From positions 258,447 through 322,446 of the forward strand of contig CAKVHE010000002.1 of NCBI GenBank assembly GCA_934747885.1: a stretch of DNA of 64,000 nucleotides, in the 5' to 3' direction. Origin of the DNA: an uncultured Clostridia bacterium (lineage in GTDB: Bacteria; Bacillota; Clostridia; Christensenellales; UBA1242). Of the stretch, positions 1 through 64,000 are shown piece by piece (within the stretch, counting starts at the first letter, position 1; the number at the start of each line of letters is the position of its first letter). A program made the position numbers and the translations under genes. The notes beneath the pieces were generated by a model. It had not been told where the DNA came from and ran no database searches. It saw only the letters and a list, made by a program, of their open reading frames with translations.

Positions 1-39
1 TTAAAGCCAGCAAAGAACTAAAAACCGCAGTAGGAAACT

Positions 40-64
40 AAACGCCGTAACTGGCGTTTTTTTA
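40..64 (+). terminator. Rho-independent terminator of an off-window upstream gene
   Basis: Stem aacgcc (41-46) / ggcgtt (53-58) with a 6-nt loop, followed by a T-run to 63. Confidence 0.6.
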
Positions 65-67
65 TTG

Positions 68-96
68 TTGAAAATGTGAGCGCGTTGTGGTAAAAT
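68..96 (+). promoter_or_regulatory. Sigma-A-like promoter upstream of dus
   Basis: TTGAAA (68-73), 17-nt spacer, TAAAAT (91-96), with TG at 88-89 (extended -10). The ATG at 104 lies about 8 nt after the -10 with no SD, so the mRNA may be leaderless. Confidence 0.45.
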
Positions 97-103
97 ATGT
101 GGT

Positions 104-1045
104 ATGTTAAAAGAGTTAAAGATAGGAAAGGTAACCGCGCAAAACAAATTGTATTTGGCGCCAATGGCTGGATTTACTGATGTTGGGTTTAGAAGCGTCT
201 GCAAAAGTTATGGGGCGGGGCTTACTTGTACCGAACTTATTAGCGCAAAGGCGTTATATTATGGAGATAAAAAAACTGAACAATTGTGCGCAACTGCTCC
301 AAACGAAAGTCCAAAAGTATTGCAACTTTTTGGCAATGAGCCAAAGATATTTGAAGCGGTTTTAAAATTGCCTATCGTTCAAAAGTTTGATATTATCGAC
401 ATCAATATGGGGTGTCCAGCGCCAAAAATAGTCAAAAACGGTGAGGGCTCGGCGCTGCTTGGCAAATTTGCTTTGGCGGAAGAAATAATTCGCATCTGCG
501 TATCTTCTACAAACAAGCCTATCACGGTAAAATTTAGAAGTGGCTTAACGCCTAATTCAATTGTGGCGGTAGAATTTGCAAAAATGTGTGAAAGGGCGGG
601 CGCCTCTGCCATAACTTTTCACCCACGCACCACCGACCAAGGTTTTGGCGGAAAAGCAGATTGGGAACTATTTAAGTCGGTTAGAAAGGCAGTAACCATT
701 CCGCTAATTGCAAGTGGAGATATAGTAGACGCAACAGGTGCAAGATATCTTTTGGAAGAAGTTAAGGTTGATGGACTTATGATCGGTCGAGCTGCACTTG
801 GAAACCCAATAATTTTTAAAGAGCTAATTACTGGCGTAAAACTTGATTATACCGACGAAGATAAAAAGAAAGATATATTTGCACAAATAGAGGTTTTAAA
901 GCAGGTGTTTACCCCCGATTACATTTGCGCAAATATAAAAAAGCAACTCTTGTATTATTTTAAAAGAAAAAGTGCAAGCGTAAAAAATGCAATATCAAGA
1001 TGCACTAAATTGGAAGATATGGAAAAAATTATTGCAGAAATTTAA
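104..1045 (+). CDS. dus: tRNA-dihydrouridine synthase
   Basis: 313 aa. Has LAPMAGFTDVGFRS near the N-terminus, the DINMGCPAPKIVKNGEGSALL catalytic-Cys region and the FHPRT motif typical of the Dus family. Confidence 0.85.
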   Translation: MLKELKIGKVTAQNKLYLAPMAGFTDVGFRSVCKSYGAGLTCTELISAKALYYGDKKTEQLCATAPNESPKVLQLFGNEPKIFEAVLKLPIVQKFDIIDINMGCPAPKIVKNGEGSALLGKFALAEEIIRICVSSTNKPITVKFRSGLTPNSIVAVEFAKMCERAGASAITFHPRTTDQGFGGKADWELFKSVRKAVTIPLIASGDIVDATGARYLLEEVKVDGLMIGRAALGNPIIFKELITGVKLDYTDEDKKKDIFAQIEVLKQVFTPDYICANIKKQLLYYFKRKSASVKNAISRCTKLEDMEKIIAEI

Positions 1046-1138
1046 AAAAATCTCAAAATGCAAAAAAAACATTTTGAGATTTTTACTTTTTATAGTAAAA
1101 TAGGTTTAACAAAAATACATAAAGGGGAAAATCTTTTT

Positions 1139-3028
1139 ATGACAGAAAAGAAGGGAACGAAAGCAAAACTTATTAGTATAGTAATTTCTATGGTATGTGC
1201 GCTTTCGCTTTTAGCAGTTGGTGTTTTGGCATCGCTTACAAACTTTCAGGTAGCAATTGCCAACCAACTTAGTTTGGAGTTTAGTGCAGTAGAAGGGACT
1301 TTGTATGCTACTCGTTTAGGTGATGTTGCCGGTACTGATCGAACCACCAGCAAGGTTTTAAGCGAAAGTACTACGGCAACCGATTGGCTAAAAGTATATG
1401 ACGGAACCACAACGGCGGGCATCGTTCAAGCCAATTTGGATACCATTCAAGAACAAGTAAATTTTATTTCCAACGATGCAGTAAAGCAAAAAGTAGAAGC
1501 CGGTGCAAGCAGCATCGCAATAACTTATTATTTTTATTACACATTGCCAGGAGGTTCGGTTTCTAACGATGTAGTGCTTACGGCACCTGCAATGGGAAAC
1601 ACCAATGTAAAACTTACATATAGCTACATAAAAACTACAAGCAGCACTCTACCAAGTTTTGATGCCGCAACAACATTTGCAGATGGTGACACTGTGCAAG
1701 TTGCTGGCGGGGAACAGTTGTTTGTAAAGGCTGAGGCGCGAGTTGGGCTAACTGGCTCGGTTAATGTAGAAAGCGCAGATTGGACTTTTAGCTTAAACTT
1801 TGGCATTAGCAAGTTTTCGCTAAATAACGAAACCTTAACTTTTAATGAAGTTTCTGGTGCGGAAACTTACGAAGTCTGGGCAAAGGAAATAACTGCAAGT
1901 GGTGCGAGTTTGATTGCTCAAACTAGTAGCGTAGGTGACATCGATACCACTCTTGGAACCTTAAAACAAATTTTAACCAAAGACACAAGAACGGTTAATT
2001 TGGAAACCGCATTAAGTGACTTAACTGCCGGAAATTATAAAGTTACCATTGTTCCAAAAGACATAAGTGGCAAGGAAATTACTGGCAACCGAATTTCAAC
2101 AAGATATACCTTTAATCCTAAAATTACTTTGACATTTACTTTTAGTGATCTTGGTAGTGGTTTGGGTGGTATTAATAATGTAAAAGCAAATGGTACAGCG
2201 GTTACAACGTTAGATGTAATGCCTGGACTAACTTTTGCTGAAATAATTTCGCAATACAATTTAACATTTTCCACATATACTGGTACAAGTGCTGATTTTT
2301 CTACTTCTTATTGGGATCAAGGTGATGCATCAAAAGTATTTACAACCAATACAACAATTACTTTTAGTTATTACTCTTGTCTTGAAATAAACACTGAAAT
2401 AACAGTTTATGACGAAAAGAAGAAAAAATATATCCGCAAGAAATTGAAAGATATAACCTACGACGACTTGATTTTGGTTTGGAACTTTGACAAAGGTGAC
2501 TTTGACCTATCAAAACCAATATTTATCGCAAAAACGCGCAAGGCCGATCGTTACACGCTGGTTAAGTTTAGTGATGGAAGCGAACTTAAACTGGTTGGTA
2601 CTGACGATGGCAAGCGTCACCGTATCTTTAATGTAGATACCGGCGTGTTTGAATATGTGGGCAACAAAATGCCGGTTGGAACAAGAACCTTTAACGAAAA
2701 AGGTGAAATTGTTACCGTTACCAGCATTGAATTTGTAAACGAAAACATTGAGTTCTCATCCATAAAAACATATTACCACATCAACTGCTTTGCTGGTGGA
2801 ATATTAACTTCTGGCAGTTTCTCAAACTTGTATCCAATTAAGGATATGAAATATGTAAAAGACAATCGTACTCTTGCAAGCCGTAAAGACTATTTGGAAA
2901 TTGAAGATAAATATTTCTACGGCCTAAGACTTGCTGAGCGTCCACGCAACACCCTTTGCGACCAACTAGGTGTTAACGATGGCTCACTAAATGATTACAT
3001 TAACAAGTTGAAAGATTTATCAAAATAA
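1139..3028 (+). CDS. Membrane-anchored surface protein with a C-terminal Hint (Hedgehog/intein-like) domain
   Basis: Start moved to ATG 1139, preceded by aaagggga. Signal-anchor is AKLISIVISMVCALSLLAVGVLA. A Thr/Ser-rich beta-type ectodomain follows. From nt 2378 there is a Cys-initiated module CLEINTEITVYD ... LVGTDDGKRHRIF ... YHINCFAGGILTSG, then a ~70-aa charged tail. Confidence 0.6.
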   Translation: MTEKKGTKAKLISIVISMVCALSLLAVGVLASLTNFQVAIANQLSLEFSAVEGTLYATRLGDVAGTDRTTSKVLSESTTATDWLKVYDGTTTAGIVQANLDTIQEQVNFISNDAVKQKVEAGASSIAITYYFYYTLPGGSVSNDVVLTAPAMGNTNVKLTYSYIKTTSSTLPSFDAATTFADGDTVQVAGGEQLFVKAEARVGLTGSVNVESADWTFSLNFGISKFSLNNETLTFNEVSGAETYEVWAKEITASGASLIAQTSSVGDIDTTLGTLKQILTKDTRTVNLETALSDLTAGNYKVTIVPKDISGKEITGNRISTRYTFNPKITLTFTFSDLGSGLGGINNVKANGTAVTTLDVMPGLTFAEIISQYNLTFSTYTGTSADFSTSYWDQGDASKVFTTNTTITFSYYSCLEINTEITVYDEKKKKYIRKKLKDITYDDLILVWNFDKGDFDLSKPIFIAKTRKADRYTLVKFSDGSELKLVGTDDGKRHRIFNVDTGVFEYVGNKMPVGTRTFNEKGEIVTVTSIEFVNENIEFSSIKTYYHINCFAGGILTSGSFSNLYPIKDMKYVKDNRTLASRKDYLEIEDKYFYGLRLAERPRNTLCDQLGVNDGSLNDYINKLKDLSK

Positions 3029-3043
3029 TGTTTTGATGCAATG

Positions 3044-3073
3044 CCCGACCGCTTTCTGGTCGGGTTTTGCTTT
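3044..3073 (+). terminator. Rho-independent terminator
   Basis: Stem cccgacc (3044-3050) / ggtcggg (3058-3064), followed by ttttgcttt. Confidence 0.7.
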
Positions 3074-3103
3074 GTAGCAAAGTGGTTTTTTCCCTTAATT
3101 TAT

Positions 3104-3133
3104 TTGACTTTTGGGGCTTGGTTTTGTTACAAT
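3104..3133 (+). promoter_or_regulatory. Sigma-A-like promoter of the pgk operon
   Basis: TTGACT (3104-3109), 18-nt spacer, TACAAT (3128-3133), with TG at 3125-3126. Confidence 0.45.
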
Positions 3134-3176
3134 AAAATAGAATAAAAACTTAAATAAAAGTTTAAGGGGTTTAGTT

Positions 3177-4361
3177 ATGAATAAAAAGACTTTTAAGGAT
3201 ATTGATGTTAACGGAAAAAGAGTTTTGGTTAGAGTGGACTACAATGTTCCGCTTGGCGAAAAAGGCGAAATTTTGGACGATACTAGAATTGTTGCGAGTT
3301 TGCCAACCATTACTTATTTATTAAATAATCACGCAAAAATTATTTTGTGTTCACATCTTGGCAGACCAAAAGGCAACTTTAATACGGCTTTGTCGCTAAA
3401 ACCGGTGGCCGAAAGGTTGTCCAATTTGTTAAACCGCGAGGTTAAACTTGCCACTGATGTTATTGGCGAAAGTGCAAAAAATTTGGTAGACAACATGCAA
3501 GAAGGCGATATTGTTATGCTAGAAAATGTACGCTTCCACAAAGAGGAGGAAGAAAACGACGAAGAATTTGCAAAAAAACTTGCATCTTTTGCCGATGTGT
3601 TTGTTTTAGACGCTTTTGGTACTTCGCATCGCGCGCATGCATCAACGGCTGGGGTAGCAAGATTTATTCCAGCAGTGGCAGGTTTTTTGGTTGCAAAAGA
3701 AATTACCGAAATAGACAAAGTTATGCAAAAACCTGAGCGTCCAGTTTTGGTAATTTTTGGCGGCAAAAAGGTATCAGACAAAATTGGCGTAATTACTTCT
3801 ATGCTTGATTTGGCTTCAACCATTTTAATAGGTGGCGCAATGGCGTTTACCTTTATTGTGGCAAAAGGCGGAGAGGTTGGTTTGTCGCGTTATGAGAAAG
3901 ACAAAATTGAGGTCGCAAAAGAAATTTTACGCCTAGCCGATTGCAAAAATGTAAAAATTGTATTGCCGGTTGACAGTGTAGTAGCAAGAGAGTTTTCGCC
4001 AAAGGCACGTTCAAAAGTTGTTAATTCGTTTAAAATACCGGCTGGTTTTCAAAGTATGGATATTGGACCAAAAACAATAAGATTGTTTAAGTCTGAAATA
4101 AAAAAAGCAAAGACCGTTATTTGGAACGGACCAATGGGCGTTTATGAGTTTAAAAAGTTCAAAAAAGGCACTGATGCCATTGCAAAAGCAATTGCAGTTT
4201 CGGGCTCAACCAGCATAGTTGGTGGCGGTGATAGTGCTGCGGCAGTACTTTCTAGTGGCTATGCATCACGAATAACACACATTTCTACTGGTGGCGGTGC
4301 AACACTTGAATATCTAGAAGGCAAAAATCTACCGGGTGTTGCAATGCTTGAAGATAAATAA
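3177..4361 (+). CDS. pgk: Phosphoglycerate kinase
   Basis: 394 aa. Has KRVLVRVDYNVP at the N-terminus and the GGGDSAAAV and STGGGATLEYLEGK motifs. RBS aagggg is upstream. Confidence 0.95.
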   Translation: MNKKTFKDIDVNGKRVLVRVDYNVPLGEKGEILDDTRIVASLPTITYLLNNHAKIILCSHLGRPKGNFNTALSLKPVAERLSNLLNREVKLATDVIGESAKNLVDNMQEGDIVMLENVRFHKEEEENDEEFAKKLASFADVFVLDAFGTSHRAHASTAGVARFIPAVAGFLVAKEITEIDKVMQKPERPVLVIFGGKKVSDKIGVITSMLDLASTILIGGAMAFTFIVAKGGEVGLSRYEKDKIEVAKEILRLADCKNVKIVLPVDSVVAREFSPKARSKVVNSFKIPAGFQSMDIGPKTIRLFKSEIKKAKTVIWNGPMGVYEFKKFKKGTDAIAKAIAVSGSTSIVGGGDSAAAVLSSGYASRITHISTGGGATLEYLEGKNLPGVAMLEDK

Positions 4362-4377
4362 ACAAGGAGAAGTTTTA

Positions 4378-5136
4378 ATGAAAAATTTGTATCTCGTTGC
4401 AAATTGGAAAATGAATAAAACAATTGCAGAAACAAATGCGTTTTTTGATGAATTTTTGCTTGAAAATATAAAGACTAAAAATCATATTGTAATTTGCCCA
4501 AGTTATTTGTCTATTCCAAAAGCAGTAGAAAAAACAGCGGGCACCAATATTGAAATTGGCGCGCAAAATATGCATTATGCAGAAAGCGGCGTTTGGACAG
4601 GAGAAGTTAGTGCAAAAATGTTAACCGAAGTTGGCGCAAAATATGTAATTATTGGACATAGTAGCAGACGTGCGGAAGACAACGAAACCAATGAAAAAAT
4701 AAATTTAAAATTAAAAGCGGCTTTAAAAAATGGTTTAACGCCAATACTTTGTATTGGAGAGTCGGCAAAGGAGCGTGAGGCCGGTCGCACTTATAGAGTT
4801 CTTAAAAAGCAAATTTTGTGGAACTTTAATGAAATAGAAGACCCTGAAAAAGTTATCATTGCGTATGAACCTTTGTGGGCAATTTCGGACGGCAAAAACT
4901 TGCAAGTAGTTCCAACTGTGGAAGAAATTAGAGCTGTTAATTCTGGTATTAAGCGTGTTTTAAGACAAATTTATACGCCAGAGCAGGTGAAAAAAATCAA
5001 CATTTTGTATGGTGGTAGCGTTAGCGACAAAAATGCGCGCGAGATTATGCAGGAACGTAGCGTTAATGGCGTTTTAGTGGGTGGCGCGAGTTTGAACCCT
5101 CAAAAATTCAAAAACATTATAAAGGCGGTAAATTAG
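4378..5136 (+). CDS. tpiA: Triosephosphate isomerase
   Basis: Start at ATG 4378 after aaggaga. Motifs VANWKMNK, IIGHSSRR, AYEPLWAI and VLVGGASL. Confidence 0.9.
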   Translation: MKNLYLVANWKMNKTIAETNAFFDEFLLENIKTKNHIVICPSYLSIPKAVEKTAGTNIEIGAQNMHYAESGVWTGEVSAKMLTEVGAKYVIIGHSSRRAEDNETNEKINLKLKAALKNGLTPILCIGESAKEREAGRTYRVLKKQILWNFNEIEDPEKVIIAYEPLWAISDGKNLQVVPTVEEIRAVNSGIKRVLRQIYTPEQVKKINILYGGSVSDKNAREIMQERSVNGVLVGGASLNPQKFKNIIKAVN

Positions 5137-6674
5137 TGAAAGCAAATCGACCGGTGTGTCTTATTATTATGGATGGCTTTGGCAGACCCGAAGATCCAAA
5201 AGTTAGTGCAATAAATAGAGATAATACCAAGTATTTGCAAATGCTTTGCAAAAATTATGCAAACTCACTTTTGCGCGCAAGCGAAGAAGCGGTAGGGCTA
5301 CCAAAAGGTCAACCGGGAACGTCGGACGTTGGACATTTAACAATTGGTACGGGCAGAGTAAAATATCAACCGTTGGTTGAAATAAATCGCTCAATAGAAG
5401 ACGGTTCGTTTTATTCCAATGAAGCCTTTTTAAAGGCTATCGAAAATGCAAAAGGCAAAGGCAAGAGTTTACATTTGGTAGGTATTCCATCAAATGGTGG
5501 CGTGCATAGCCATATTGATCACTTGCTTGAACTTATCAAACTTTGCGCCAAACATGGGCTAAGCAACAATGTTTATATCCATTTTGTATCTGATGGCAGA
5601 GATGCGCCAATTAGATCGGGCAAAGAGTTTTTGGCACAAGTGCTAAAAGTAATTAAAGAAACAGGCTGCGGTAAAATTGCCGATATTGTGGGCAGAGTTT
5701 ATGCTTTTGACCGTGACAAAAACTGGGATAGAGTGGAACTTGCATACAACGCATTTGTTCGTGGTAAAGGGGTGCAAGAAACTGACCCTATGGCTGCTTT
5801 TGACCATGCTTACGAAAAAGGTGAAACAGACGAATTTATCAACCCTATTGTGATGGTCGATGGCGCTGGCAAGCCGGTTGGTTTAATTAAAAAGGGCGAT
5901 AGTGTAATTAGTTATGATTATCGCGCTGACCGTGAGCGTCAACTTGCGTATGCTTTTGACGATACAAACACTTTGCCTTACACCGACAAAGATTTAAAAC
6001 TTACCTATGTTTGCATGACTGAGTACGACGAAAATTTGAAAAACTGTTTGGTTGCTTATCCACCAAAACACTTAAAACATATTTTAAGTGAGGTTTTGCA
6101 AGACCGCGGATATAGACAATTTAAAATTGCTGAAACAGAAAAATTCCCATACATTACCTTTGCTTTCAATGATGGTAGAATTGAACCTTATGAAAATGAA
6201 GATAGGGTGCTTGTAGATTCGGTAAAAATGAAAAGTTATGCGGGCAAACCAGAAATGAGCGCGCAGAAAATTGCTGACGAGGCCGAAAAAGCTGTTAGAA
6301 AAAATATTTATGATTGCATAGTAATCAACTTTGCAAACTGCGATATGGTTGGGCATTCTGGCGACAAAAAAGCCACCGAAATTGCTGTTCAAACGGTAAA
6401 CAACTGCGTAGAGCAGGTGGTTGAGGCTGTGCGCCAAAATAACGGCGTTGCGATTGTAACGGCAGACCATGGCAATGCGGATATTATGGAATATCCAGAT
6501 GGCTCGCCTTGCACATCGCATACAAAAGCACTGGTTCCGGTAATTATTGTTGATGACAAAAACAAAGATCTAGAACTAAAACACAATGGCACGCTAGCAG
6601 ATATCGCGCCTACAATATTAAAAATACTTGGAGAAAAAGTTCCGGAAGAAATGACGGGAACACCACTGTTCTAA
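5136..6674 (+). CDS. gpmI: 2,3-bisphosphoglycerate-independent phosphoglycerate mutase
   Basis: 512 aa with a GTG start overlapping the tpiA stop (TAGTG). Motifs IIMDGFG, GTSDVGHLTIGTGR, VSDGRD and TADHGNA. Confidence 0.9.
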   Translation: MKANRPVCLIIMDGFGRPEDPKVSAINRDNTKYLQMLCKNYANSLLRASEEAVGLPKGQPGTSDVGHLTIGTGRVKYQPLVEINRSIEDGSFYSNEAFLKAIENAKGKGKSLHLVGIPSNGGVHSHIDHLLELIKLCAKHGLSNNVYIHFVSDGRDAPIRSGKEFLAQVLKVIKETGCGKIADIVGRVYAFDRDKNWDRVELAYNAFVRGKGVQETDPMAAFDHAYEKGETDEFINPIVMVDGAGKPVGLIKKGDSVISYDYRADRERQLAYAFDDTNTLPYTDKDLKLTYVCMTEYDENLKNCLVAYPPKHLKHILSEVLQDRGYRQFKIAETEKFPYITFAFNDGRIEPYENEDRVLVDSVKMKSYAGKPEMSAQKIADEAEKAVRKNIYDCIVINFANCDMVGHSGDKKATEIAVQTVNNCVEQVVEAVRQNNGVAIVTADHGNADIMEYPDGSPCTSHTKALVPVIIVDDKNKDLELKHNGTLADIAPTILKILGEKVPEEMTGTPLF

Positions 6675-6913
6675 TGATGCTTAGTAACATTTTTACGCTT
6701 GCAAATTTAGTTTTGGCACAAACCGAAGATCAAAAACGAATGACCTTAATACTAGTTGGTATTTTTGCTTTTATTGGTTGTTCGTGGGTGTTTGACGGCT
6801 TTGCCAAAAGCAAGTTCGTAGGCGATAAAGTTTATAAAAAAGTTTTGATGTTTGTTAGTATATTTTTTATCGCCTTGTTTTTTATATTGGCGTACGCTTT
6901 TAACAAAAAATAG
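6674..6913 (+). CDS. Small two-TM membrane protein, function unknown
   Basis: 79 aa. The ATG overlaps the gpmI stop (TAATG). Two hydrophobic helices; no recognisable family. Confidence 0.45.
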   Translation: MMLSNIFTLANLVLAQTEDQKRMTLILVGIFAFIGCSWVFDGFAKSKFVGDKVYKKVLMFVSIFFIALFFILAYAFNKK

Positions 6914-6981
6914 ACTAAAAACTATTGTAAAAAGATTTTAAGTGTGATATAATTATCGCATACTTTAACGGAGAGATGTAT

Positions 6982-7311
6982 ATGTTTAATTTCGCAAATG
7001 TGCTATTAGCTGACAAAATACGACCAGACTGGGTGGTTAATTCTTTCCCAATTATCCGCTTTGTTCTTATGATCATTATTTTGCTCTGCTCTATCTTTAT
7101 GATTGTTGCAACAATGATGCAACAAGGCAACACAAATGGTATGACTGGTATTACCGGCGACACTAGCGACACCTTTTACAATCGCAATAAAGGTCGTTCA
7201 ATGCAAGGCAAATTAAAACTATGGACAACAATTGTTGCAATTTCAATTTTTGTATTGTGCCTTGTATATTTGGTACTGACCACAGTTTATGCCGGCAGTT
7301 TGTTTGCATAA
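6982..7311 (+). CDS. secG: Preprotein translocase subunit SecG (with N-terminal extension)
   Basis: MMQQGNTNGMTGITGD...NKGRSMQGKLKLWTTIVAISIFVLCLVYLVL follows the SecG pattern: a helix, a Q-G-x-x-G-(L/M)-(S/T)-G loop and a second helix. The second ATG (6982) has better spacing to ggagag than 6976. The position after the glycolytic genes is typical of Firmicutes. Confidence 0.6.
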   Translation: MFNFANVLLADKIRPDWVVNSFPIIRFVLMIIILLCSIFMIVATMMQQGNTNGMTGITGDTSDTFYNRNKGRSMQGKLKLWTTIVAISIFVLCLVYLVLTTVYAGSLFA

Positions 7312-7319
7312 TAACAAAG

Positions 7320-7351
7320 GTTCCTAAACATAAAGTTTAGGGACTTTTTTT
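7320..7351 (+). terminator. Rho-independent terminator after secG
   Basis: Stem cctaaac (7323-7329) / gtttagg (7335-7341), extended by flanking pairs, followed by a T7 run. Confidence 0.7.
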
Positions 7352-7406
7352 GTATAAAAAATCCTTTTTGCCGTATAATAATAAAAAAGCACAAAGGAGA
7401 GTTTTT

Positions 7407-7607
7407 ATGATTACGCTTATTGCAACAATTATTGCAATTATTGGCTGTATTAACTGGTTTTTAGTTGGTGTATTTACGTTCAACTTAGTAACTTGGATTT
7501 GTGGTGCCGGTATTATTGCAAGAATTATTTATGCAATTGTTGGTATTGCTGGTTTCTGGTTGATTTATATCTTAATTAGAAAACGTGGCAAAATTGCAGA
7601 AATTTAA
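7407..7607 (+). CDS. DUF378-family small membrane protein
   Basis: Start at ATG 7407 after aaaggaga. IIAIIGCINWFLVGVFTFNLVTWI...ARIIYAIVGIAGFW matches the DUF378 pattern (GxxNWGLVG...dlV...YxxVGlaa). Confidence 0.7.
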   Translation: MITLIATIIAIIGCINWFLVGVFTFNLVTWICGAGIIARIIYAIVGIAGFWLIYILIRKRGKIAEI

Positions 7608-7610
7608 ATA

Positions 7611-7640
7611 AAAGGCAACAAACAAGTTGCCTTTTATTTT
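7611..7640 (+). terminator. Rho-independent terminator
   Basis: Stem aaggcaac (7612-7619) / gttgcctt (7626-7633), followed by a T-rich run. Confidence 0.75.
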
Positions 7641-7642
7641 GC

Positions 7643-7672
7643 TTGCGATAAGAGTTTGATTTGTGTTATAAT
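7643..7672 (+). promoter_or_regulatory. Sigma-A-like promoter
   Basis: TTGCGA (7643-7648), 18-nt spacer, TATAAT (7667-7672), with TG at 7664-7665. Confidence 0.45.
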
Positions 7673-7697
7673 AGACTTATAAATTTTAGGAAACTTT

Positions 7698-8597
7698 ATG
7701 GACTATTTGATTGTATACAATCAGTTTGCCGGAAAAGGTAAGGCAGAAAAAATAGCGAATAAACTCGCTGATGCTTTATTAACCCTAAATAAAAAAGCAA
7801 CATTATTCTCAAACAAGCGTGAGCAAGATTTTTACGAATTTTTATTAAAACAAAATTTGCCGGACGAAACCACCGTAATTTCAGTGGGTGGCGATGGAAC
7901 GGCTTCTACGGTAATAAATTCAATCTTGCACGCGGGCAAGTCGTTTGCGGTCGCGGTATATTCTGCGGGCACTGCAAATGATTTTTTTATTGCTTCGCAT
8001 TTGCCGAAAAATATTAAAAAATTTGTAAATGCTATTACGCAATACCAGCCTAAACCAATTGATTTAATTTGCTACAATAATGGTGATTATGCTCTTCATG
8101 CACTGGGCGCCGGGACCTTTACCAATGCAAATGAAAATTTTTCAAGAAAGAGCAAACGCGCCTTTGGAAAATTTGGATATTATTTTAGATGTTTTTTTTC
8201 TAGATTTAACGCCAAAAGTGATGAACTAAAAATAATTATTGACAATAGCGCCGCTATAACGCTAAATGCTTATTTTTTTTATATAACCAATATACAAGTT
8301 GCGGGTGGTTTTAAAAATTTTTCACCTCTTTCAAGTTTGCAAGATAACAAAATTGAAATTTTAGCAATAAAAAAGTGTAGGTTTTTGCCGTTTTGCTTTG
8401 TATTTTTGTCCCTTTTGTTTGGACGCCACATAAAAAGTAAAAATGTGTTTTATGCAAGTGGCAAAAGCATAAGCGTAACAGCAAAAACAAAATCTTGCTA
8501 CAATCTGTTAGATGTGGATGGAAATAAAAAAGAGGCAATGCCACTAAATGCAGTTGTAGTTTCAAACAAAATAAAACTTTATACCAAAGAAGGTTAA
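7698..8597 (+). CDS. Diacylglycerol/lipid kinase family protein (DagK/YegS-like)
   Basis: 299 aa. VISVGGDGTASTVINS and GTANDF are motifs of the DAGK catalytic domain. Confidence 0.75.
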   Translation: MDYLIVYNQFAGKGKAEKIANKLADALLTLNKKATLFSNKREQDFYEFLLKQNLPDETTVISVGGDGTASTVINSILHAGKSFAVAVYSAGTANDFFIASHLPKNIKKFVNAITQYQPKPIDLICYNNGDYALHALGAGTFTNANENFSRKSKRAFGKFGYYFRCFFSRFNAKSDELKIIIDNSAAITLNAYFFYITNIQVAGGFKNFSPLSSLQDNKIEILAIKKCRFLPFCFVFLSLLFGRHIKSKNVFYASGKSISVTAKTKSCYNLLDVDGNKKEAMPLNAVVVSNKIKLYTKEG

Positions 8598-8601
8598 TCA
8601 T

Positions 8602-9618
8602 ATGTTTTTTCAAAAGAAAGGTTTTAATAACAAAAAATATATTAGTTTGCAAAGCAAAGCAATACTTGAACGCGTGGAGCGTTTTGATAAAAAATTGTAT
8701 ATAGAAATAGGTGGGAAGCTTTTGGACGATTTGCATGCATCAAGAGTGTTGCCTGGGTTTAAACCGGATGTAAAAATTAAGATGCTAAAATCGCTTAAAG
8801 ACAAATTGGAAGTAATTTTTTGTATTTCAGCAAAGCATGTTGAGCAAAAAAAGGTTCGTGACGACTATGGTATAACCTATGCAGATGAGGGATTAAGAAT
8901 AATTGGCGAACTTAGAAAGAGGGGTATTACGGTAAGTGCGATAGTAATAACTCTTTACAAGAGTGGAGAACTTATTGATAATTTTATTAAAAAACTAAAA
9001 GATATGGGCGAAAAGGTTTACATTCATACCTTTACCAAAGGTTATCCTGATGATGTAAAAACTATTGTTTCGGATGAGGGCTATGGCGCAAACCCTTATG
9101 TGCCAACAACAAGACCTATTGTTATAGTAAATGGCCCAGGGCCTTGTTCGGGAAAACTTGCAACTTGCCTTTCGCAAATGTACCATGAATATATGATGGG
9201 CATAAAGGCGGGATATGCCAAGTATGAGTCATTTCCAATTTGGAATTTGCCATTAAATCACCCAATAAACCTAGCGTATGAGGCCGCAACGGCAGACATT
9301 AAAGATTATAATATGATTGATACTTTCCACGAAAAAGCGTATGGTATTTCGGCTGTCAACTACAATAGGGATATGGAAACCTTTCCAGTGTTAAGAGATA
9401 TTTTATATAAAATTACTGGGGAAGAAATTTACAAAAGCCCAACTGATATGGGGGTAAACAAAATTGGTTATGCAATAACAAATGACAAAGTTGTGCGTGA
9501 GGCTAGTAAGCGCGAAATAATTAGGCGTTATGAAAAAGCCAAAGCGCAAGTTGCCGAAGGCAAAGAAACGCAAGAAACTTTGGATAGAATTGCTGAAATT
9601 GTTGATGAACTTGAATAA
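8602..9618 (+). CDS. DUF1846 (UPF0371) family protein, short form
   Basis: LYIEIGGKLLDDLHASRVLPGFKPDVK, NGPGPCSGKLATCLSQMYHE, YAKYESFPIWNLPLNHPINLAYEAATAD and REIIRRYEKA closely follow the DUF1846 sequence as I recall it. It ends at 338 aa, whereas I recall family members being nearer 500 aa. Confidence 0.8.
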   Translation: MFFQKKGFNNKKYISLQSKAILERVERFDKKLYIEIGGKLLDDLHASRVLPGFKPDVKIKMLKSLKDKLEVIFCISAKHVEQKKVRDDYGITYADEGLRIIGELRKRGITVSAIVITLYKSGELIDNFIKKLKDMGEKVYIHTFTKGYPDDVKTIVSDEGYGANPYVPTTRPIVIVNGPGPCSGKLATCLSQMYHEYMMGIKAGYAKYESFPIWNLPLNHPINLAYEAATADIKDYNMIDTFHEKAYGISAVNYNRDMETFPVLRDILYKITGEEIYKSPTDMGVNKIGYAITNDKVVREASKREIIRRYEKAKAQVAEGKETQETLDRIAEIVDELE

Positions 9619-9631
9619 AATTTTTTACAAA

Positions 9632-9662
9632 AGCAGTGACATTAAGTCACTGCTTTAACTTT
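9632..9662 (+). terminator. Rho-independent terminator
   Basis: Stem agcagtgac (9632-9640) / gtcactgct (9646-9654), followed by ttaacttt. Confidence 0.6.
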
Positions 9663-9700
9663 GCGCAAACTTTTTGCATAAGATAAATCGAGGTAAAAAT

Positions 9701-10783
9701 ATGGATGAATTTTCTTATACGCGATTTATAATTGATTTGTCGGCAATAAAAAGTAATGCAAAAACTATAAAAAATTTGGTCGGCAAAAATACAAAAATGT
9801 GTGCAATGGTTAAGGCAAATGGTTACGGAAGTGAAATTTCACACGTCGCAAAAAGCATAGATAACTTGGTAGATTGCTTTGGTGTTGCTACTTTAAGCGA
9901 AGGAATTAGGCTTAGAAAAAATGGAATTAAAAGCGACATTTTGATTATGCAACCAGTCAAAATTTCTTTAATTGATTTATATGCCTATTACAATTTAACG
10001 CCTTCTGTAGGCGATATTTGGCACTTGAATAAACTATCGAGCGAGTGCTTGCGTCCACTTAAGGTGCATTTTTGCATTGATACAGGCATGCACAGATTTG
10101 GTTTTTTGGAAAAATCACAAATTGAAGACGCAATTACAATTTTAAAAAATAATAAAAACCTAATTTTAACTGGTGCCTTTTCGCACCTTGCAACAAAGGA
10201 AGGAGATGTGGACTACATAGGTCATCAAGCGCATAATTTTGAAGACTTGACGCGCGCACTTCCCAAGGAAACCACTTTGCACTTGGCAAATACAAATGCA
10301 ACCTTTAATCACCCAAATTTGCATTACGATATGGTTAGGGTGGGCTTTGCAATCTATGGATATTTTAATAATAAAAAATTAAAAAAGTCGCTTAGCATAA
10401 AAAGCGAGTTGGTGTCGGTAAACACTTTTGAGGCTGGAGAAACAATTGGCTATGACCGCACTTGCACATTAAAGCGGGAAACAAAAGTTGGGGTAGTGCC
10501 AATTGGCTATGCTGATGGTTATGACCGCAAACTGTCAAATATTGCTTATGTTTTAATAAATGGTAAACGGGCTAATGTGCTTGGCAATGTTTGCATGGAT
10601 TGCTTTATGGTTGATTTAACCAATGTGCCTGATGCTCAAATTGGTACCGAGGTAACTATTCTTGGAAGGAGTGGGCGCGCTAGTATTTGCTTATCTCATT
10701 ATGCAAAATGGCTAAACGAAAGTGAGTATGCCTGCCTTTTAAAATTTAATAGTAATCGTATGAAAGTTGAGTTTGTGGAATAA
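9701..10783 (+). CDS. alr: Alanine racemase
   Basis: Start at ATG 9701 after gaggt. PLP-lysine motif AMVKANGYG, then PIGYADGYDR and GNVCMD. Confidence 0.9.
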   Translation: MDEFSYTRFIIDLSAIKSNAKTIKNLVGKNTKMCAMVKANGYGSEISHVAKSIDNLVDCFGVATLSEGIRLRKNGIKSDILIMQPVKISLIDLYAYYNLTPSVGDIWHLNKLSSECLRPLKVHFCIDTGMHRFGFLEKSQIEDAITILKNNKNLILTGAFSHLATKEGDVDYIGHQAHNFEDLTRALPKETTLHLANTNATFNHPNLHYDMVRVGFAIYGYFNNKKLKKSLSIKSELVSVNTFEAGETIGYDRTCTLKRETKVGVVPIGYADGYDRKLSNIAYVLINGKRANVLGNVCMDCFMVDLTNVPDAQIGTEVTILGRSGRASICLSHYAKWLNESEYACLLKFNSNRMKVEFVE

Positions 10784-10815
10784 AAAAAGCGGCCTATTTA
10801 GGTCGCTAATTTTAT
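10783..10815. terminator. Bidirectional terminator between convergent alr and the ABC genes
   Basis: Imperfect stem agcggcc (10788-10794) / ggtcgct (10801-10807), flanked by an A-run and a T-rich run. Confidence 0.5.
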
Positions 10816-12596
10816 TCAGCAAATTGACTGTTGTATAGTTCGGCATAGGCACCATTTTTTGCAAGCAATTCACTATGGTTGCCTTGCTCAACAATGTCAC
10901 CGTTTTTCATTACAATAATCATATCGGCGTTTTTAATGGTTGATAGTCGATGGGCAATTACAAACGAAGTTCTACCACTAGATAGTTTGTCCATAGCCTG
11001 TTGAACAATGAGTTCAGTTCGGGTGTCAATGTTGCTGGTTGCTTCATCCAAAATGATCATTGGGCTGTTTTGTATCATTGCACGTGCAATTGTTAAGAGT
11101 TGTTTTTGACCAACCGAAAGGGCAGTGGCTTCCGAAAGTTGTGTGTCATAACCATTCGGTAGAGTTTTGATAAAGTGGTCAAGCCCGCAAGTTGCGCAAA
11201 CGTTATCAAGTTCGGCGTCTGTTATGCCAGTCTTATTAAACACTAAGTTTTCGCGCAAAGTTCCTTCAAATAGCCAACTATCTTGCAATACCATGCCAAA
11301 AAGGTCATGCAAGTTCTCGCGAGTAATTGTTTTGGTTGATACACCGTCAATTAAAATATCGCCAGAGTTTATTTCGTAAAAACGCATAAGCAAATTGACA
11401 ATAGTGGTTTTGCCGGCGCCGGTAGGACCCACAATCGCAACTTTTTGTCCGGCTTTTACGGTTGCCGAAAAATCGTTTATAATGGTTTTTTCGCTTGTGT
11501 AACCAAAGTGTACATTTTTAAACTCAACATCACCTTTAACTTTTTGTGGGTCAAGTTGGTTTGTTAGCATACTTTCGCCACTCATTTCTGGTTCATTCAA
11601 AAACTCAAAAACTCTTTCACTTGCTGCTGCGCTAGATTGCAATCGTGAAACTGATTGAGCAAATTGAGTTAGCGGGTTGGTAAACATTCGAGCATAAATA
11701 ATAAATGCAATAATAGTACCAATATCGGTTTTGCCTTTAACTGCCAAAATTGAGCCAATCACGCAAACCGATACGTAACTTAGGTTTCCAATAAAGTTCA
11801 TAATTGGTGGCATAAGTCCACTCAAAAATTGAGATTTCCATGCGCTTTTATATAGGTCGCTGTTTAGTCCATTAAATTTAATCGCTTCTTCGTCAGTGGC
11901 ATTATATACATTTACTATGTTTTGGTTGGTATAAACTTCTTCAATGTGTCCATTAACTTTGCCTAGTCCGTTTTGTTGCATAACGAAATATTTTTGTGAA
12001 TTGGTTACCACAATTGAAATAAGTGCAAAACCAATAAGGCAGGTTACAATTGTTGTTATGGTAAGCGTTACGTTGGTGGTAAACATCATTATGGTAGTTA
12101 AAAGTAGCATTGCAAGCGAATGCACAATGGTCGCAAAACTATCGCTTACCCCTTGCGAAATAGAATCTACGTCGTTGGTAACTCTACTAAGCAGATCACC
12201 ATGCGCGCTAGAATCTACAAATTTAATTGGTACACGGTTGATTTTTTGTGAAATATCAGTTCTTAAATTTTTAGAAATTCCTTGCGCGGCTTTTGCTGTA
12301 AGCAAATCTTGAAACAAATTAAATATACTGCTAAGCGCGTAAATGATAATCAAAAAACTAGCAATAGAAATTATTTTTTCGAGATTCATCGGCATCATAA
12401 TGCCTTCGCCGATAAGGTTTAAAATCTCTTTAATTTTGTTAGGGCCGAGGCAGGCAAGTACGGCTGAACCTAGTGCCAAAACAAAAGAAATAATAATTGG
12501 AACCAAATATTTTTTTGAATAGCGCGCCAAATCTAAAAGTGCCTTTTTAAAATTTTTGGCTTTTTGATTTGGATTGATATTTCTATTTTTTGCCAT
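10812..12596 (-). CDS. ABC exporter fused permease/ATPase, canonical NBD half of a heterodimer
   Basis: 594 aa with a six-helix TMD. Walker A GPTGAGKTT, signature LSVGQKQ, Walker B MIILDEATS (catalytic Glu present), switch IAHRLST. Confidence 0.9.
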   Translation of the reverse strand: MAKNRNINPNQKAKNFKKALLDLARYSKKYLVPIIISFVLALGSAVLACLGPNKIKEILNLIGEGIMMPMNLEKIISIASFLIIIYALSSIFNLFQDLLTAKAAQGISKNLRTDISQKINRVPIKFVDSSAHGDLLSRVTNDVDSISQGVSDSFATIVHSLAMLLLTTIMMFTTNVTLTITTIVTCLIGFALISIVVTNSQKYFVMQQNGLGKVNGHIEEVYTNQNIVNVYNATDEEAIKFNGLNSDLYKSAWKSQFLSGLMPPIMNFIGNLSYVSVCVIGSILAVKGKTDIGTIIAFIIYARMFTNPLTQFAQSVSRLQSSAAASERVFEFLNEPEMSGESMLTNQLDPQKVKGDVEFKNVHFGYTSEKTIINDFSATVKAGQKVAIVGPTGAGKTTIVNLLMRFYEINSGDILIDGVSTKTITRENLHDLFGMVLQDSWLFEGTLRENLVFNKTGITDAELDNVCATCGLDHFIKTLPNGYDTQLSEATALSVGQKQLLTIARAMIQNSPMIILDEATSNIDTRTELIVQQAMDKLSSGRTSFVIAHRLSTIKNADMIIVMKNGDIVEQGNHSELLAKNGAYAELYNSQFAE

Positions 12597-14343
12597 AATT
12601 TAGTTCCTCCTCAGATAGCTGCGACAAGGCAATTTCTTTGTATACCTTGCAGTTTTCAAGTAGGTCAAAATGCTTTCCAATGCCTACAATTTCACCATTA
12701 TCAATTACCACAATTTTGTCGCAATCTTTAACGGTAGCAACACGTTGAGTAACAATAACGCAAGTGGAGTTTGGTAGTTTGCTGTTAAGTGTGCGCCTTA
12801 ATGCTAGATCGGTTTTAAAGTCTAGCGCCGAAAACGAGTCGTCAAAAATTAAAATTTCTGGTTCGCGGGCAAGCGCGCGCGCAATGCTTAGTCGTTGTTT
12901 TTGACCACCGCTAACGTTGGTGCCACCTTGATAAATTTCAGCGTCAATAGTTTTGTCCATCGCATTTACAAAACTTTGTGATTCGCTATATTCTATGGCT
13001 TTTTTAACATTATCCAGCGAGACCTTTTCGCCATTAACTTTACCCATGGCGACATTGGTTTGTACAGTGCCGGACATAAGCATTGGTTTTTGTGAGATAT
13101 AACCAATTTTGTCGTGGAGTTCTTCTATGGTATAGTTTTTAACATTTTCGCCGTCAACCAAAACTTCACCGTCGGTTACGTCGTACAGTCTTGGCAGTAG
13201 TTTTATAATGGTAGATTTGCCACTGCCGGTTGCGCCAATTATGGCAATTTTTTCGCCTTGCTTTGCTTCAAAGGTGATGTTTTTTAAGACGGGTTCTTTG
13301 GCGTCTTGATAGCAAAAACTAACATTGTTAAATTTAAAGGTGCCAACTTCGGTAGGTTTTGCACCCTTACCATCGGTGATTGATGGGGTTACGTCCAAAA
13401 CTTCTTGAATACGCTTAAAGCTTACTGTTGCACGCGGTAATATCATAAAGATAATAATTAGCATTATGCACGCACTAATAACTTGCATTGCGTATGAGAA
13501 AAATACAACCATATCGCTAAATAGGGTTATTTTTTCTGGCAAGAGAGCGTTTGAAATCAAGTGTGCGCCAATTAAATAAATGGCAAGCGAAAGCCCATTC
13601 ATAACAATTTGCATTAAAGGGTTTAAAAAGCTCATTGCATAACTTGCTTTTAATTGTGATGTCTTTAAATTGTTGTTGGCGTCGTCAAACTTTGTTTCCA
13701 TATAATTTTCGGCATTAAAGGCTCTAACAACCCTAAGTCCGGTAAGGTTTTCACGCGTTACTCGGTTTAGATCATCGGTAAGTCGTTGCATCTTTTTAAA
13801 GTGAGGAACCGCAAAAAGTAGTATTACCGTAACGCCCAAAATAATGGACAAAATTGCTATGCTGGTTGCAAGTGACCATTGCCAGTTTTTGTTAACTATT
13901 TTTAAAATAGCCCATATTGCCAAAACTGGCGCTTTTAACAAAATTTGCAAACCCATAGCCACCGATTGTTGTACTTGTGATACGTCGTTGGTTGAACGGG
14001 TAATTAAACTTGCAATACTAAATTTGTTTATTTCGCTAGGTGAAAAACTAGCTACTTTGTTATAGGTTTGTTTGCGCAAATTTTTAGCGAGTGTGGCACT
14101 CATGCGCGCGGTGATGTATCCAACTATAACAGCCAAAATGCCACTTGCAATTGCAAGTGCTAACATTTTTAAACCGCAAGAAATAATATCGTTTACTGTG
14201 CCGTTTTTTTGCAGAAGTTCGGTTATGTCGCTCATGTAATCAGGTATCTTTAAATCTAGATATACCTGACCCACAACAAGTGCGAGAATGGCTACAACTG
14301 CAAGCCACATTTTTGGGGTAAAGTGTTTTAAAAATTTAGCCAT
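12583..14343 (-). CDS. ABC exporter fused permease/ATPase, degenerate-site half of a heterodimer
   Basis: 586 aa. Walker A GATGSGKST, signature VSGGQKQ, Walker B ILIFDDSFS (Asp in place of the catalytic Glu), switch VTQRVAT (Gln in place of His). It overlaps the downstream partner by 14 nt. Confidence 0.9.
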   Translation of the reverse strand: MAKFLKHFTPKMWLAVVAILALVVGQVYLDLKIPDYMSDITELLQKNGTVNDIISCGLKMLALAIASGILAVIVGYITARMSATLAKNLRKQTYNKVASFSPSEINKFSIASLITRSTNDVSQVQQSVAMGLQILLKAPVLAIWAILKIVNKNWQWSLATSIAILSIILGVTVILLFAVPHFKKMQRLTDDLNRVTRENLTGLRVVRAFNAENYMETKFDDANNNLKTSQLKASYAMSFLNPLMQIVMNGLSLAIYLIGAHLISNALLPEKITLFSDMVVFFSYAMQVISACIMLIIIFMILPRATVSFKRIQEVLDVTPSITDGKGAKPTEVGTFKFNNVSFCYQDAKEPVLKNITFEAKQGEKIAIIGATGSGKSTIIKLLPRLYDVTDGEVLVDGENVKNYTIEELHDKIGYISQKPMLMSGTVQTNVAMGKVNGEKVSLDNVKKAIEYSESQSFVNAMDKTIDAEIYQGGTNVSGGQKQRLSIARALAREPEILIFDDSFSALDFKTDLALRRTLNSKLPNSTCVIVTQRVATVKDCDKIVVIDNGEIVGIGKHFDLLENCKVYKEIALSQLSEEELNYGKK

Positions 14344-14456
14344 AATTTCTCCTTTTAATGATGAGTTATTTTAACTTAATTGCCAAAACAAGTCAATAAA
14401 TTAGGTCACATTTTATTAAGATTTTCTATTTATAATATTATAATATATATTAGATA

Positions 14457-14486
14457 TTGACTTTAAATTGCAAATTGTGTTATAAT
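14457..14486 (+). promoter_or_regulatory. Sigma-A-like promoter
   Basis: TTGACT (14457-14462), 18-nt spacer, TATAAT (14481-14486), with TG at 14478-14479. Confidence 0.5.
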
Positions 14487-14507
14487 AATTTTATATAGGG
14501 GACGCGT

Positions 14508-15020
14508 ATGGAAAACAAGTTGGATATTGTTGTTGCAAATGGTTTTTCAAGGCTTTCACGCGAGTGTGCGATGCTTGCAACTAGCACTTCGGTGCAAGAA
14601 GGTTACCATGCAAGTTTGAGCGAACTTGGCAAAGCCGATTATTTTGTCTGTGCAGGCAAAGGTAGAGAACTTTTAGGTTTTGCTGCTTTGGCAAACGATG
14701 GTATTGTTGACAATGACATCACAATACTAAACCTTTGCGTTAAAAGGGGCAATAACGCAGATGAGGTTTCTAGCAATTTGGTTGAGTATGTTGTAAAACA
14801 CTCATTTGGCAGAAGATATGTTATGGCAGATGTTGACAAAGAACAAACCGAGCTAATTAAAGTGTTAGCGCGCGTTGGACTAAAAAAGTCTTATGCTTAT
14901 GATAACAATGTTGTGTTGTGGCTCGATACCTCGCTTGTTGCCGGAAATGATTTTTTATCGGCTGAAAAAAATTTACCAAACTTTAAATTTACAGCCGCCG
15001 AAGACGAAAGTCAAAATTAG
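14508..15020 (+). CDS. Hypothetical protein, possibly a GNAT-like acetyltransferase fold
   Basis: 170 aa. The only weak hint is the layout LLGFAAL...ILNLCVKRGNNADEVSSNLVEYVVKHS, resembling a GNAT beta4-alpha3 region. No firm motif. Confidence 0.3.
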   Translation: MENKLDIVVANGFSRLSRECAMLATSTSVQEGYHASLSELGKADYFVCAGKGRELLGFAALANDGIVDNDITILNLCVKRGNNADEVSSNLVEYVVKHSFGRRYVMADVDKEQTELIKVLARVGLKKSYAYDNNVVLWLDTSLVAGNDFLSAEKNLPNFKFTAAEDESQN

Positions 15021-15024
15021 TTTT

Positions 15025-15048
15025 AGCCGCCATTATGGCGGTTTTTTG
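15025..15048 (+). terminator. Rho-independent terminator
   Basis: Stem gccgcc (15026-15031) / ggcggt (15037-15042), followed by a T-run. Confidence 0.65.
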
Positions 15049-15088
15049 TATTAAAAGCAATAAAACGAGTTAAAAAACAGCAAAACTA

Positions 15089-15117
15089 TTGTAATTTTGG
15101 GTTGTTTGTGGTATAAT
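15089..15117 (+). promoter_or_regulatory. Sigma-A-like promoter
   Basis: TTGTAA (15089-15094), 17-nt spacer, TATAAT (15112-15117), with TG at 15109-15110. Confidence 0.45.
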
Positions 15118-15153
15118 AATTAAAATAAAAAAGCGTAAACTTAGGAGGATATT

Positions 15154-15552
15154 TTGTTTATGGCAGATTATGAAACTGGGATGAACTTTGCATCAAATTG
15201 CAAAAGTACACGTGGTTCATCAAAATCCGGAGATTTGTTTACTTCGTTCCAACTCGCTGGCAAAAATGCAACACTTGGCGATAACTGGGTGAGGTTGCAA
15301 GACAAGCGCAAATTTTTTGAAGCGTACAAAAAGAATCCGGCAATGTATGGACTAAACAAACTAAAATTTCAATTTGAAAATTTGTGCGCACAAATAAAAA
15401 CGATCGAAGGGTTGCCAGACAATGCAACTTTTGCAAAGATTGCAGTTGACAAACACATATTAAACAAAGCAACTGCTTTGCAATTTGCAGTTAATTTGTA
15501 CGATGAGATGAAGGATTTTATTGCTGAATCTGATGGCGTAAGCGAAAGATAA
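15154..15552 (+). CDS. Hypothetical protein
   Basis: 132 aa ORF after aggagg (15143-15148). The start is TTG 15154 or ATG 15160. No recognisable family. Confidence 0.45.
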   Translation: MFMADYETGMNFASNCKSTRGSSKSGDLFTSFQLAGKNATLGDNWVRLQDKRKFFEAYKKNPAMYGLNKLKFQFENLCAQIKTIEGLPDNATFAKIAVDKHILNKATALQFAVNLYDEMKDFIAESDGVSER

Positions 15553-15557
15553 ATAAT

Positions 15558-15586
15558 AGCCTACTCATAAAAGAGTAGGCTTTTTG
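15558..15586 (+). terminator. Rho-independent terminator
   Basis: Stem agcctactc (15558-15566) / gagtaggct (15573-15581), followed by a T-run. Confidence 0.8.
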
Positions 15587-15701
15587 CTTGCTTTTGTGTA
15601 ATTATGGGGGCTATGGCGCATATTAAAAAAGTATTAACAAAATATGGTAATTTACTTGAAATTTTTTCAAGTTTGGGTTATTATAATTGTTAGAGCAATT
15701 T

Positions 15702-15789
15702 GGAGAGATGTCAGAGTGGTCGAATGTGCTTGACTCGAAATCAAGTGTGCGGAAACGCATCGGGGGTTCAAATCCCTCTCTCTCCGCCA
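15702..15789 (+). tRNA. tRNA-Ser (anticodon CGA), CCA encoded
   Basis: Acceptor ggagaga / tctctcc. Anticodon stem cttga/tcaag with loop ctCGAaa. Long variable arm gtgcggaaacgcatc (class II tRNA). T-arm ggggg-ttcaaat-ccctc. Ends in gCCA. Confidence 0.9.
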
Positions 15790-15936
15790 AACCAAAAGGA
15801 AGTCGAAGGACTTTCTTTTTGTTTGCAATAGAATTGAACCTTACGGTTCAGTGATATTTGTATTGCAGTGATATTTGTTAAAGCAAATGATGTACTGTTG
15901 ACGCGAAAGCGAAGGATAATATGTGAGGAAATTTAA

Positions 15937-16167
15937 ATGGAAGTTGTTGTTGGGCGCGTTTATAGACACTTTAAGGGTGACTATTACATTGTAGAAAATA
16001 TAGCCATTCATTCTGAAACGGGTGAAAAAATGGTTATATATAGAGCACTTTATGGAGAGGGCAAAGTTTACGCCAGACCTTATGATAAGTTTGTTGAAAA
16101 GGTAAATAAAGGGGAGCAGGAATATCGTTTTCAGTTGCAAGAAATTGATAGTGTTGTAAAAAAATAA
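15937..16167 (+). CDS. DUF1653 family protein
   Basis: 76 aa. VYRHFKGDYYIVENIAIHSETGEKMVIYRALYGEGKVYARPYDKF matches the DUF1653 pattern (YxHxKG..Y.v...a.hsEt.e..VvY). Confidence 0.7.
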   Translation: MEVVVGRVYRHFKGDYYIVENIAIHSETGEKMVIYRALYGEGKVYARPYDKFVEKVNKGEQEYRFQLQEIDSVVKK

Positions 16168-16248
16168 TAGTTTTGCTTTCACTTTAATTTTGAAATTTAT
16201 TTAATTCAACTGTTGATTTTTGTTCAAAATTGTTATATTATATGAAGT

Positions 16249-16806
16249 ATGGAAAAACAATTATATGCTATTGTAAATTTTAAAGATTCTAAAACGCCTC
16301 ACATATTTAAGTGTGACAACACTTATAAAGTGGGCGATATTGTGGTTGCCGGACATTGTCCGCGCCCAATAGATAATTTGGCAATTATTAGAAAAATTAA
16401 AAAAATCAGTGATAAAAAGTTGCCGGTGGAAAAGAGCAAAATCGATTCTTTGTCAATGAACTTGGATAAATTGAAATTTTGGGAACATTTTTACGCATTA
16501 AAATATATTAAAAAATATACCGAACAAAGGTATGTAGACGATTGGAAGTATTCAGAAAAAACAGCGTGGATAACTAGATATTATTCTTGCGATGGTTGTT
16601 CAATTTGTTATGAAGATAACGGCACTCTAGTGCTAACTTGTGGATATTATATGAATCCAGACTATGTGGAGTTTATAACAAAAACCAGTCGCAAACATAT
16701 AAAGGAAAAGATTGCGTATTTGATGAAAGTTTTTCCTCTGTATTGTTGCCGTTATTATACGCGTTCAAGGTTTTGTGAACTTTTAAAAATTACTGTGAAC
16801 ATTTAA
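16249..16806 (+). CDS. Hypothetical Cys-rich protein
   Basis: 185 aa ORF with clustered Cys (CDGCSICYEDNGTLVLTC, LYCCRYY). No family recognised. Confidence 0.4.
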   Translation: MEKQLYAIVNFKDSKTPHIFKCDNTYKVGDIVVAGHCPRPIDNLAIIRKIKKISDKKLPVEKSKIDSLSMNLDKLKFWEHFYALKYIKKYTEQRYVDDWKYSEKTAWITRYYSCDGCSICYEDNGTLVLTCGYYMNPDYVEFITKTSRKHIKEKIAYLMKVFPLYCCRYYTRSRFCELLKITVNI

Positions 16807-17255
16807 GTTTGGACAGTACCAACAAAAGTGCAAGTCACATTATGTGACCTGCATTTTTTAATTGGTTGGTTTTGCTTGCTTTGATAAATAAAGTAAAAGA
16901 TAAATTGCAATAAAGATGGCAAATAGTCCAAACACTAAGCCGGTTAGTACATTGTAAAAGTTCGCCTCAGTTTTGGTTGCTGACAAAAGAGCAATTTAAG
17001 TTGACACAATTGCAAAACAACGGGAAGCCAAATTGAAGCCTTTAAATGTTTTTATCAACAGTACATTATAAAAAAGACTTGGAGGGCGTAATTGTAGAAT
17101 TTGCTTTGTTTGATATTGCGGTTGTTGTAAACCATGAACCAATAGTTGTGTATAAACTAAGAATGCACTATTAAATTATGAAAATCGCCTACAAATCGTT
17201 TGACAAAATTTGGTGGTTTTGTCATAATTATAATAATATAAAAAGGAGGATAAAG

Positions 17256-18017
17256 ATGAAAAAATTCTTAAAATCATTAGTCGTTGCTTTGGTTATGATC
17301 CCTTGCGCGCTTATGTTTACCGCTTGCGGTCAATTGAGCGATGTAAAAGTTAACACCAAAGGTAACTACAAAGAAGCAGATGTAAAAACATTGACAACAT
17401 TTGCCGAAGAAAACAAAGACGTGAAATCTATGGAAGGCGGTTACAAGTACACTGTTAGTGTAACTTATGGTGACAAGGCAAGTATAGAAAGCACTGCAAT
17501 TGCTCAACTAAAAGATGGAAAACTTGTTGGTTTTGCTATGAATTACGAAGCAAAAGGCACAGTTGACGATAAAGATTTGACGGCAACCATGGAAGGCTAT
17601 GCTCACGACGGCAAAGCATACTATCACTACAAAGACAGCAAAAACGAATACAAATATCAACAAGAAGTTGCTGATTTGGAAATTGACAGCTCGGCAATTA
17701 CTGATCTTATTGATCCTGCTGATATTGCAAACTTGCAAACAGTTTTAGGACAAGTTTCTAGCGCTGCAAAAGTTAGTGTTGCAAAATCTGGCAAAACAAC
17801 CAAATTCCACATCGAAATGGAAGGCAATGAATTGTACTACGTTTTCAAAGAAGGCAAATTGGTTGGCGCGCAATGCACAATGACTATTGATCTATCAAAA
17901 CTTGGTGGTTCAGTTGTTACAGTAAAAATGAATCTTGTTGAATTTAATGGTAACATTAAATATCCAAGCGGACTTGATAAATACTCAACTGAAGTTCCAA
18001 AAGACCTTAAGTTTTAA
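17256..18017 (+). CDS. Putative lipoprotein
   Basis: Start at ATG 17256 after aaaaggagga. Signal MKKFLKSLVVALVMIPCALMFTAC with a lipobox-like FTAC, then a Lys/Asp/Thr-rich soluble domain. Confidence 0.6.
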   Translation: MKKFLKSLVVALVMIPCALMFTACGQLSDVKVNTKGNYKEADVKTLTTFAEENKDVKSMEGGYKYTVSVTYGDKASIESTAIAQLKDGKLVGFAMNYEAKGTVDDKDLTATMEGYAHDGKAYYHYKDSKNEYKYQQEVADLEIDSSAITDLIDPADIANLQTVLGQVSSAAKVSVAKSGKTTKFHIEMEGNELYYVFKEGKLVGAQCTMTIDLSKLGGSVVTVKMNLVEFNGNIKYPSGLDKYSTEVPKDLKF

Positions 18018-18032
18018 TTAAATTAAGCAAAA

Positions 18033-18066
18033 AAATATTCCTGAAAGATGGAATATTTTTTTGTTT
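18033..18066 (+). terminator. Rho-independent terminator
   Basis: Stem aatattcc (18034-18041) / ggaatatt (18050-18057), followed by a T-run. Confidence 0.7.
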
Positions 18067-18126
18067 TTTCATTTTGAGATTGCAGGCTGAATATGATATA
18101 ATAAATAAAAAATCTTGGAGATAAAT

Positions 18127-19065
18127 ATGGATTTAGTAGTTATGGCTGCTGGAATGGGCAGCAGATTTGGCGGCTTAAAACAAACCGAACCGGTTGGTAA
18201 AAATGGCGAATTTATTATTGATTATTCGATTTTTGATGCAATAAAAGTTGGTTTTGATAGAGTTGTTTTTATTATTAAAGAAGAAAACTATGAACTTTTT
18301 AGAGATACCGTTGGCAAACGCATAGAAGACAAAATAAAAGTTGAATATGTTTTCCAAAAACTAGACAATTTGCCAGAAGGCTTTTCGGTGCCAGAAGGGC
18401 GTGAAAAACCATTGGGTACAGCGCACGCGGTGTATTGTTGCAAAGATATTATAAAAGGTGATTTTGTTACCATTAACGCTGACGACTTTTATGGCGCAGA
18501 GGCGTATAATGACGTTATGAAGTATGCCAAAAAAACTAAGTTTTGCAGAGCGTTAAAAAAGTTCTTTACCGGCAAAGATGAATTTGCTTTGGTTGGATAC
18601 AAGGCGGAAAACACACTGTCGGAAAACGGCTCGTCAAAGCGTGGTATTTGCAAAATAGAAAACGGCAAAGTTTGCGATATTGTTGAAAGCGTGGTAGAAA
18701 AACGCAGTGGCAAAATTTTTGCAAAACCACTAGATCAAGAAGATGCAGAGGAAGTTAGAGTGGATGGCGACCAAATGGTATCCATGAATATGTGGTTCTG
18801 CACCAAGCGTTTGTTTGATTATATAGATGTAGATTTTCCGGTCTTCCTAAAAAATATGCTAGAAACCAACCCACTAAAAGGGGAATATTTGTTGCCGAAT
18901 GTAATTGGTGAAGCCTTAAAAGCGGGCTTTGTAAATGTGCGTGCCGTAAAGACTGATGCAATTTGGCAAGGTATTACCTACAAAGAAGATAAACCAAAAG
19001 TAGTAAAATATTTGCAAGAACTTGCAGAAAAAGGGGTATATCCAGAAAATCTTTGGCAAAAATAA
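18127..19065 (+). CDS. Sugar-phosphate nucleotidyltransferase family protein
   Basis: Start at ATG 18127 after ggag. The N-terminal MDLVVMAAGMGSRFGGLKQ is the GxGxR nucleotide-binding loop of NTP-transferase-fold enzymes. Substrate unknown. Confidence 0.65.
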   Translation: MDLVVMAAGMGSRFGGLKQTEPVGKNGEFIIDYSIFDAIKVGFDRVVFIIKEENYELFRDTVGKRIEDKIKVEYVFQKLDNLPEGFSVPEGREKPLGTAHAVYCCKDIIKGDFVTINADDFYGAEAYNDVMKYAKKTKFCRALKKFFTGKDEFALVGYKAENTLSENGSSKRGICKIENGKVCDIVESVVEKRSGKIFAKPLDQEDAEEVRVDGDQMVSMNMWFCTKRLFDYIDVDFPVFLKNMLETNPLKGEYLLPNVIGEALKAGFVNVRAVKTDAIWQGITYKEDKPKVVKYLQELAEKGVYPENLWQK

Positions 19066-19168
19066 CTAAAAAGTAGTTAAAAACGTTTGCTAAATGGCAA
19101 AAAAATATAGTAAAATATATTTGTTAGCCAAAAGGCTGATAATACTCGAATAAACATGAGGTAAAGGT

Positions 19169-19432
19169 ATGAAAATTTCAGACGTAAGAATTCGTTTGGT
19201 AAAGAGCGAAGCTAGCAAAATCAAAGCATCTGCATCTATCACAATTGATGACTGCTTTGTAGTTCATGACATCAAAATCATCGAAGGCAACGAAGGTTAC
19301 TTTATTGCTATGCCAAGCAGAAGAACTCCTGACGGCGAATTTAAAGACATCGTTCATCCATTAAACACTGAAACACGTGAAATGATTAAAGATGTTGTAT
19401 TGAAAGCTTTTGAAGAAAACAAAGCTGAATAG
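19169..19432 (+). CDS. spoVG: Septation/sporulation regulator SpoVG
   Basis: 87 aa. MKISDVRIRLVK...KASASITIDDCFVVHDIKIIEGNEGYFIAMPSRRTPDGEFKDIVHPLN is near-canonical SpoVG. Confidence 0.95.
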   Translation: MKISDVRIRLVKSEASKIKASASITIDDCFVVHDIKIIEGNEGYFIAMPSRRTPDGEFKDIVHPLNTETREMIKDVVLKAFEENKAE

Positions 19433-19492
19433 TATAAATATATAACAAATGTATATTTGCTCTTTAACTGCTTGATTTTTATTAAAGCAATA

Positions 19493-19529
19493 TGTCCCTT
19501 GCACTTTTTCGCGCAGGGGACATTTTTTA
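19493..19529 (+). terminator. Rho-independent terminator after spoVG
   Basis: Stem tgtcccttgc (19493-19502) / gcaggggaca (19513-19522) with one G-U pair, followed by a T6 run. Confidence 0.75.
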
Positions 19530-19561
19530 ACCAACAAATTTGTTTGGGCATAAACTGCAAT

Positions 19562-20932
19562 ATGATTAAAAATTTATCTTCAAGTGTTTATTTTATTGGT
19601 ATTGGTGGGATAAGTATGTCGGCGCTTGCGCAGATTTTAAAAGCAAAAGGACACACGGTGGCGGGGTCGGACGCAAGCAAAAGCAAGCAGACAGAAAAGC
19701 TAAAAAAAGAAAAAATAAAAGTTTTTATCGGTCACCGCGCGGAAAATATTTTGGGCTACGAAACGGTGGTGTATAACTCTGCCATAAAGGAGAGCAACCC
19801 TGAACTTGCTATTGCGCGGGCGCTTGGCAAAATTGTTTTAACGCGAGCAGAACTTTTGGCAAAAATAGAAAATGAGTACAAACTAAAAATTGCCATAAGC
19901 GGAAGCCATGGCAAAACTACGTCTTCGGCATGGCTTGCCAGTGCAATGATGGCGCTTAATTTGTCGCCAACCATTCATCTTGGTGGCGAAGCGGTTGATT
20001 TAAATTCCAACTTTGTGGTAGGCAAAAGTAATATTTTTTTAACTGAGGCTTGTGAATATATGGACAACTTTTTGGCTTTGTCGCCAAGCCTTGGTGCAAT
20101 TTTGAATATTCAGGCGGATCACTTAGATTATTTTAAAAATTTTAATCGCATAAAAAAATCTTTTGCCAAATTTGCAAAGAATTGCAAAAAAGTGGTAATA
20201 AATTTAGATGATCCAACTTGCAGAAAAATTATGGAAGCAGACAAAAACAAAGATAAATTTATAACTTTTTCCATTTGTGATAGTAGAGCGGACTATTTTG
20301 CTGAAAACATTTTGTTAAGTGATAACAAAAAACCAACTTTTAACTTGTATGTTTCAGGCAAGTGCTTTGGAAGGATAGAGTTGCCAATTTATCTTGAACA
20401 CAATGTGCAAAACTACTTGGCGGTGTTTGCTTTGCTTTATGAGATGTATCCAGATGCCGAAGCAGTTGCTCAAAAATTAAGTTTATATTTGGGCGTTAGG
20501 CGTAGATTTGAAGAAAAAGGCCGACTGAACGGGGCGCTTGTGGTGCATGATTATGCACATCATCCAACCGAAATAGAAAAGGTTATAGAAGAGGCCGAAA
20601 ACGTGTTTGGCAAAAAGCCAATTGTGGTTTTTGAACCACATACTTACACGCGCACGCAGGCGCTTATGTGGGAGTTCGCTCGCGCCTTTTCTAAGGCAGA
20701 AAAGGTCTTTATTTATAAAATTTATCCCGCGCGTGAACCGCCAATAAAAGGCATAACTGGTTTGGCGCTTGCACAAAAAGTTAACAATGCCAGTTTAGTT
20801 CCGGCAACAAGTGTGGAAAACGAAAAGGAACTAAAAAAAGTACTTGCAAAAACACTTACAAATAATGATGTACTTTTGTGTTTGGGGGCGGGAAATATCG
20901 ATGTAATAACCGAAAAATTGTTGACAAAATAG
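19562..20932 (+). CDS. murC: UDP-N-acetylmuramate--L-alanine ligase
   Basis: Start at ATG 19562; the upstream ORF extension crosses the spoVG terminator. Motifs YFIGIGGISMSALA, GSHGKTT and DYAHHPTE. Confidence 0.9.
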   Translation: MIKNLSSSVYFIGIGGISMSALAQILKAKGHTVAGSDASKSKQTEKLKKEKIKVFIGHRAENILGYETVVYNSAIKESNPELAIARALGKIVLTRAELLAKIENEYKLKIAISGSHGKTTSSAWLASAMMALNLSPTIHLGGEAVDLNSNFVVGKSNIFLTEACEYMDNFLALSPSLGAILNIQADHLDYFKNFNRIKKSFAKFAKNCKKVVINLDDPTCRKIMEADKNKDKFITFSICDSRADYFAENILLSDNKKPTFNLYVSGKCFGRIELPIYLEHNVQNYLAVFALLYEMYPDAEAVAQKLSLYLGVRRRFEEKGRLNGALVVHDYAHHPTEIEKVIEEAENVFGKKPIVVFEPHTYTRTQALMWEFARAFSKAEKVFIYKIYPAREPPIKGITGLALAQKVNNASLVPATSVENEKELKKVLAKTLTNNDVLLCLGAGNIDVITEKLLTK

Positions 20933-20948
20933 ATGTGATGTGTATAAT
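20921..20948 (+). promoter_or_regulatory. Sigma-A-like promoter of the ileS leader
   Basis: TTGACA (20921-20926, inside the murC 3' end), 16-nt spacer, TATAAT (20943-20948). Confidence 0.5.
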
Positions 20949-20954
20949 AAAAGT

Positions 20955-21196
20955 AACTAAATAAATGCAATGATCCAAGACACGGCAATGCGCAAATTTT
21001 TTTAAAGCGAGTTGGGGTAGGTGAAAAGCCAACAAAAAATCCGCAGTTGTTATCACTTGGTAGCAGAAACCTGAAATTTTAGTAAGGTTCTCCGGTGGCT
21101 TTCCGTAACAAAAGCGTCGCGTGACTAGCGCGAAGAGTTACAATAAGTGGTAATACTTTGGGTATTCTTAATTGTAAGAATGCCCAATTTTTTTAT
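20955..21196 (+). promoter_or_regulatory. T-box leader (candidate Ile specifier) controlling ileS
   Basis: Stem I-like agcgagttggggtaggtgaaaagcc. Candidate specifier ATC (21052-21054) followed by A. F-box-like ccgtaac. Degenerate T-box core aagtggtaatac. Terminator stem gggtattctta (21160-21170) / taagaatgccc (21175-21185) plus a T7 run just before the ileS RBS. Confidence 0.6.
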
Positions 21197-21207
21197 AAGG
21201 AGAAAAT

Positions 21208-24200
21208 ATGAAAAAGGAACAAGCAGTACCAAATTTGGTCGAAAACGAAAAGCAAGTTTTAAAATTTTGGGAAACCAACCAAATTTTTAACAAACTCAAA
21301 GCCCAAAATGCCGGAAGTGGAAAGTATTTTGCCTTTTTGGATGGCCCAATTACCGCAAACAACAAAATGGGCTTGCATCACGCATGGAATAGGTCATTAA
21401 AAGACATTATGCTTAGATACCAAGGTATGCAAGGCAAACAAATTCATTATCAAAACGGTTTTGATGCTCAAGGTTTGTGGGTTGAGGTTAATGTCGAAAA
21501 AGACTTAGGGCTTTCCGGCAAACGTGACATTGAAAAGTATGGTATGGATAAGTTTACCGAAAAATGTATCGAACGCGTAAATCACTTTTCAAAGGAAATT
21601 GTCAAAGATAGTATTCGTCTTGGGCAGTGGATGGATTGGGACAATTCGTATTACACCAATTCGGATAACAACATTGAAACCATTTGGTACTTTTTAAAAG
21701 AATGCTACAAACGCGGTTGGCTAAAAGAAAAATATCGTCCAATGCCTTGGTGTGCCCGTTGCGGAACCAGCCTAAGTGAACACGAAATGGCCGATGAATA
21801 TCGTGATGTTGTACACACTGCCGTGTTCTTTAAATTGCCAATTGAGGGCAAAAATGCCGATATGTTGGTTTGGACAACCACGCCTTGGACGCTGTCTGCC
21901 AACGTTGCTCTGGCTGTTAATGCTGACCTAGATTATGTAGAATGCAAAGTAAAATCTTCTAGTCGTAACTTAATTGTATGCGAGAGCGCTAAAAAAGTTT
22001 TAAAAGATGATTTGATAGAAGTCGTAAAAACTTTTAAGGGTGCGGAGTTGGTTGGTTTAACATATGAAACCTGTTTCCCTATGTTGTCCAAACAAAATTT
22101 TGAGCACAAAATTGTGGCTTGGGATCACGTAGATGCAACCGAGGGTTCGGGATGTGTTCATATTGCGCCGGGTTGCGGTGCCGAGGACTTTGATCTTGGT
22201 CAAACTATTGGTCTTCCAAACATAATTCCGGTTGACGAGAATGGTATTTTTTATCCTGATTTTGGCTTTTTGGCTGGCAAAAGCGCCTTTGAAGTTAACG
22301 ATTTAGTTTTTGATCGATTAAAAGAAGCCGGTAAATTGTATTACACTCATAATTACAAACATCGTTATCCTTTCTGTTGGCGCTGCAAAAATCCAGTAAT
22401 ATTTAGGCTCATTAAAGAATGGGTAATAAGTATGGACGAAATTCGCCCACAACTACTATCAGCAATAGAAACGGTAGAGTTTCAACCAGACTTTATGAAA
22501 AAGCGAATGAAAGATTGGCTTAATAACATGGGAGATTGGAGTATTAGCCGTAAACGTTATTATGGTTTGCCATTGCCAATTTATGTTTGCCCAAAATGTG
22601 GTGAAGTTACTATTGTTGGCTCAAAAGCCGAATTGGAAAAACTCTCTAGCAAGGCCGAAGTAGAAGCGCTTCCACATTTGCATCGTCCATATATTGACAA
22701 AATTAAAATTACTTGTCCAAAATGTGGCGAAAAGGTTGAGCGTATCCCAGAAGTTGGCGACTGCTGGCTGGATGCTGGTGTAACGCCATTTTCTACCAAA
22801 AAATATTTTACTGATAAAGAATTTTTCAATCATAACTTCCCAGCCGAGTGCGTAATTGAAGCAAAAGAACAAATTAGATTGTGGTTCTATTCACTTTTGG
22901 TAATGAGTGTTACTTTAACAGGAAAAGCCCCTTACAAAAAAGTTATTGGTTTCCCAATGTTACTTGATAAAGATGGAAACAAACTTTCTAAATCTAGTCC
23001 AAACAATATTCCTTTGCCAGAAGCCTTTGACAAGTTTGGTGCTGATATTATTAGATATTTCTTTGCAGGCAACAACCAACTTTCGGATCTAATTTTCTCG
23101 TTTAGTTCAACTGATGACATCAAGCGCAAACTTATGGCATTTTGGAATATCTATGTGTTCTTTAACACTTATGCATCAATAGACAACCCAAAACTAGATG
23201 GCTTTAAGTTGGATGTAAACTCACTAGACATAACTGACAAATGGCTAATTGAACGCACAAATAATTTAATAACCGCATCGGCGGACTACTACGAGCATAA
23301 CCAAACTTTTGCCGTAACAAAAGCCTTTGAAGAATATATTGATGATGTTTCAAATTGGTACATTAGAGTAAATCGTCGTAGATTTTGGAAGTCGGAAGAC
23401 GAACAAGACAAACTCAACGCGTACTACTCACTTTACTATTCATTAAAAGCCACTCTAAAAGTAATGGCGCCAATAATTCCGTTTATGAGCGAATATGTTT
23501 GGCAAAATTTGGTTAGAGAACTAGAACCAAACGAAAGTGAAAGCGTAATGCTTGGTGGATATGCAAAAGTGACGCAAAAAGTTGTTACGCCAAAAATTAT
23601 GACCGAAACCGAACTTGCGCGTGAACTAATTGCAATTGGCTCAAGGCTGCGCAATGAAAACCAACTAATGGTAAAAATTCCTTTGCGTAAAATGTATGTT
23701 AACCTAAGCGGTGACGACAAGGAAGTAGTAGAGCGTTTTGGCGACATCATAAAGAGTGAATTAAACGTTAAGGATCTTGAAATAGAAAAAGATTATACTA
23801 AATTTAATTTGCCAAAACTCTCGGTAAACTTTAAGCAAGCTGGTGCGGCGTTAAAGGGTGATGTACAAAAACTTAAAAACGCCTTAACTGACGCTACTGA
23901 AAGTGAAATGAATGCCTACGTTATGGCATACAAAACTGGCAAGGTTTCGGTAAAAGATTTGGGAGAACTAGATAGCAGTTTGTTTACGGTAACTTATGTG
24001 CCTAAACCTGAGTTTGTTATGGCAACCGAAAACAATGTTACGGTAGTTTTGGATATAACTATAGACGAAGAGTTAGAAAAAGAGGGCATAAGCCGAGAAC
24101 TTATTCGTGCTTTGCAGGTTTTGCGTAAAGAGGCAGATTTTGAAATTTCAAAACGAATTAGTGTAAAACTTGAAACGACTAGTGAAAAATTAAGTAATGT

Positions 24201-24327
24201 AATTGCCGAATATAAAGAAAAAATTGCAAAAGAAGTGCTGATAAAAGATTTTGAACTTGCCGAAAAGCCAACGATTGAAAAAACAGTCGAAGTTGCCGGC
24301 ATTAGCCTAAAAGTGTTAATGAAATAA
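21208..24327 (+). CDS. ileS: Isoleucine--tRNA ligase (long, ~1040-aa form)
   Basis: 1039 aa. Has WCARCGTSLSEHE, the editing-domain region TTTPWTLSANVA and the KMSKS-region KLSKS. The HIGH region reads GLHHAW rather than HxGH. Confidence 0.9.
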   Translation: MKKEQAVPNLVENEKQVLKFWETNQIFNKLKAQNAGSGKYFAFLDGPITANNKMGLHHAWNRSLKDIMLRYQGMQGKQIHYQNGFDAQGLWVEVNVEKDLGLSGKRDIEKYGMDKFTEKCIERVNHFSKEIVKDSIRLGQWMDWDNSYYTNSDNNIETIWYFLKECYKRGWLKEKYRPMPWCARCGTSLSEHEMADEYRDVVHTAVFFKLPIEGKNADMLVWTTTPWTLSANVALAVNADLDYVECKVKSSSRNLIVCESAKKVLKDDLIEVVKTFKGAELVGLTYETCFPMLSKQNFEHKIVAWDHVDATEGSGCVHIAPGCGAEDFDLGQTIGLPNIIPVDENGIFYPDFGFLAGKSAFEVNDLVFDRLKEAGKLYYTHNYKHRYPFCWRCKNPVIFRLIKEWVISMDEIRPQLLSAIETVEFQPDFMKKRMKDWLNNMGDWSISRKRYYGLPLPIYVCPKCGEVTIVGSKAELEKLSSKAEVEALPHLHRPYIDKIKITCPKCGEKVERIPEVGDCWLDAGVTPFSTKKYFTDKEFFNHNFPAECVIEAKEQIRLWFYSLLVMSVTLTGKAPYKKVIGFPMLLDKDGNKLSKSSPNNIPLPEAFDKFGADIIRYFFAGNNQLSDLIFSFSSTDDIKRKLMAFWNIYVFFNTYASIDNPKLDGFKLDVNSLDITDKWLIERTNNLITASADYYEHNQTFAVTKAFEEYIDDVSNWYIRVNRRRFWKSEDEQDKLNAYYSLYYSLKATLKVMAPIIPFMSEYVWQNLVRELEPNESESVMLGGYAKVTQKVVTPKIMTETELARELIAIGSRLRNENQLMVKIPLRKMYVNLSGDDKEVVERFGDIIKSELNVKDLEIEKDYTKFNLPKLSVNFKQAGAALKGDVQKLKNALTDATESEMNAYVMAYKTGKVSVKDLGELDSSLFTVTYVPKPEFVMATENNVTVVLDITIDEELEKEGISRELIRALQVLRKEADFEISKRISVKLETTSEKLSNVIAEYKEKIAKEVLIKDFELAEKPTIEKTVEVAGISLKVLMK

Positions 24328-24339
24328 CACCAAAAGTGC

Positions 24340-24368
24340 TTGACAAAACAAGGCATTTAGTATATAAT
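24340..24368 (+). promoter_or_regulatory. Consensus sigma-A promoter of rpmE
   Basis: TTGACA (24340-24345), 17-nt spacer, TATAAT (24363-24368). Confidence 0.65.
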
Positions 24369-24411
24369 GCATTAGAAAAAATTACTAACACCAATCAAAA
24401 GGAGCAGGAAG

Positions 24412-24618
24412 ATGAAACAAAATATACATCCAGATTATCATCAAGTTACAGTAGAATGTGCTTGCGGAAATAAGTTTGTTACCGGTTCTACAAAAAAAGG
24501 TGATAAGATAAGTGTCGAAATTTGCAACAAATGTCACCCTTTCTTTACTGGAACTCAAAAACTTGTTGACAGTGGTGGTCGTGTAGATAAATTTAACAAA
24601 AGATACAACAACAAATAG
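24412..24618 (+). CDS. rpmE: 50S ribosomal protein L31 (Zn-ribbon type)
   Basis: 68 aa. [22 protein letters not shown]...[10 protein letters not shown] with the CxC...CxxC Zn motif. Confidence 0.95.
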
Positions 24619-24629
24619 CGAAAGTAAAA

Positions 24630-24664
24630 GGTTCGTGAAGGCTTTCCTTTGCGAACTTTTTTTA
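24630..24664 (+). terminator. Rho-independent terminator after rpmE
   Basis: gttcg-tg-aagg ... cctt-tg-cgaac hairpin (24631-24656), followed by a T7 run. Confidence 0.65.
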
Positions 24665-24742
24665 TGCGAATTTTCCATATTGGTGGCAAATTCGCTTTTT
24701 TAATTGTGGAAATTTTGGTATAATTTTATTATAGGTAACAAA

Positions 24743-25561
24743 ATGAAGGAATTATTAAAAACAAAAGATTTACAAACACGTTTAAAAATATTTTTTGATG
24801 GCAGAGTTGAAGACGCCGAAGTAGATTGGATAATTTGCTTTGTGTGTGGGTTAAGTCGAGGCGAATTGTATCAAAACAAACCGGTTTCGGCGAGCGAGGA
24901 ACGTGAATGTTTTAAACTGGCACAAAAACGAGTTAAGGGCATTCCGCTTTGCTATTTGTTTGGAGAAAGTGAATTTTATGGTTTAAAATTTAAGGTTTGC
25001 AAAGATGTGCTAATACCAAGATTTGAAACCGAACTTTTGGTTGAACTAATAATTAAAAATGAAAAACAAGGTTCGGGGCTAGATATTGGCACTGGTTCGG
25101 GCGCTATTGCTATTACGCTAGCAAGGCTTGCGGGGCTTGATATGACGGCGGTGGACATCTCAAAAAAGGCGCTAAAAATTGCAAAGCAAAACGCCAAACA
25201 AAATGATGCAAAAGTTAAGTTTGTGCAAAGTGATTTGCTAGAAAAGGTGGAGGGCGCGTATGATTTTATTGTTTCAAACCCACCATACATAAAGTCGGCG
25301 GATATCTTGTCTTTGCAAACCGAAGTAAAAGACCACGAACCACATTTGGCGCTGGACGGTGGAGCCGATGGGCTAGATTTTTATCGCAAAATAACAGAAG
25401 GCGCGGTAAAACACTTAAAGAAAAATGGCAGAATATATTACGAAATTGGCATTGGCCAATCGGCGGAAGTTCAAGCCTTGTTACAAAAAGATTTTAAAGA
25501 CATAACGGTGGTGCAAGACTATTCGGGAATTGACCGAATTGTGTATGCAAAACTTAAATAA
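24743..25561 (+). CDS. prmC: Release-factor glutamine N5-methyltransferase
   Basis: Start at ATG 24743. SAM motif LDIGTGSGAIAI and catalytic VSNPPYI. Located immediately upstream of prfA, as usual. Confidence 0.85.
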   Translation: MKELLKTKDLQTRLKIFFDGRVEDAEVDWIICFVCGLSRGELYQNKPVSASEERECFKLAQKRVKGIPLCYLFGESEFYGLKFKVCKDVLIPRFETELLVELIIKNEKQGSGLDIGTGSGAIAITLARLAGLDMTAVDISKKALKIAKQNAKQNDAKVKFVQSDLLEKVEGAYDFIVSNPPYIKSADILSLQTEVKDHEPHLALDGGADGLDFYRKITEGAVKHLKKNGRIYYEIGIGQSAEVQALLQKDFKDITVVQDYSGIDRIVYAKLK

Positions 25562-26643
25562 TGGAGAATATTATGATTGAAAAACTAAAACAAATGAAAG
25601 TTAAATTTGCCGAACTAACGCGTGAACTTGCTGATCCGGATATTATTGCGGATCAAAAGTTGTGGCAAAAATTGGCAAAAGAGCATTCTGGCTTAATTGA
25701 TCTTATGGATAAATTTGCTGAATACGAAAAAGCCGAGGCAGATTTGAAGGGTGCCGAAGAGATGGTGGCAACCGAAACCGATGCTGAAATGCTTGAACTT
25801 GCCAAAGAAGAAATACAAAATCAAAAAAACAATTTGGCGCAAATTGAAGAAGAATTAAAAGTTTTGCTTTTGCCAAAAGACGAAAACGACGAAAAGAACG
25901 TTATTATTGAAATTCGTGCGGGGGCGGGGGGCGATGAAGCCGGTCTTTTTGGTATGGAACTAAAAAGAATGTATGCGCTATTTGCCGAAAAGCACCATTT
26001 TAAAATTGAAGAAATTGACGGCAATTATACCGAAGCAGGTGGATTAAAAGAATCTACTTTTATGATGAAAGGTCATAACGTTTATGCAATGATGAAGTTT
26101 GAAAGTGGAGTACATCGCGTGCAACGCGTTCCGGTTACCGAAAGTCAGGGTAGAGTTCATACTTCAACGGCGACTGTTGCAGTTTTGCCGGAAGCAACCG
26201 AAGTTGATATAGAAATTAACGAAAAAGATTTGCAAGTGGATACCTATCGCAGTAGTGGTGCGGGAGGGCAACACGTAAACAAAACAGAAAGTGCAATACG
26301 TATAACTCACCTTCCAACCGGTATTGTTGTTGCTTGTCAGGAAGAACGCAGTCAAATTAAAAACCGCGAAAAAGCAATGCACTATCTAAAAAACAAACTT
26401 TATGATTTTTACCAATCGCAAGCAGATAAGGAATATGCCGAAAGACGTCGTTTGCAAATTGGCTCGGGTGATCGTAGCGAAAAAATTCGCACTTACAACT
26501 TCCCACAAAACCGTGTTACTGATCACCGTATAAACTTTACCATTTATTCGCTTGAAAATTTTATGAATGGCGATATGGACGAAATGATTTCCGCCCTAAG
26601 TTTGGCAGAAAGACAAAAACTTTTGCTTGCTGAAAATTATTAG
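25561..26643 (+). CDS. prfA: Peptide chain release factor 1
   Basis: 360 aa. Has the PVT tripeptide (RF1 PxT type) in RVQRVPVTESQGRVHTS and the GGQ motif SGAGGQHVNKTESA. The start overlaps the prmC stop (TAATG). Confidence 0.95.
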   Translation: MENIMIEKLKQMKVKFAELTRELADPDIIADQKLWQKLAKEHSGLIDLMDKFAEYEKAEADLKGAEEMVATETDAEMLELAKEEIQNQKNNLAQIEEELKVLLLPKDENDEKNVIIEIRAGAGGDEAGLFGMELKRMYALFAEKHHFKIEEIDGNYTEAGGLKESTFMMKGHNVYAMMKFESGVHRVQRVPVTESQGRVHTSTATVAVLPEATEVDIEINEKDLQVDTYRSSGAGGQHVNKTESAIRITHLPTGIVVACQEERSQIKNREKAMHYLKNKLYDFYQSQADKEYAERRRLQIGSGDRSEKIRTYNFPQNRVTDHRINFTIYSLENFMNGDMDEMISALSLAERQKLLLAENY

Positions 26644-26652
26644 GAGTTTATT

Positions 26653-28311
26653 ATGCCCGTAACAAATGTGAAGATAAAACATATTTTGGAAAATTTGCCA
26701 AACGAATCCGGCGTGTACATCATGAAAAACAAGGCGGATGAGATTATTTATATCGGCAAAGCAAAAAATCTAAAAAACAGAGTTTCTTCATATTTTAATA
26801 ACACGGCAAAAAACTTAAAAACTAGTTTGCTGGTTTCAAACATTGACCATCTAGATTACATCATTGTAAAAAATGAGCAAGATGCATTTTCGCTTGAAAA
26901 CAACCTAATAAAAGAGCACAAACCCAAATATAATATTTTGCTAAAAGATGACAAAAGGTTTCCGTACATAAAAATAAACAGAAATGAAAAGTTTCCGCAA
27001 GTGCTGGTGGTGCGTAAAGTTTTGCCGGATGGCGCCGATTATTTTGGGCCGTTTGTAACCGGACTTAGAGTAAATGATTTGATGAGCATAATAAAATTAT
27101 GCTTTCCTATACGCACTTGCCGAATAGATTTTTCAAAGTCAAAATTTAAAAAACGTCCGTGTTTGTTTGGTGATTTAGGCAAATGTGTAATGCCGTGTTT
27201 GGGCAAAATATCCACCGAAGAATATGACAAAATAATAGACAAGGTGGAAGAGTTTTTAAACGGCAAACATCAAGCAGTAAAAAAGATATTGCGCAAAAAA
27301 ATGGACGAATGCAGTGAAAAGCAAGACTATGAGCATGCCATTGAGTATCGCAACTATATCGAGCTATTAGACAATTGCAACGAAAAACTTTTAACGTCGC
27401 TTACTAGTGCGGATAATTTTGACGGTTTTGCCATTAGGGAAGATCGTGGAAGTGTTTGCATAAATCGTATGGCTTGCAGACAAGGCAAAACAATTGCCGA
27501 TACCAACACTTTGGTTGAGGTTATTGAAAACGATCTAGTAGAAACGCTTGAAAATTACCTTTTGCAATATTATAGCGAAAACACTTTGCCGACTGAGGTG
27601 CTAACAAATGTAGAACTCTCACCCAATATAGCAGAGATATTAAGTGCGGAACTTGGCAAAAAAGTGGTGGTAAGAGTACCGCAAATTGGCACCAAAAAGC
27701 AAATTATTGAAATGTGCGAAAAAAATGCCAATGAATATTTGGATAAAAATCTCGAATTATTTAATCGTAAGAAAAATTTTAACAAGCAGGCGCTTGAAGA
27801 ACTTGCCGAAATTTTAAATTTACCGGAATTGCCATACCGAATGGAATGTTATGATATTTCTAATATTAGTGGTGTGGATAGCGTTTCTAGCATGGTGGTA
27901 TTTGAGGACGGTGTGCCGGCAAAAAAAGAATATCGCAAATTTAAAATTCGTACTGTTGAAGGTCCAAACGATTTTGCGTCAATGAAAGAAACGTTAACGC
28001 GAAGATTGAAGAATTTAAAAAACAACGAAAAGAACTTCGCAAAGAAACCAAATTTGATAGTAATTGATGGTGGCAAGGGGCAACTGCGTTACGCGAACGA
28101 AGTTGTGCAGGAACTCGGCTTTAATATACCAATAATATCGCTTGCAAAGCGTGAAGAAGAAGTTTTTACGCCATATTCAAGTGAGTCTGTCAAACTGGAA
28201 GAAAGCGACCCGGCAAGAAGACTTTTGCAACAAATACGCGATGAAGCGCATCGCTTTGCAATAACTTTTCATCGTGGCTTGCACATAAAATCTACTTTAA
28301 ACATAAAATAA
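26653..28311 (+). CDS. uvrC: Excinuclease ABC subunit C, lacking the C-terminal (HhH)2 domain
   Basis: 552 aa. GIY-YIG module GVYIMKNKADEIIYIGKAKNLKNRVSSYF...EN. UVR-like region, then the C-terminal nuclease region IVIDGGKGQL ... RDEAHRFAITFHRGL. The ORF stops 9 aa later. Confidence 0.85.
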   Translation: MPVTNVKIKHILENLPNESGVYIMKNKADEIIYIGKAKNLKNRVSSYFNNTAKNLKTSLLVSNIDHLDYIIVKNEQDAFSLENNLIKEHKPKYNILLKDDKRFPYIKINRNEKFPQVLVVRKVLPDGADYFGPFVTGLRVNDLMSIIKLCFPIRTCRIDFSKSKFKKRPCLFGDLGKCVMPCLGKISTEEYDKIIDKVEEFLNGKHQAVKKILRKKMDECSEKQDYEHAIEYRNYIELLDNCNEKLLTSLTSADNFDGFAIREDRGSVCINRMACRQGKTIADTNTLVEVIENDLVETLENYLLQYYSENTLPTEVLTNVELSPNIAEILSAELGKKVVVRVPQIGTKKQIIEMCEKNANEYLDKNLELFNRKKNFNKQALEELAEILNLPELPYRMECYDISNISGVDSVSSMVVFEDGVPAKKEYRKFKIRTVEGPNDFASMKETLTRRLKNLKNNEKNFAKKPNLIVIDGGKGQLRYANEVVQELGFNIPIISLAKREEEVFTPYSSESVKLEESDPARRLLQQIRDEAHRFAITFHRGLHIKSTLNIK

Positions 28312-28323
28312 ACCAATTTTAAA

Positions 28324-28359
28324 AGTCTTCCCAAATGGAATATTTGGGGAGACTTTTTA
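28324..28359 (+). terminator. Rho-independent terminator after uvrC
   Basis: 13-bp stem agtcttcccaaat / atttggggagact (one G-U pair), followed by a T5 run. Confidence 0.7.
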
Positions 28360-28374
28360 ATATATTTTACAGAA

Positions 28375-29445
28375 ATGAAAAAGTTAAAAATCAAAAAATT
28401 TGGTGTATTAAATTTAATAGCCCTTTGCGCGCTGGTGCTAGTTTTGTCGGCCATCCCAACAGCCGGACTTGTTATTAAAAAGAACAATGATATAAAAGAG
28501 AATTTTTTTGGTGAAGCGTCGCTATTGCAAGGCGTTTTGGAAATTTGGAATATTGACACCTTTGAGGCGGGTACCGATTCTAAGGAATCTTATTTAGCCA
28601 CTTTGGCATCGATATTTGAAGAAGAAAACAAGGGCACTTATGTAGTAATAAAAAACATCACACCTGCGGAATTAGAAATAAATTTGGCAGAAGGCAAACA
28701 CCCTGATTTGTATTCATTTGGTTATGGCCTAGGGGAAAAATTGGCATCGTCACTTTCGCCGCTAGAACTAGATACTTGGCTACCGGAAAATATTACAAAC
28801 AGTTCGCTTTGTGACGGGAAATTGCTCTCGGTGCCTTTTATGGTGGGTGGCTATTTGATAATTAGTTCGGCAGAAAAACTTGCCGAGGCGCAAAAACCTG
28901 AAGATACCAATTTGCTTGCAGAAATTGATAATCTTGGCTACACCAAAACTCTTAGGAAAAAATCGATAGAGGTAAAATCGGCAATTTATGGCGATAGCGG
29001 CTTTACCAGTGCGGTAACAGTGCTAGCGCAAAATGGAATAACGGTGAGCAAGGCTGAAAAATATGGTGATGGCTACAACGCGTATGTAAATTATATGTCG
29101 CTAGGAAAAAGCACAGCGCTTATTGGTTCACAGCGCGATTTGGCGCGAATATTGCACAAGCGCTCACTAGGAAAACTAGAAGAAGGTTTTGTATTTGCGC
29201 CCGTGGGTGGCTACACCGACCTTATTCAAAGTATGGGGATTTGCCGTTTTTCGGATGAACTAAAACAGCAATATGCTAAAAAGTTTTTGGAATTTTGCTT
29301 AACCGAAACCAACCAAAAAAGGCTATCTAGCATTGGAATGTTTTCGGCTTTAGCGGTAAAACTTTATGAAGAAGGCGAGTTCGCGGTGCTAGAAGACAGC
29401 CTTAAACAGAATTTAAGACTAGCAGACATTTATAAAAAAATCTAA
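28375..29445 (+). CDS. Membrane-anchored extracytoplasmic protein, function unknown (possibly solute-binding-protein-like)
   Basis: 356 aa. N-terminal anchor FGVLNLIALCALVLVLSAIP. The remainder is soluble with an alternating alpha/beta character. No firm motif. Confidence 0.4.
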   Translation: MKKLKIKKFGVLNLIALCALVLVLSAIPTAGLVIKKNNDIKENFFGEASLLQGVLEIWNIDTFEAGTDSKESYLATLASIFEEENKGTYVVIKNITPAELEINLAEGKHPDLYSFGYGLGEKLASSLSPLELDTWLPENITNSSLCDGKLLSVPFMVGGYLIISSAEKLAEAQKPEDTNLLAEIDNLGYTKTLRKKSIEVKSAIYGDSGFTSAVTVLAQNGITVSKAEKYGDGYNAYVNYMSLGKSTALIGSQRDLARILHKRSLGKLEEGFVFAPVGGYTDLIQSMGICRFSDELKQQYAKKFLEFCLTETNQKRLSSIGMFSALAVKLYEEGEFAVLEDSLKQNLRLADIYKKI

Positions 29446-29470
29446 TAAAATAATTGAAAATTTGAGTTAA

Positions 29471-30373
29471 GTGGGGTACAATATATTGGAAAGAAAATTG
29501 GCAAAAATTGTTGGCGCAAAAAACGTGAAACAAACCGAGCCATTAAGAGACCATTGCGCCTACGGAATTGGTGGAAACGCAAAGTACTTTGTTTGTCCGC
29601 CGGACTTTGTAAGCTTAATTAAGGTGCTAAACTTAGCGAAAACGCAAAAAGTTAAGTGCAAAATAATTGGCAATGGTACCAACCTTTTGTTTGCAGACGA
29701 AGGCTATGACGGTATAATAATTTGTACCAAACAAATTAGTAGTTATCAATTGGTGGACAAAAGTTCAATTTTGGTAACTAGCGGAACAACTATTGGTGCG
29801 CTGCTTAATATTTGCCAGAACAACGGGCTTTCGGGGCTAGAATTTATGGCCGGAATACCGGGAACGGTTGGCGGCGCGGTAATTATGAATGCCGGCGCGT
29901 TTGGTGGTGAAATTGCCGAAAGAATTAAAATGGTTGGGTACTTTGAAAATGGAGAACTAAAAACCATAAAGGCAGAAAAAGTTCCTTTTGGCTATCGCAC
30001 CAGTGGAGGTTTTTTTGACGGCAAAGTTGTGGCTTATGTTGAACTCAGTTTAGACCCTGCCGAGCCAAGCACTATTTTGGAAAAAATTCAAAAGGTGGCA
30101 AGTAGCCGAGCCGAGTTGCAGCCTTATGGCAAATGTGCGGGCAGTGTGTTTAAAAAGTGCGATGGCTTGTCTGCCGGAAAACTAATTGACGACGCAGGGC
30201 TAAAGGGGCTAAAATTCGGTGGCGCGGAAATTAGTACAGTTCATGCAAATTTTTTTATGAACATAAATGGCGCCAAAGCAACTGATGTGTTAATGCTTGT
30301 GGATATTGCAAGCAAAGTTGTAAAAGAAAAATTTGATAAAATTTTGGAATTAGAAATAGAAATTGTGGAGTAA
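29471..30373 (+). CDS. murB: UDP-N-acetylenolpyruvoylglucosamine reductase
   Basis: 300 aa; start uncertain (GTG 29471 or TTG 29486). Motifs YGIGGNAKYF, IIGNGTNLLF, GIPGTVGGAVIMNAGAFGGE and GSVFK. Confidence 0.9.
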   Translation: MGYNILERKLAKIVGAKNVKQTEPLRDHCAYGIGGNAKYFVCPPDFVSLIKVLNLAKTQKVKCKIIGNGTNLLFADEGYDGIIICTKQISSYQLVDKSSILVTSGTTIGALLNICQNNGLSGLEFMAGIPGTVGGAVIMNAGAFGGEIAERIKMVGYFENGELKTIKAEKVPFGYRTSGGFFDGKVVAYVELSLDPAEPSTILEKIQKVASSRAELQPYGKCAGSVFKKCDGLSAGKLIDDAGLKGLKFGGAEISTVHANFFMNINGAKATDVLMLVDIASKVVKEKFDKILELEIEIVE

Positions 30374-30375
30374 CA

Positions 30376-31125
30376 ATGGAAGAAAAAGTTTACGGATCGT
30401 ATCACAATCATACCAAATATTCAAAACTAAACCACGGTAAAAACACCGTTCATGAAATGTGTGAAGAGGCACAAAAAAGTGGTTTTAAAGAGTTTGCGAT
30501 TACCGATCACGCGCCAAGACATTTGTTTGGAATATGCAGGCGCAAAATAAAAAAATATATAACTGAAGTAAAGGCCGAGAGCGCTGAAAATTTTACGGCG
30601 CTTGTGGGGCTGGAATTTAATCTGCTTGGGCGGAATGGTGAAACCGATTTGGATAACTTAAATGAAGACCGATTTGATATAAAACTGCTTGGTTTTCATA
30701 AAGGTGGGTTTGCCGGCATAAAAAGTTTTTTCAATTTCTTTTTAAAAAATCTATTTTGTAAAAGCGAAAAGATGAAAGAAATAAATACTGATGCTTACAT
30801 CAAAGCCCTAGAAAAACATCATTTTGATATTATTACACACCCAAAAGAATACATAAATGTAAATTGCAAAAGACTTGCGGAAGCGTGCGTAAAGCACAAC
30901 TGCTATATAGAACTGAACACGCGTCATTTTTTGTTAAATCAGCAAGACATAAAAGACATGTTAGAAACAGGCGTTAAATTTGTGGTAAGCACCGACGCAC
31001 ACAAAAAATGCAATGTAAATAACTTTAAGATAGTAATGCAAAAAATAGAGGAATTTAATATTCCTAAGGATAAAATAGTTAACCTAAATCAATTACCAAA
31101 CTTTAAAAATAAATATGGAGAGTAG
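30376..31125 (+). CDS. PHP-domain phosphoesterase (histidinol-phosphatase family)
   Basis: 249 aa. SYHNHTKYS, AITDHAP, GFHKG, THP and STDAH form the metal-ligand series of the PHP fold. Confidence 0.65.
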   Translation: MEEKVYGSYHNHTKYSKLNHGKNTVHEMCEEAQKSGFKEFAITDHAPRHLFGICRRKIKKYITEVKAESAENFTALVGLEFNLLGRNGETDLDNLNEDRFDIKLLGFHKGGFAGIKSFFNFFLKNLFCKSEKMKEINTDAYIKALEKHHFDIITHPKEYINVNCKRLAEACVKHNCYIELNTRHFLLNQQDIKDMLETGVKFVVSTDAHKKCNVNNFKIVMQKIEEFNIPKDKIVNLNQLPNFKNKYGE

Positions 31126-32067
31126 ATGTCTTTTACTACCGAAATAAAAACTGAATTACTAAACTTGCCCCTTGTCAATGATTGTTGCATATTGGCAAGG
31201 CTTTCGGCGTGTATTTCTACTATTGGAAGCATAGAACCTTCGCCGCTTGGGATAACTTTTTCGTTAAGATCGGACAACACCAAACTTTTAAAAAATGTGC
31301 AAGAAATTATAAACAAGGTTTATAGCGAAAAAATCGAAACGGCGGTGCTTAGCACCGAAGTGGTTGGCAAGCATACAATGTACGAAATGCAAGTGCCACG
31401 CTCGCTCGGTCAACAAATACTAAAAGATTGCGGAATAATTTATATAGGTGAAAACAATTCTATAAACATAAATTTTGGCATAGATCACCATATAATTATG
31501 GCAGATTGTTGCAAAAAGATTTATCTTCAAACGGTGCTTATTACGGTGGGTCAAGTATCTCTTCCAACCAAAACATCGGGCTACCATTTTGAACTAGAAC
31601 TTACCAGCAATGAAGAAGCCAAAGCAGTTTCGTCTTTGCTTGGTGAATTTGGCTTTTTTGCTCGCAAGGTAGAGCGTGGTGGCAAGTTTTTGGTTTACTT
31701 AAAAGAGGGCGAAGCTATTGCAGATTTACTTGCATTTTTGGGCGCTACCAAAAGTTATTTAAAACTTACTGACGAAATTGTAAAGCGCGATATGCGTAAT
31801 AGCATAAACAGGCAATCAAATTGCAATATGGCAAACATAAACAAAACTGTTTCGTCTGCACTAAATCAAGTTAAGGCAATTGAAAATATAAGTGAGACGG
31901 TTGGGCTGGATAGTTTAAGTGACAAACTAAAACAAACTGCGGAATTAAGACTTAATAATCCGGAACTGAGTTTAAACGAACTGGTAGAACTTTGCGAGGG
32001 TAAGTTTACCAAATCGGGACTAAACTATAACTTAAATAAACTGCTAGAAATATCAAAAAATTTATAA
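31126..32067 (+). CDS. whiA: DNA-binding protein WhiA
   Basis: 313 aa. MSFTTEIKTELLN start, a degenerate LAGLIDADG-like middle and a C-terminal HTH region ELRLNNPELSLNELVEL. Confidence 0.85.
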   Translation: MSFTTEIKTELLNLPLVNDCCILARLSACISTIGSIEPSPLGITFSLRSDNTKLLKNVQEIINKVYSEKIETAVLSTEVVGKHTMYEMQVPRSLGQQILKDCGIIYIGENNSININFGIDHHIIMADCCKKIYLQTVLITVGQVSLPTKTSGYHFELELTSNEEAKAVSSLLGEFGFFARKVERGGKFLVYLKEGEAIADLLAFLGATKSYLKLTDEIVKRDMRNSINRQSNCNMANINKTVSSALNQVKAIENISETVGLDSLSDKLKQTAELRLNNPELSLNELVELCEGKFTKSGLNYNLNKLLEISKNL

Positions 32068-32085
32068 AGGGAAAAGGGACAAGAG

Positions 32086-35000
32086 ATGAAACCATTTGTA
32101 CATTTGCACGTACACACAGAGTATAGTTTGCTAGATGGTGTTGCTCGTATTGAGAAATTAGTTAAGGTTTGTAAAGAATACGGAATGCCGGCGTGTGCAA
32201 TTACTGATCATGGTAATATGTACGGTGCGGTAACCTTTTACGATGCGTGCAAATCGGCAGGTATAAAACCTATTTTTGGTTGTGAATTTTATGTGGCTGA
32301 CGATTTAACGGTAAAAACCGGAAAAAGTAAGAATAGTCATTTGGTTTTACTCGCAAAAAATCGTACGGGATATTTAAACTTGTGTGAACTAAACACAATT
32401 GCATTTAGAGATGGTTTTTATTACAAACCTCGTATAGACTACAAAACCCTTGCAAAATACAAAGAGGGTATTATTTGTTTGTCTGCCTGCCTTGCGGGCG
32501 ATATTCCTCAATATATAGTTGCACGTCAATACGACGAAGCGGAAAAATTGGTGGTTTGGTTTAAAGAGCAGTTTGGTGAAGACTTTTACCTTGAACTTCA
32601 AAACCACAATATTCCCGATCAGTTAGATGTTAATGAAAAGCTGCGTGAATATTCAAAAAAGTATAACATTAAAACGGTTGCAACCAACGACGCGCATTAC
32701 ATTTACAAAGAAGACGCCTTAACTCAAGATGTTTTGATGTGCGTGCAAATGGGCAAAACTTATGATGACCCAAACCGTCTAAAATTTTCAACCGAAGAGT
32801 TTTACATAAAAACTTATGACGAAATGGCAAAAGCACTGCCAAACGATTTGGACGCGCTAGATACCACACTAGAAATTGCTGAAAAATGCAATTACTCGTT
32901 TGAAGAAGACAATATTGACAAAAATATGTACAAGTTCCCACCATTTGTTCCACCTGATGGTTTGTCTTGTCCAGACTATTTGCGCAAACTGGTAGAAGAA
33001 GGCATTGTGAGGCGTTATGGCACTATCACTCAAAAGATACGTGACCGTGTTGAAAGTGAAATGAACGTTATTATAAAGCAAGGCTTTGCTCAATATTTCT
33101 TAACCGTGTGGGATTATATTTTTGCGGCAAAATCTATGGGCGTGCCGGTAGGTCCAGGACGTGGTAGTGGTGCCGGTTCGGTTGTTGCGTATGCAATTGG
33201 TATCACCAACATAGATCCATTTAAGTTTGACCTGCTTTTTGAACGTTTCTTGCACTGCGAACGTGTAACGGCTCCGGACTTTGACGTTGACTTTGCCGAT
33301 GATAGACGAAGTGAGGTTATTGATTATGTTCGCAACAAGTATGGTGCCGATAAGGTTGTAAAGATTGTAACTTTTGGTACTATGGCAGCAAAAAACGCCA
33401 TAAAAGACGTTGGTAGAGTTCTGGGCGTAAGTTATTCCGAACTGGACAAAATTACCAAAAACATTCCAAATTTGCCAGCAAAGCACCATGACGTATTAAA
33501 AAAGGCGTTTGGGTTTTATCATCCCAAAGAGGGCGACAAAGATTACGGCACCAACTATGCAGTTCAGGAACTGGTTGACGCCTACAACAGTAGCAAAGAC
33601 ATAAAACGTGTTGTAGATATTGCAATGAAAATTGAAGGTATGCCACGTCAGTGTTCCACTCACGCCTGCGGTGTCGTTATTGGTTGCGATAGCCTAGACA
33701 AATTTATGCCGTTGTCGCGTAATGGTGAGGACTTAACCACTCAATACTCCATGACTGATATTGAGCGTTTGGGTCACTTAAAAATGGACTTTTTGGGACT
33801 TCGAAACTTAAACGATATTCAAAAAGCGTGCAACTATGTAAAAGAAAACTATGGCATAGATTTGGACTTTGAAAAACTGGGCTATGAAGATCAAAATGTT
33901 TACAAACTTTTGTCATCTGGTAACACGAAAGCAATTTTCCAGGTTGAAAGCACTGGTTTCCAAAAATTCTTAAAAGAACTAAAACCAACGTGTATCGAAG
34001 ATATTACGGCAGGTGTGTCGCTTTATCGTCCAGGGCCAATGGACTCAATTGGCAGATATGTGCACAACAAGCACAACCCACAAGATGTAACATACGATCA
34101 CCCAATACTAGAGCATATTTTAAATGTAACCTATGGCTGTATTGTTTATCAAGAGCAAGTTATGAGAATTGTTCAAGATATGGCGGGTTATACGCTAGGT
34201 CAAGCCGATATGGTTAGACGTATGATGGGTAAGAAAAAACTTGAAGCCATGCAGAAAGAAAAAACCGTTTTCTTGTATGGTAAACCTGCAGAAAACGGCA
34301 AGCCAGCAATTGAAGGTGCAATAAAGCGTGGTGTTAGCGAAGAAGTTGCTTCAAAAATTTGGTCAGAAATGGAAAGTTTTGCATCTTACGCGTTTAACAA
34401 ATCGCACGCTGCTGCATATTCTATTATAACCTACGAAACAGCCTATTTAAAATGTTATTATGAACCAGAGTTTTTAACTTCCGTTTTAAATAACCGTATT
34501 ACAAATGCGGAAGAAATAGAAAACTATATCAACCATGCCAAAGACGAAAAAATTGAAGTTTTGCCTCCGGACGTAAATAAGTCAAAGACCTATTTTAGTG
34601 TTAAAGATAAAAAGATTAGGTTTGGTCTAGCAGCGCTAAAAGGTGTAGGTGAAGCAACCTGTGACCTGATTGTGGCAGAAAGAGAACGCAACGGCGAATT
34701 TAAAGACTTGTCCGACTTTTTAAATCGTACATATAGTTGTGGCGTTAACAAGCGTGTAATGGAAAGTTTAATTTTTTCAGGCGCCTTTGATTGCTTTAAA
34801 ATTAGTCGCGCTAAATTAAACGCGGTTTATGAAATTGCGATGAAGCAAGTCGCCGAAATTAAAAAACGTTTGGCAACGGGTCAATTGTCACTATTTGGCG
34901 ACAACGAAGAACTAAACATAACCTATCCTGATATTCCAGAGTTTGACAATTTGCACAAACTAAACAAAGAAAAAGAAGTAATTGGCATTTATATTTCGGG

Positions 35001-35670
35001 GCACCCACTAGATGGCTATCGTGAACAGTTTGCAAACTTTAGTTTTAATAGTTCGATGATAAAGGACGAAACTGAAGACGAAGAAGCCGAGCAGCTCTTA
35101 AATGAAGATGAAGAACAAGGCGGCGTGGTTGAAGAACGTGGGGTAGAAGACAACGCACATGTAACTTGTGGCGGTATTGTTACAAAAGTAGATAAAAAGT
35201 ATACCAAAAGAGATAACAAACCGATGGCAATATTAGATATTGACGATTTGTACGGGCAATTTTCGGTTATGGTATTTAACAAACTTTATGAAAGTATTAA
35301 AGAAGACTTAATACCAAATACCATTGTAACTGTTTCGGGTAGATTTAGTTATCGTACCGGTGAAAAGCCAATTATTATTGCCGAAAAGGTGGCACCCTTT
35401 AATGGTAAATCACCAGTGCAAAAAGAGGAACAAAGACCGGTTATCTCTCCAACCGAAATCGCAGAAAAAATTTATTTGAAATATAATATAGAAGACGATG
35501 GTCTAAACGATAAAATTATATCAATTTTGTCTGGACATGTTGGCAAATCGCCAGTTATTGTTCAAAGTAACAAAACACTTTATTCTTTGTCTGCAAGAGC
35601 AAGAGTAAACCCAGCCTTAATTGCAGAACTAAAAGCCGTTGTTGGCGAAGATTGTGTAAAAGTTAAATAA
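32086..35670 (+). CDS. dnaE: DNA polymerase III alpha subunit (DnaE type)
   Basis: 1194 aa. PHP N-terminus FVHLHVHTEYSLLDG, LKMDFLGLRNL, YQEQVM, FNKSHAAAYS and an OB-fold near the C-terminus. Confidence 0.95.
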   Translation: MKPFVHLHVHTEYSLLDGVARIEKLVKVCKEYGMPACAITDHGNMYGAVTFYDACKSAGIKPIFGCEFYVADDLTVKTGKSKNSHLVLLAKNRTGYLNLCELNTIAFRDGFYYKPRIDYKTLAKYKEGIICLSACLAGDIPQYIVARQYDEAEKLVVWFKEQFGEDFYLELQNHNIPDQLDVNEKLREYSKKYNIKTVATNDAHYIYKEDALTQDVLMCVQMGKTYDDPNRLKFSTEEFYIKTYDEMAKALPNDLDALDTTLEIAEKCNYSFEEDNIDKNMYKFPPFVPPDGLSCPDYLRKLVEEGIVRRYGTITQKIRDRVESEMNVIIKQGFAQYFLTVWDYIFAAKSMGVPVGPGRGSGAGSVVAYAIGITNIDPFKFDLLFERFLHCERVTAPDFDVDFADDRRSEVIDYVRNKYGADKVVKIVTFGTMAAKNAIKDVGRVLGVSYSELDKITKNIPNLPAKHHDVLKKAFGFYHPKEGDKDYGTNYAVQELVDAYNSSKDIKRVVDIAMKIEGMPRQCSTHACGVVIGCDSLDKFMPLSRNGEDLTTQYSMTDIERLGHLKMDFLGLRNLNDIQKACNYVKENYGIDLDFEKLGYEDQNVYKLLSSGNTKAIFQVESTGFQKFLKELKPTCIEDITAGVSLYRPGPMDSIGRYVHNKHNPQDVTYDHPILEHILNVTYGCIVYQEQVMRIVQDMAGYTLGQADMVRRMMGKKKLEAMQKEKTVFLYGKPAENGKPAIEGAIKRGVSEEVASKIWSEMESFASYAFNKSHAAAYSIITYETAYLKCYYEPEFLTSVLNNRITNAEEIENYINHAKDEKIEVLPPDVNKSKTYFSVKDKKIRFGLAALKGVGEATCDLIVAERERNGEFKDLSDFLNRTYSCGVNKRVMESLIFSGAFDCFKISRAKLNAVYEIAMKQVAEIKKRLATGQLSLFGDNEELNITYPDIPEFDNLHKLNKEKEVIGIYISGHPLDGYREQFANFSFNSSMIKDETEDEEAEQLLNEDEEQGGVVEERGVEDNAHVTCGGIVTKVDKKYTKRDNKPMAILDIDDLYGQFSVMVFNKLYESIKEDLIPNTIVTVSGRFSYRTGEKPIIIAEKVAPFNGKSPVQKEEQRPVISPTEIAEKIYLKYNIEDDGLNDKIISILSGHVGKSPVIVQSNKTLYSLSARARVNPALIAELKAVVGEDCVKVK

Positions 35671-35678
35671 GGAGTTTT

Positions 35679-36638
35679 ATGAAAAAAATAGCGGTACTTA
35701 CAAGTGGGGGCGATGCTCCGGGAATGAACGCGTGTGTGCGTGCAGTTACTAGGGCGGGAATTTATTATGGTTTGGAAGTGTATGGCGTTGAAGCCGGCTA
35801 TCAAGGTTTGGTGGATGGCAACTTTACCAAACTTGGAGTGCGCGATGTTGGAAATATTATTCAGCAAGGTGGCACAATGCTAAAAACTAGCAGGTGTAAG
35901 TCGTTTATGACCCGTGGCGGTTTTGCAAAAGCGGTTAATAATTTAAAAAACAACGGCATAGACTGCGTAATTACTATTGGTGGTGATGGCACTTTTCATG
36001 GCGCGCTCGAACTAAAAAAAGCAGGAATAAATGTTATTGGTATTCCAGCAACCATAGATAATGACCTTGGCTATACGGATTATTGTTTGGGTTTTGACAC
36101 CGCGGTCAATACAGTGGTAGATGCGCTAAACAATATTCGTGATACTAGCATGGCGCATGAGCGATTGTGTGTGGTGGAAGTTATGGGAAGAAATTGCGGC
36201 GATATAGCACTTAATGCTGGAATTGGCGCGGGTGCGGAAGTAATTTTGGTACCAGAAGTTAAGTATCCAGAAAAAGAATATTTGAAAAAATTGGTTGCCA
36301 GCAACGAAAGCGGCAAAAAGGGGTCCATAGTTGTGGTTGCTGAGGGCGTCGCCAAGGCGGACGAAATTTTGGCAAAAATAAAAAAACATACCAAACTTGA
36401 AGGAAGAGCGATGTCGCTTGAATATGTGCAACGTGGTGGTGCACCTACCGCAAGAGATAGGGTGCTGGGCTCTCAATTTGGTTTACGTGCTATAGAACTT
36501 TTGCTAAAAGGCAAAAGCGGGGTGCTGCTTGGTGTAGAAGATGATAAAATCTTTGATATGGAAATTGAAGAAGCACTTGGCAAAGCAAAGTCGCTAGATT
36601 TAGACAAATACCGATTAACTGATATTATTTCAATTTAA
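35679..36638 (+). CDS. pfkA: ATP-dependent 6-phosphofructokinase
   Basis: 319 aa. Motifs IAVLTSGGDAPGMNA, IGGDGTF, IPATIDND, VMGRNCGD and YVQRGG. Confidence 0.95.
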   Translation: MKKIAVLTSGGDAPGMNACVRAVTRAGIYYGLEVYGVEAGYQGLVDGNFTKLGVRDVGNIIQQGGTMLKTSRCKSFMTRGGFAKAVNNLKNNGIDCVITIGGDGTFHGALELKKAGINVIGIPATIDNDLGYTDYCLGFDTAVNTVVDALNNIRDTSMAHERLCVVEVMGRNCGDIALNAGIGAGAEVILVPEVKYPEKEYLKKLVASNESGKKGSIVVVAEGVAKADEILAKIKKHTKLEGRAMSLEYVQRGGAPTARDRVLGSQFGLRAIELLLKGKSGVLLGVEDDKIFDMEIEEALGKAKSLDLDKYRLTDIISI

Positions 36639-36665
36639 AAAGGCAAAAATATTTGCCTTTTTTGT
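36639..36665 (+). terminator. Rho-independent terminator after pfkA
   Basis: Stem aaggcaaa (36640-36647) / tttgcctt (36652-36659), followed by a T-run. Confidence 0.75.
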
Positions 36666-36689
36666 TTGGCTAGATTATAATAAGAAGGT

Positions 36690-37304
36690 ATGAACAACAA
36701 ATATATTCCAAACATAATGTTTTTTATTAGAGCAGTTTTGGTGGCATTTTTACTGATCTCAATTTTCTTACTTGGCGATGTCGTTTCAGGCATTGTTTAC
36801 CTTTTGTGTGTAACAAGTTATATGATTGAATACTTGCTTTCAAAAAAGATGCAAATCAACTCAAAGTTTGAAAAATATGCCGTACCAATTACAAATGCTT
36901 TAATAATTTTGATACCGCTCATTAACTTAGCGGTCAAAAAGCGTCTAACACTACTGCTTGTGTTCGTAATTGTTTGTTTTGATTTGTTTGCAGAACTTTA
37001 TTATTATAGCGACAAGCGGACGGGTAAATTAAAAGGCAAACATACCAACTTGCACGATATTTATGTAATTGCTTTAACAATTGCGTTGTTTATGTCGTTC
37101 TTTACAAAAGTGTATTATATTTATGCTTTGTATGTTTCTTGCGTATTGTGCTCGGCATATTTAATTTGGCAGTCTATTCGCTTTAACATAAGCAAAGATC
37201 AAAAAGAAGAAGAAAAGTTAACACCGCCAACCGACACAACTGAAAATAGTATTTCCAAAGAAATAGTAAACTCGCAAGACAAAAACAATGAAATTATTGA
37301 ATAG
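36690..37304 (+). CDS. Polytopic membrane protein, function unknown
   Basis: 204 aa with about five hydrophobic helices and a hydrophilic Glu/Lys-rich C-terminal tail. No family recognised. Confidence 0.45.
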   Translation: MNNKYIPNIMFFIRAVLVAFLLISIFLLGDVVSGIVYLLCVTSYMIEYLLSKKMQINSKFEKYAVPITNALIILIPLINLAVKKRLTLLLVFVIVCFDLFAELYYYSDKRTGKLKGKHTNLHDIYVIALTIALFMSFFTKVYYIYALYVSCVLCSAYLIWQSIRFNISKDQKEEEKLTPPTDTTENSISKEIVNSQDKNNEIIE

Positions 37305-37305
37305 A

Positions 37306-37334
37306 CTTGCAAAAATGTTTTTGTTGGGTTATAA
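37306..37334 (+). promoter_or_regulatory. Sigma-A-like promoter of the valS leader
   Basis: TTGCAA (37306-37311), 17-nt spacer, TATAAT (37329-37334). Confidence 0.55.
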
Positions 37335-37344
37335 TTATTACATA

Positions 37345-37546
37345 GTTTAGTTGGTTGCTTTGAGGAGTAATTTGAGATAAGTATCCCACAGAGAGCTTGC
37401 TTCGTGGCTGAAAGGGCAGGCGGGGGCAAACTAATCAAGCGAAGGTTGCAAAGCGTTAACCGTTTTTAAAGAGCAGTTGAGCAAACTGAATAAAGGTGGT
37501 ACCGCGGAAATTTTCGTCCTTTACTTTTTAGTAAAGGACTTTTTTA
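37345..37546 (+). promoter_or_regulatory. T-box leader (candidate Val specifier)
   Basis: Stem I element agagagcttgcttcgtggctgaaagg. Candidate specifier GTT (37445-37447) followed by G. Near-consensus T-box aaaggtggtaccgcgg (37492-37507). Terminator stem gtcctttact (37517-37526) / agtaaaggac (37531-37540) plus a T6 run. Confidence 0.8.
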
Positions 37547-37557
37547 TTGGAGAAAAT

Positions 37558-37767
37558 ATGAAAGCAAAGATAATTATTTCAATAATTTTAGCAAGTTTGC
37601 TGGCGTTAGATTTGCTAGTTATAATAATGGCAAAGTGGTTTTTCCCCGTCTCAGAAACGCGAGATAAATATACTGCCAAAGAACAAACTTTAAAAGTACA
37701 AAAAATAGGCTATATAGTTGCTTTTGCAATTCTGGTACTTTTTTTATTAACGAATTTGATATTTTAG
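37558..37767 (+). CDS. Small two-TM membrane protein encoded between the T-box and valS
   Basis: 69 aa. ATG 37558 follows ggaga. MKAKIIISIILASLLALDLLVIIMAKWFF ... IGYIVAFAILVLFLLTNLIF. Its stop lies 10 nt before the valS ATG. Confidence 0.5.
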   Translation: MKAKIIISIILASLLALDLLVIIMAKWFFPVSETRDKYTAKEQTLKVQKIGYIVAFAILVLFLLTNLIF

Positions 37768-37777
37768 GAGAAAATAA

Positions 37778-40411
37778 ATGAAATTACAAGGAAGTTATTC
37801 ACCACAAGATTTTGAAAATGAAATTTACGCAAAATGGCAAGATGCAAATTGCTTTAAAGCAGAAGTAAACCTAGACAAAAAACCATATACAATAATTATG
37901 CCACCACCAAACGTAACCAGCCAAGCGCATATAGGTCACGCCTTTGATATTACCTATCAAGATATTTTGTCAAGATTTCATCGCATGCAAGGCTATGAAA
38001 TGCTTTGGGTTCCGGGCGCTGACCATGCTGCCATTGCCACTGAGGTGAAAATTGTTGACAAACTTGCCAAAGAAGGCAAGACCAAAGAGCAAATTGGCAG
38101 AAAAGAATTTGATAAAGAAGCATGGGCATGGTATAACCATTATGGTGACCGCATTATGAATCAATTTAAACGTATTGGCTGCTCGGCGGATTATTCGCAT
38201 TATCGCTTTACCATGGACGAAAAAAGCACCAATGCCGTTTTAGAAGCGTTTATAAAACTATATAGCAAAGGCTTAATTTATCGCGGTATGCGTCAAACCA
38301 ACTGGTGCCCAAGTTGTGAATCGGTAATAAGTGACGACGAAGTTGTTTATAGCGACGAAAAAGATGCAATGTATCACATAAGATATCCATTTAGTGATGG
38401 CTCCGGTTATATTATTGTTGCAACCACCAGACCAGAAACCTTGTTTGGTGATACTGCTGTTGCCGTAAATCCAACTGATGAGCGTTATATGTCAATTGTT
38501 GGCAAGGAATTAAATTTGCCACTAACTGACCGCAAAATACCAATCATTGCCGATGAATATGTTGAAAAGACTTTTGGTACCGGCATGGTAAAAATTACGC
38601 CTGCGCATGACCCAAATGATTATGAAGTTGGCAAACGTCACAATTTAAAGGTGATTGAAGTTTTGGGCAAGGACGGCAAATTAAATGAAAATTGCCCTAA
38701 AAAGTATCAGGGGATAGAGGGGCTAAAGGCTCGCAAGCAAATTGAGGAAGAACTAAAAAGCCTTGGACTTTTGGAAAAAGTCGTTCCATACACTCATAGT
38801 GTAGGGCATTGTGAACGTTGCCACACTCGTATTGAACCTAGGGTAACCGAGCAATGGTTTGTTGCCATGAAAGAACTAGTTAAGCCGGCAATAAAAGCCG
38901 TAAAAACTGGCGAACTAAAAATATATCCAAAACGTTTTGAAAAGAACTATTTGCATTGGCTTGAAAATATTCGTGATTGGTGCATAAGTCGTCAAATTTG
39001 GACGGGACATCGCATACCAATTTATTATTGCGATGATTGTGGACAAGTTGTTGCATCAAAGACGGCAGTAGAGGTTTGTCCACACTGTGGAGGCAAACAC
39101 CTGCATCAAGATCCAGACGTTTTGGATACTTGGTTCTCGTCAGCACTATGGCCATTTTCAACTCTTGGTTGGCCAGAAAAGACCAAAGAAATGGAATATT
39201 TTTTCCCAACCGATTGTTTGGTTACCGCGTTTGATATTTTAACTCAATGGGTTACCAAAATGGTTTATATGAGTTATGAATGCACGGGCAAAGTTCCATT
39301 TAAAAATGTACTAATTCATGGGTTGGTTCGTGATGAACTTGGCAGAAAAATGAGTAAAAGTCTTGGCAATGGTGTTGATCCGCTAGAAATGGCCGATAAA
39401 TATGGCGCCGATGCTTTAAGACTGGCTTTGATGAAAGATATGGCAATGGGTATGGACACTCGTTTTTCGGTTTCCAAAATAGACAATGCGCGTGGCTTTA
39501 TTAACAAACTTTGGAATGCAAGCAAATTTGTTCAAATGCATATGGAGGGGCAAACCCTTAAAACAATTGACAAAGTAAAACTAGACGAAACGGATAAGTG
39601 GATACTTTGCAAACTAAATGATCTTACCAAGGTTGCTACTCAAAATCTAGAAAAATTTGATGTTGCCGTTGCACTTTCTAATATCTATAACTTTACTTGG
39701 AATGATTTTTGTGACTGGTATATTGAATTATCAAAAACTGCAATCTTTGCTGGTGGTGAACAAAAACAGGACAAAGTTAGTGTGCTAAGTTATGTGCTTG
39801 AAAATATTTTAAAACTATTGCACCCATTTATTCCGTTTGTTACTGAAAAAATCTATGATGAGGTGGAATTTTTAAACAAAGGCAAATTTATTACTCTTGA
39901 AAAATATCCGACTTATAGTAAAAAATTGGTAGACAAAAAAGCGGTGGAAGATGCCGAAAAAGTAATAGATGCCATTGTGCAAATTCGCGCACTGAAAAAA
40001 GCAAATGAGATTGCAGATAATAAATCAATAGATATGTTTGCCTCGGTAAACGATTTGACGCTGGCGCAAAAATTTGCCGAAGTAATTAAAAAGATGTGCA
40101 TAATTAAAGAGTTGACCATAAGCGAAAAAGACGAAACTAATCTTAAAAAGGGTGCACTTGCGGTAACAAAACTTGGCAATTTTTATCTAATTGAAACCGA
40201 AGAAAACAAAAAAGAACAAATTGAAAAATTAAGTAAAGAGATTGAAAAACTTAACTTCGAAATTTCTCGAAGCGAAAAGATGTTAGGCAACGAACGCTTT
40301 GTAGAAAAAGCGCCAAAAGAACTTGTTGCTGCAGAAAAAGAAAAACTACAAAGAAATAAAGATGCCTTGCTTGAGATGGAAATCAAACTAAAAGGTTTGC
40401 AAAATAACTAA
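37778..40411 (+). CDS. valS: Valine--tRNA ligase
   Basis: 877 aa. HIGH region PPPNVTSQAHIGH, KMSKSLGN, and a C-terminal coiled-coil arm. Confidence 0.95.
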   Translation: MKLQGSYSPQDFENEIYAKWQDANCFKAEVNLDKKPYTIIMPPPNVTSQAHIGHAFDITYQDILSRFHRMQGYEMLWVPGADHAAIATEVKIVDKLAKEGKTKEQIGRKEFDKEAWAWYNHYGDRIMNQFKRIGCSADYSHYRFTMDEKSTNAVLEAFIKLYSKGLIYRGMRQTNWCPSCESVISDDEVVYSDEKDAMYHIRYPFSDGSGYIIVATTRPETLFGDTAVAVNPTDERYMSIVGKELNLPLTDRKIPIIADEYVEKTFGTGMVKITPAHDPNDYEVGKRHNLKVIEVLGKDGKLNENCPKKYQGIEGLKARKQIEEELKSLGLLEKVVPYTHSVGHCERCHTRIEPRVTEQWFVAMKELVKPAIKAVKTGELKIYPKRFEKNYLHWLENIRDWCISRQIWTGHRIPIYYCDDCGQVVASKTAVEVCPHCGGKHLHQDPDVLDTWFSSALWPFSTLGWPEKTKEMEYFFPTDCLVTAFDILTQWVTKMVYMSYECTGKVPFKNVLIHGLVRDELGRKMSKSLGNGVDPLEMADKYGADALRLALMKDMAMGMDTRFSVSKIDNARGFINKLWNASKFVQMHMEGQTLKTIDKVKLDETDKWILCKLNDLTKVATQNLEKFDVAVALSNIYNFTWNDFCDWYIELSKTAIFAGGEQKQDKVSVLSYVLENILKLLHPFIPFVTEKIYDEVEFLNKGKFITLEKYPTYSKKLVDKKAVEDAEKVIDAIVQIRALKKANEIADNKSIDMFASVNDLTLAQKFAEVIKKMCIIKELTISEKDETNLKKGALAVTKLGNFYLIETEENKKEQIEKLSKEIEKLNFEISRSEKMLGNERFVEKAPKELVAAEKEKLQRNKDALLEMEIKLKGLQNN

Positions 40412-40432
40412 TTGCATATTATAATAAAAGAA

Positions 40433-42712
40433 ATGAAAACAAATGTTGAAGTAAAGACGTATTTAAAGCGTAAATTATACACAGTTTTATTATTTGTGCT
40501 ATCCTCAATTGTGATAGAGAGTTTTCTCTTTATCACTTTGGGGTTTGGCATTTTTCCAAAATATTTCTGTTTTGATTTAGCCCTTATATTGTTTTTTGCT
40601 TCAATTATTTTTATTTTGCCGTTTGGTTGGTTTCAAGATTTTTTCGTGTGTTTTGTGTTGTTTTTACAAATATTACTTGCGTTTATAAACGTGTGCATAA
40701 ACAATTCTTTAACCGATGTTTTTACCTTTGATATGTTAAGCTTGGTGGACGAAACGGCAAGGGTGTTAACTACGGATATGATACCGTTTGGCGCCTTAAT
40801 TTTTTATGTTATTTTATTTGGCCTAGATATAACTGGCGTTGTGCTATTGCATAAAATTAAAGTAAAAAAGTTTGCAAGGCGTGACGCTATAAAATTTGTA
40901 CTACGCGATATCACCATTGGCGCATTAACTTTTTGTTTTGCACTTTATTCTTTTGCAATCGTGGCATTGCCGGGCTCGAAAGGGGATGAACTTTACTATT
41001 TTTCGGATAGTATGTTGCACAACACCTTTAGTTCCAACCGCCAAAGTTTGGCAAAATTTGGATCTTGGGGTTTTTACTTTGAAGAATTTTTTAGGCGCTT
41101 TTACACAGTTGAACCACGAGTAAGGTACAGCAGAGTAGAACTGGAATCGTATGCAAATTCTAGCGAATATAACCCAAAAGATCAGCCGCTTTATGGCAAG
41201 GCCAAAGGCGACAATGTGCTTGCTATTATGATGGAGTCGTTTGAATGGTATGTTATAAATCCGGAACTAACGCCAACTTTATATGCTTTGGCGCGTGGTT
41301 ACAATTTTGGCACCAAAGCTGATGGCTATAAAAACTTTAATTTTTATGAGTTTAGTAAAGATGAAGATGGCTTTACAGTGCTTGATCGCACCGACTACGA
41401 TTATAACGAAACGGGAAAAAAGTATATAAAAAATTTAATTGAACTATTTAATGATGAATCTCTTTTTGATAACTTTGGCTTGCATTTAACCAACTATTAT
41501 TCAAAAGCGAAAACCGATTATTCAGAAGCAAGTGTAATTTTGGGCAACTATCCATACAACGAAAGCTTTACCACGCATGGTGGGGTGTTTGGGTATAGTT
41601 CAAAAAACTTGTATGAAGACATAAGTTATGAGTTTACTCTTCCAAATTTGCTAAAAAGCAGTGGGGCGGTAGATGTTGCCAACTATATGCACGGATATAT
41701 TTCCACCTTTTATGGTAGAGATAAACTTATTCCACAATTTGGTTTTGATAATAGTTTGTTTTTGGATCAAATGTCATCAAAAATAGAAACGCAAAATCGC
41801 TTGTCGCATTGTGCAAAAGATAGTCAAATTATGGATTATTACTTAAACATTGCACAAAACTCATTTATGCCAAAGGATAAAAAGTTTTTGAGTTTTTATA
41901 CTTCGGTAACTACACATGGGGAATATAGTGAGAATCCACTTTTAACAAAGCATTATGAGTTTGTAGATTCTATAGATTATTTTGGCAAAACGGTGGATGG
42001 CACCAATAACGCAGACATAAGCGAGCAGCGTGCAAGCGAGGTGCGCACTTATATGGCGTCAGCGCTAGACCTAGAATATGCAGTCACAATTGCCCTAAAA
42101 TACCTTATGGACAACGATATGTTCGAAAATACTACCATTGCTATGTATGCCGACCATCAAGCATATTATGATGGTTTGGATGTGGAATACAAAGGTAAAT
42201 ACTTTTCAAACAATCCAAAATATAAGTCTTCGCCAATTTGTTTTGAAAACGCAACTTCGTATAATGATGATTATTCAATAATTAGCCAAGACCGCTTTAA
42301 GGTTCCTGCCTTTATTTATTCAACCAAAATTACCAATGAGGTGGTTGGCGGAAAGGAAGGGCATAACATAACCAAACTTACTTGTGCGTTTGATTTAACC
42401 ACAACAATTTTCAACTTGCTGGGCGTCGATTACATCTCAAGTTATTATATGGGTTATCCGGTAATCTGTAAAACGCAGAATGCCTTAGGAGAAGTTGTTG
42501 ACCTTGGTGTAAAATCAATTATTTCGCCAACAGGTGGTATTTTTGATTTGTATATCTATACTGAAGACGGGGTTAGTATAAAGTATGCAAAAAAATCAAT
42601 TGACAAAACAGAATACGCAAAAAGCTTTTCGTATGAAGTTGTAAAACAACTAGAAAGGTGGTACAAAATTTCCGCGCTTTACAATTATGACATGCTAAGA
42701 TACAATAAGTAA
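40433..42712 (+). CDS. LtaS-like sulfatase-family membrane protein (alkaline-phosphatase superfamily)
   Basis: Start at ATG 40433. About five N-terminal TM helices, then an ectodomain with VLAIMMESFEW, a KTDYSEAS candidate Thr-nucleophile segment and MYADHQAYY. This resembles lipoteichoic-acid synthase / phosphoglycerol transferase enzymes. Confidence 0.55.
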   Translation: MKTNVEVKTYLKRKLYTVLLFVLSSIVIESFLFITLGFGIFPKYFCFDLALILFFASIIFILPFGWFQDFFVCFVLFLQILLAFINVCINNSLTDVFTFDMLSLVDETARVLTTDMIPFGALIFYVILFGLDITGVVLLHKIKVKKFARRDAIKFVLRDITIGALTFCFALYSFAIVALPGSKGDELYYFSDSMLHNTFSSNRQSLAKFGSWGFYFEEFFRRFYTVEPRVRYSRVELESYANSSEYNPKDQPLYGKAKGDNVLAIMMESFEWYVINPELTPTLYALARGYNFGTKADGYKNFNFYEFSKDEDGFTVLDRTDYDYNETGKKYIKNLIELFNDESLFDNFGLHLTNYYSKAKTDYSEASVILGNYPYNESFTTHGGVFGYSSKNLYEDISYEFTLPNLLKSSGAVDVANYMHGYISTFYGRDKLIPQFGFDNSLFLDQMSSKIETQNRLSHCAKDSQIMDYYLNIAQNSFMPKDKKFLSFYTSVTTHGEYSENPLLTKHYEFVDSIDYFGKTVDGTNNADISEQRASEVRTYMASALDLEYAVTIALKYLMDNDMFENTTIAMYADHQAYYDGLDVEYKGKYFSNNPKYKSSPICFENATSYNDDYSIISQDRFKVPAFIYSTKITNEVVGGKEGHNITKLTCAFDLTTTIFNLLGVDYISSYYMGYPVICKTQNALGEVVDLGVKSIISPTGGIFDLYIYTEDGVSIKYAKKSIDKTEYAKSFSYEVVKQLERWYKISALYNYDMLRYNK

Positions 42713-42721
42713 ATTTAACAT

Positions 42722-42755
42722 AAAAAAACAACCGATATAGTTCGGTTGTTTTTTG
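42722..42755. terminator. Bidirectional terminator between convergent genes
   Basis: Stem acaaccga (42728-42735) / tcggttgt (42742-42749), flanked by an A7 run and a T6 run. Confidence 0.8.
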
Positions 42756-42756
42756 C

Positions 42757-43008
42757 TTATAAATTATTTTTTTGTTTGTAGTCTTCTAACGCTTTTGTTA
42801 GTTGGTCAGGGCAGGATGTGCCGTTACGGCATTGAATGCCTTTTAATTTAGCAATAACATCATCAATTTCCATACCTTGCACTAGTTTTGAAATGCCTTG
42901 TGAGTTGCCTGAGCATCCGCCAATAACTTTCAAACTTTTAATTTTGTTTCCATCAAAATCTAGCAAAAATTGTCTGGCGCAAATGCCTTTTGGATAATAA
43001 CTAAACAT
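42757..43008 (-). CDS. TSCPD-domain small protein (TIGR03905-like)
   Basis: 83 aa. GGCSGNSQGISKLVQGMEIDDVIAKLKGIQCRNGTSCPDQL carries the TSCPD signature. Confidence 0.7.
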   Translation of the reverse strand: MFSYYPKGICARQFLLDFDGNKIKSLKVIGGCSGNSQGISKLVQGMEIDDVIAKLKGIQCRNGTSCPDQLTKALEDYKQKNNL

Positions 43009-43021
43009 TGTTGTCCCCCTT

Positions 43022-43552
43022 TTAATTTAATAGAATATCATAAATACTTGCATAAACTTTGCTTGCACTGGTTTGCCAAATTTGTTGCAATTCTTTGGCG
43101 GTGTCTTGTTCTTGCACATTAAGTTTTAGTTCTAGTTTGGTAGTGTTAAAGTCAATTATTTTTAAAATTACCGTGTAAGACCCATCATTGTTTTTAAAGC
43201 AATCGCTAAAATACTCTTGTTTACGTTTGGTGCTAAGTTGGTTGGCTTTAATGTATTCGCAAATGTTGTCGCGTAGGCTGGTTGGAATTTCATTATAAAA
43301 GAACGACAAGCACGAATGACCTTCGGCAGTAATAGAATAGTATTTTATGTTGCTAGAAGCGCGCTTTTCTTGGATGTAGCCAGATTTTACTAGTTCGCTT
43401 AATGCGATTTTGCAAGTAAAGTAGGTAAGCCATTTGTTTTGATAGTAACACATATCAAATAAACTATCTTCGGTTAGATCGCACTCCATTTTTTCGAGAA
43501 CAAATAGCAAGATCAGTTTGCCGGTTGTTTCATCGCTTTCATATTCAATCAT
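43022..43552 (-). CDS. DUF4364-like putative winged-helix protein
   Basis: 176 aa. The layout KLILLFVLEKMECDLTEDSLFDMC...LSELVKSGYIQEK resembles DUF4364 proteins of Clostridia, recalled from memory. Confidence 0.45.
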   Translation of the reverse strand: MIEYESDETTGKLILLFVLEKMECDLTEDSLFDMCYYQNKWLTYFTCKIALSELVKSGYIQEKRASSNIKYYSITAEGHSCLSFFYNEIPTSLRDNICEYIKANQLSTKRKQEYFSDCFKNNDGSYTVILKIIDFNTTKLELKLNVQEQDTAKELQQIWQTSASKVYASIYDILLN

Positions 43553-43691
43553 TGCGTTGCTCCTTTAATTTCCTTAATATTATACCAAACTTTACCACAA
43601 ATTGAAATAGTTTTTGAAAAATTTATTTGACAAAAATGGTTTTAATTTTTACACTAAATATGGTAAAATAGGTATAGTGAGGAAAGATGAA

Positions 43692-44399
43692 ATGGCAAAA
43701 GAAAATGCTCTAAAAAGTTTTGAAAATGCTTGTGATAATTTGGTAAAAAGTAAGTATGTTTTAATAGATAAATCAATAAGTGAAATACTTAAAACTATCG
43801 CGCAAAATCAAGATTTGTACAACTACTTGGCGGTAAGTGTTCTTAATTACAATTTTTTAAAAGATTATAAAAAAGCGGTTTCGGTGGACGGCCAATTTTT
43901 GGTTCCGGAAAGCAAAGAACAAAACATTGCCTTTTGTTTTTGTCTTTTAAATAGCATTGATTCGCGCAAGATAAATATCACTAGCTTGATAGATAACCAC
44001 TTTTCAAAAGATGGAATAGAGGGGTTTGATTTGTTTTGTGAAAAAATTATTTTGCCGTTTAAGCGCAATTTAAGTGAGTGCTATTTAAGCGATAATATCC
44101 CTAATGCAAGCGATGAAATTGAACAAAAAATAGAAGCAAATTTTGCTCTAAGTGTAGAGGTAAAACAACGTTTGCAATACCTTTTAAATGAACTAATTTC
44201 GTCCGTAATAAACTTGAAGCGTATAGATACCATTCATAAAAATGACGTCTGTTTTGCACTAAAAATGGGGGTCGAGTGTTTAATCAAGGACGATGTTTCG
44301 ACCGCTTATGGGCTGTTTTTGATTGTTATATACGATACTAAGGTTTACAAAAAGTTGAAAAATCAAATTTTGGAGATAAAACAACTTTTTAATAATTAA
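43692..44399 (+). CDS. Hypothetical protein
   Basis: ORF with ATG 43692 after gtgaggaaag. Helical, Leu/Lys/Asn-rich. No family recognised. Confidence 0.4.
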   Translation: MAKENALKSFENACDNLVKSKYVLIDKSISEILKTIAQNQDLYNYLAVSVLNYNFLKDYKKAVSVDGQFLVPESKEQNIAFCFCLLNSIDSRKINITSLIDNHFSKDGIEGFDLFCEKIILPFKRNLSECYLSDNIPNASDEIEQKIEANFALSVEVKQRLQYLLNELISSVINLKRIDTIHKNDVCFALKMGVECLIKDDVSTAYGLFLIVIYDTKVYKKLKNQILEIKQLFNN

Positions 44400-44483
44400 A
44401 AATGCAGGCGCCAAATTTTTAGCTAAATTGCTCTCTAAAAATTAAATTTTTTTGGCAAAAATTTAGTGCACATTGAAACCAAT

Positions 44484-44515
44484 TAAACAAAAAAAATTGC
44501 TGACAAAGTCAGCAA
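44484..44515 (-). terminator. Rho-independent terminator downstream of tRNA-Glu
   Basis: Stem attgctgac (44492-44500) / gtcagcaat (44504-44512). On the minus strand it is followed by a T8 run (A8 at 44484-44491). Confidence 0.75.
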
Positions 44516-44519
44516 TTGA

Positions 44520-44594
44520 TGGTACCACCACGGGGATTCGAACCCCGATTACCAGCGTGAGAGGCTAGCGTCCTAACCCTTAGACGATGATGGC
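44520..44594 (-). tRNA. tRNA-Glu (anticodon CTC), CCA encoded
   Basis: The reverse complement reads GCCATCA-TC-GTCT-AAGGGTTA-GGAC-G-CTAGC-CT[CTC]AC-GCTGG-TAAT-CGGGG-TTCGAAT-CCCCG-TGGTGGT-A-CCA. The TCGTCTAAGGG D-arm is typical of tRNA-Glu. Confidence 0.85.
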
Positions 44595-44610
44595 ATCTAA
44601 ACTAAAAAAG

Positions 44611-44639
44611 AGTATAACACATAAATTTACAAATTGCAA
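44611..44639 (-). promoter_or_regulatory. Sigma-A-like promoter of tRNA-Glu
   Basis: On the minus strand: TTGCAA (44639-44634), 17-nt spacer, TATACT (44616-44611), with a TGn extension. Confidence 0.55.
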
Positions 44640-44654
44640 TAAAAATTTTGACTT

Positions 44655-46169
44655 ATGAAAAAATGGTTTAATATACGAATCGTGGTTTTGCTATTGCTTT
44701 CACTAATTTATGGCAACTTTCTCGTTTATTCAATTTATTTGAAAAACGTAACGCTTGCCATAATTTTATTTGTTAGTAGTATTCTATTTTTTGGCTTTTA
44801 TCTGCTACTTGCAAAAGCAAATTTATCTGTAATAATAAAAGAACATTACAAAAAGTTTATTGCTATGTTGATAGCTTTTCTAGTTGGTGGTGCGTCGCTT
44901 GCAATAAAAGTAAATGTATATAAGTCTAGTGCAGAAAGTATTGATGATGCTACATTTGTTGGGGTAGTTGAAAGTGTGGACGAGTATGATGGTAACACTA
45001 GGCTGATTTTAAGGAATATAACAAACTACGCTACTGGCAAAAGTTTTAGAGGTGTGGTTGCTGTTTATGTTTATGGAGATAACAGTACTAGCAAGTTTGA
45101 TGTAGTTAAAGTAAGTGGGAAATATAAAGCCTACGAATATAAATCAGAAAAAGGTATTTCTAAACTTTTAAGTAGCAACCAAGTCGGAACCATGAGTACT
45201 AGCAGCAGAAAGGTGGAGTTTATAGAAAGAGAGAAAAGTCCACGTAGTGCAATTGTAACAAAGGTTGAACAAACATTAAAAGAAACCATGCCTACCGAAA
45301 ATGCAAGCATCGCAATAGGTATGTTGTTTGGGGATAAGTCTGGAATTGCAGAAGACACAATGGGAGATTTTAAAACGGTTGGTGTAGCCCACTTGTTTGC
45401 TGTTTCTGGTTTGCATATTGGCTTTTTGTTTTTAATTGTAAATTTTATTTGTAGTAAACTATTTAAAAATAAATACCTGAGCACATTGTTAATTTTTTGT
45501 ACCATGCTTGGTTACGCCTATCTTTGTGATTTTTCGCCGTCCGTTTGTCGCGCGGTAATTATGAATAGCGTTTTGATGCTTGCAACTCTTACGGGTCGGC
45601 AGTACGATGGGCTAACTTCACTTGCAACGGCGGGCATTATTATCTTGCTTATTGATCCCGCCGACTTGTATCGTGCTAGTTTTGTGTTAAGTTTTATGGT
45701 GGTACTTGCAATCTTTGAGTTTAACCCAATAATTGCAAACACAAAAATTATGAAGGCGTGTCCGCCTAAAATTGCATCTAGTTTGTCAATGGGTATAAGT
45801 TCACAAGTTGGCTCGTTGCCAATTATGTTGTATTATTTTAAAAGTACTTCGTTTGTTTCGGTGTTCGCAAATTTTTACATAATACCGGTTGCAACAATAA
45901 CTTATATTTTTATAATGGTGGCATTGCCGGTGGTAATCTTAATGCCTTTTATGTCTTTTGTTATGTGGGTGCCAAATGTGCTTTTGTCGTTTATTTCATT
46001 TTTGGCAAACGTGTTTAGCTCAAGCCCTTTGCAAGTAAATATGTCGCTTACGGCAATGTGGGTAATTGCTATTTATGCGCTGCTATTTTTGTCCAGTGAA
46101 TATAGTTTTTTAAAGAAGAAATATATTTATTTTTCTATCGCGAGTGTATTAGTTTTGTGTTTTGTTTAA
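44655..46169 (+). CDS. comEC: ComEC/Rec2-family channel protein, short form without the metallo-beta-lactamase domain
   Basis: 504 aa. N-terminal TMs plus an OB-like insert (VGVVESVDEYDGNTRLIL...VVAVYVYG). Competence-domain core GDKSGIAEDTMGDFKTVGVAHLFAVSGLHIGFLF. It ends after the membrane domain. Confidence 0.8.
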   Translation: MKKWFNIRIVVLLLLSLIYGNFLVYSIYLKNVTLAIILFVSSILFFGFYLLLAKANLSVIIKEHYKKFIAMLIAFLVGGASLAIKVNVYKSSAESIDDATFVGVVESVDEYDGNTRLILRNITNYATGKSFRGVVAVYVYGDNSTSKFDVVKVSGKYKAYEYKSEKGISKLLSSNQVGTMSTSSRKVEFIEREKSPRSAIVTKVEQTLKETMPTENASIAIGMLFGDKSGIAEDTMGDFKTVGVAHLFAVSGLHIGFLFLIVNFICSKLFKNKYLSTLLIFCTMLGYAYLCDFSPSVCRAVIMNSVLMLATLTGRQYDGLTSLATAGIIILLIDPADLYRASFVLSFMVVLAIFEFNPIIANTKIMKACPPKIASSLSMGISSQVGSLPIMLYYFKSTSFVSVFANFYIIPVATITYIFIMVALPVVILMPFMSFVMWVPNVLLSFISFLANVFSSSPLQVNMSLTAMWVIAIYALLFLSSEYSFLKKKYIYFSIASVLVLCFV

Positions 46170-46217
46170 ATGTAACTAGACAAAATGAAAAAAGTGTGTA
46201 AAATAGGAGTAGTAGAT

Positions 46218-47180
46218 ATGAAATTTGTTGAATTAAAATTTAATATTGCAAAAGGCTTAAAACTTGGTTACGTTATTTATGGTGACGATGCTTTTTTGAT
46301 AGACAACTCAATTGCGCTAATTGTAAAGGCGCTTGCTCTTACCATGCCGGAAATTAACAAGGTGGTTTATGATGAAACCAAACTATCTTTTGCTGAAATT
46401 GTAAAAGAGGCGCAGGGTATTCCTTTTATAGATGAAAAACGCGTGGTTATTGTAAAAGATTATAAACCAACTGATGTAAAAAATGATGTAAAACTTTTGG
46501 CTGAAAAAAAAGAGGCGCTAGCACATAACTGCTTTATTTTGACTACTGGTGAAAGTGCCGAGGTTGCCAAAAAATTTGAGGGTGTGCTTGAAGCGGTAGA
46601 TTGTAACCATCTAGATGAGCGAATGCTTTATAATTGGATCGTTCAAAAGGTCGGCAAAAGTGGAAAACAAATCACCGAAAATGGGGCGAACCTTTTAATC
46701 AATTATTGCAACGGTGATTTAACGCGTATTTCAACCGAAACCACAAAACTAATTTCTGCTACCGATTTAATTGACGATAAAGTTGTTAAAAACTTGGTGG
46801 TACCAGACCCAGAGTTTGAAATTTTTGAACTAACTGACGCGCTGTCGGCAAAAGACAATAAAAAAGTTTTTGACATAATAAATGCACTAGTTGCAAAAGA
46901 TAAAAATAGTGTTGGGCTAGTACAATTTTTATATTCAACTTTTAGAAGACTGCTTTTGGTTAGTTTGTCTACTGAAGACGAAAACACTTTGGGTGCCAAA
47001 CTTGGCATAAAGCCATACGCTGTAAAAATGGCGCGCAAACAAGCAAAAAAATTTACAATAAAAGATTTAAAGTTAATTAACACAAACTTATCTCAAATTG
47101 ATGTAAAAATTAAAGAGGGTAAGCTTCCTGCTGATTTTTCTATTGAATATGCAGTGTGCAAAATTTTACTTATGAGGTAA
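46218..47180 (+). CDS. holA: DNA polymerase III delta subunit
   Basis: Start at ATG 46218 after aggag. YVIYGDDAFLID near the N-terminus, a size of ~320 aa and the position after comEC fit HolA. Confidence 0.65.
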   Translation: MKFVELKFNIAKGLKLGYVIYGDDAFLIDNSIALIVKALALTMPEINKVVYDETKLSFAEIVKEAQGIPFIDEKRVVIVKDYKPTDVKNDVKLLAEKKEALAHNCFILTTGESAEVAKKFEGVLEAVDCNHLDERMLYNWIVQKVGKSGKQITENGANLLINYCNGDLTRISTETTKLISATDLIDDKVVKNLVVPDPEFEIFELTDALSAKDNKKVFDIINALVAKDKNSVGLVQFLYSTFRRLLLVSLSTEDENTLGAKLGIKPYAVKMARKQAKKFTIKDLKLINTNLSQIDVKIKEGKLPADFSIEYAVCKILLMR

Positions 47181-47181
47181 T

Positions 47182-47772
47182 ATGCAAAAAGTAAGTATAT
47201 TAAAAAATTTTAGAGTGAGGTTTAAAGTAAACGACAAATACAAATCGTTTCGCGAGTCAATTGCGAGCGTTTATTTGTTTTATGTTTCCTTGCTGGTGTA
47301 TTTATTTTTGCCAACCATAAGGTACACCAATTCGCTAGGGCTTAATTTAACAACACTTGTTGGTTTTAGCGACTATTGGTCAAATTTGGTAGTTTTAGTT
47401 TTGGCGGTTAGTTTTTTGGTACATCTAATTTATGCCATGATCTTTTCGTTTATCTCAAGTTCAACAATAAATAATCTTAGAGAGTTTTTGGATAAAAACC
47501 GTATTACCAAATATTTGTACTTTTGGTTTGGGGTTCGCAACTTTGTTGTCGGCGCGTTTAGAGTAATTGAATTTTTTGTGCCTACGCTGATAGTTTTTGA
47601 CTTTTTTGTAAATATAATATTGTCATTGGCAGCTGTGGCAATGTGCTTTTTTGATTTAAAAAAACATGTATATACTGACGTGTTTGCCGGCGTGCAGTTC
47701 GGCCCATTTATTTCGGGCTTTTATTGGTACTACACCATAGTGGTTGTTTTTGAGGTGGTGAGTTGCTTATGA
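47182..47772 (+). CDS. Polytopic membrane protein, function unknown
   Basis: 196 aa with 4-5 hydrophobic helices. It is the only CDS in the window ending in TGA. It overlaps the next gene by 4 nt (ATGA). Confidence 0.45.
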   Translation: MQKVSILKNFRVRFKVNDKYKSFRESIASVYLFYVSLLVYLFLPTIRYTNSLGLNLTTLVGFSDYWSNLVVLVLAVSFLVHLIYAMIFSFISSSTINNLREFLDKNRITKYLYFWFGVRNFVVGAFRVIEFFVPTLIVFDFFVNIILSLAAVAMCFFDLKKHVYTDVFAGVQFGPFISGFYWYYTIVVVFEVVSCL

Positions 47773-49316
47773 TGAAAAGGATATTAAGTATATGTGGCGC
47801 ACTTTTTTGCGCGCTACTTGCTTTGGTAAGTATAAACCCTAATAATTGCTGTAATGCAGCCAGTCGTGATGCGATAAGCAATGCAGATTTTGAAAACTAC
47901 TTGCAAGAGGTTTTTGTAATTAGTGGTGAAAAAAATTTGGCTGATAGACTTGCGGGAAGTGAAGGTGAGGAACAAACAGCAAACCGCATTGTTCAAATTC
48001 TGTTGCGCGACGCGAACAATTTTAAAGTTCTTTCGGGCGCGCCTTTGGCTTTTAGTGCAAGCTATGTTGACGGCGGAACTTTTGTTTCGCACAATGTAGT
48101 GGCTTTAAAAGACAATGCAGACACCGACAAAAAAGTCGTTTTGGTGGCTCCAATGGATAACTATTATGGTATGGCGGTTGGTGAGCAAAAAATAGAGGCA
48201 GAAGGGCTAAACCAAAGTTTGACAGCAATTGTGAGTCTGCTTGCAATTGCAAAAAACTTAAATAATACCAATTTACCGTTTGATTTTGAGATTGCTTTTT
48301 TAGGTGCAGAAAATTATGGTTCATTTGGTAGCGAAAACTATTTAAAAGGCAAAAGCGCAGAAGAATTAAAAAATATAATAAGTGTAATTTATTTGCATGA
48401 TCTATCCGGCGATGCAAACTTAAAATTTTTTGCCGGCGAAAAAACAACTAAAAGTGCAAAAAAGCTGTTTGAACTATTTAACGACGGCAGCACCGAAATC
48501 TTGAAAACGAATACCGAACTTGGGTTAGAAACTAGTACAAAAATTTCTTATTCGTCTTTGGGTATGGATACTTCATTTTGCAATTTTGCCGAAAAGAAAC
48601 TTGGTGTAATATCAATATTTGCAAACAACAAATATATTGACTTTGAAGAAATAAATGCAGACACCATTGCAGGGGCAAAAGAGCGATATGGTGAGGAATA
48701 TCTAAAAAATGCCACTGCAGTTACAAATAGTACTATAAATATGCTGACTAGTGAAAACTTTGCTAGTCTTGCAAGTGGCGTATACAAGTTTTCTAGTTTT
48801 AGGCTAAATCTGCGTTTGATTATGGCAATTATTTTGCTTGCAATAACGATAGCGCTTTATGTAATTTGTAAACATTATTCTTATGTTCTAGCGAAGAAAG
48901 AAAAAGAAAATTTTGATAAATTGGGCAAAGACGCGATATTTGATAGTTTTTATGACAGATATGACGTTTGCGAAGATCTTGGCAATTCGTATGATTTATT
49001 TAAGGATATTAAAGACGAAGACGACCGTATGTATATAATAAACAAAGTGCTTGAAGAAGAAATGAACCAAGCGCGCGAGCAAATGGAAAACGGTAAAAAT
49101 ATGAAAAACGTTGAGACTTGGGCTGATCTTGAAAAAATAAAAAAAGAATACTTTGACAAAATTCAAAAAGAGGTCAAAGACAAGGCAGAGGGCGCAGAAG
49201 AGATTTCTGCCATTCCCGAAGAGCAAAAGAAAACAGATGTTATAGAGTCCGCGCCAGATGCTAGTTCTGCAAAGAGCAATGGCGCAGAAGACAAGGCTAA
49301 AAATTTAAAAAAATAA
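47769..49316 (+). CDS. Secreted M28-peptidase-like domain protein with TM anchor and charged cytoplasmic tail (active site apparently degenerate)
   Basis: Signal peptide MMKRILSICGALFCALLALVS. LAGSEGEEQTANRIVQ, HNVVALK, VVLVAPMDN and FLGAENYGSFGSENYL follow the M28 aminopeptidase layout, but the usual HxD, DNASG and EE metal motifs are altered. TM helix LIMAIILLAITIALYVI, then a Lys/Glu/Asp-rich tail. Confidence 0.5.
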   Translation: MMKRILSICGALFCALLALVSINPNNCCNAASRDAISNADFENYLQEVFVISGEKNLADRLAGSEGEEQTANRIVQILLRDANNFKVLSGAPLAFSASYVDGGTFVSHNVVALKDNADTDKKVVLVAPMDNYYGMAVGEQKIEAEGLNQSLTAIVSLLAIAKNLNNTNLPFDFEIAFLGAENYGSFGSENYLKGKSAEELKNIISVIYLHDLSGDANLKFFAGEKTTKSAKKLFELFNDGSTEILKTNTELGLETSTKISYSSLGMDTSFCNFAEKKLGVISIFANNKYIDFEEINADTIAGAKERYGEEYLKNATAVTNSTINMLTSENFASLASGVYKFSSFRLNLRLIMAIILLAITIALYVICKHYSYVLAKKEKENFDKLGKDAIFDSFYDRYDVCEDLGNSYDLFKDIKDEDDRMYIINKVLEEEMNQAREQMENGKNMKNVETWADLEKIKKEYFDKIQKEVKDKAEGAEEISAIPEEQKKTDVIESAPDASSAKSNGAEDKAKNLKK

Positions 49317-49367
49317 ATGAAAGTCAACGCGACCATTTGCAGAAAAAATAAATTATCTTACAAAATA

Positions 49368-49400
49368 AAAAGCTCACAGAAATAATCTGTGAGTTTTTTA
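49368..49400 (+). terminator. Rho-independent terminator
   Basis: Stem ctcacaga (49373-49380) / tctgtgag (49387-49394), followed by a T6 run. Confidence 0.75.
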
Positions 49401-49413
49401 CTATCAAAATCTA

Positions 49414-49445
49414 ACAAAAAAGCCACAAACTAAATGTGGCTTAAA
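49414..49445 (-). terminator. Rho-independent terminator after rpsT
   Basis: Stem agccaca (49421-49427) / tgtggct (49435-49441). On the minus strand it is followed by a T-run (A6 at 49415-49420). Confidence 0.75.
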
Positions 49446-49446
49446 A

Positions 49447-49713
49447 TTACTTGTTTAAAGTATTTAATTCTTTGGCTAGGTTAGCTTTTTTTCTGTTTGC
49501 ACAGTTTTTATGAATGGCACCCTTAGAAGCAGTTTTATCAATAACGGCGCAGGTGGTAGGGTACAATTTTGTAGCTTCTTCCTTGTTGCCTTCTTGAACG
49601 GCTTTATCAAATTTTTTGATTTGAGTTTTCATAGCCGACTTTTCTGCTTTGTTGCGTGCATTGTTGCGTAAACCAATATCAATTCTTTTTTTCGATGATT
49701 TAATGTTTGCCAT
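49447..49713 (-). CDS. rpsT: 30S ribosomal protein S20
   Basis: 88 aa. MANIKSSKKRIDIGLRNNARNKAEKSAMKT is canonical S20. Confidence 0.95.
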   Translation of the reverse strand: MANIKSSKKRIDIGLRNNARNKAEKSAMKTQIKKFDKAVQEGNKEEATKLYPTTCAVIDKTASKGAIHKNCANRKKANLAKELNTLNK

Positions 49714-49828
49714 TGCTTCGCTCCTTATCGTTTGTCATAGAGAATTCTAACATATTTACGTTTGTTTTGCAAGTGTTTTGATAAAAATTTATGTTTATTT
49801 TTTATTAGATTTGCCAACAACTATATAT

Positions 49829-50674
49829 ATGAAAAACAATTACGCTATGCGCACCGATATGGCGGTGGAGTTTAAAACCAAAGCGCGTCAAAAGATTGCC
49901 GGTGCCAAATTTGTAACAAGAAAAATTGAGGGCCTTACCATAACTGAATGTGTGCTGGATAAAGCAAACGCGCTAGGTAGGCCAAGCGGACACTATATAA
50001 CGCTTGAATCGCCGTTGCCGGCGACAGATGAAAGCCCAAGGCTTTGCAACCAGATTATAAAAGTTTTAACGGAATATTTGCGGGCGTGTATGGCTACAAA
50101 AACCAATATTTTGGTAGTTGGTATTGGCAATGAAAATTTAGTCAGTGATTCGCTTGGTCCGCGCACGATAGAGCGCATAATGGTGTCTAGAAGCGAGGGT
50201 GGCAAATTGGCGACTGGTTATTCGAACGCGGCACCTATTGTGTCAAAATTGTGCCCTAGCGTGCTTGGAAACACTGGCATAGAAAGCTTTGACATTATAA
50301 AATCGGTAATTAAACAAATAAAGCCCGATGTGGTGGTTGCAATAGATAGTTTGTGTTCGCGCTCACTTGCGCGCCTTGGCACTTCTTTTCAAATTGCGAC
50401 ATCGGGTATTGTGCCGGGTTCGGGCGTGGGTAATCACCAAACCGAACTCTCTGCAAAAACTTTGGGTGTGCCGGTAATTGCAATTGGCGTGCCAATGATT
50501 GTTGGGCTTTATTGTCTAACTGATGGCGATGTGCCGCAAAATATGATAAAGTGCAAAAGCAAAATTGATGCCACGGCTACCGATTTTGTTGTGTCGCCAA
50601 AAGAACTAGATTTGGTTGTGGATGCGTCAGCAAAAATTTTGGCTGAGGCAATAAACCACGCAAATTTTGATTAA
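49829..50674 (+). CDS. gpr: Germination protease GPR-like endopeptidase (short form)
   Basis: MRTDMAVE N-terminal motif, VVGIGNENLVSDSLGP, VVAIDSL and QIATSGIVPGSGVGN follow the GPR spore-protease signature. Start uncertain (ATG 49829 or 49847), with no clear SD. The position after rpsT matches the Bacillus gene order. Confidence 0.7.
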   Translation: MKNNYAMRTDMAVEFKTKARQKIAGAKFVTRKIEGLTITECVLDKANALGRPSGHYITLESPLPATDESPRLCNQIIKVLTEYLRACMATKTNILVVGIGNENLVSDSLGPRTIERIMVSRSEGGKLATGYSNAAPIVSKLCPSVLGNTGIESFDIIKSVIKQIKPDVVVAIDSLCSRSLARLGTSFQIATSGIVPGSGVGNHQTELSAKTLGVPVIAIGVPMIVGLYCLTDGDVPQNMIKCKSKIDATATDFVVSPKELDLVVDASAKILAEAINHANFD

Positions 50675-50693
50675 CCTTTAAGCAAAAATGGCA

Positions 50694-50726
50694 TAAAAAA
50701 AGCATCTCTGTGGAGATGCTTTTAGT
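50694..50726. terminator. Bidirectional terminator between gpr and the convergent surface-protein gene
   Basis: Stem aagcatctc (50700-50708) / gagatgctt (50714-50722), flanked by an A7 run and TTT. Confidence 0.75.
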
Positions 50727-53492
50727 TTATTTAACTCGCACTCTGCGACGAGTTTTTGTAACAATTACTGCAATTGAAACAACTGCGGTTACAATCAAAA
50801 CAATTAACACAATTAAGGCTGCGTTGGTTTTGTAATACTTTTCAATTTGTAATTCGTATACATTTCCATAGTTGTCGGTAAGTTGAATAGTGTACAAGCC
50901 GTTTTTAGAAAAACTGCGGTTGCCGCTAGATAGGGCGTCAAAGCTTGCAAGTTCGGCGGCGGTGTATTCTTTTAAAACATTGCCATTTAGCAAAACTACC
51001 AAAGATTTTAAGTTGTTACCAATAAGATTTGTTATAATAACATTGGTGGTAATGCGTCCGCCAGCTTCACCAGAATCTAGCGAAATGCCAAGGGTTTGTT
51101 TTTCAATTTCAATTGAATATTCTTTTTCGGCATAAGCGCTGCAAGTTTGCTTAACGCCGTTTGCCAAAAATTCTGCAGATTCGTTAAAGCCAACGGTAAG
51201 GACATACACGCCTTGGGTAAGTAGGTGATAAGAGTCGGCGTTAGGCAAGTCTTCGTACGCCACTGGCAATACGGAAGTTCTTAGCTTTAATGCAAACAAA
51301 CTTTGGTTGGCTTGTTTGTTAAAGGTAAAGCCTTGATACTTTTCGGTAAGCAAAGTAAATGCGTGTTTGGCGGCAATATTGGAGCCGTTTACAATTTCGA
51401 TGCGCCAACTGCCGATTGTGCTTAGGTAAACAGTTGTGCTTTCGGCGCCAGACAAAAACAAAACGTTGTTGCGGTAAATATTAAAGGTGTCGCCGGCACT
51501 CAATTGAATATTGGCATTAACGGCATATTTTGAATAATCATTTAATTTTAAAATTTCATTATCGTTTGAGGTTGTGACAATAATAGATGTGCCGTTTACG
51601 GTAAATTCATAAACTTGATAAAACTCTTTGTAGCTATCAAAACTGGTTAATATTTCGGTGGAAATATAACTAGCCATTTCGTAGTTTGGCAAGGTGTAAA
51701 TTTCAAGTTTGTAGTTGCCTGGTTTGGTAAAACTAATGTGGTCGCCTGCCAAAAAGTCATAAAAATTGATGTATTGGGTGCCGTTGTAGGTTAGGGTGGA
51801 ATTAACGGTAACATTATAACTTTTGCCGCTGCTAGATTGATAGTAGTCCGAAACGGTAAGCGTTTTTGAATTGGTATCAAAACTAAAGGTGTTGGATAAG
51901 GTAAATTTTACGCCGCTACTGTCGTAGTGTGAAGTGTCGGTATCAATATTATAGCAATAGGTATTAAAACGGAAGGCGTAAAAGGTATTAAAGTTAAATT
52001 CGGTATTGTTTACATAAACCAAAACATCACAATTAACCTTGTCAATAATATCTTTGTAATAGCCATGTAGTTGGGTTAATTCAGTTACGTTTCCGTTTTC
52101 TTTTACGGCCAAATTAACACCATCGCCGGTTGGCTTTAAAATACGGATAGTAGAAGTAACGGTGTTGGTAATGGTGGTGCTGTTTGTTAGCACGCCATTT
52201 AGGCAGTTGCGCAAATAGTTAATATTTTCACCATGCACACTGTAACTGTATTGGTTTAGATAAATTGCAAAGTCGTAAATATTATTAGAAGATACCGGAA
52301 CTTTGGTAATAACTTTAAAGGTTTGAAGTTGTGAGTAAGAATTTGTAAGTTCTAGGTCGCCCAGATTGCAGTTTAGTTCAAACACCGAGTGGTCAACTTC
52401 TGGGGTATAAAACCAAATAGATTTGGCGCCGTCACCATCGGTTAATATTTCAATATCTTTTAGCTCGGTATTTACTATTGCACCGGTATTTTGAGCGTTC
52501 ATATCTTTTTGTGTGATACTAAAAGCTAACAGGTCAAAAAATTTGTTTATATCCGCACTAGAAACCAACATATTTTGAGTAGTTTTTGTAGTGGTTTTGT
52601 CTATTGCGATATTAAGGCTGAGTGCCGAGTTAAACACATAATAATTTTCGGCACCATACGGATCAAATGAAAAGTTTGCTTTATTGATTTTGTTTGCACT
52701 GCTAAGAGCAGATTTGTAGTTTGCGTTGTAATAATTTATTACAAGGTTTGGCGTTAGTATATTAAAGGTTAAGGTTACGTCTTGCGTGCCGTTTTTTGAT
52801 TTAAAGGTGATGGAAGTTTTGCCAATGTAGCCCTTTGGAACAACCAAGGTGGTAGTTGCGCTGGCGTTAGGGGTAGCTTTTGCGGTAAAGACGGAGCCAG
52901 TTAAAACCAAATTGTACAAATTTTGTGCATAGGTTAAATCAAGTTCGCCATCTGCAAAAATATAATATTCACCTTTATAGATATAAACCGGTGAACTTTT
53001 TTCGCCTGAGTTTATACGAAGATTGGCAATATTGCTTTCCACTAGGCTTGGGACAAAGTCAAAAGACGATTGATGGTTGGAATAACTACCGTCCGGTTCA
53101 CGGATAGAATAGTTTACAATATATCTTGCTGGCGTGGTAAAGTAATAAGACGAAGTGTTTTCGGTGCTGCCAGAAAAATTGCAGTTTCTGCCTAGTTCGT
53201 CTTGTGTAAGTGTGTAAAGCGCGGTGCCGATTTCTTGTTTGATATTAAGGCTGGTTAATGCGGCGCCCTTTGGGTTGATTACTAAATAACTTACCATGTT
53301 GTCGGTGTTGTTTCCAAAAATTTCGGTTGAGGCAGAAATTGTGTTGGCTGTTTGTTGCATTTCGGTTTGGTTTGGCGAGGTGCTAAAATTGCTATTTTTG
53401 TTTTGCATTAGTTCAACGCCAAAGGAAAACATAAGGGCGACAATAGTTGCAATAATGCCAAATAGTGTTAACTTTTTAAAAAGTTTGTTCAT
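50727..53492 (-). CDS. Large surface protein, N-terminal signal/anchor and C-terminal TM anchor (candidate adhesin of the T4SS-like module)
   Basis: 921 aa. RBS aggagaaacc. N-terminal LTLFGIIATIVALMFSFGV. A ~850-aa Asn/Thr/Ser/Tyr-rich beta-type ectodomain. C-terminal ALIVLIVLIVTAVVSIAVIV followed by TKTRRRVRVK. No LPXTG motif. Confidence 0.6.
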   Translation of the reverse strand: MNKLFKKLTLFGIIATIVALMFSFGVELMQNKNSNFSTSPNQTEMQQTANTISASTEIFGNNTDNMVSYLVINPKGAALTSLNIKQEIGTALYTLTQDELGRNCNFSGSTENTSSYYFTTPARYIVNYSIREPDGSYSNHQSSFDFVPSLVESNIANLRINSGEKSSPVYIYKGEYYIFADGELDLTYAQNLYNLVLTGSVFTAKATPNASATTTLVVPKGYIGKTSITFKSKNGTQDVTLTFNILTPNLVINYYNANYKSALSSANKINKANFSFDPYGAENYYVFNSALSLNIAIDKTTTKTTQNMLVSSADINKFFDLLAFSITQKDMNAQNTGAIVNTELKDIEILTDGDGAKSIWFYTPEVDHSVFELNCNLGDLELTNSYSQLQTFKVITKVPVSSNNIYDFAIYLNQYSYSVHGENINYLRNCLNGVLTNSTTITNTVTSTIRILKPTGDGVNLAVKENGNVTELTQLHGYYKDIIDKVNCDVLVYVNNTEFNFNTFYAFRFNTYCYNIDTDTSHYDSSGVKFTLSNTFSFDTNSKTLTVSDYYQSSSGKSYNVTVNSTLTYNGTQYINFYDFLAGDHISFTKPGNYKLEIYTLPNYEMASYISTEILTSFDSYKEFYQVYEFTVNGTSIIVTTSNDNEILKLNDYSKYAVNANIQLSAGDTFNIYRNNVLFLSGAESTTVYLSTIGSWRIEIVNGSNIAAKHAFTLLTEKYQGFTFNKQANQSLFALKLRTSVLPVAYEDLPNADSYHLLTQGVYVLTVGFNESAEFLANGVKQTCSAYAEKEYSIEIEKQTLGISLDSGEAGGRITTNVIITNLIGNNLKSLVVLLNGNVLKEYTAAELASFDALSSGNRSFSKNGLYTIQLTDNYGNVYELQIEKYYKTNAALIVLIVLIVTAVVSIAVIVTKTRRRVRVK

Positions 53493-53534
53493 TGGTTTCT
53501 CCTAGTTAATATAGGTTGTGTTAAAATTTTATTT

Positions 53535-55514
53535 TTAGCCCAAAACTTTACGATTTCGTTCGCGAATATCATAAAATACTTGTTCTTCGTTAAGTCGGCG
53601 ACCAGGGATGTATGGCATATCCATTTGACCTATTTTATAAATGTCTGGAGCTTCAAAGTATGGGGTAATTTCGGAGTTTATTGGGCCTTTGCCAAAAACT
53701 TTTACAATTAGGTTGCCCATTTTTAATTTGTCTAGGTCGGAAGGGAACAGCAGTGGTCTGGTTTGCAAACTGGTGTTAGTGCTTGGCGAGGTTTTGCCGT
53801 CGCTAGTTTTGCTTTCGCCTTTACTTCCAACTTTTATAGTATAGTTGCCAAGTTCTTTACTAAAGGCTTCACGGGTTTCTTGCGATGGCGTACCAAGGAA
53901 GATACGCGTGTTGCAGTTGTCCATAACGATACTTGCGGTGTTTTTGCCGTAGCAATTTTCGAGTTGGGCATAAGATTGAATAATCATATTTAAGTAAATG
54001 CGGCGAGAACGAGCAACGGTAATTATTTTTTCTAGTTTGGATAGTGGCGGCATATTTGCAAACTCATCCAAAATAAAGAACATAGCGCGTTTTAATGCTG
54101 GCGGCTTAGATTTTGAAGCGTCCTTTGAAATAACTTCGTTTTGACGCGCTTTATGAACAAATTCCTTGTATGCCTGTGAAATACAAACGGTTGCAAGAGC
54201 ATAACGCGTTTCTTTTTCGTCGGGTATTTTCATAAAGAAAGCCGTAGGTCGTTCATCAAAACTTTGAAAGTCTAGTTCATTTTTGCTGGTAAGATAGCAA
54301 ATACCATTGTCGGCAAAAAGCGCCAATTTTTGGTTAAGGGTGGACATATAACTATCGCGAGTTTGTTTTGCGTTGGAATAAACGATATGCGAGCAAAGTT
54401 CAACTGTTTTAGATAGTGGGCTTCTGCCATTAAAATAGTCTTTTACGTATTCTAGGTCGTTTTCCTTGTTCATTGCAATTTTGTATAGGTTGTAAAAGTT
54501 GTAGCGGTCAACCGTCATGCCAAGGGCAGGGTTTTCGCTATCTTCTAGCATTGCAATCATAACGGCAACCATATAGTCGCGGGCACCTTGCTCCCAAGTT
54601 GCTTGTTTTGGATCGGTTATTGGGCAAAGAGCCGCCGCAATATCGTTTATGTCATCAAAACATTCGTCACGCAGTTTGGTTTTTTCTACTTCAACTTCGG
54701 TAAAGGCATCACGCAAAGACGAAAAGGCTTTGTTGTCAAATTCGTACCATTCTTTGCTGTTTATGTCACCAACTCTCACAAAACCATAAGCGTTTATGTC
54801 GTCATTGGTGTGCTTAAAAATTTCTTGTTCTAGGTTTAATTGTCGTTGATATTTGGTATAAATAGATTCAAGGGGGTTCCATCTAAGCGAGTTGTATGGG
54901 TTAATTAAGTCCAAAACTTTTACGTCGTAACCTTGTTCTTTTAAAAACTGGCTGTGATGTGCAAAAAGTTCACCTTTTGGGTCAGTAATAAACATGCTAG
55001 ATTTTGTTTTCATTTTGCCCAAAATTTGAATGGTAGGTTCTACAAACGCGGTAGATTTACCAACACCGGTGGTACCAACAATTAGTGCGTGATAACTAGG
55101 GGTGAAGTGTATTTTTATGTCGCCACGGCGATATACCGCTCTAAAAGGAATACCTTCGGTATAAAAGTCGCCAAGGTTGGACCAAAAGCAGTGTTTAAAC
55201 TTGGCATCTAGTTCTTTGCCTTCAATCCATTTTACATTTTCAAGGTCTTTTTCGCCTTTAAGACTGCTGCCGTCTTTTTTATCTGCGCCAGTAAACGAAA
55301 CCAAATACACAACAAATATGGTGCCGCCAACCAACAGGGCGTAGGTATAGGTGTCACCCATTGTTGCCGTTGATATAAATTCTTCAAAATGGAAACCGTC
55401 TGGTTTCATAAACAGGTAGGTAATTGTCATGCCCAAAATATAAGAAATCGCTGCAAAAATCAAACCCCAAAAAATAAATTTTTTCATTGTCGCTTTTAAG
55501 TCTGTTTTGGCCAT
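53535..55514 (-). CDS. Type IV coupling protein (VirD4/TraG family ATPase)
   Basis: Two N-terminal TM helices (FIFWGLIFAAISYILGMTITYLF, YTYALLVGGTIFVVYLVSF). Walker A VGTTGVGKST and Walker B-like MFFILDEFANM. The size of ~660 aa is typical of T4CPs. Start set at the ATG (55514) with 8-nt spacing to agggg, rather than GTG 55523. Confidence 0.8.
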   Translation of the reverse strand: MAKTDLKATMKKFIFWGLIFAAISYILGMTITYLFMKPDGFHFEEFISTATMGDTYTYALLVGGTIFVVYLVSFTGADKKDGSSLKGEKDLENVKWIEGKELDAKFKHCFWSNLGDFYTEGIPFRAVYRRGDIKIHFTPSYHALIVGTTGVGKSTAFVEPTIQILGKMKTKSSMFITDPKGELFAHHSQFLKEQGYDVKVLDLINPYNSLRWNPLESIYTKYQRQLNLEQEIFKHTNDDINAYGFVRVGDINSKEWYEFDNKAFSSLRDAFTEVEVEKTKLRDECFDDINDIAAALCPITDPKQATWEQGARDYMVAVMIAMLEDSENPALGMTVDRYNFYNLYKIAMNKENDLEYVKDYFNGRSPLSKTVELCSHIVYSNAKQTRDSYMSTLNQKLALFADNGICYLTSKNELDFQSFDERPTAFFMKIPDEKETRYALATVCISQAYKEFVHKARQNEVISKDASKSKPPALKRAMFFILDEFANMPPLSKLEKIITVARSRRIYLNMIIQSYAQLENCYGKNTASIVMDNCNTRIFLGTPSQETREAFSKELGNYTIKVGSKGESKTSDGKTSPSTNTSLQTRPLLFPSDLDKLKMGNLIVKVFGKGPINSEITPYFEAPDIYKIGQMDMPYIPGRRLNEEQVFYDIRERNRKVLG

Positions 55515-55547
55515 GGCATGCACCCCTATATATTATTAGATAAATAA

Positions 55548-55575
55548 ATTATAACATACCTTAAAATAACCTCAA
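55548..55575 (-). promoter_or_regulatory. Sigma-A-like promoter for the T4CP / surface-protein operon
   Basis: On the minus strand: TTGAGG (55575-55570), 16-nt spacer, TATAAT (55553-55548), with a TGn extension. Confidence 0.4.
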
Positions 55576-55590
55576 AACAAAAAATGGGTA

Positions 55591-55625
55591 TTTTTGCAAT
55601 TTTTTAAAATTTTTTATTGCAAAAA
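55591..55625. repeat. Inverted repeat (10-bp arms, 15-bp AT spacer) between divergent promoters; candidate operator
   Basis: tttttgcaat (55591-55600) and attgcaaaaa (55616-55625) are perfect reverse complements, separated by tttttaaaatttttt. Confidence 0.5.
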
Positions 55626-55639
55626 ATCAGTCAAATTTA

Positions 55640-55670
55640 TTAGACAAAGGGGTAGGCTTTGTGTTATGAT
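55640..55670 (+). promoter_or_regulatory. Extended -10 promoter for pilin-like gene 1
   Basis: TG at 55662-55663, then t, then TATGAT (55665-55670). A weak -35 TTAGAC (55640-45) lies at 19-nt spacing. Confidence 0.4.
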
Positions 55671-55691
55671 ATTTTTAGTTAGGAGAGAAAA

Positions 55692-56024
55692 ATGAAATTG
55701 TTATATAGACTCGCAAATTTGGGAAATATTTTACTAACAAACACTAGCGAAAGCGTAACCGATCCAAATTCAAACGCTGCCACCGACCCAATCTATGATT
55801 TTTTGGACATTTTTGGTCCGGTGCTTATGAGTTTGCTTTTGGCAGTGGGAATAATTTATTCCATTGTGCTTGGCGTGCAATACAGTAAGGCAGAATCGGG
55901 TGACGAGCGCGATACAGCCAAGAAAAAAATGACCAACGCCATAATTGGTTTTGCCACCATTTTGGTACTAATTGTTATTTTGTATGCACTAAGACGTCCG
56001 CTGGTTGCATGGCTGACTGAGTAA
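55692..56024 (+). CDS. Pilin-like two-TM small membrane protein (VirB2/TrbC-like architecture), paralog 1
   Basis: 110 aa with a strong RBS aggagag. Polar N-terminal segment, TM1 GPVLMSLLLAVGIIYSIVLGV, charged loop QYSKAESGDERDTAKKK, TM2 AIIGFATILVLIVILYAL. Confidence 0.55.
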   Translation: MKLLYRLANLGNILLTNTSESVTDPNSNAATDPIYDFLDIFGPVLMSLLLAVGIIYSIVLGVQYSKAESGDERDTAKKKMTNAIIGFATILVLIVILYALRRPLVAWLTE

Positions 56025-56062
56025 AGTTTTTGTCAAATTTTGTAAAAAAGGCATCAATTTAT

Positions 56063-56091
56063 TTGCTAAGCCCTTTAAAATATGTTAAAAT
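56063..56091 (+). promoter_or_regulatory. Sigma-A-like promoter for pilin-like gene 2
   Basis: TTGCTA (56063-56068), 17-nt spacer, TAAAAT (56086-56091), with TG at 56083-56084. Confidence 0.45.
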
Positions 56092-56124
56092 GAAAACACT
56101 ATAAAATATTAGGAGGAAAAATAA

Positions 56125-56457
56125 ATGAACTTTTTGCTAAGAATGGCAATGATGCTAACAACAACAACCGAAGATGCAACATCTGGCTTGAATGCTGCTG
56201 GACAAACACTTAAAAGTACTTTAAGTAAAGTGCTAAAAGTTGTATTGCCAATTATTTTCAGTGTCATTACAGCCGTTGGTGTTGTATACTGCGTAATTTT
56301 GGGCGTTAACTACGCCAAAGCAGAAAAGACTGAAACTCGTGAAGAAGCTAAAAAGCGTTTAATTGGTGCAATTGTTGGTTTTGGTATCGCAATTGTTGCT
56401 TCGCTTATTTTGTGGATCCTATTTGGAACAAGCATTTTCGATACTATTTTTGCTTAG
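56125..56457 (+). CDS. Pilin-like two-TM small membrane protein, paralog 2
   Basis: 110 aa with a strong RBS aggagg. The core AVGVVYCVILGVNYAKAEKTETREEAKKRLIGAIVGFGIAIVASLILWIL aligns without gaps to paralog 1, at roughly half identical residues by eye. Confidence 0.55.
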   Translation: MNFLLRMAMMLTTTTEDATSGLNAAGQTLKSTLSKVLKVVLPIIFSVITAVGVVYCVILGVNYAKAEKTETREEAKKRLIGAIVGFGIAIVASLILWILFGTSIFDTIFA

Positions 56458-56516
56458 GAAATCGCAAATTGATAGAAAGAAGTTTATATTTCCTCTATCA
56501 AAGAGTCAATCAAAAA

Positions 56517-56549
56517 ATAATCACCTCGTTTGGGGTGATTATTTTTTTG
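56517..56549 (+). terminator. Strong rho-independent terminator after the pilin-like genes
   Basis: 9-bp stem ataatcacc (56517-56525) / ggtgattat (56534-56542), followed by a T7 run. Confidence 0.8.
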
Positions 56550-56606
56550 TGAAAAATTTTTACGCAAAAAAAATTGCAAAAAGTGACAAAATAGCGCAAA
56601 ATCGTT

Positions 56607-56634
56607 TTGTTATTTTTGGCGATTGTGTTACACT
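56607..56634 (+). promoter_or_regulatory. Candidate promoter for the giant gene
   Basis: TTGTTA (56607-56612), 16-nt spacer, TACACT (56629-56634), with TG at 56626-56627. Confidence 0.35.
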
Positions 56635-56718
56635 AGTAGTAGCTAAAATTATATCCGCTTTAAAGAATAAATATATAAAACAATTACACACACTAATAAA
56701 AACAAAACATAGGTAGTT

Positions 56719-59700
56719 ATGAACAAGTTACTTCAAATAATTTTTAGCCTAAATAGTTTGGTCGGTGCCAATGGGGCGGGGGCATCGTCTTCTAGCAATG
56801 CCGGTCAATCTTCGGGTGGAGATGGGCTTAGTACTTTTTTTGCCGGTTTACTTAATGTTCTTAGCAAAGTAGGCAAGTTTTTGTGGTCACTTTTGATTAA
56901 CCTTGCTTATGGTCTAGTAAAGTTTTGTTTAAATTTTGTAGACTTGTTGCAGTTTTTTGTTCAAAAACTGGTTGGTATAGATGCATTTACTAGAGAGGGC
57001 GGTTTTAAAAGCCTTTCTAGCTTAAAAGATACCGACATTATTGTTCGGTTTATTTTGCAAGATGGCGTGCTAAAAGTCTTTAAATCTATTGTAATAATTG
57101 CCATAATTTTAATCATCATATTTGCTATTCTTGCCATAGTGCGTTCCAACTACGAGGCTGCAATAGACGGTAGCGGAAAAGAAACAGGCAAGGGTACTTG
57201 GGATACCATTCGCAAATCGTTTAGGGCGCTGGTTATGATTGCCATTGTGCCAATTTTGCTTATTGCTGGTGTAATTGGCTCAAATGCCGTGCTAGCATCT
57301 ATTTGTAATGCCATAAAGGGCGACAATGATCTCACCATAGGTGGGCTAATTTTTAATGCCTCGGCATACAACGCAAACAAATACCGCGAATACGCAACCA
57401 CAGGGGTGCGTACGCCAATGCTGGTTTCTAGTGGTACTGAGGTGGTAAACCCTTCTTCTTATCGCACCAACAAAGATATGCAAGTTTTGTTTTACAAACT
57501 AGCAACCAACAAAATTTATATTCAATATGTTTCTGACGATCAAGATTTTATTGACAAACAGCGCACAAGCTATTTGTGGGCCGATTATATCACCGAAGAA
57601 GACGCTAGGCTAGACGAAGAAGAGGCAGCAATAAGTGATTATATGCGTCAATTTTTTAACGACTTTAAGGAGTTTTATCGCACCTATTGCCAAGATGGGT
57701 TGTTTAGTTCGTTGCCGCTGGACAAAATGAATATGGGCTCTAATATGATCACTAGCATTTACCGAACCAATTTCAAGCGCAACAAGCAATATCGTGATGC
57801 GCACTTTGATTTTGCAACCACTTACTATGCATCTGGCACCATAAATTGTGGCTCAAAAGATGATGGCAGTTCAATTTTTGCATCAATAATTGAAAATAGC
57901 AAAAACTATAGTGATTACGAAACCTTTGCAACCATTCCGCAAGAATATTATGTTATGGCGGATATGATGGACTATGCCATTGAGCATAACGTAAGATTTT
58001 ATATGGTAAATGCCAACAACAGTTCTATTTTGTGGAGCAACATAAAACTTACAAGCGACGAAGATGCCGAAGAGGTTAATATTGACGAATATGTCAAGGG
58101 CGATATTTATCAAAGCCCAAGTGGTAGGTATTATCAAAGTACCGGCACCGATTTTAAAAAGATAGCAAGCAATTATTTTTATGTTCAATACTATGATGGA
58201 ACAACTCGCGCATATTGGTCCAAGGATGGCGCAACCAGTGAAAACGAGGGCGCAACCTACATTATTTGTGTGCGTGGCGTGGGCGATCAAGAGGGTAAAT
58301 TTATTCCGGTAACTCAAAGCACCACCGACTTTCGATCAAACTTTTTGTCATCATCTTATAATGGTCCAATTGTGGCACGTGGCGTGTTTGCGGTTGACTT
58401 TTTCCCGGCTGACTACAATGAGCCAAGCGCTATTAGCGAACAAAAAGTGGATGAAGATGGCAACGAAATTATTACTAAAAATGTAGTTTCGCCATTCTCG
58501 GTGTCGGACACTCGCTCGCTTACCGAAAAAATAGACTCAACCGACTTGCGTCAAGCCACTGCAGTTGGCAAGGTTGTGTCGCTAGTTGGCAACTTTGTAA
58601 AAGATGTTGCTTCCTCTATTGGTGGCGCAATAAACAACAGTTTTATGCTTATTGGCGAAGAAGCGGACGGCAAATTGTATCAAAACTCAAACATAAAGTA
58701 TTTTGCCTACAATAAAAATGCTGCCGGTAGTGTTACATCTGTGGTGTTTTATGACGAAAGCGGAAGGAAAATAACCATTGGCGGACGTGACTCTACCAAC
58801 CGGTTAAATACCGAAATTACTGTAAAAAGTATAGAAACCGTTACCGATTATTTACTGCTTCAAAATAGTGTGTATGGCGCTTATGTAATTCCGTGGACGG
58901 CTTATGATGCCGGTGGTGGACTTATTAGCACCTTAATTGCAATGGAAAGTGCTTCTTTTTCGGACGATGCCAAACACTTGACAGTTGCGCAGTATTCTTA
59001 TGACAAAGTTACTTTTAAAGACGGCAACGGCAAGGATATAACTATGTTCCTAAATTGCCGCTTTAATGGTGTTGCAAGAGGCAATGCAAGTAATTTAACC
59101 AATAGCAGTAGTTACGTAAAATCTGGCGAATTTTATGTTTATGACCAAATTTCCTCTCAATTTTTGGGCATCGGTCGTGACGTGTATTTGCAACGCAAGG
59201 CAAACTTGGTTGTTACAGATACGGCAATTATGGAAACGAACGGCAATGTGCTTTTTGATATGGACAACATAGAAGGTTTGTATGACAACGTTGGTGTAAA
59301 GTATGTTAAAAAAGGTCTCAACTTTTTAAAGACAATTGTTGAACAAAATATAAGTATTGCTAGCTTTAACAATATTTATCGTAGCATAACTAAGACTGCT
59401 GTAAGTGGGGTTGAACTTATTCCGTCTGTTATGGCATCTGAAATGCGTGCAGGTCTGTCAGCAAAAGTAAGGGAGTTTGACCGCAGCTATTATAGCGTAG
59501 ATTATGCCGAAGAAATTGATGGCAAGCCATCAACTTCCGGAACCATAACCTTTAAAGATCGCAACAACAATGAGCTAGCGGAAACCTTTGAATTTACCAG
59601 CGTAGAAAAAGTAGAAAAAACCACAACGTTATATATCGGCGTGGCTATGCGCGGTTACAAAGTAGCGAGTGGCTATCGAGTCGATCCAAACAACGCAAGT

Positions 59701-62700
59701 TATGCCGTTTTAACAGATAGTCCGTCTTATACAAAATATGAAGATGATACTATTCCAAGAAATATTTTGGAATCTATCCAATCGGCTCTTGGCTACGTGG
59801 ACAACCGAACTGAAACCAATCGCTTGGTTTATACCTATCCATTAACAGTAAAATATTCTTATTCGGCGTACAAGTCTTCGGCGGGCAGGTCAATTATTTT
59901 GGGTGCGTCTATCAATGATGTGTCGATTGGTACACCAACCAGTAGTTTGAGTAGATATGTTGCACCAACCAACTTGCTAGAAATAAAAAATGGCAATGTT
60001 TATTGCCGTAGCCTAAACCAATATGTGGCAACGCGCGATAGTTTGAAAGAACTTATTGCACAAAGCACCACAAACAATGTTTATTTTAGCGGCACAAAAA
60101 ATGACGAAGATGCTGTTATCAACCCAGGCTTTGGCTTAAATTCTTCAGGAAGCGAAAGTGGGGTGAATGTTTCTTCGGCGTGGAACACAACTAGTGTTGC
60201 TGAATATGATGACTTTTACATTTACTTTTCTCGTGGCAAAATTTCGGGCGGGTTACTCTTTGACCTTGCTTTGCAAATACCAACTATTGATATTTTTGAC
60301 CTTTCAAAAATACGCTTAATATTCCGCTTTAAACTTGCATGGGTGCACCATTACACCGAAAACGTTTTGTATCGTTTGCAGGCTGGCGGGTATGTGCTAG
60401 ATTACAACTTTAGACCAGAAAGCGGTATTGGCATTGGATATTTGTTTACCTTGGGTAACATTGATCCGCTTGTTTTAGTGTTCTCAACCGCGCTAGTTAT
60501 AAACATCTTGCTTCGTATGGTTTGGGGCTTAATTGCTCGTATTTTTGAAATTGTAATTTTGTTCATTTTGTCACCGGGCTTTATTTCAACTATGCCGTTT
60601 GATGGTGGTGACAACTTTGGCAAGTGGCAAAAATCTATAATAGAAAAAGTTTTGGTAGCCTATGGCGATTTAATAACACTAAACTTATACTTTGTACTAG
60701 TTCCTTTGCTAAAAGACGTAACTACGGGACTAGTTAAGTACGAAGACTTACCAACAACAATAACCGGAGTTACAGCAATGATCAAAATGCCATTATCTAG
60801 TATTTTTGCAACCATAAAATCAGGTATAGCGGCAGGGCTTGCAAGCATCGGGTCGTTGTTTACCAAAATTGGTACTATTGGAGGCGGCAAACTTTGTGGT
60901 GCAATTGGTACAAATGTGCTTCTTGATGCCGCAACCGATTCGCAACTGGTTATTATTGAATATGTAAACCGACTAATTTACATTTTGTTCTTCTTGGTTT
61001 TAACAACCATGCTACAAACGATGCCTAGCGTAATAAGCAAAATTATTGGTGCAGAAGATACAGCAGCAAGCAAAGGTGATGCAACCAAGAAAAATGTTAA
61101 GGACAACGTAAACAAAGTTGCCGATTATACCTCAGGTAGAGCAATAAAGGCGGAAGTAAAAGATCTTGCAAACACGGCGGTAAGCTTTACGCCAAAATGG
61201 GCGATAGATGGTGCCAAGACACTTGCAGTAAAAGCCGCAGGTGCAATTGCTGGTGGCGTATCAAAGGTTGCTGGCAAGGCAGTAAATTCCAAGGCTGGAC
61301 AAGCGGTAGTAAAAGGCGTTAAGGCGGTTGGCGAAGGCGCCAAAAACTTTGCTCAACAAACCAAAGAAACCGTACAAGATGCCTTTAAAGGCATAAAGGG
61401 TCGAGAAAATAATACGGTGCCAAAATTTGATCCAAAAACTCAAACGGAAAAGCAAATTGAACACGAAATGGCTGATTATAACCCTGAAGATATTTTGGAT
61501 CAAACAACCGAAGAAGAATTGGACAAACGCGCAGAAGAAATTAACAAAATGCCGGATGACGTTGCAGAGTCGATGCAAGCCTTGCTTAACAACATTAGTG
61601 GGCGTATGGATCAGCTAAACAAAGATGTAGAAGACAAAATGAATAAATTCTACGAAGAGTTGGAACTTGCAAGTGATGTGTCGGCTGAAGAGCAAAAGAA
61701 ACTGGAAGAAAACCTAGAAAGTTTGCGCAGTCAGGTTTCGGACGAAGAACTAGACAATCAACTATCAACAAGCAAAACCGAACTAGAAAATGCACGCGCT
61801 AAATTGCAAAAAATTGAGGCCCTTTACCGTCAAGAAGGGGTAGAAGGCAAGTCCAAATACTATGTTCAAAACGAAAAAGGTGACTGGGTTGAATCCACAG
61901 CGGGAACTCCGGGTGCAAAACGTGTTGGTCAAATAAAGCAAGAACTTACTCAAACCTTTGAACAAGCGCGTGGCGAGTATCGTGCGGCCGAAGAGCAAAA
62001 ACAAGTCCGCGAAGAAATACAAAAGAACATAAATACCGAAATTGCAAAGCAAGAAAAGTATATGGAAGCAACTGGCAAATCGTTTGCCGAGGTTGATCCA
62101 GAACTTATTGCAGAGTTTGGCGATAGTGAACTGAAAAAACGCGTGAATGACGCTACCGTAGCAAAAGATTTAACCAACGAACTTTCAAAGGCAGTACACA
62201 CTCAAGACGGCACAAGCGTCTTAAACGAAGAAGAGCTTAAAAAGATGTTTGAGTCGGATAAGTTTAAGGATCTAATAAAGCAGTCGGGCGACATTACAAC
62301 TGACGAAGATTCCGCAAAACTAGAAAAGGCTCAAAAATACGCAGAAAATGTTGATAAGTATCAGGCCGAACTTGATGAAATTGCACGTAAAAAACAAGCA
62401 ACTAGTGAGTACAACGCCCTAAAAGATGCCTTAAAGGCCGCACAAATGAACAATGAGTACGACTTAAAAATTGCTGAGTTAGATCAACAATTAAAACAAA
62501 AATTTGAGGAACTAGCCAAAGAAACAGATGCGTCTGCAAAGATGGTGTTGGAAACTCAAATAAGCCAACTAAAACGCAGTATGTCAATGGCAAAAGAGTC
62601 CAAGTTTGAGGCGCAATTTGATGGCTACAAAAACAATATTGATGCGCGAAATGAAACACTAAGACGCAACCGCGCCGAATATAGCGACGCAAGACTAGAG

Positions 62701-63090
62701 CGAAATATTGACATAAGCAACAATCCAAAATTGCTTGAGCAATGCCATGATAGGCTGGTAGCGCGTGTTGCGGCTGAACGTGACAACCAAAGTATGCGTG
62801 ACGAAGCAATGGAACTTGCAAAACAAAATGGCGCAAAAACATCAACGGAAGAATACAACAATTTGCAAAGTCAAGTTCAAGCACTAGAAGATCAAATTGC
62901 TCGTGGAGGTTTGTCGGGAACTCAAAAGGCAGCAACCGAAGAGGAACTAACCGCAAAACTTTCTCAAGTTTCGGCAACCGAAAAATATATGGCGCTTGCT
63001 CGTGAAGCCCGTGAGGCTCAGGCGAGAATAAGCAAATTAACGGACTCAATCAATAAGGCCAACGAAAAAATTAACCACACCGGCGCCTAA
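56719..63090 (+). CDS. Giant (2123 aa) polytopic membrane protein; candidate VirB6/TrbL-like channel component with large ectodomain and long coiled-coil tail
   Basis: Uninterrupted ORF. Gly/Ser-rich N-terminus. Hydrophobic helices at aa ~54-74, 123-141 and 170-196. A ~1000-aa soluble region follows. A second TM cluster lies at aa ~1235-1440 (e.g. LVLVFSTALVINILLRMVWGLIARIFEIVILFILSPGF). Next is a Lys/Ala/Gly-rich stretch, then a ~550-aa Glu/Lys/Gln-rich heptad-like tail. Confidence 0.6.
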   Translation: MNKLLQIIFSLNSLVGANGAGASSSSNAGQSSGGDGLSTFFAGLLNVLSKVGKFLWSLLINLAYGLVKFCLNFVDLLQFFVQKLVGIDAFTREGGFKSLSSLKDTDIIVRFILQDGVLKVFKSIVIIAIILIIIFAILAIVRSNYEAAIDGSGKETGKGTWDTIRKSFRALVMIAIVPILLIAGVIGSNAVLASICNAIKGDNDLTIGGLIFNASAYNANKYREYATTGVRTPMLVSSGTEVVNPSSYRTNKDMQVLFYKLATNKIYIQYVSDDQDFIDKQRTSYLWADYITEEDARLDEEEAAISDYMRQFFNDFKEFYRTYCQDGLFSSLPLDKMNMGSNMITSIYRTNFKRNKQYRDAHFDFATTYYASGTINCGSKDDGSSIFASIIENSKNYSDYETFATIPQEYYVMADMMDYAIEHNVRFYMVNANNSSILWSNIKLTSDEDAEEVNIDEYVKGDIYQSPSGRYYQSTGTDFKKIASNYFYVQYYDGTTRAYWSKDGATSENEGATYIICVRGVGDQEGKFIPVTQSTTDFRSNFLSSSYNGPIVARGVFAVDFFPADYNEPSAISEQKVDEDGNEIITKNVVSPFSVSDTRSLTEKIDSTDLRQATAVGKVVSLVGNFVKDVASSIGGAINNSFMLIGEEADGKLYQNSNIKYFAYNKNAAGSVTSVVFYDESGRKITIGGRDSTNRLNTEITVKSIETVTDYLLLQNSVYGAYVIPWTAYDAGGGLISTLIAMESASFSDDAKHLTVAQYSYDKVTFKDGNGKDITMFLNCRFNGVARGNASNLTNSSSYVKSGEFYVYDQISSQFLGIGRDVYLQRKANLVVTDTAIMETNGNVLFDMDNIEGLYDNVGVKYVKKGLNFLKTIVEQNISIASFNNIYRSITKTAVSGVELIPSVMASEMRAGLSAKVREFDRSYYSVDYAEEIDGKPSTSGTITFKDRNNNELAETFEFTSVEKVEKTTTLYIGVAMRGYKVASGYRVDPNNASYAVLTDSPSYTKYEDDTIPRNILESIQSALGYVDNRTETNRLVYTYPLTVKYSYSAYKSSAGRSIILGASINDVSIGTPTSSLSRYVAPTNLLEIKNGNVYCRSLNQYVATRDSLKELIAQSTTNNVYFSGTKNDEDAVINPGFGLNSSGSESGVNVSSAWNTTSVAEYDDFYIYFSRGKISGGLLFDLALQIPTIDIFDLSKIRLIFRFKLAWVHHYTENVLYRLQAGGYVLDYNFRPESGIGIGYLFTLGNIDPLVLVFSTALVINILLRMVWGLIARIFEIVILFILSPGFISTMPFDGGDNFGKWQKSIIEKVLVAYGDLITLNLYFVLVPLLKDVTTGLVKYEDLPTTITGVTAMIKMPLSSIFATIKSGIAAGLASIGSLFTKIGTIGGGKLCGAIGTNVLLDAATDSQLVIIEYVNRLIYILFFLVLTTMLQTMPSVISKIIGAEDTAASKGDATKKNVKDNVNKVADYTSGRAIKAEVKDLANTAVSFTPKWAIDGAKTLAVKAAGAIAGGVSKVAGKAVNSKAGQAVVKGVKAVGEGAKNFAQQTKETVQDAFKGIKGRENNTVPKFDPKTQTEKQIEHEMADYNPEDILDQTTEEELDKRAEEINKMPDDVAESMQALLNNISGRMDQLNKDVEDKMNKFYEELELASDVSAEEQKKLEENLESLRSQVSDEELDNQLSTSKTELENARAKLQKIEALYRQEGVEGKSKYYVQNEKGDWVESTAGTPGAKRVGQIKQELTQTFEQARGEYRAAEEQKQVREEIQKNINTEIAKQEKYMEATGKSFAEVDPELIAEFGDSELKKRVNDATVAKDLTNELSKAVHTQDGTSVLNEEELKKMFESDKFKDLIKQSGDITTDEDSAKLEKAQKYAENVDKYQAELDEIARKKQATSEYNALKDALKAAQMNNEYDLKIAELDQQLKQKFEELAKETDASAKMVLETQISQLKRSMSMAKESKFEAQFDGYKNNIDARNETLRRNRAEYSDARLERNIDISNNPKLLEQCHDRLVARVAAERDNQSMRDEAMELAKQNGAKTSTEEYNNLQSQVQALEDQIARGGLSGTQKAATEEELTAKLSQVSATEKYMALAREAREAQARISKLTDSINKANEKINHTGA

Positions 63091-63117
63091 TACAAAAAAT
63101 AGTGCAAAAACGCGGTA

Positions 63118-63137
63118 GGCGGGAACCTTTTCCCGCC
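63118..63137 (+). other. GC-rich hairpin between the giant gene and the ATPase gene (no T-run)
   Basis: Stem ggcggga (63118-63124) / tcccgcc (63131-63137) with a 6-nt loop. It is followed by tgacgcaaaa, so it is not a classical terminator. It may be a processing or stability element. Confidence 0.35.
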
Positions 63138-63164
63138 TGACGCAAAAATATTAAGGAGAATACA

Positions 63165-64000: not shown

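Follow-up and report, generated by a model that had tools for sequence, protein, structure and literature searches.

A putative extended VirB6 protein with a large loop insertion in a chromosomally fixed T4SS locus of uncultured gut Clostridia

How does a single protein come to hold two clusters of membrane helices around a soluble region of about 1,015 aa, and what would such a protein do beside the ATPases of a T4SS? The question is raised by giant A, whose gene lies directly upstream of virB4 and after two VirB2-like pilin genes in a 64,000-nucleotide stretch of a contig from an uncultured Clostridia bacterium (the window; Table 1). We consider it probable that giant A is the VirB6-position subunit of a monoderm T4SS, built as a loop-expanded MMCAP2_0566 / Mbov_0396 core.

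Table 1. Features of the secretion locus in the window and predicted parts of giant A.
Feature	Position	Strand	Basis
921-aa protein, no known family	50727..53492	-	First gene of the island; position conserved
VirD4-type coupling protein, 662 aa	53535..55523	-	PF02534 (E = 1.7e-52), PF12696, PF10412
VirB2-like pilin gene 1, 110 aa	55692..56024	+	PF18895 T4SS_pilin, E = 1.5e-5, just under cutoff
VirB2-like pilin gene 2, 110 aa	56125..56457	+	PF18895, 32.8 bits (cutoff 26.6)
Giant A, putative extended VirB6-like polytopic T4SS protein, 2,123 aa	56719..63090	+	Uninterrupted ORF; NF045848 match; family of the same architecture
N-module of core, aa 45-228	56851..57402	+	Short-form profile positions 34-208, E = 1.6e-23
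Inserted putative ectodomain, aa 229-1242, ~1,015 aa	57403..60444	+	Missing from 424-500-aa homologues
C-module of core, aa 1243-1445	60445..61053	+	Short-form profile positions 241-379, E = 9.3e-27; alignment
C-terminal tail, aa ~1446-2123, ~680 aa	61054..63087	+	Composition; sequence not conserved
virB4, 5' part	63165..64000	+	Translation; extends beyond the window

The genes follow the order Mbov_0395-like pilin, Mbov_0396-like protein and Mbov_0397-like VirB4. The second pilin matches NF045849, the Mbov_0395 pilin-like conjugal transfer protein (44.4 bits, cutoff 40), and the first, which has a K-rich loop between two hydrophobic helices, reaches 35.1 bits with the NCBIfam Mbov_0395 pilin-like family, under the cutoff of 40. 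In the 99%-identical contig L001, virB4 is complete and encodes 921 aa (PF19044/PF01935), scoring 580.8 bits with the NCBIfam Mbov_0397 family, under the cutoff of 590. The VirD4-type coupling gene is transcribed divergently and its product matches the NCBIfam CD1115 family (292 bits, cutoff 250). The 921-aa protein of the first gene, for which Pfam and NCBIfam gave no match, carries a hydrophobic anchor at either end, the TM segments lying at aa ~17 and ~902, and has counterparts by position of 608-989 aa in loci L002, L005, L087, L088 and L089. Three giant A-type paralogues are present per locus, two of them after virB4, namely giant B (2,115 aa) and a third protein of ~870-1,400 aa, and all three are similar over both modules of the core (BLAST, E = 2e-21 to 8e-31); the paralogues lie outside the region seen by the initial annotation. 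No relaxase or integrase was called within the eight-gene locus in any of the loci compared, and its GC content is not deviant. Upstream, comEC-holA-rpsT-(gpr or racemase) is common to six lineages, and fba/gap is found downstream in seven loci. The secretion locus is chromosomally fixed in uncultured gut Clostridia and, given that divergent lineages keep it at one site, flanked by rpsT/gpr and fba/gap, was probably inherited vertically.

Judged from its sequence, giant A is a member of the MMCAP2_0566 / Mbov_0396 family, that of Mycoplasma ICE CDS16. It scores 92.4 bits with NCBIfam NF045848, the MMCAP2_0566 / Mbov_0396 conjugal-transfer TM family (cutoff 90), in two stretches, the second at aa 1245-1448, and matches NF045889 with E = 1.6e-17 at a score of 64, under the equivalog cutoff of 70. 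Homologues of 424-500 aa match both families over their full length (E = 1e-44 to 1e-64). The profile of these short forms aligns to giant A in two pieces (aa 45-228 and aa 1243-1475), and in the short homologues themselves the two halves of the core are adjacent and the ~1,015-aa region is absent, so that the origin of giant A is an insertion in the TM3-TM4 loop of one domain and not, as proposed in the initial annotation, the fusion of a VirB6-like channel to an ectodomain. The survey of homologue lengths advised there returned a series of 424-500, 751-1,262 and 1,789-2,854 aa across loci. Its statement that the protein is more than twice as large as Gram-positive VirB6 analogues holds among Gram-positive systems, where VirB6-like proteins have 300 to 700-900 aa (PMC12857230), but not overall, extended VirB6 proteins of Rickettsiales being as large as 4,322 and 9,935 aa (PMC7648143).

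A Kyte-Doolittle scan recovers the three N-terminal hydrophobic helices described earlier (aa 58-77, weak at 1.55; aa 111-149, 3.6; aa 163-199, 2.66), as well as the long hydrophilic region between the clusters (aa ~200-1235), in which S, T, Y, N and D are abundant and a search for internal repeats found none. The dense second cluster is also present (aa 1237-1296, 1310-1331 and 1408-1440, with LVLVFSTALVINILLRMVWGLIARIFEIVILFILSPGF at aa 1251-1288), but not its supposed four or five helices: in the AlphaFold model of a short homologue the first two 'helices' form one 41-residue helix, and the cluster is therefore best read as three membrane crossings. The N-module comprises helix 1, TM2, a basic, predicted cytoplasmic loop and TM3, with the motifs LNxVDxLQxFxxKLxGI, GSNAVLASICNAI and ANKYRxYA in the family alignment, and the C-module comprises the long helix TM4/5, a conserved P-x-D-x-G...F..W loop, TM6, a Gly-rich loop (aa ~1340-1405) restricted to the close subfamily, and TM7. 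The last ~680 aa, which were not discussed in the initial annotation, are rich in E, K, A and Q, poor in Pro and Gly and 14-21% identical to orthologues; a crude heptad test is significant only at aa ~1500-1700.

The insert has 111 matches among 1.84 billion representatives, all within the giant A family, and none in Pfam, NCBIfam or PDB sequences. The structure prediction and fold search advised for the central region were run: the AF2 model of the ectodomain is beta-rich and poor (pLDDT 54.5), so that it permits no statement on the fold, and with this model no fold in the PDB was matched. The idea of the initial annotation that the insert takes over missing VirB1-, VirB8- or adhesin-like functions is thus unsupported by the Pfam, NCBIfam, PDB-sequence and fold searches, though with so poor a model it is not refuted. 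The membrane-proximal part (aa 229-600) is 41-47% identical to orthologues and the distal part (aa 601-1194) 23-32%, whereas the VirB4 proteins of these loci are 52-72% identical to one another. Such fast distal evolution, together with inserts that differ among the three paralogues, would suit an insert acting mainly as a surface adhesin or as a target-recognition or entry-exclusion determinant, rather than as a wall-spanning conduit, on a core that still acts as VirB6. Comparable cases would be the C-terminal domain of F/SXT TraG, which serves mating-pair stabilisation and entry exclusion, and the Rickettsiales VirB6 extensions, the extended C-termini being reported as surface-exposed in Anaplasma (PMC7648143). 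We regard this role as possible but doubtful: Pfam, NCBIfam and fold searches of the insert, the last with a poor model, gave no match to an adhesin, lectin or Ig-like family, and the membrane-proximal third equals the TM core in conservation, a pattern more in keeping with a structural role. It is in any case compatible with giant A as a VirB6-position subunit.

Is the core a VirB6 equivalent at all? The evidence argues for it with moderate strength. The earlier suggestion of a VirB6-like protein is partly supported, by the family match, the virB4 neighbour and fold matches of a short homologue to TrwI, but not by a direct sequence match to TrbL/VirB6; the HMM searches proposed at the time likewise succeeded with the Mycoplasma ICE TM-protein families and stayed under threshold with TrbL/VirB6. 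Giant A has zero Pfam matches at E <= 0.01, and TrbL_4, the only Pfam family matched repeatedly, was hit by 16 of 70 family members, each time below the gathering score. The 424-500-aa homologues also match pLS20_p028 (E = 2e-16), the 974-aa gene downstream of virD4, or gene 49, which was named 'putative extended-VirB6' (PMC8557374). With hhalign against single sequences, gene 49 obtained a probability of 31% (E = 5e-4 over 121 columns), and pCF10 PrgH and Tn916 Orf15 only 0.1% and 1.6%. Gene 49 and TrbL_4 are taken as distant relatives of the family. Among 350,542 PDB chains searched with Foldseek, the six best for the model of the short form P0046 (pLDDT 82.8) were all R388 TrwI/VirB6 (probability up to 0.99, target TM-score 0.42-0.46, query TM-score 0.28, E ~0.1), a match of moderate TM-scores that concerns the short homologue and not giant A; DotA stood at rank 17, and the family profile did not reach TrwI among PDB sequences. 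CDS16 itself was called a likely VirB6-like component (PMC12857230).

The sub-threshold sequence links, the failure of hhalign to match PrgH or Orf15 and the weak Foldseek values would also agree with a distinct, lineage-specific polytopic scaffold of Mollicutes/Clostridia-type T4SSs, resembling TrwI merely as generic long-helix bundles do and perhaps nearer in role to T7SSb EsaA/YueB. We think this unlikely, because a generic bundle would hardly retrieve VirB6 as its top six chains plus the VirB6-class DotA, the eight-gene locus encodes no other candidate VirB6, and both the virB4-adjacent position and the requirement of CDS16 for ICEA transfer (PMC6030558) fit VirB6.

The positive-inside rule and a monomer model point, with moderate support, to a topology of giant A with the N-terminus inside, six crossings and the C-terminus inside, which would place the insert outside the cell, a possibility that the initial annotation had considered, and the ~680-aa charged tail inside. 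Since helix 1 is weakly hydrophobic, it is not certain how many crossings precede the insert, and 'TM' counts may mislead given that most VirB6 helices of R388 lie outside the membrane (PMC12857230). This weak helix, and a topology read from charge and a monomer model, leave some room for an inverted arrangement, with a cytoplasmic ~1,015-aa region serving for instance in substrate docking or regulation and the tail outside. Such an arrangement is improbable, for the sole net-basic loop is TM2-TM3 (net charge +2.1), the TM3-TM4 loop of the short forms is strongly acidic (5 K/R vs 14 D/E) and their region after the last TM helix basic (22 K/R vs 9 D/E), and the insert is acidic, beta-rich and rich in S, T, N and Y, as is typical of exported domains.

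Finally, an assembly or annotation artefact joining several genes, an alternative raised at the outset, can be practically dismissed, as the ORF runs from an ATG with zero internal stops as first described, ten of the 13 members of its 90%-identity cluster have exactly 2,123 aa in independent assemblies (ENA, NCBI, Logan and MGnify; contigs up to 880 kb), the layout of N-module, insert and C-module is common to 93 representative proteins (50% clustering), and the two TM clusters together make up a single domain, which short homologues carry undivided.

Among known systems, CDS16 of Mycoplasma/Spiroplasma ICEs shares the family of giant A and, similarly, its place between a Mbov_0395-family pilin-like gene and a Mbov_0397-type VirB4. 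However, the Mollicutes members have a few hundred residues (545 aa in Spiroplasma pSHM_1) and belong to mobile elements of wall-less cells, whereas giant A stands at a fixed chromosomal locus of a walled spore-former, adds the loop insert and the tail, and is one of three paralogues. Gene 49 of pLS20, from Bacillus conjugative plasmids, has a C-module homologous to the giant A family, is also enlarged and adjoins virD4 and virB4, but its TM helices are all N-terminal with a C-terminal extension (PMC8557374), it is devoid of the central insert, and its plasmid carries a relaxase. R388 TrwI/VirB6 (PDB 7o3v, 8rt9, 8rtd), the best structural match to the family core model, is likewise a polytopic helical protein beside T4SS ATPases and forms the pentameric platform of the VirB2 pilus (PMC12857230), VirB2-like genes being present in the giant A locus as well. 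On the contrary, TrwI has ~270 aa, partners with VirB5/7/8/9/10 in a diderm system and shows no detectable sequence similarity to the family.

The Rickettsiales (Anaplasma/Ehrlichia VirB6-1 to -4, Rickettsia RvhB6) resemble the giant A locus by several tandem VirB6 paralogues of very large size, hydrophilic extensions that are possibly surface-exposed (PMC7648143) and a chromosomal, non-conjugative T4SS. Their extensions, often repetitive, flank the TrbL/VirB6 domain N- or C-terminally, whereas the main one of giant A is in-loop and non-repetitive; moreover, their hosts are diderm and the domain is recognised by Pfam TrbL. The T4SS of Patescibacteria (Saccharibacteria) is, like the giant A locus, monoderm, chromosomal and without relaxase, with VirB2-like pilins of PF18895 (PMC12102498, PMC12857230). 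It differs in having six pilins and parts recognisable as VirB1-, VirB3-, VirB6- and VirB8-like; VirB6 paralogues with giant loop expansions are not reported there, and the hosts are ultrasmall epibionts instead of spore-forming Clostridia. EsaA/YueB of the T7SSb is polytopic, with a very large extracellular domain between TM helices that is thought to span the Gram-positive wall. Its likeness to giant A is one of analogy, system and family being unrelated.

In our preferred reading of giant A as a VirB6-position subunit, the two pieces of the core are held apart along the chain by the ~1,015 residues that entered its outward TM3-TM4 loop, and the predicted cytoplasmic C-terminus would have gained a charged helical tail of ~680 residues. 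If R388 TrwI/VirB6 is taken as a guide, the core may oligomerise above the VirB4 ATPase encoded by the next gene, thereby forming a membrane translocon and a platform for assembling the two VirB2-like pilins. From the core ring the inserted domains would extend outward across the cell wall, the conserved membrane-proximal parts enclosing the pilus or substrate on its way out as a collar or conduit and the fast-evolving distal parts serving as a surface-exposed contact or recognition face. This oligomeric state and this role of the ectodomain are weakly suggested by analogy. Giant B and the third paralogue probably add layers or form a hetero-oligomer, and the three might jointly replace the wall-spanning VirB8, VirB1, VirB5 and outer core, which are not visibly encoded in the locus. 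Extended VirB6 proteins are already known as a kind, and giant A would belong among them.

The giant open reading frame proposed in the initial annotation is uninterrupted and encodes 2,123 aa, and since ten sequences of exactly this length were found in independent assemblies from ENA, NCBI, Logan and MGnify, next to homologues of the same layout, an assembly artefact is ruled out. Hydropathy supports the three predicted N-terminal hydrophobic helices (aa 58-77, which is weak, 111-149 and 163-199) as well as the hydrophilic middle of about 1,000 aa, which is rich in S, T, Y, N and D and in which a search for internal repeats returned none. The second helix cluster is present (aa 1237-1296, 1310-1331 and 1408-1440) and the peptide quoted from it was located at aa 1251-1288, but what had been counted as "TM4+TM5" is a single 41-residue helix in the structural model of a short homologue, P0046. 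The last ~680 aa, on which the initial annotation was silent, are rich in E, K, A and Q with few Pro or Gly. The heptad signal of a crude scan is restricted to aa ~1500-1700, which rules out a coiled coil extending over the whole tail.

Features of the T4SS locus and of the giant protein, with sequence identity between the giant protein and its orthologues
Feature	Position	Strand	Remarks
921-aa protein	window 50727-53492	-	First gene of the locus, from ~50.7 kb; terminal anchors
VirD4 coupling protein		-	After the 921-aa gene; CD1115 family
Two VirB2-like pilin genes	window 55692-56024, 56125-56457	+	PF18895 / Mbov_0395 family
Hairpin and T-run	window ~56519-56549		Between pilin 2 and the giant gene
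Giant ORF	window 56719-63090	+	Between pilin 2 and virB4
Gly/Ser-rich N-terminus	aa 1-44 (window 56719-56850)
Gly-rich stretch	aa ~1340-1405 (window 60736-60933)		Between TM6 and TM7
virB4 5' end	window 63165-64000		Runs off the window
TM modules			36-52% identity
Insert, first part	aa 229-600		41-47% identity
Insert, middle part	aa 601-1194		23-32% identity
Insert, last part	aa 1195-1242		40-50% identity
Tail			14-21% identity

Up to about 50 kb, the window encodes housekeeping functions of a spore-forming Firmicute, such as valS, comEC, holA and gpr, the gene of the germination protease. The VirB2-like pilin genes lie in a spore-forming, Clostridium-type genome. In L001, a contig 99% identical to the window, virB4 encodes 921 aa and is followed by another giant ORF (2,115 aa, hereafter giant B) and a third ORF (866 aa). 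Pilin 2 passes the cutoff of the Mbov_0395 pilin-like family (44.4 bits, cutoff 40) and VirB4 is Mbov_0397-like, with a score just under the cutoff (580.8 bits, cutoff 590); pilin-like protein (Mbov_0395), transmembrane protein (Mbov_0396) and VirB4-type ATPase (Mbov_0397) follow each other in the order of the core triad of Mollicutes-type ICEs. VirB4 (gene at 16447-19212 in L001) presents two hydrophobic helices at its N-terminus, at aa ~33 and ~55, and no separate VirB3-like gene is visible, and VirB4 may for these reasons be a VirB3-VirB4 fusion. The 921-aa protein has no family match and bears one hydrophobic anchor at each end; its position beside virD4 is kept in all loci, but its sequence changes very fast, with counterparts of 608-989 aa and 25% identity between L001 and L002, and it is a candidate for a missing wall-associated part of the T4SS. 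In the spacer that separates pilin 2 from the giant gene, a hairpin (AATCACC / GGTGATT) with a T-run behind it was noticed by eye; a consensus terminator scan did not call it, and it would fit attenuation past the pilin genes.

The giant protein had been tentatively read as a channel fused to a large ectodomain, and its homologues do not bear out an end-to-end fusion. A first homology search yielded 27 unnamed proteins of 1.4-3.6 kaa without any Pfam domain, all of which are built alike, with three helices at the N-terminus, then an insert of ~450-1,850 aa, then the second cluster of helices; conservation throughout the 27 is limited to the N-module (aa 1-245), a short motif (aa 391-445) and the C-module (aa ~1200-1520). 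A VirB4 alignment was then used to scan the species representatives of GTDB, which gave at least 215 related loci, of which the best 80 all belong to metagenome-assembled genomes (MAGs) of uncultured gut Clostridia, with labels including Christensenella, Catabacter, Caccovivens and "Clostridiales". At VirB4 identities of 44-49%, the gene just before virB4 frequently encodes a far smaller protein, of 424-500 aa in eight loci and of 751-1,262 aa in seven, in which the C-module comes almost straight after the N-module. Positions 34-208 of a profile of these short forms align with residues 45-228 of the window protein (E = 1.6e-23) and positions 241-379 with residues 1243-1475 (E = 9.3e-27), so that both halves of the NF045848 domain are present and colinear in the giant protein and ~1,015 residues are inserted in a loop that measures ~30-70 aa in the short forms. 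The lengths of the homologues form a series of 424-500, then 750-1,260, then 1,800-4,800 aa, along which one probably extracellular loop of a VirB6-like core has grown in steps, with triplication of the gene as well.

Among curated families, the window protein passes the cutoff of NCBIfam NF045848 (MMCAP2_0566 family conjugal transfer protein) by a narrow margin and in two stretches (92.4 bits, cutoff 90, E = 3.2e-26), which upholds the suspected kinship with Mycoplasma ICE transmembrane proteins; giant B (88.6 bits) and the third paralogue (72.5 bits) score below this cutoff, and the short forms match the model end to end with E-values down to 1e-64. For NF045889, an equivalog model of the Mbov_0396 family of ICE transmembrane proteins, the window protein misses the cutoff of 70 (64.0 bits, E = 1.6e-17), whereas of six short homologues scanned, four exceed it with 95.9-122 bits; the window protein is related to this family without being an equivalog. 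Significant matches of the short forms to NF045890 (pLS20_p028 family) stay under the cutoff. The suspected membership in TrbL/VirB6 (PF04610, or TrbL_4, PF19597) fared less well. The window protein has no Pfam match at E <= 0.01, these two families (TrbL/VirB6 and TrbL_4) included, and PHROGs gave nothing useful for the whole protein. TrbL_4 is the sole Pfam family matched repeatedly, by 16 of 70 family members at E <= 0.05 (best E = 1.4e-4; 19.7 bits for a short form, gathering score 27), always below threshold, and the link to TrbL/VirB6 is sub-threshold at the sequence level. Many short forms, P0046 included, carry the precomputed Pfam domain PF26635.1, which a separate Pfam scan of the same sequence did not return.

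More distant comparisons were mostly negative. A sequence search of the PDB had no match with the single window protein, and with the family profile it returned noise and did not reach TrwI, the VirB6 of plasmid R388. Alignment of the core profile by hhalign gave a probability of 0.1% for PrgH of pCF10 (MPF_FATA), a single-sequence template of low power, and 1.6% (E = 0.031) for the single sequence of Tn916 Orf15, a ConG-type VirB6 (MPF_FA), with which a short P..S.iP..DG motif alone aligns. The same approach was weakly positive (E = 5e-4) for pLS20 gene 49, which is pLS20_p028, a 974-aa gene after virD4. On a Spiroplasma plasmid (in Spiroplasma, UGA encodes Trp), an Mbov_0396 protein is encoded directly upstream of an Mbov_0397 VirB4-type ATPase, an arrangement equal to the CDS16 to CDS17 order of Mycoplasma ICEs. 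The Mycoplasma transmembrane protein CDS16 is required for ICEA transfer (PMC6030558) and is seen as a likely VirB6-like component (PMC12857230), and pLS20 gene 49 was called a "putative extended-VirB6" (PMC8557374).

Structure was approached through P0046, of which an AlphaFold model was computed from a 70-row alignment including the modules of the window protein. The model is confident (pLDDT 82.8, pTM 0.62) and consists entirely of helices, whose lengths of 29-59 residues are unusual. Compared with 350,542 PDB chains, this model of a short homologue has as its six best matches TrwI/VirB6 chains of the R388 stalk (probability 0.69-0.99, target TM-score 0.32-0.46), and more TrwI chains and Legionella DotA come lower in the list; since the E-values are weak (0.1-0.7), the argument from fold rests on the specificity of these matches. 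Like members of the VirB6 class, the window protein is polytopic, with about five or more hydrophobic helices, and is encoded beside T4SS ATPase genes. That it works as VirB6 is a proposal with moderate support, drawn from gene position, the lack of another candidate in the locus, the fold matches and how the literature classifies CDS16 and pLS20 gene 49. Were this equivalence to hold, the central ~1,015-aa and C-proximal ~680-aa domains would place it in the "extended VirB6" subtype as defined previously (PMC12857230).

The charges of the loops suggest how the core would be oriented. Across the family, the loop between TM2 and TM3 is the sole net-basic one (+2.1), and in a short form the TM3-TM4 loop holds 5 K/R against 14 D/E, and the region past the last TM helix 22 K/R against 9 D/E. 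Together with the single helix that replaces "TM4+TM5" in the model, this bias points to a topology with the N-terminus inside, six crossings and the C-terminus inside, in which the insert would occupy the second outward-facing loop and the tail would be cytoplasmic. Two glycine-rich regions also vary within the family. The N-terminal one bears the motif (L/M)G(A/V)NG(A/P)G, which most orthologues of the giant protein conserve and the short forms lack; that between TM6 and TM7 is confined to the closest subfamily, has no counterpart in giant B, in the third paralogue or in the short forms, and represents another, lesser expansion of a loop facing outward.

An AlphaFold model of the insert (aa 229-1242), built from a 13-row alignment, is poor (pLDDT 54.5) and beta-rich, with pLDDT values of 70-83 solely at model residues ~200-330, ~700-770 and ~810-890, and a Foldseek search with this poor model gave generic beta-sandwich noise alone (TM-score <= 0.15) and no meaningful match. 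No fold was assigned to the insert on this basis, and the poor model speaks neither for nor against a resemblance to VirB1/CHAP/lysozyme or VirB8/NTF2. When 1.84 billion representative proteins were searched exhaustively with a profile, no more than 111 matched the insert, and because 93 of them carry both TM modules and the remainder are fragments, the insert is confined to this VirB6-like family. The 93 proteins have a median length of 2,330 aa (maximum 4,833), a median insert of ~900 aa and a median tail of ~890 aa (maximum 3,388). Divergence from the orthologues is graded along the protein, which implies a conserved base and a variable tip of the insert; between the same loci, VirB4 is 52-72% identical.

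Both modules of the window protein recur in its paralogues, giant B and the third ORF (E = 2e-21 to 8e-31 among the three), and all three paralogues are found in loci whose VirB4 is at least 53% identical; among the homologues retrieved, P0017-P0026 are giant B orthologues and P0027 represents the third type. The locus does not have the marks of a conjugative element, either an ICE or a plasmid: no relaxase, integrase or excisionase was called in or beside eight loci, though a relaxase may lie elsewhere in the genome, and instead of a variable insertion site the same housekeeping genes flank the locus in divergent lineages. In six lineages with giant proteins of no more than 28-38% identity, it comes after comEC-holA-...-rpsT-(gpr or Asp/Glu racemase), and fba and/or gap are found downstream of it in seven loci. 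Recent horizontal acquisition was rejected because the flanks are conserved and the GC content is unremarkable. The fixed flanks, the absence of relaxase and integrase calls and the GC content together argue for an old, vertically inherited T4SS with core-genome behavior rather than a mobile element.

The upstream block was observed at window 44655-50674 and in L002, L005 and L087-L089, and the fba/gap bracket in the divergent lineages of L004, L008, L017, L018, L020, L021 and L024. No VirB1-type hydrolase or VirB8 is recognizable among the eight genes of the locus. Three related loci with ~45% identical VirB4 (L035 12803-22663, L043 12782-22660 and L075 12681-22727) are more distant, and no VirB6-like gene was detected in the ~10 kb upstream of virB4; after virB4, they encode a different kind of giant partner, an ORF of > 3,287 aa with an N-terminal anchor only, which runs off the locus. 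Two related virB4 loci occur in a single MAG in DVOJ01 (L028 and L031) and CAJJUK01 (L046 and L069), one with a short VirB6-like gene and the other without a detectable one, and some genomes may carry two T4SSs of this type.

Extended VirB6 is already an accepted category of protein (PMC12857230), and the paralogues that Rickettsiales encode, several per system, measure up to 9,935 aa (PMC7648143); a literature search found no published description of the present locus or protein. What differs here is the loop insertion, the triplication, the pilins and the fixed site. The main extension lies within a core loop and not at the end as in known extended VirB6. Published monoderm VirB6 analogues measure ~300 or 700-900 aa (PMC12857230), compared with 2,123 aa and a triplicated gene in this monoderm. 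VirB2 pilins are stated to be absent from Gram-positive T4SSs except those of Patescibacteria (PMC12857230), whereas VirB2-like pilins are part of this locus. The locus is also chromosomally fixed, with no relaxase seen.

It is conceivable, if rather doubtful, that the locus encodes a core-genome, non-conjugative, pilus-forming T4SS of spore-forming gut Clostridia, whose three giant, loop-expanded VirB6 paralogues would form a hetero-oligomeric, wall-spanning channel, and which would make these bacteria the second monoderm lineage after Patescibacteria with VirB2-type pilins not devoted to plasmid transfer. The contribution of extended-VirB6 domains to T4SS structure or function was stated as unknown in a 2025 review, in which the crossing of the Gram-positive wall by T4SSs is also an open question (PMC12857230). 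The length series makes the role of the extension testable by comparison, because stepwise loop expansion and triplication occur in a system with pilins, VirB4 and VirD4 and with no VirB1, VirB8 or relaxase seen. The locus points to a widespread and apparently vertically inherited T4SS in uncultured gut Clostridia, given the at least 215 species representatives with related virB4, and a hetero-oligomeric VirB6 channel, if true, would be a new architectural way across the Gram-positive envelope.
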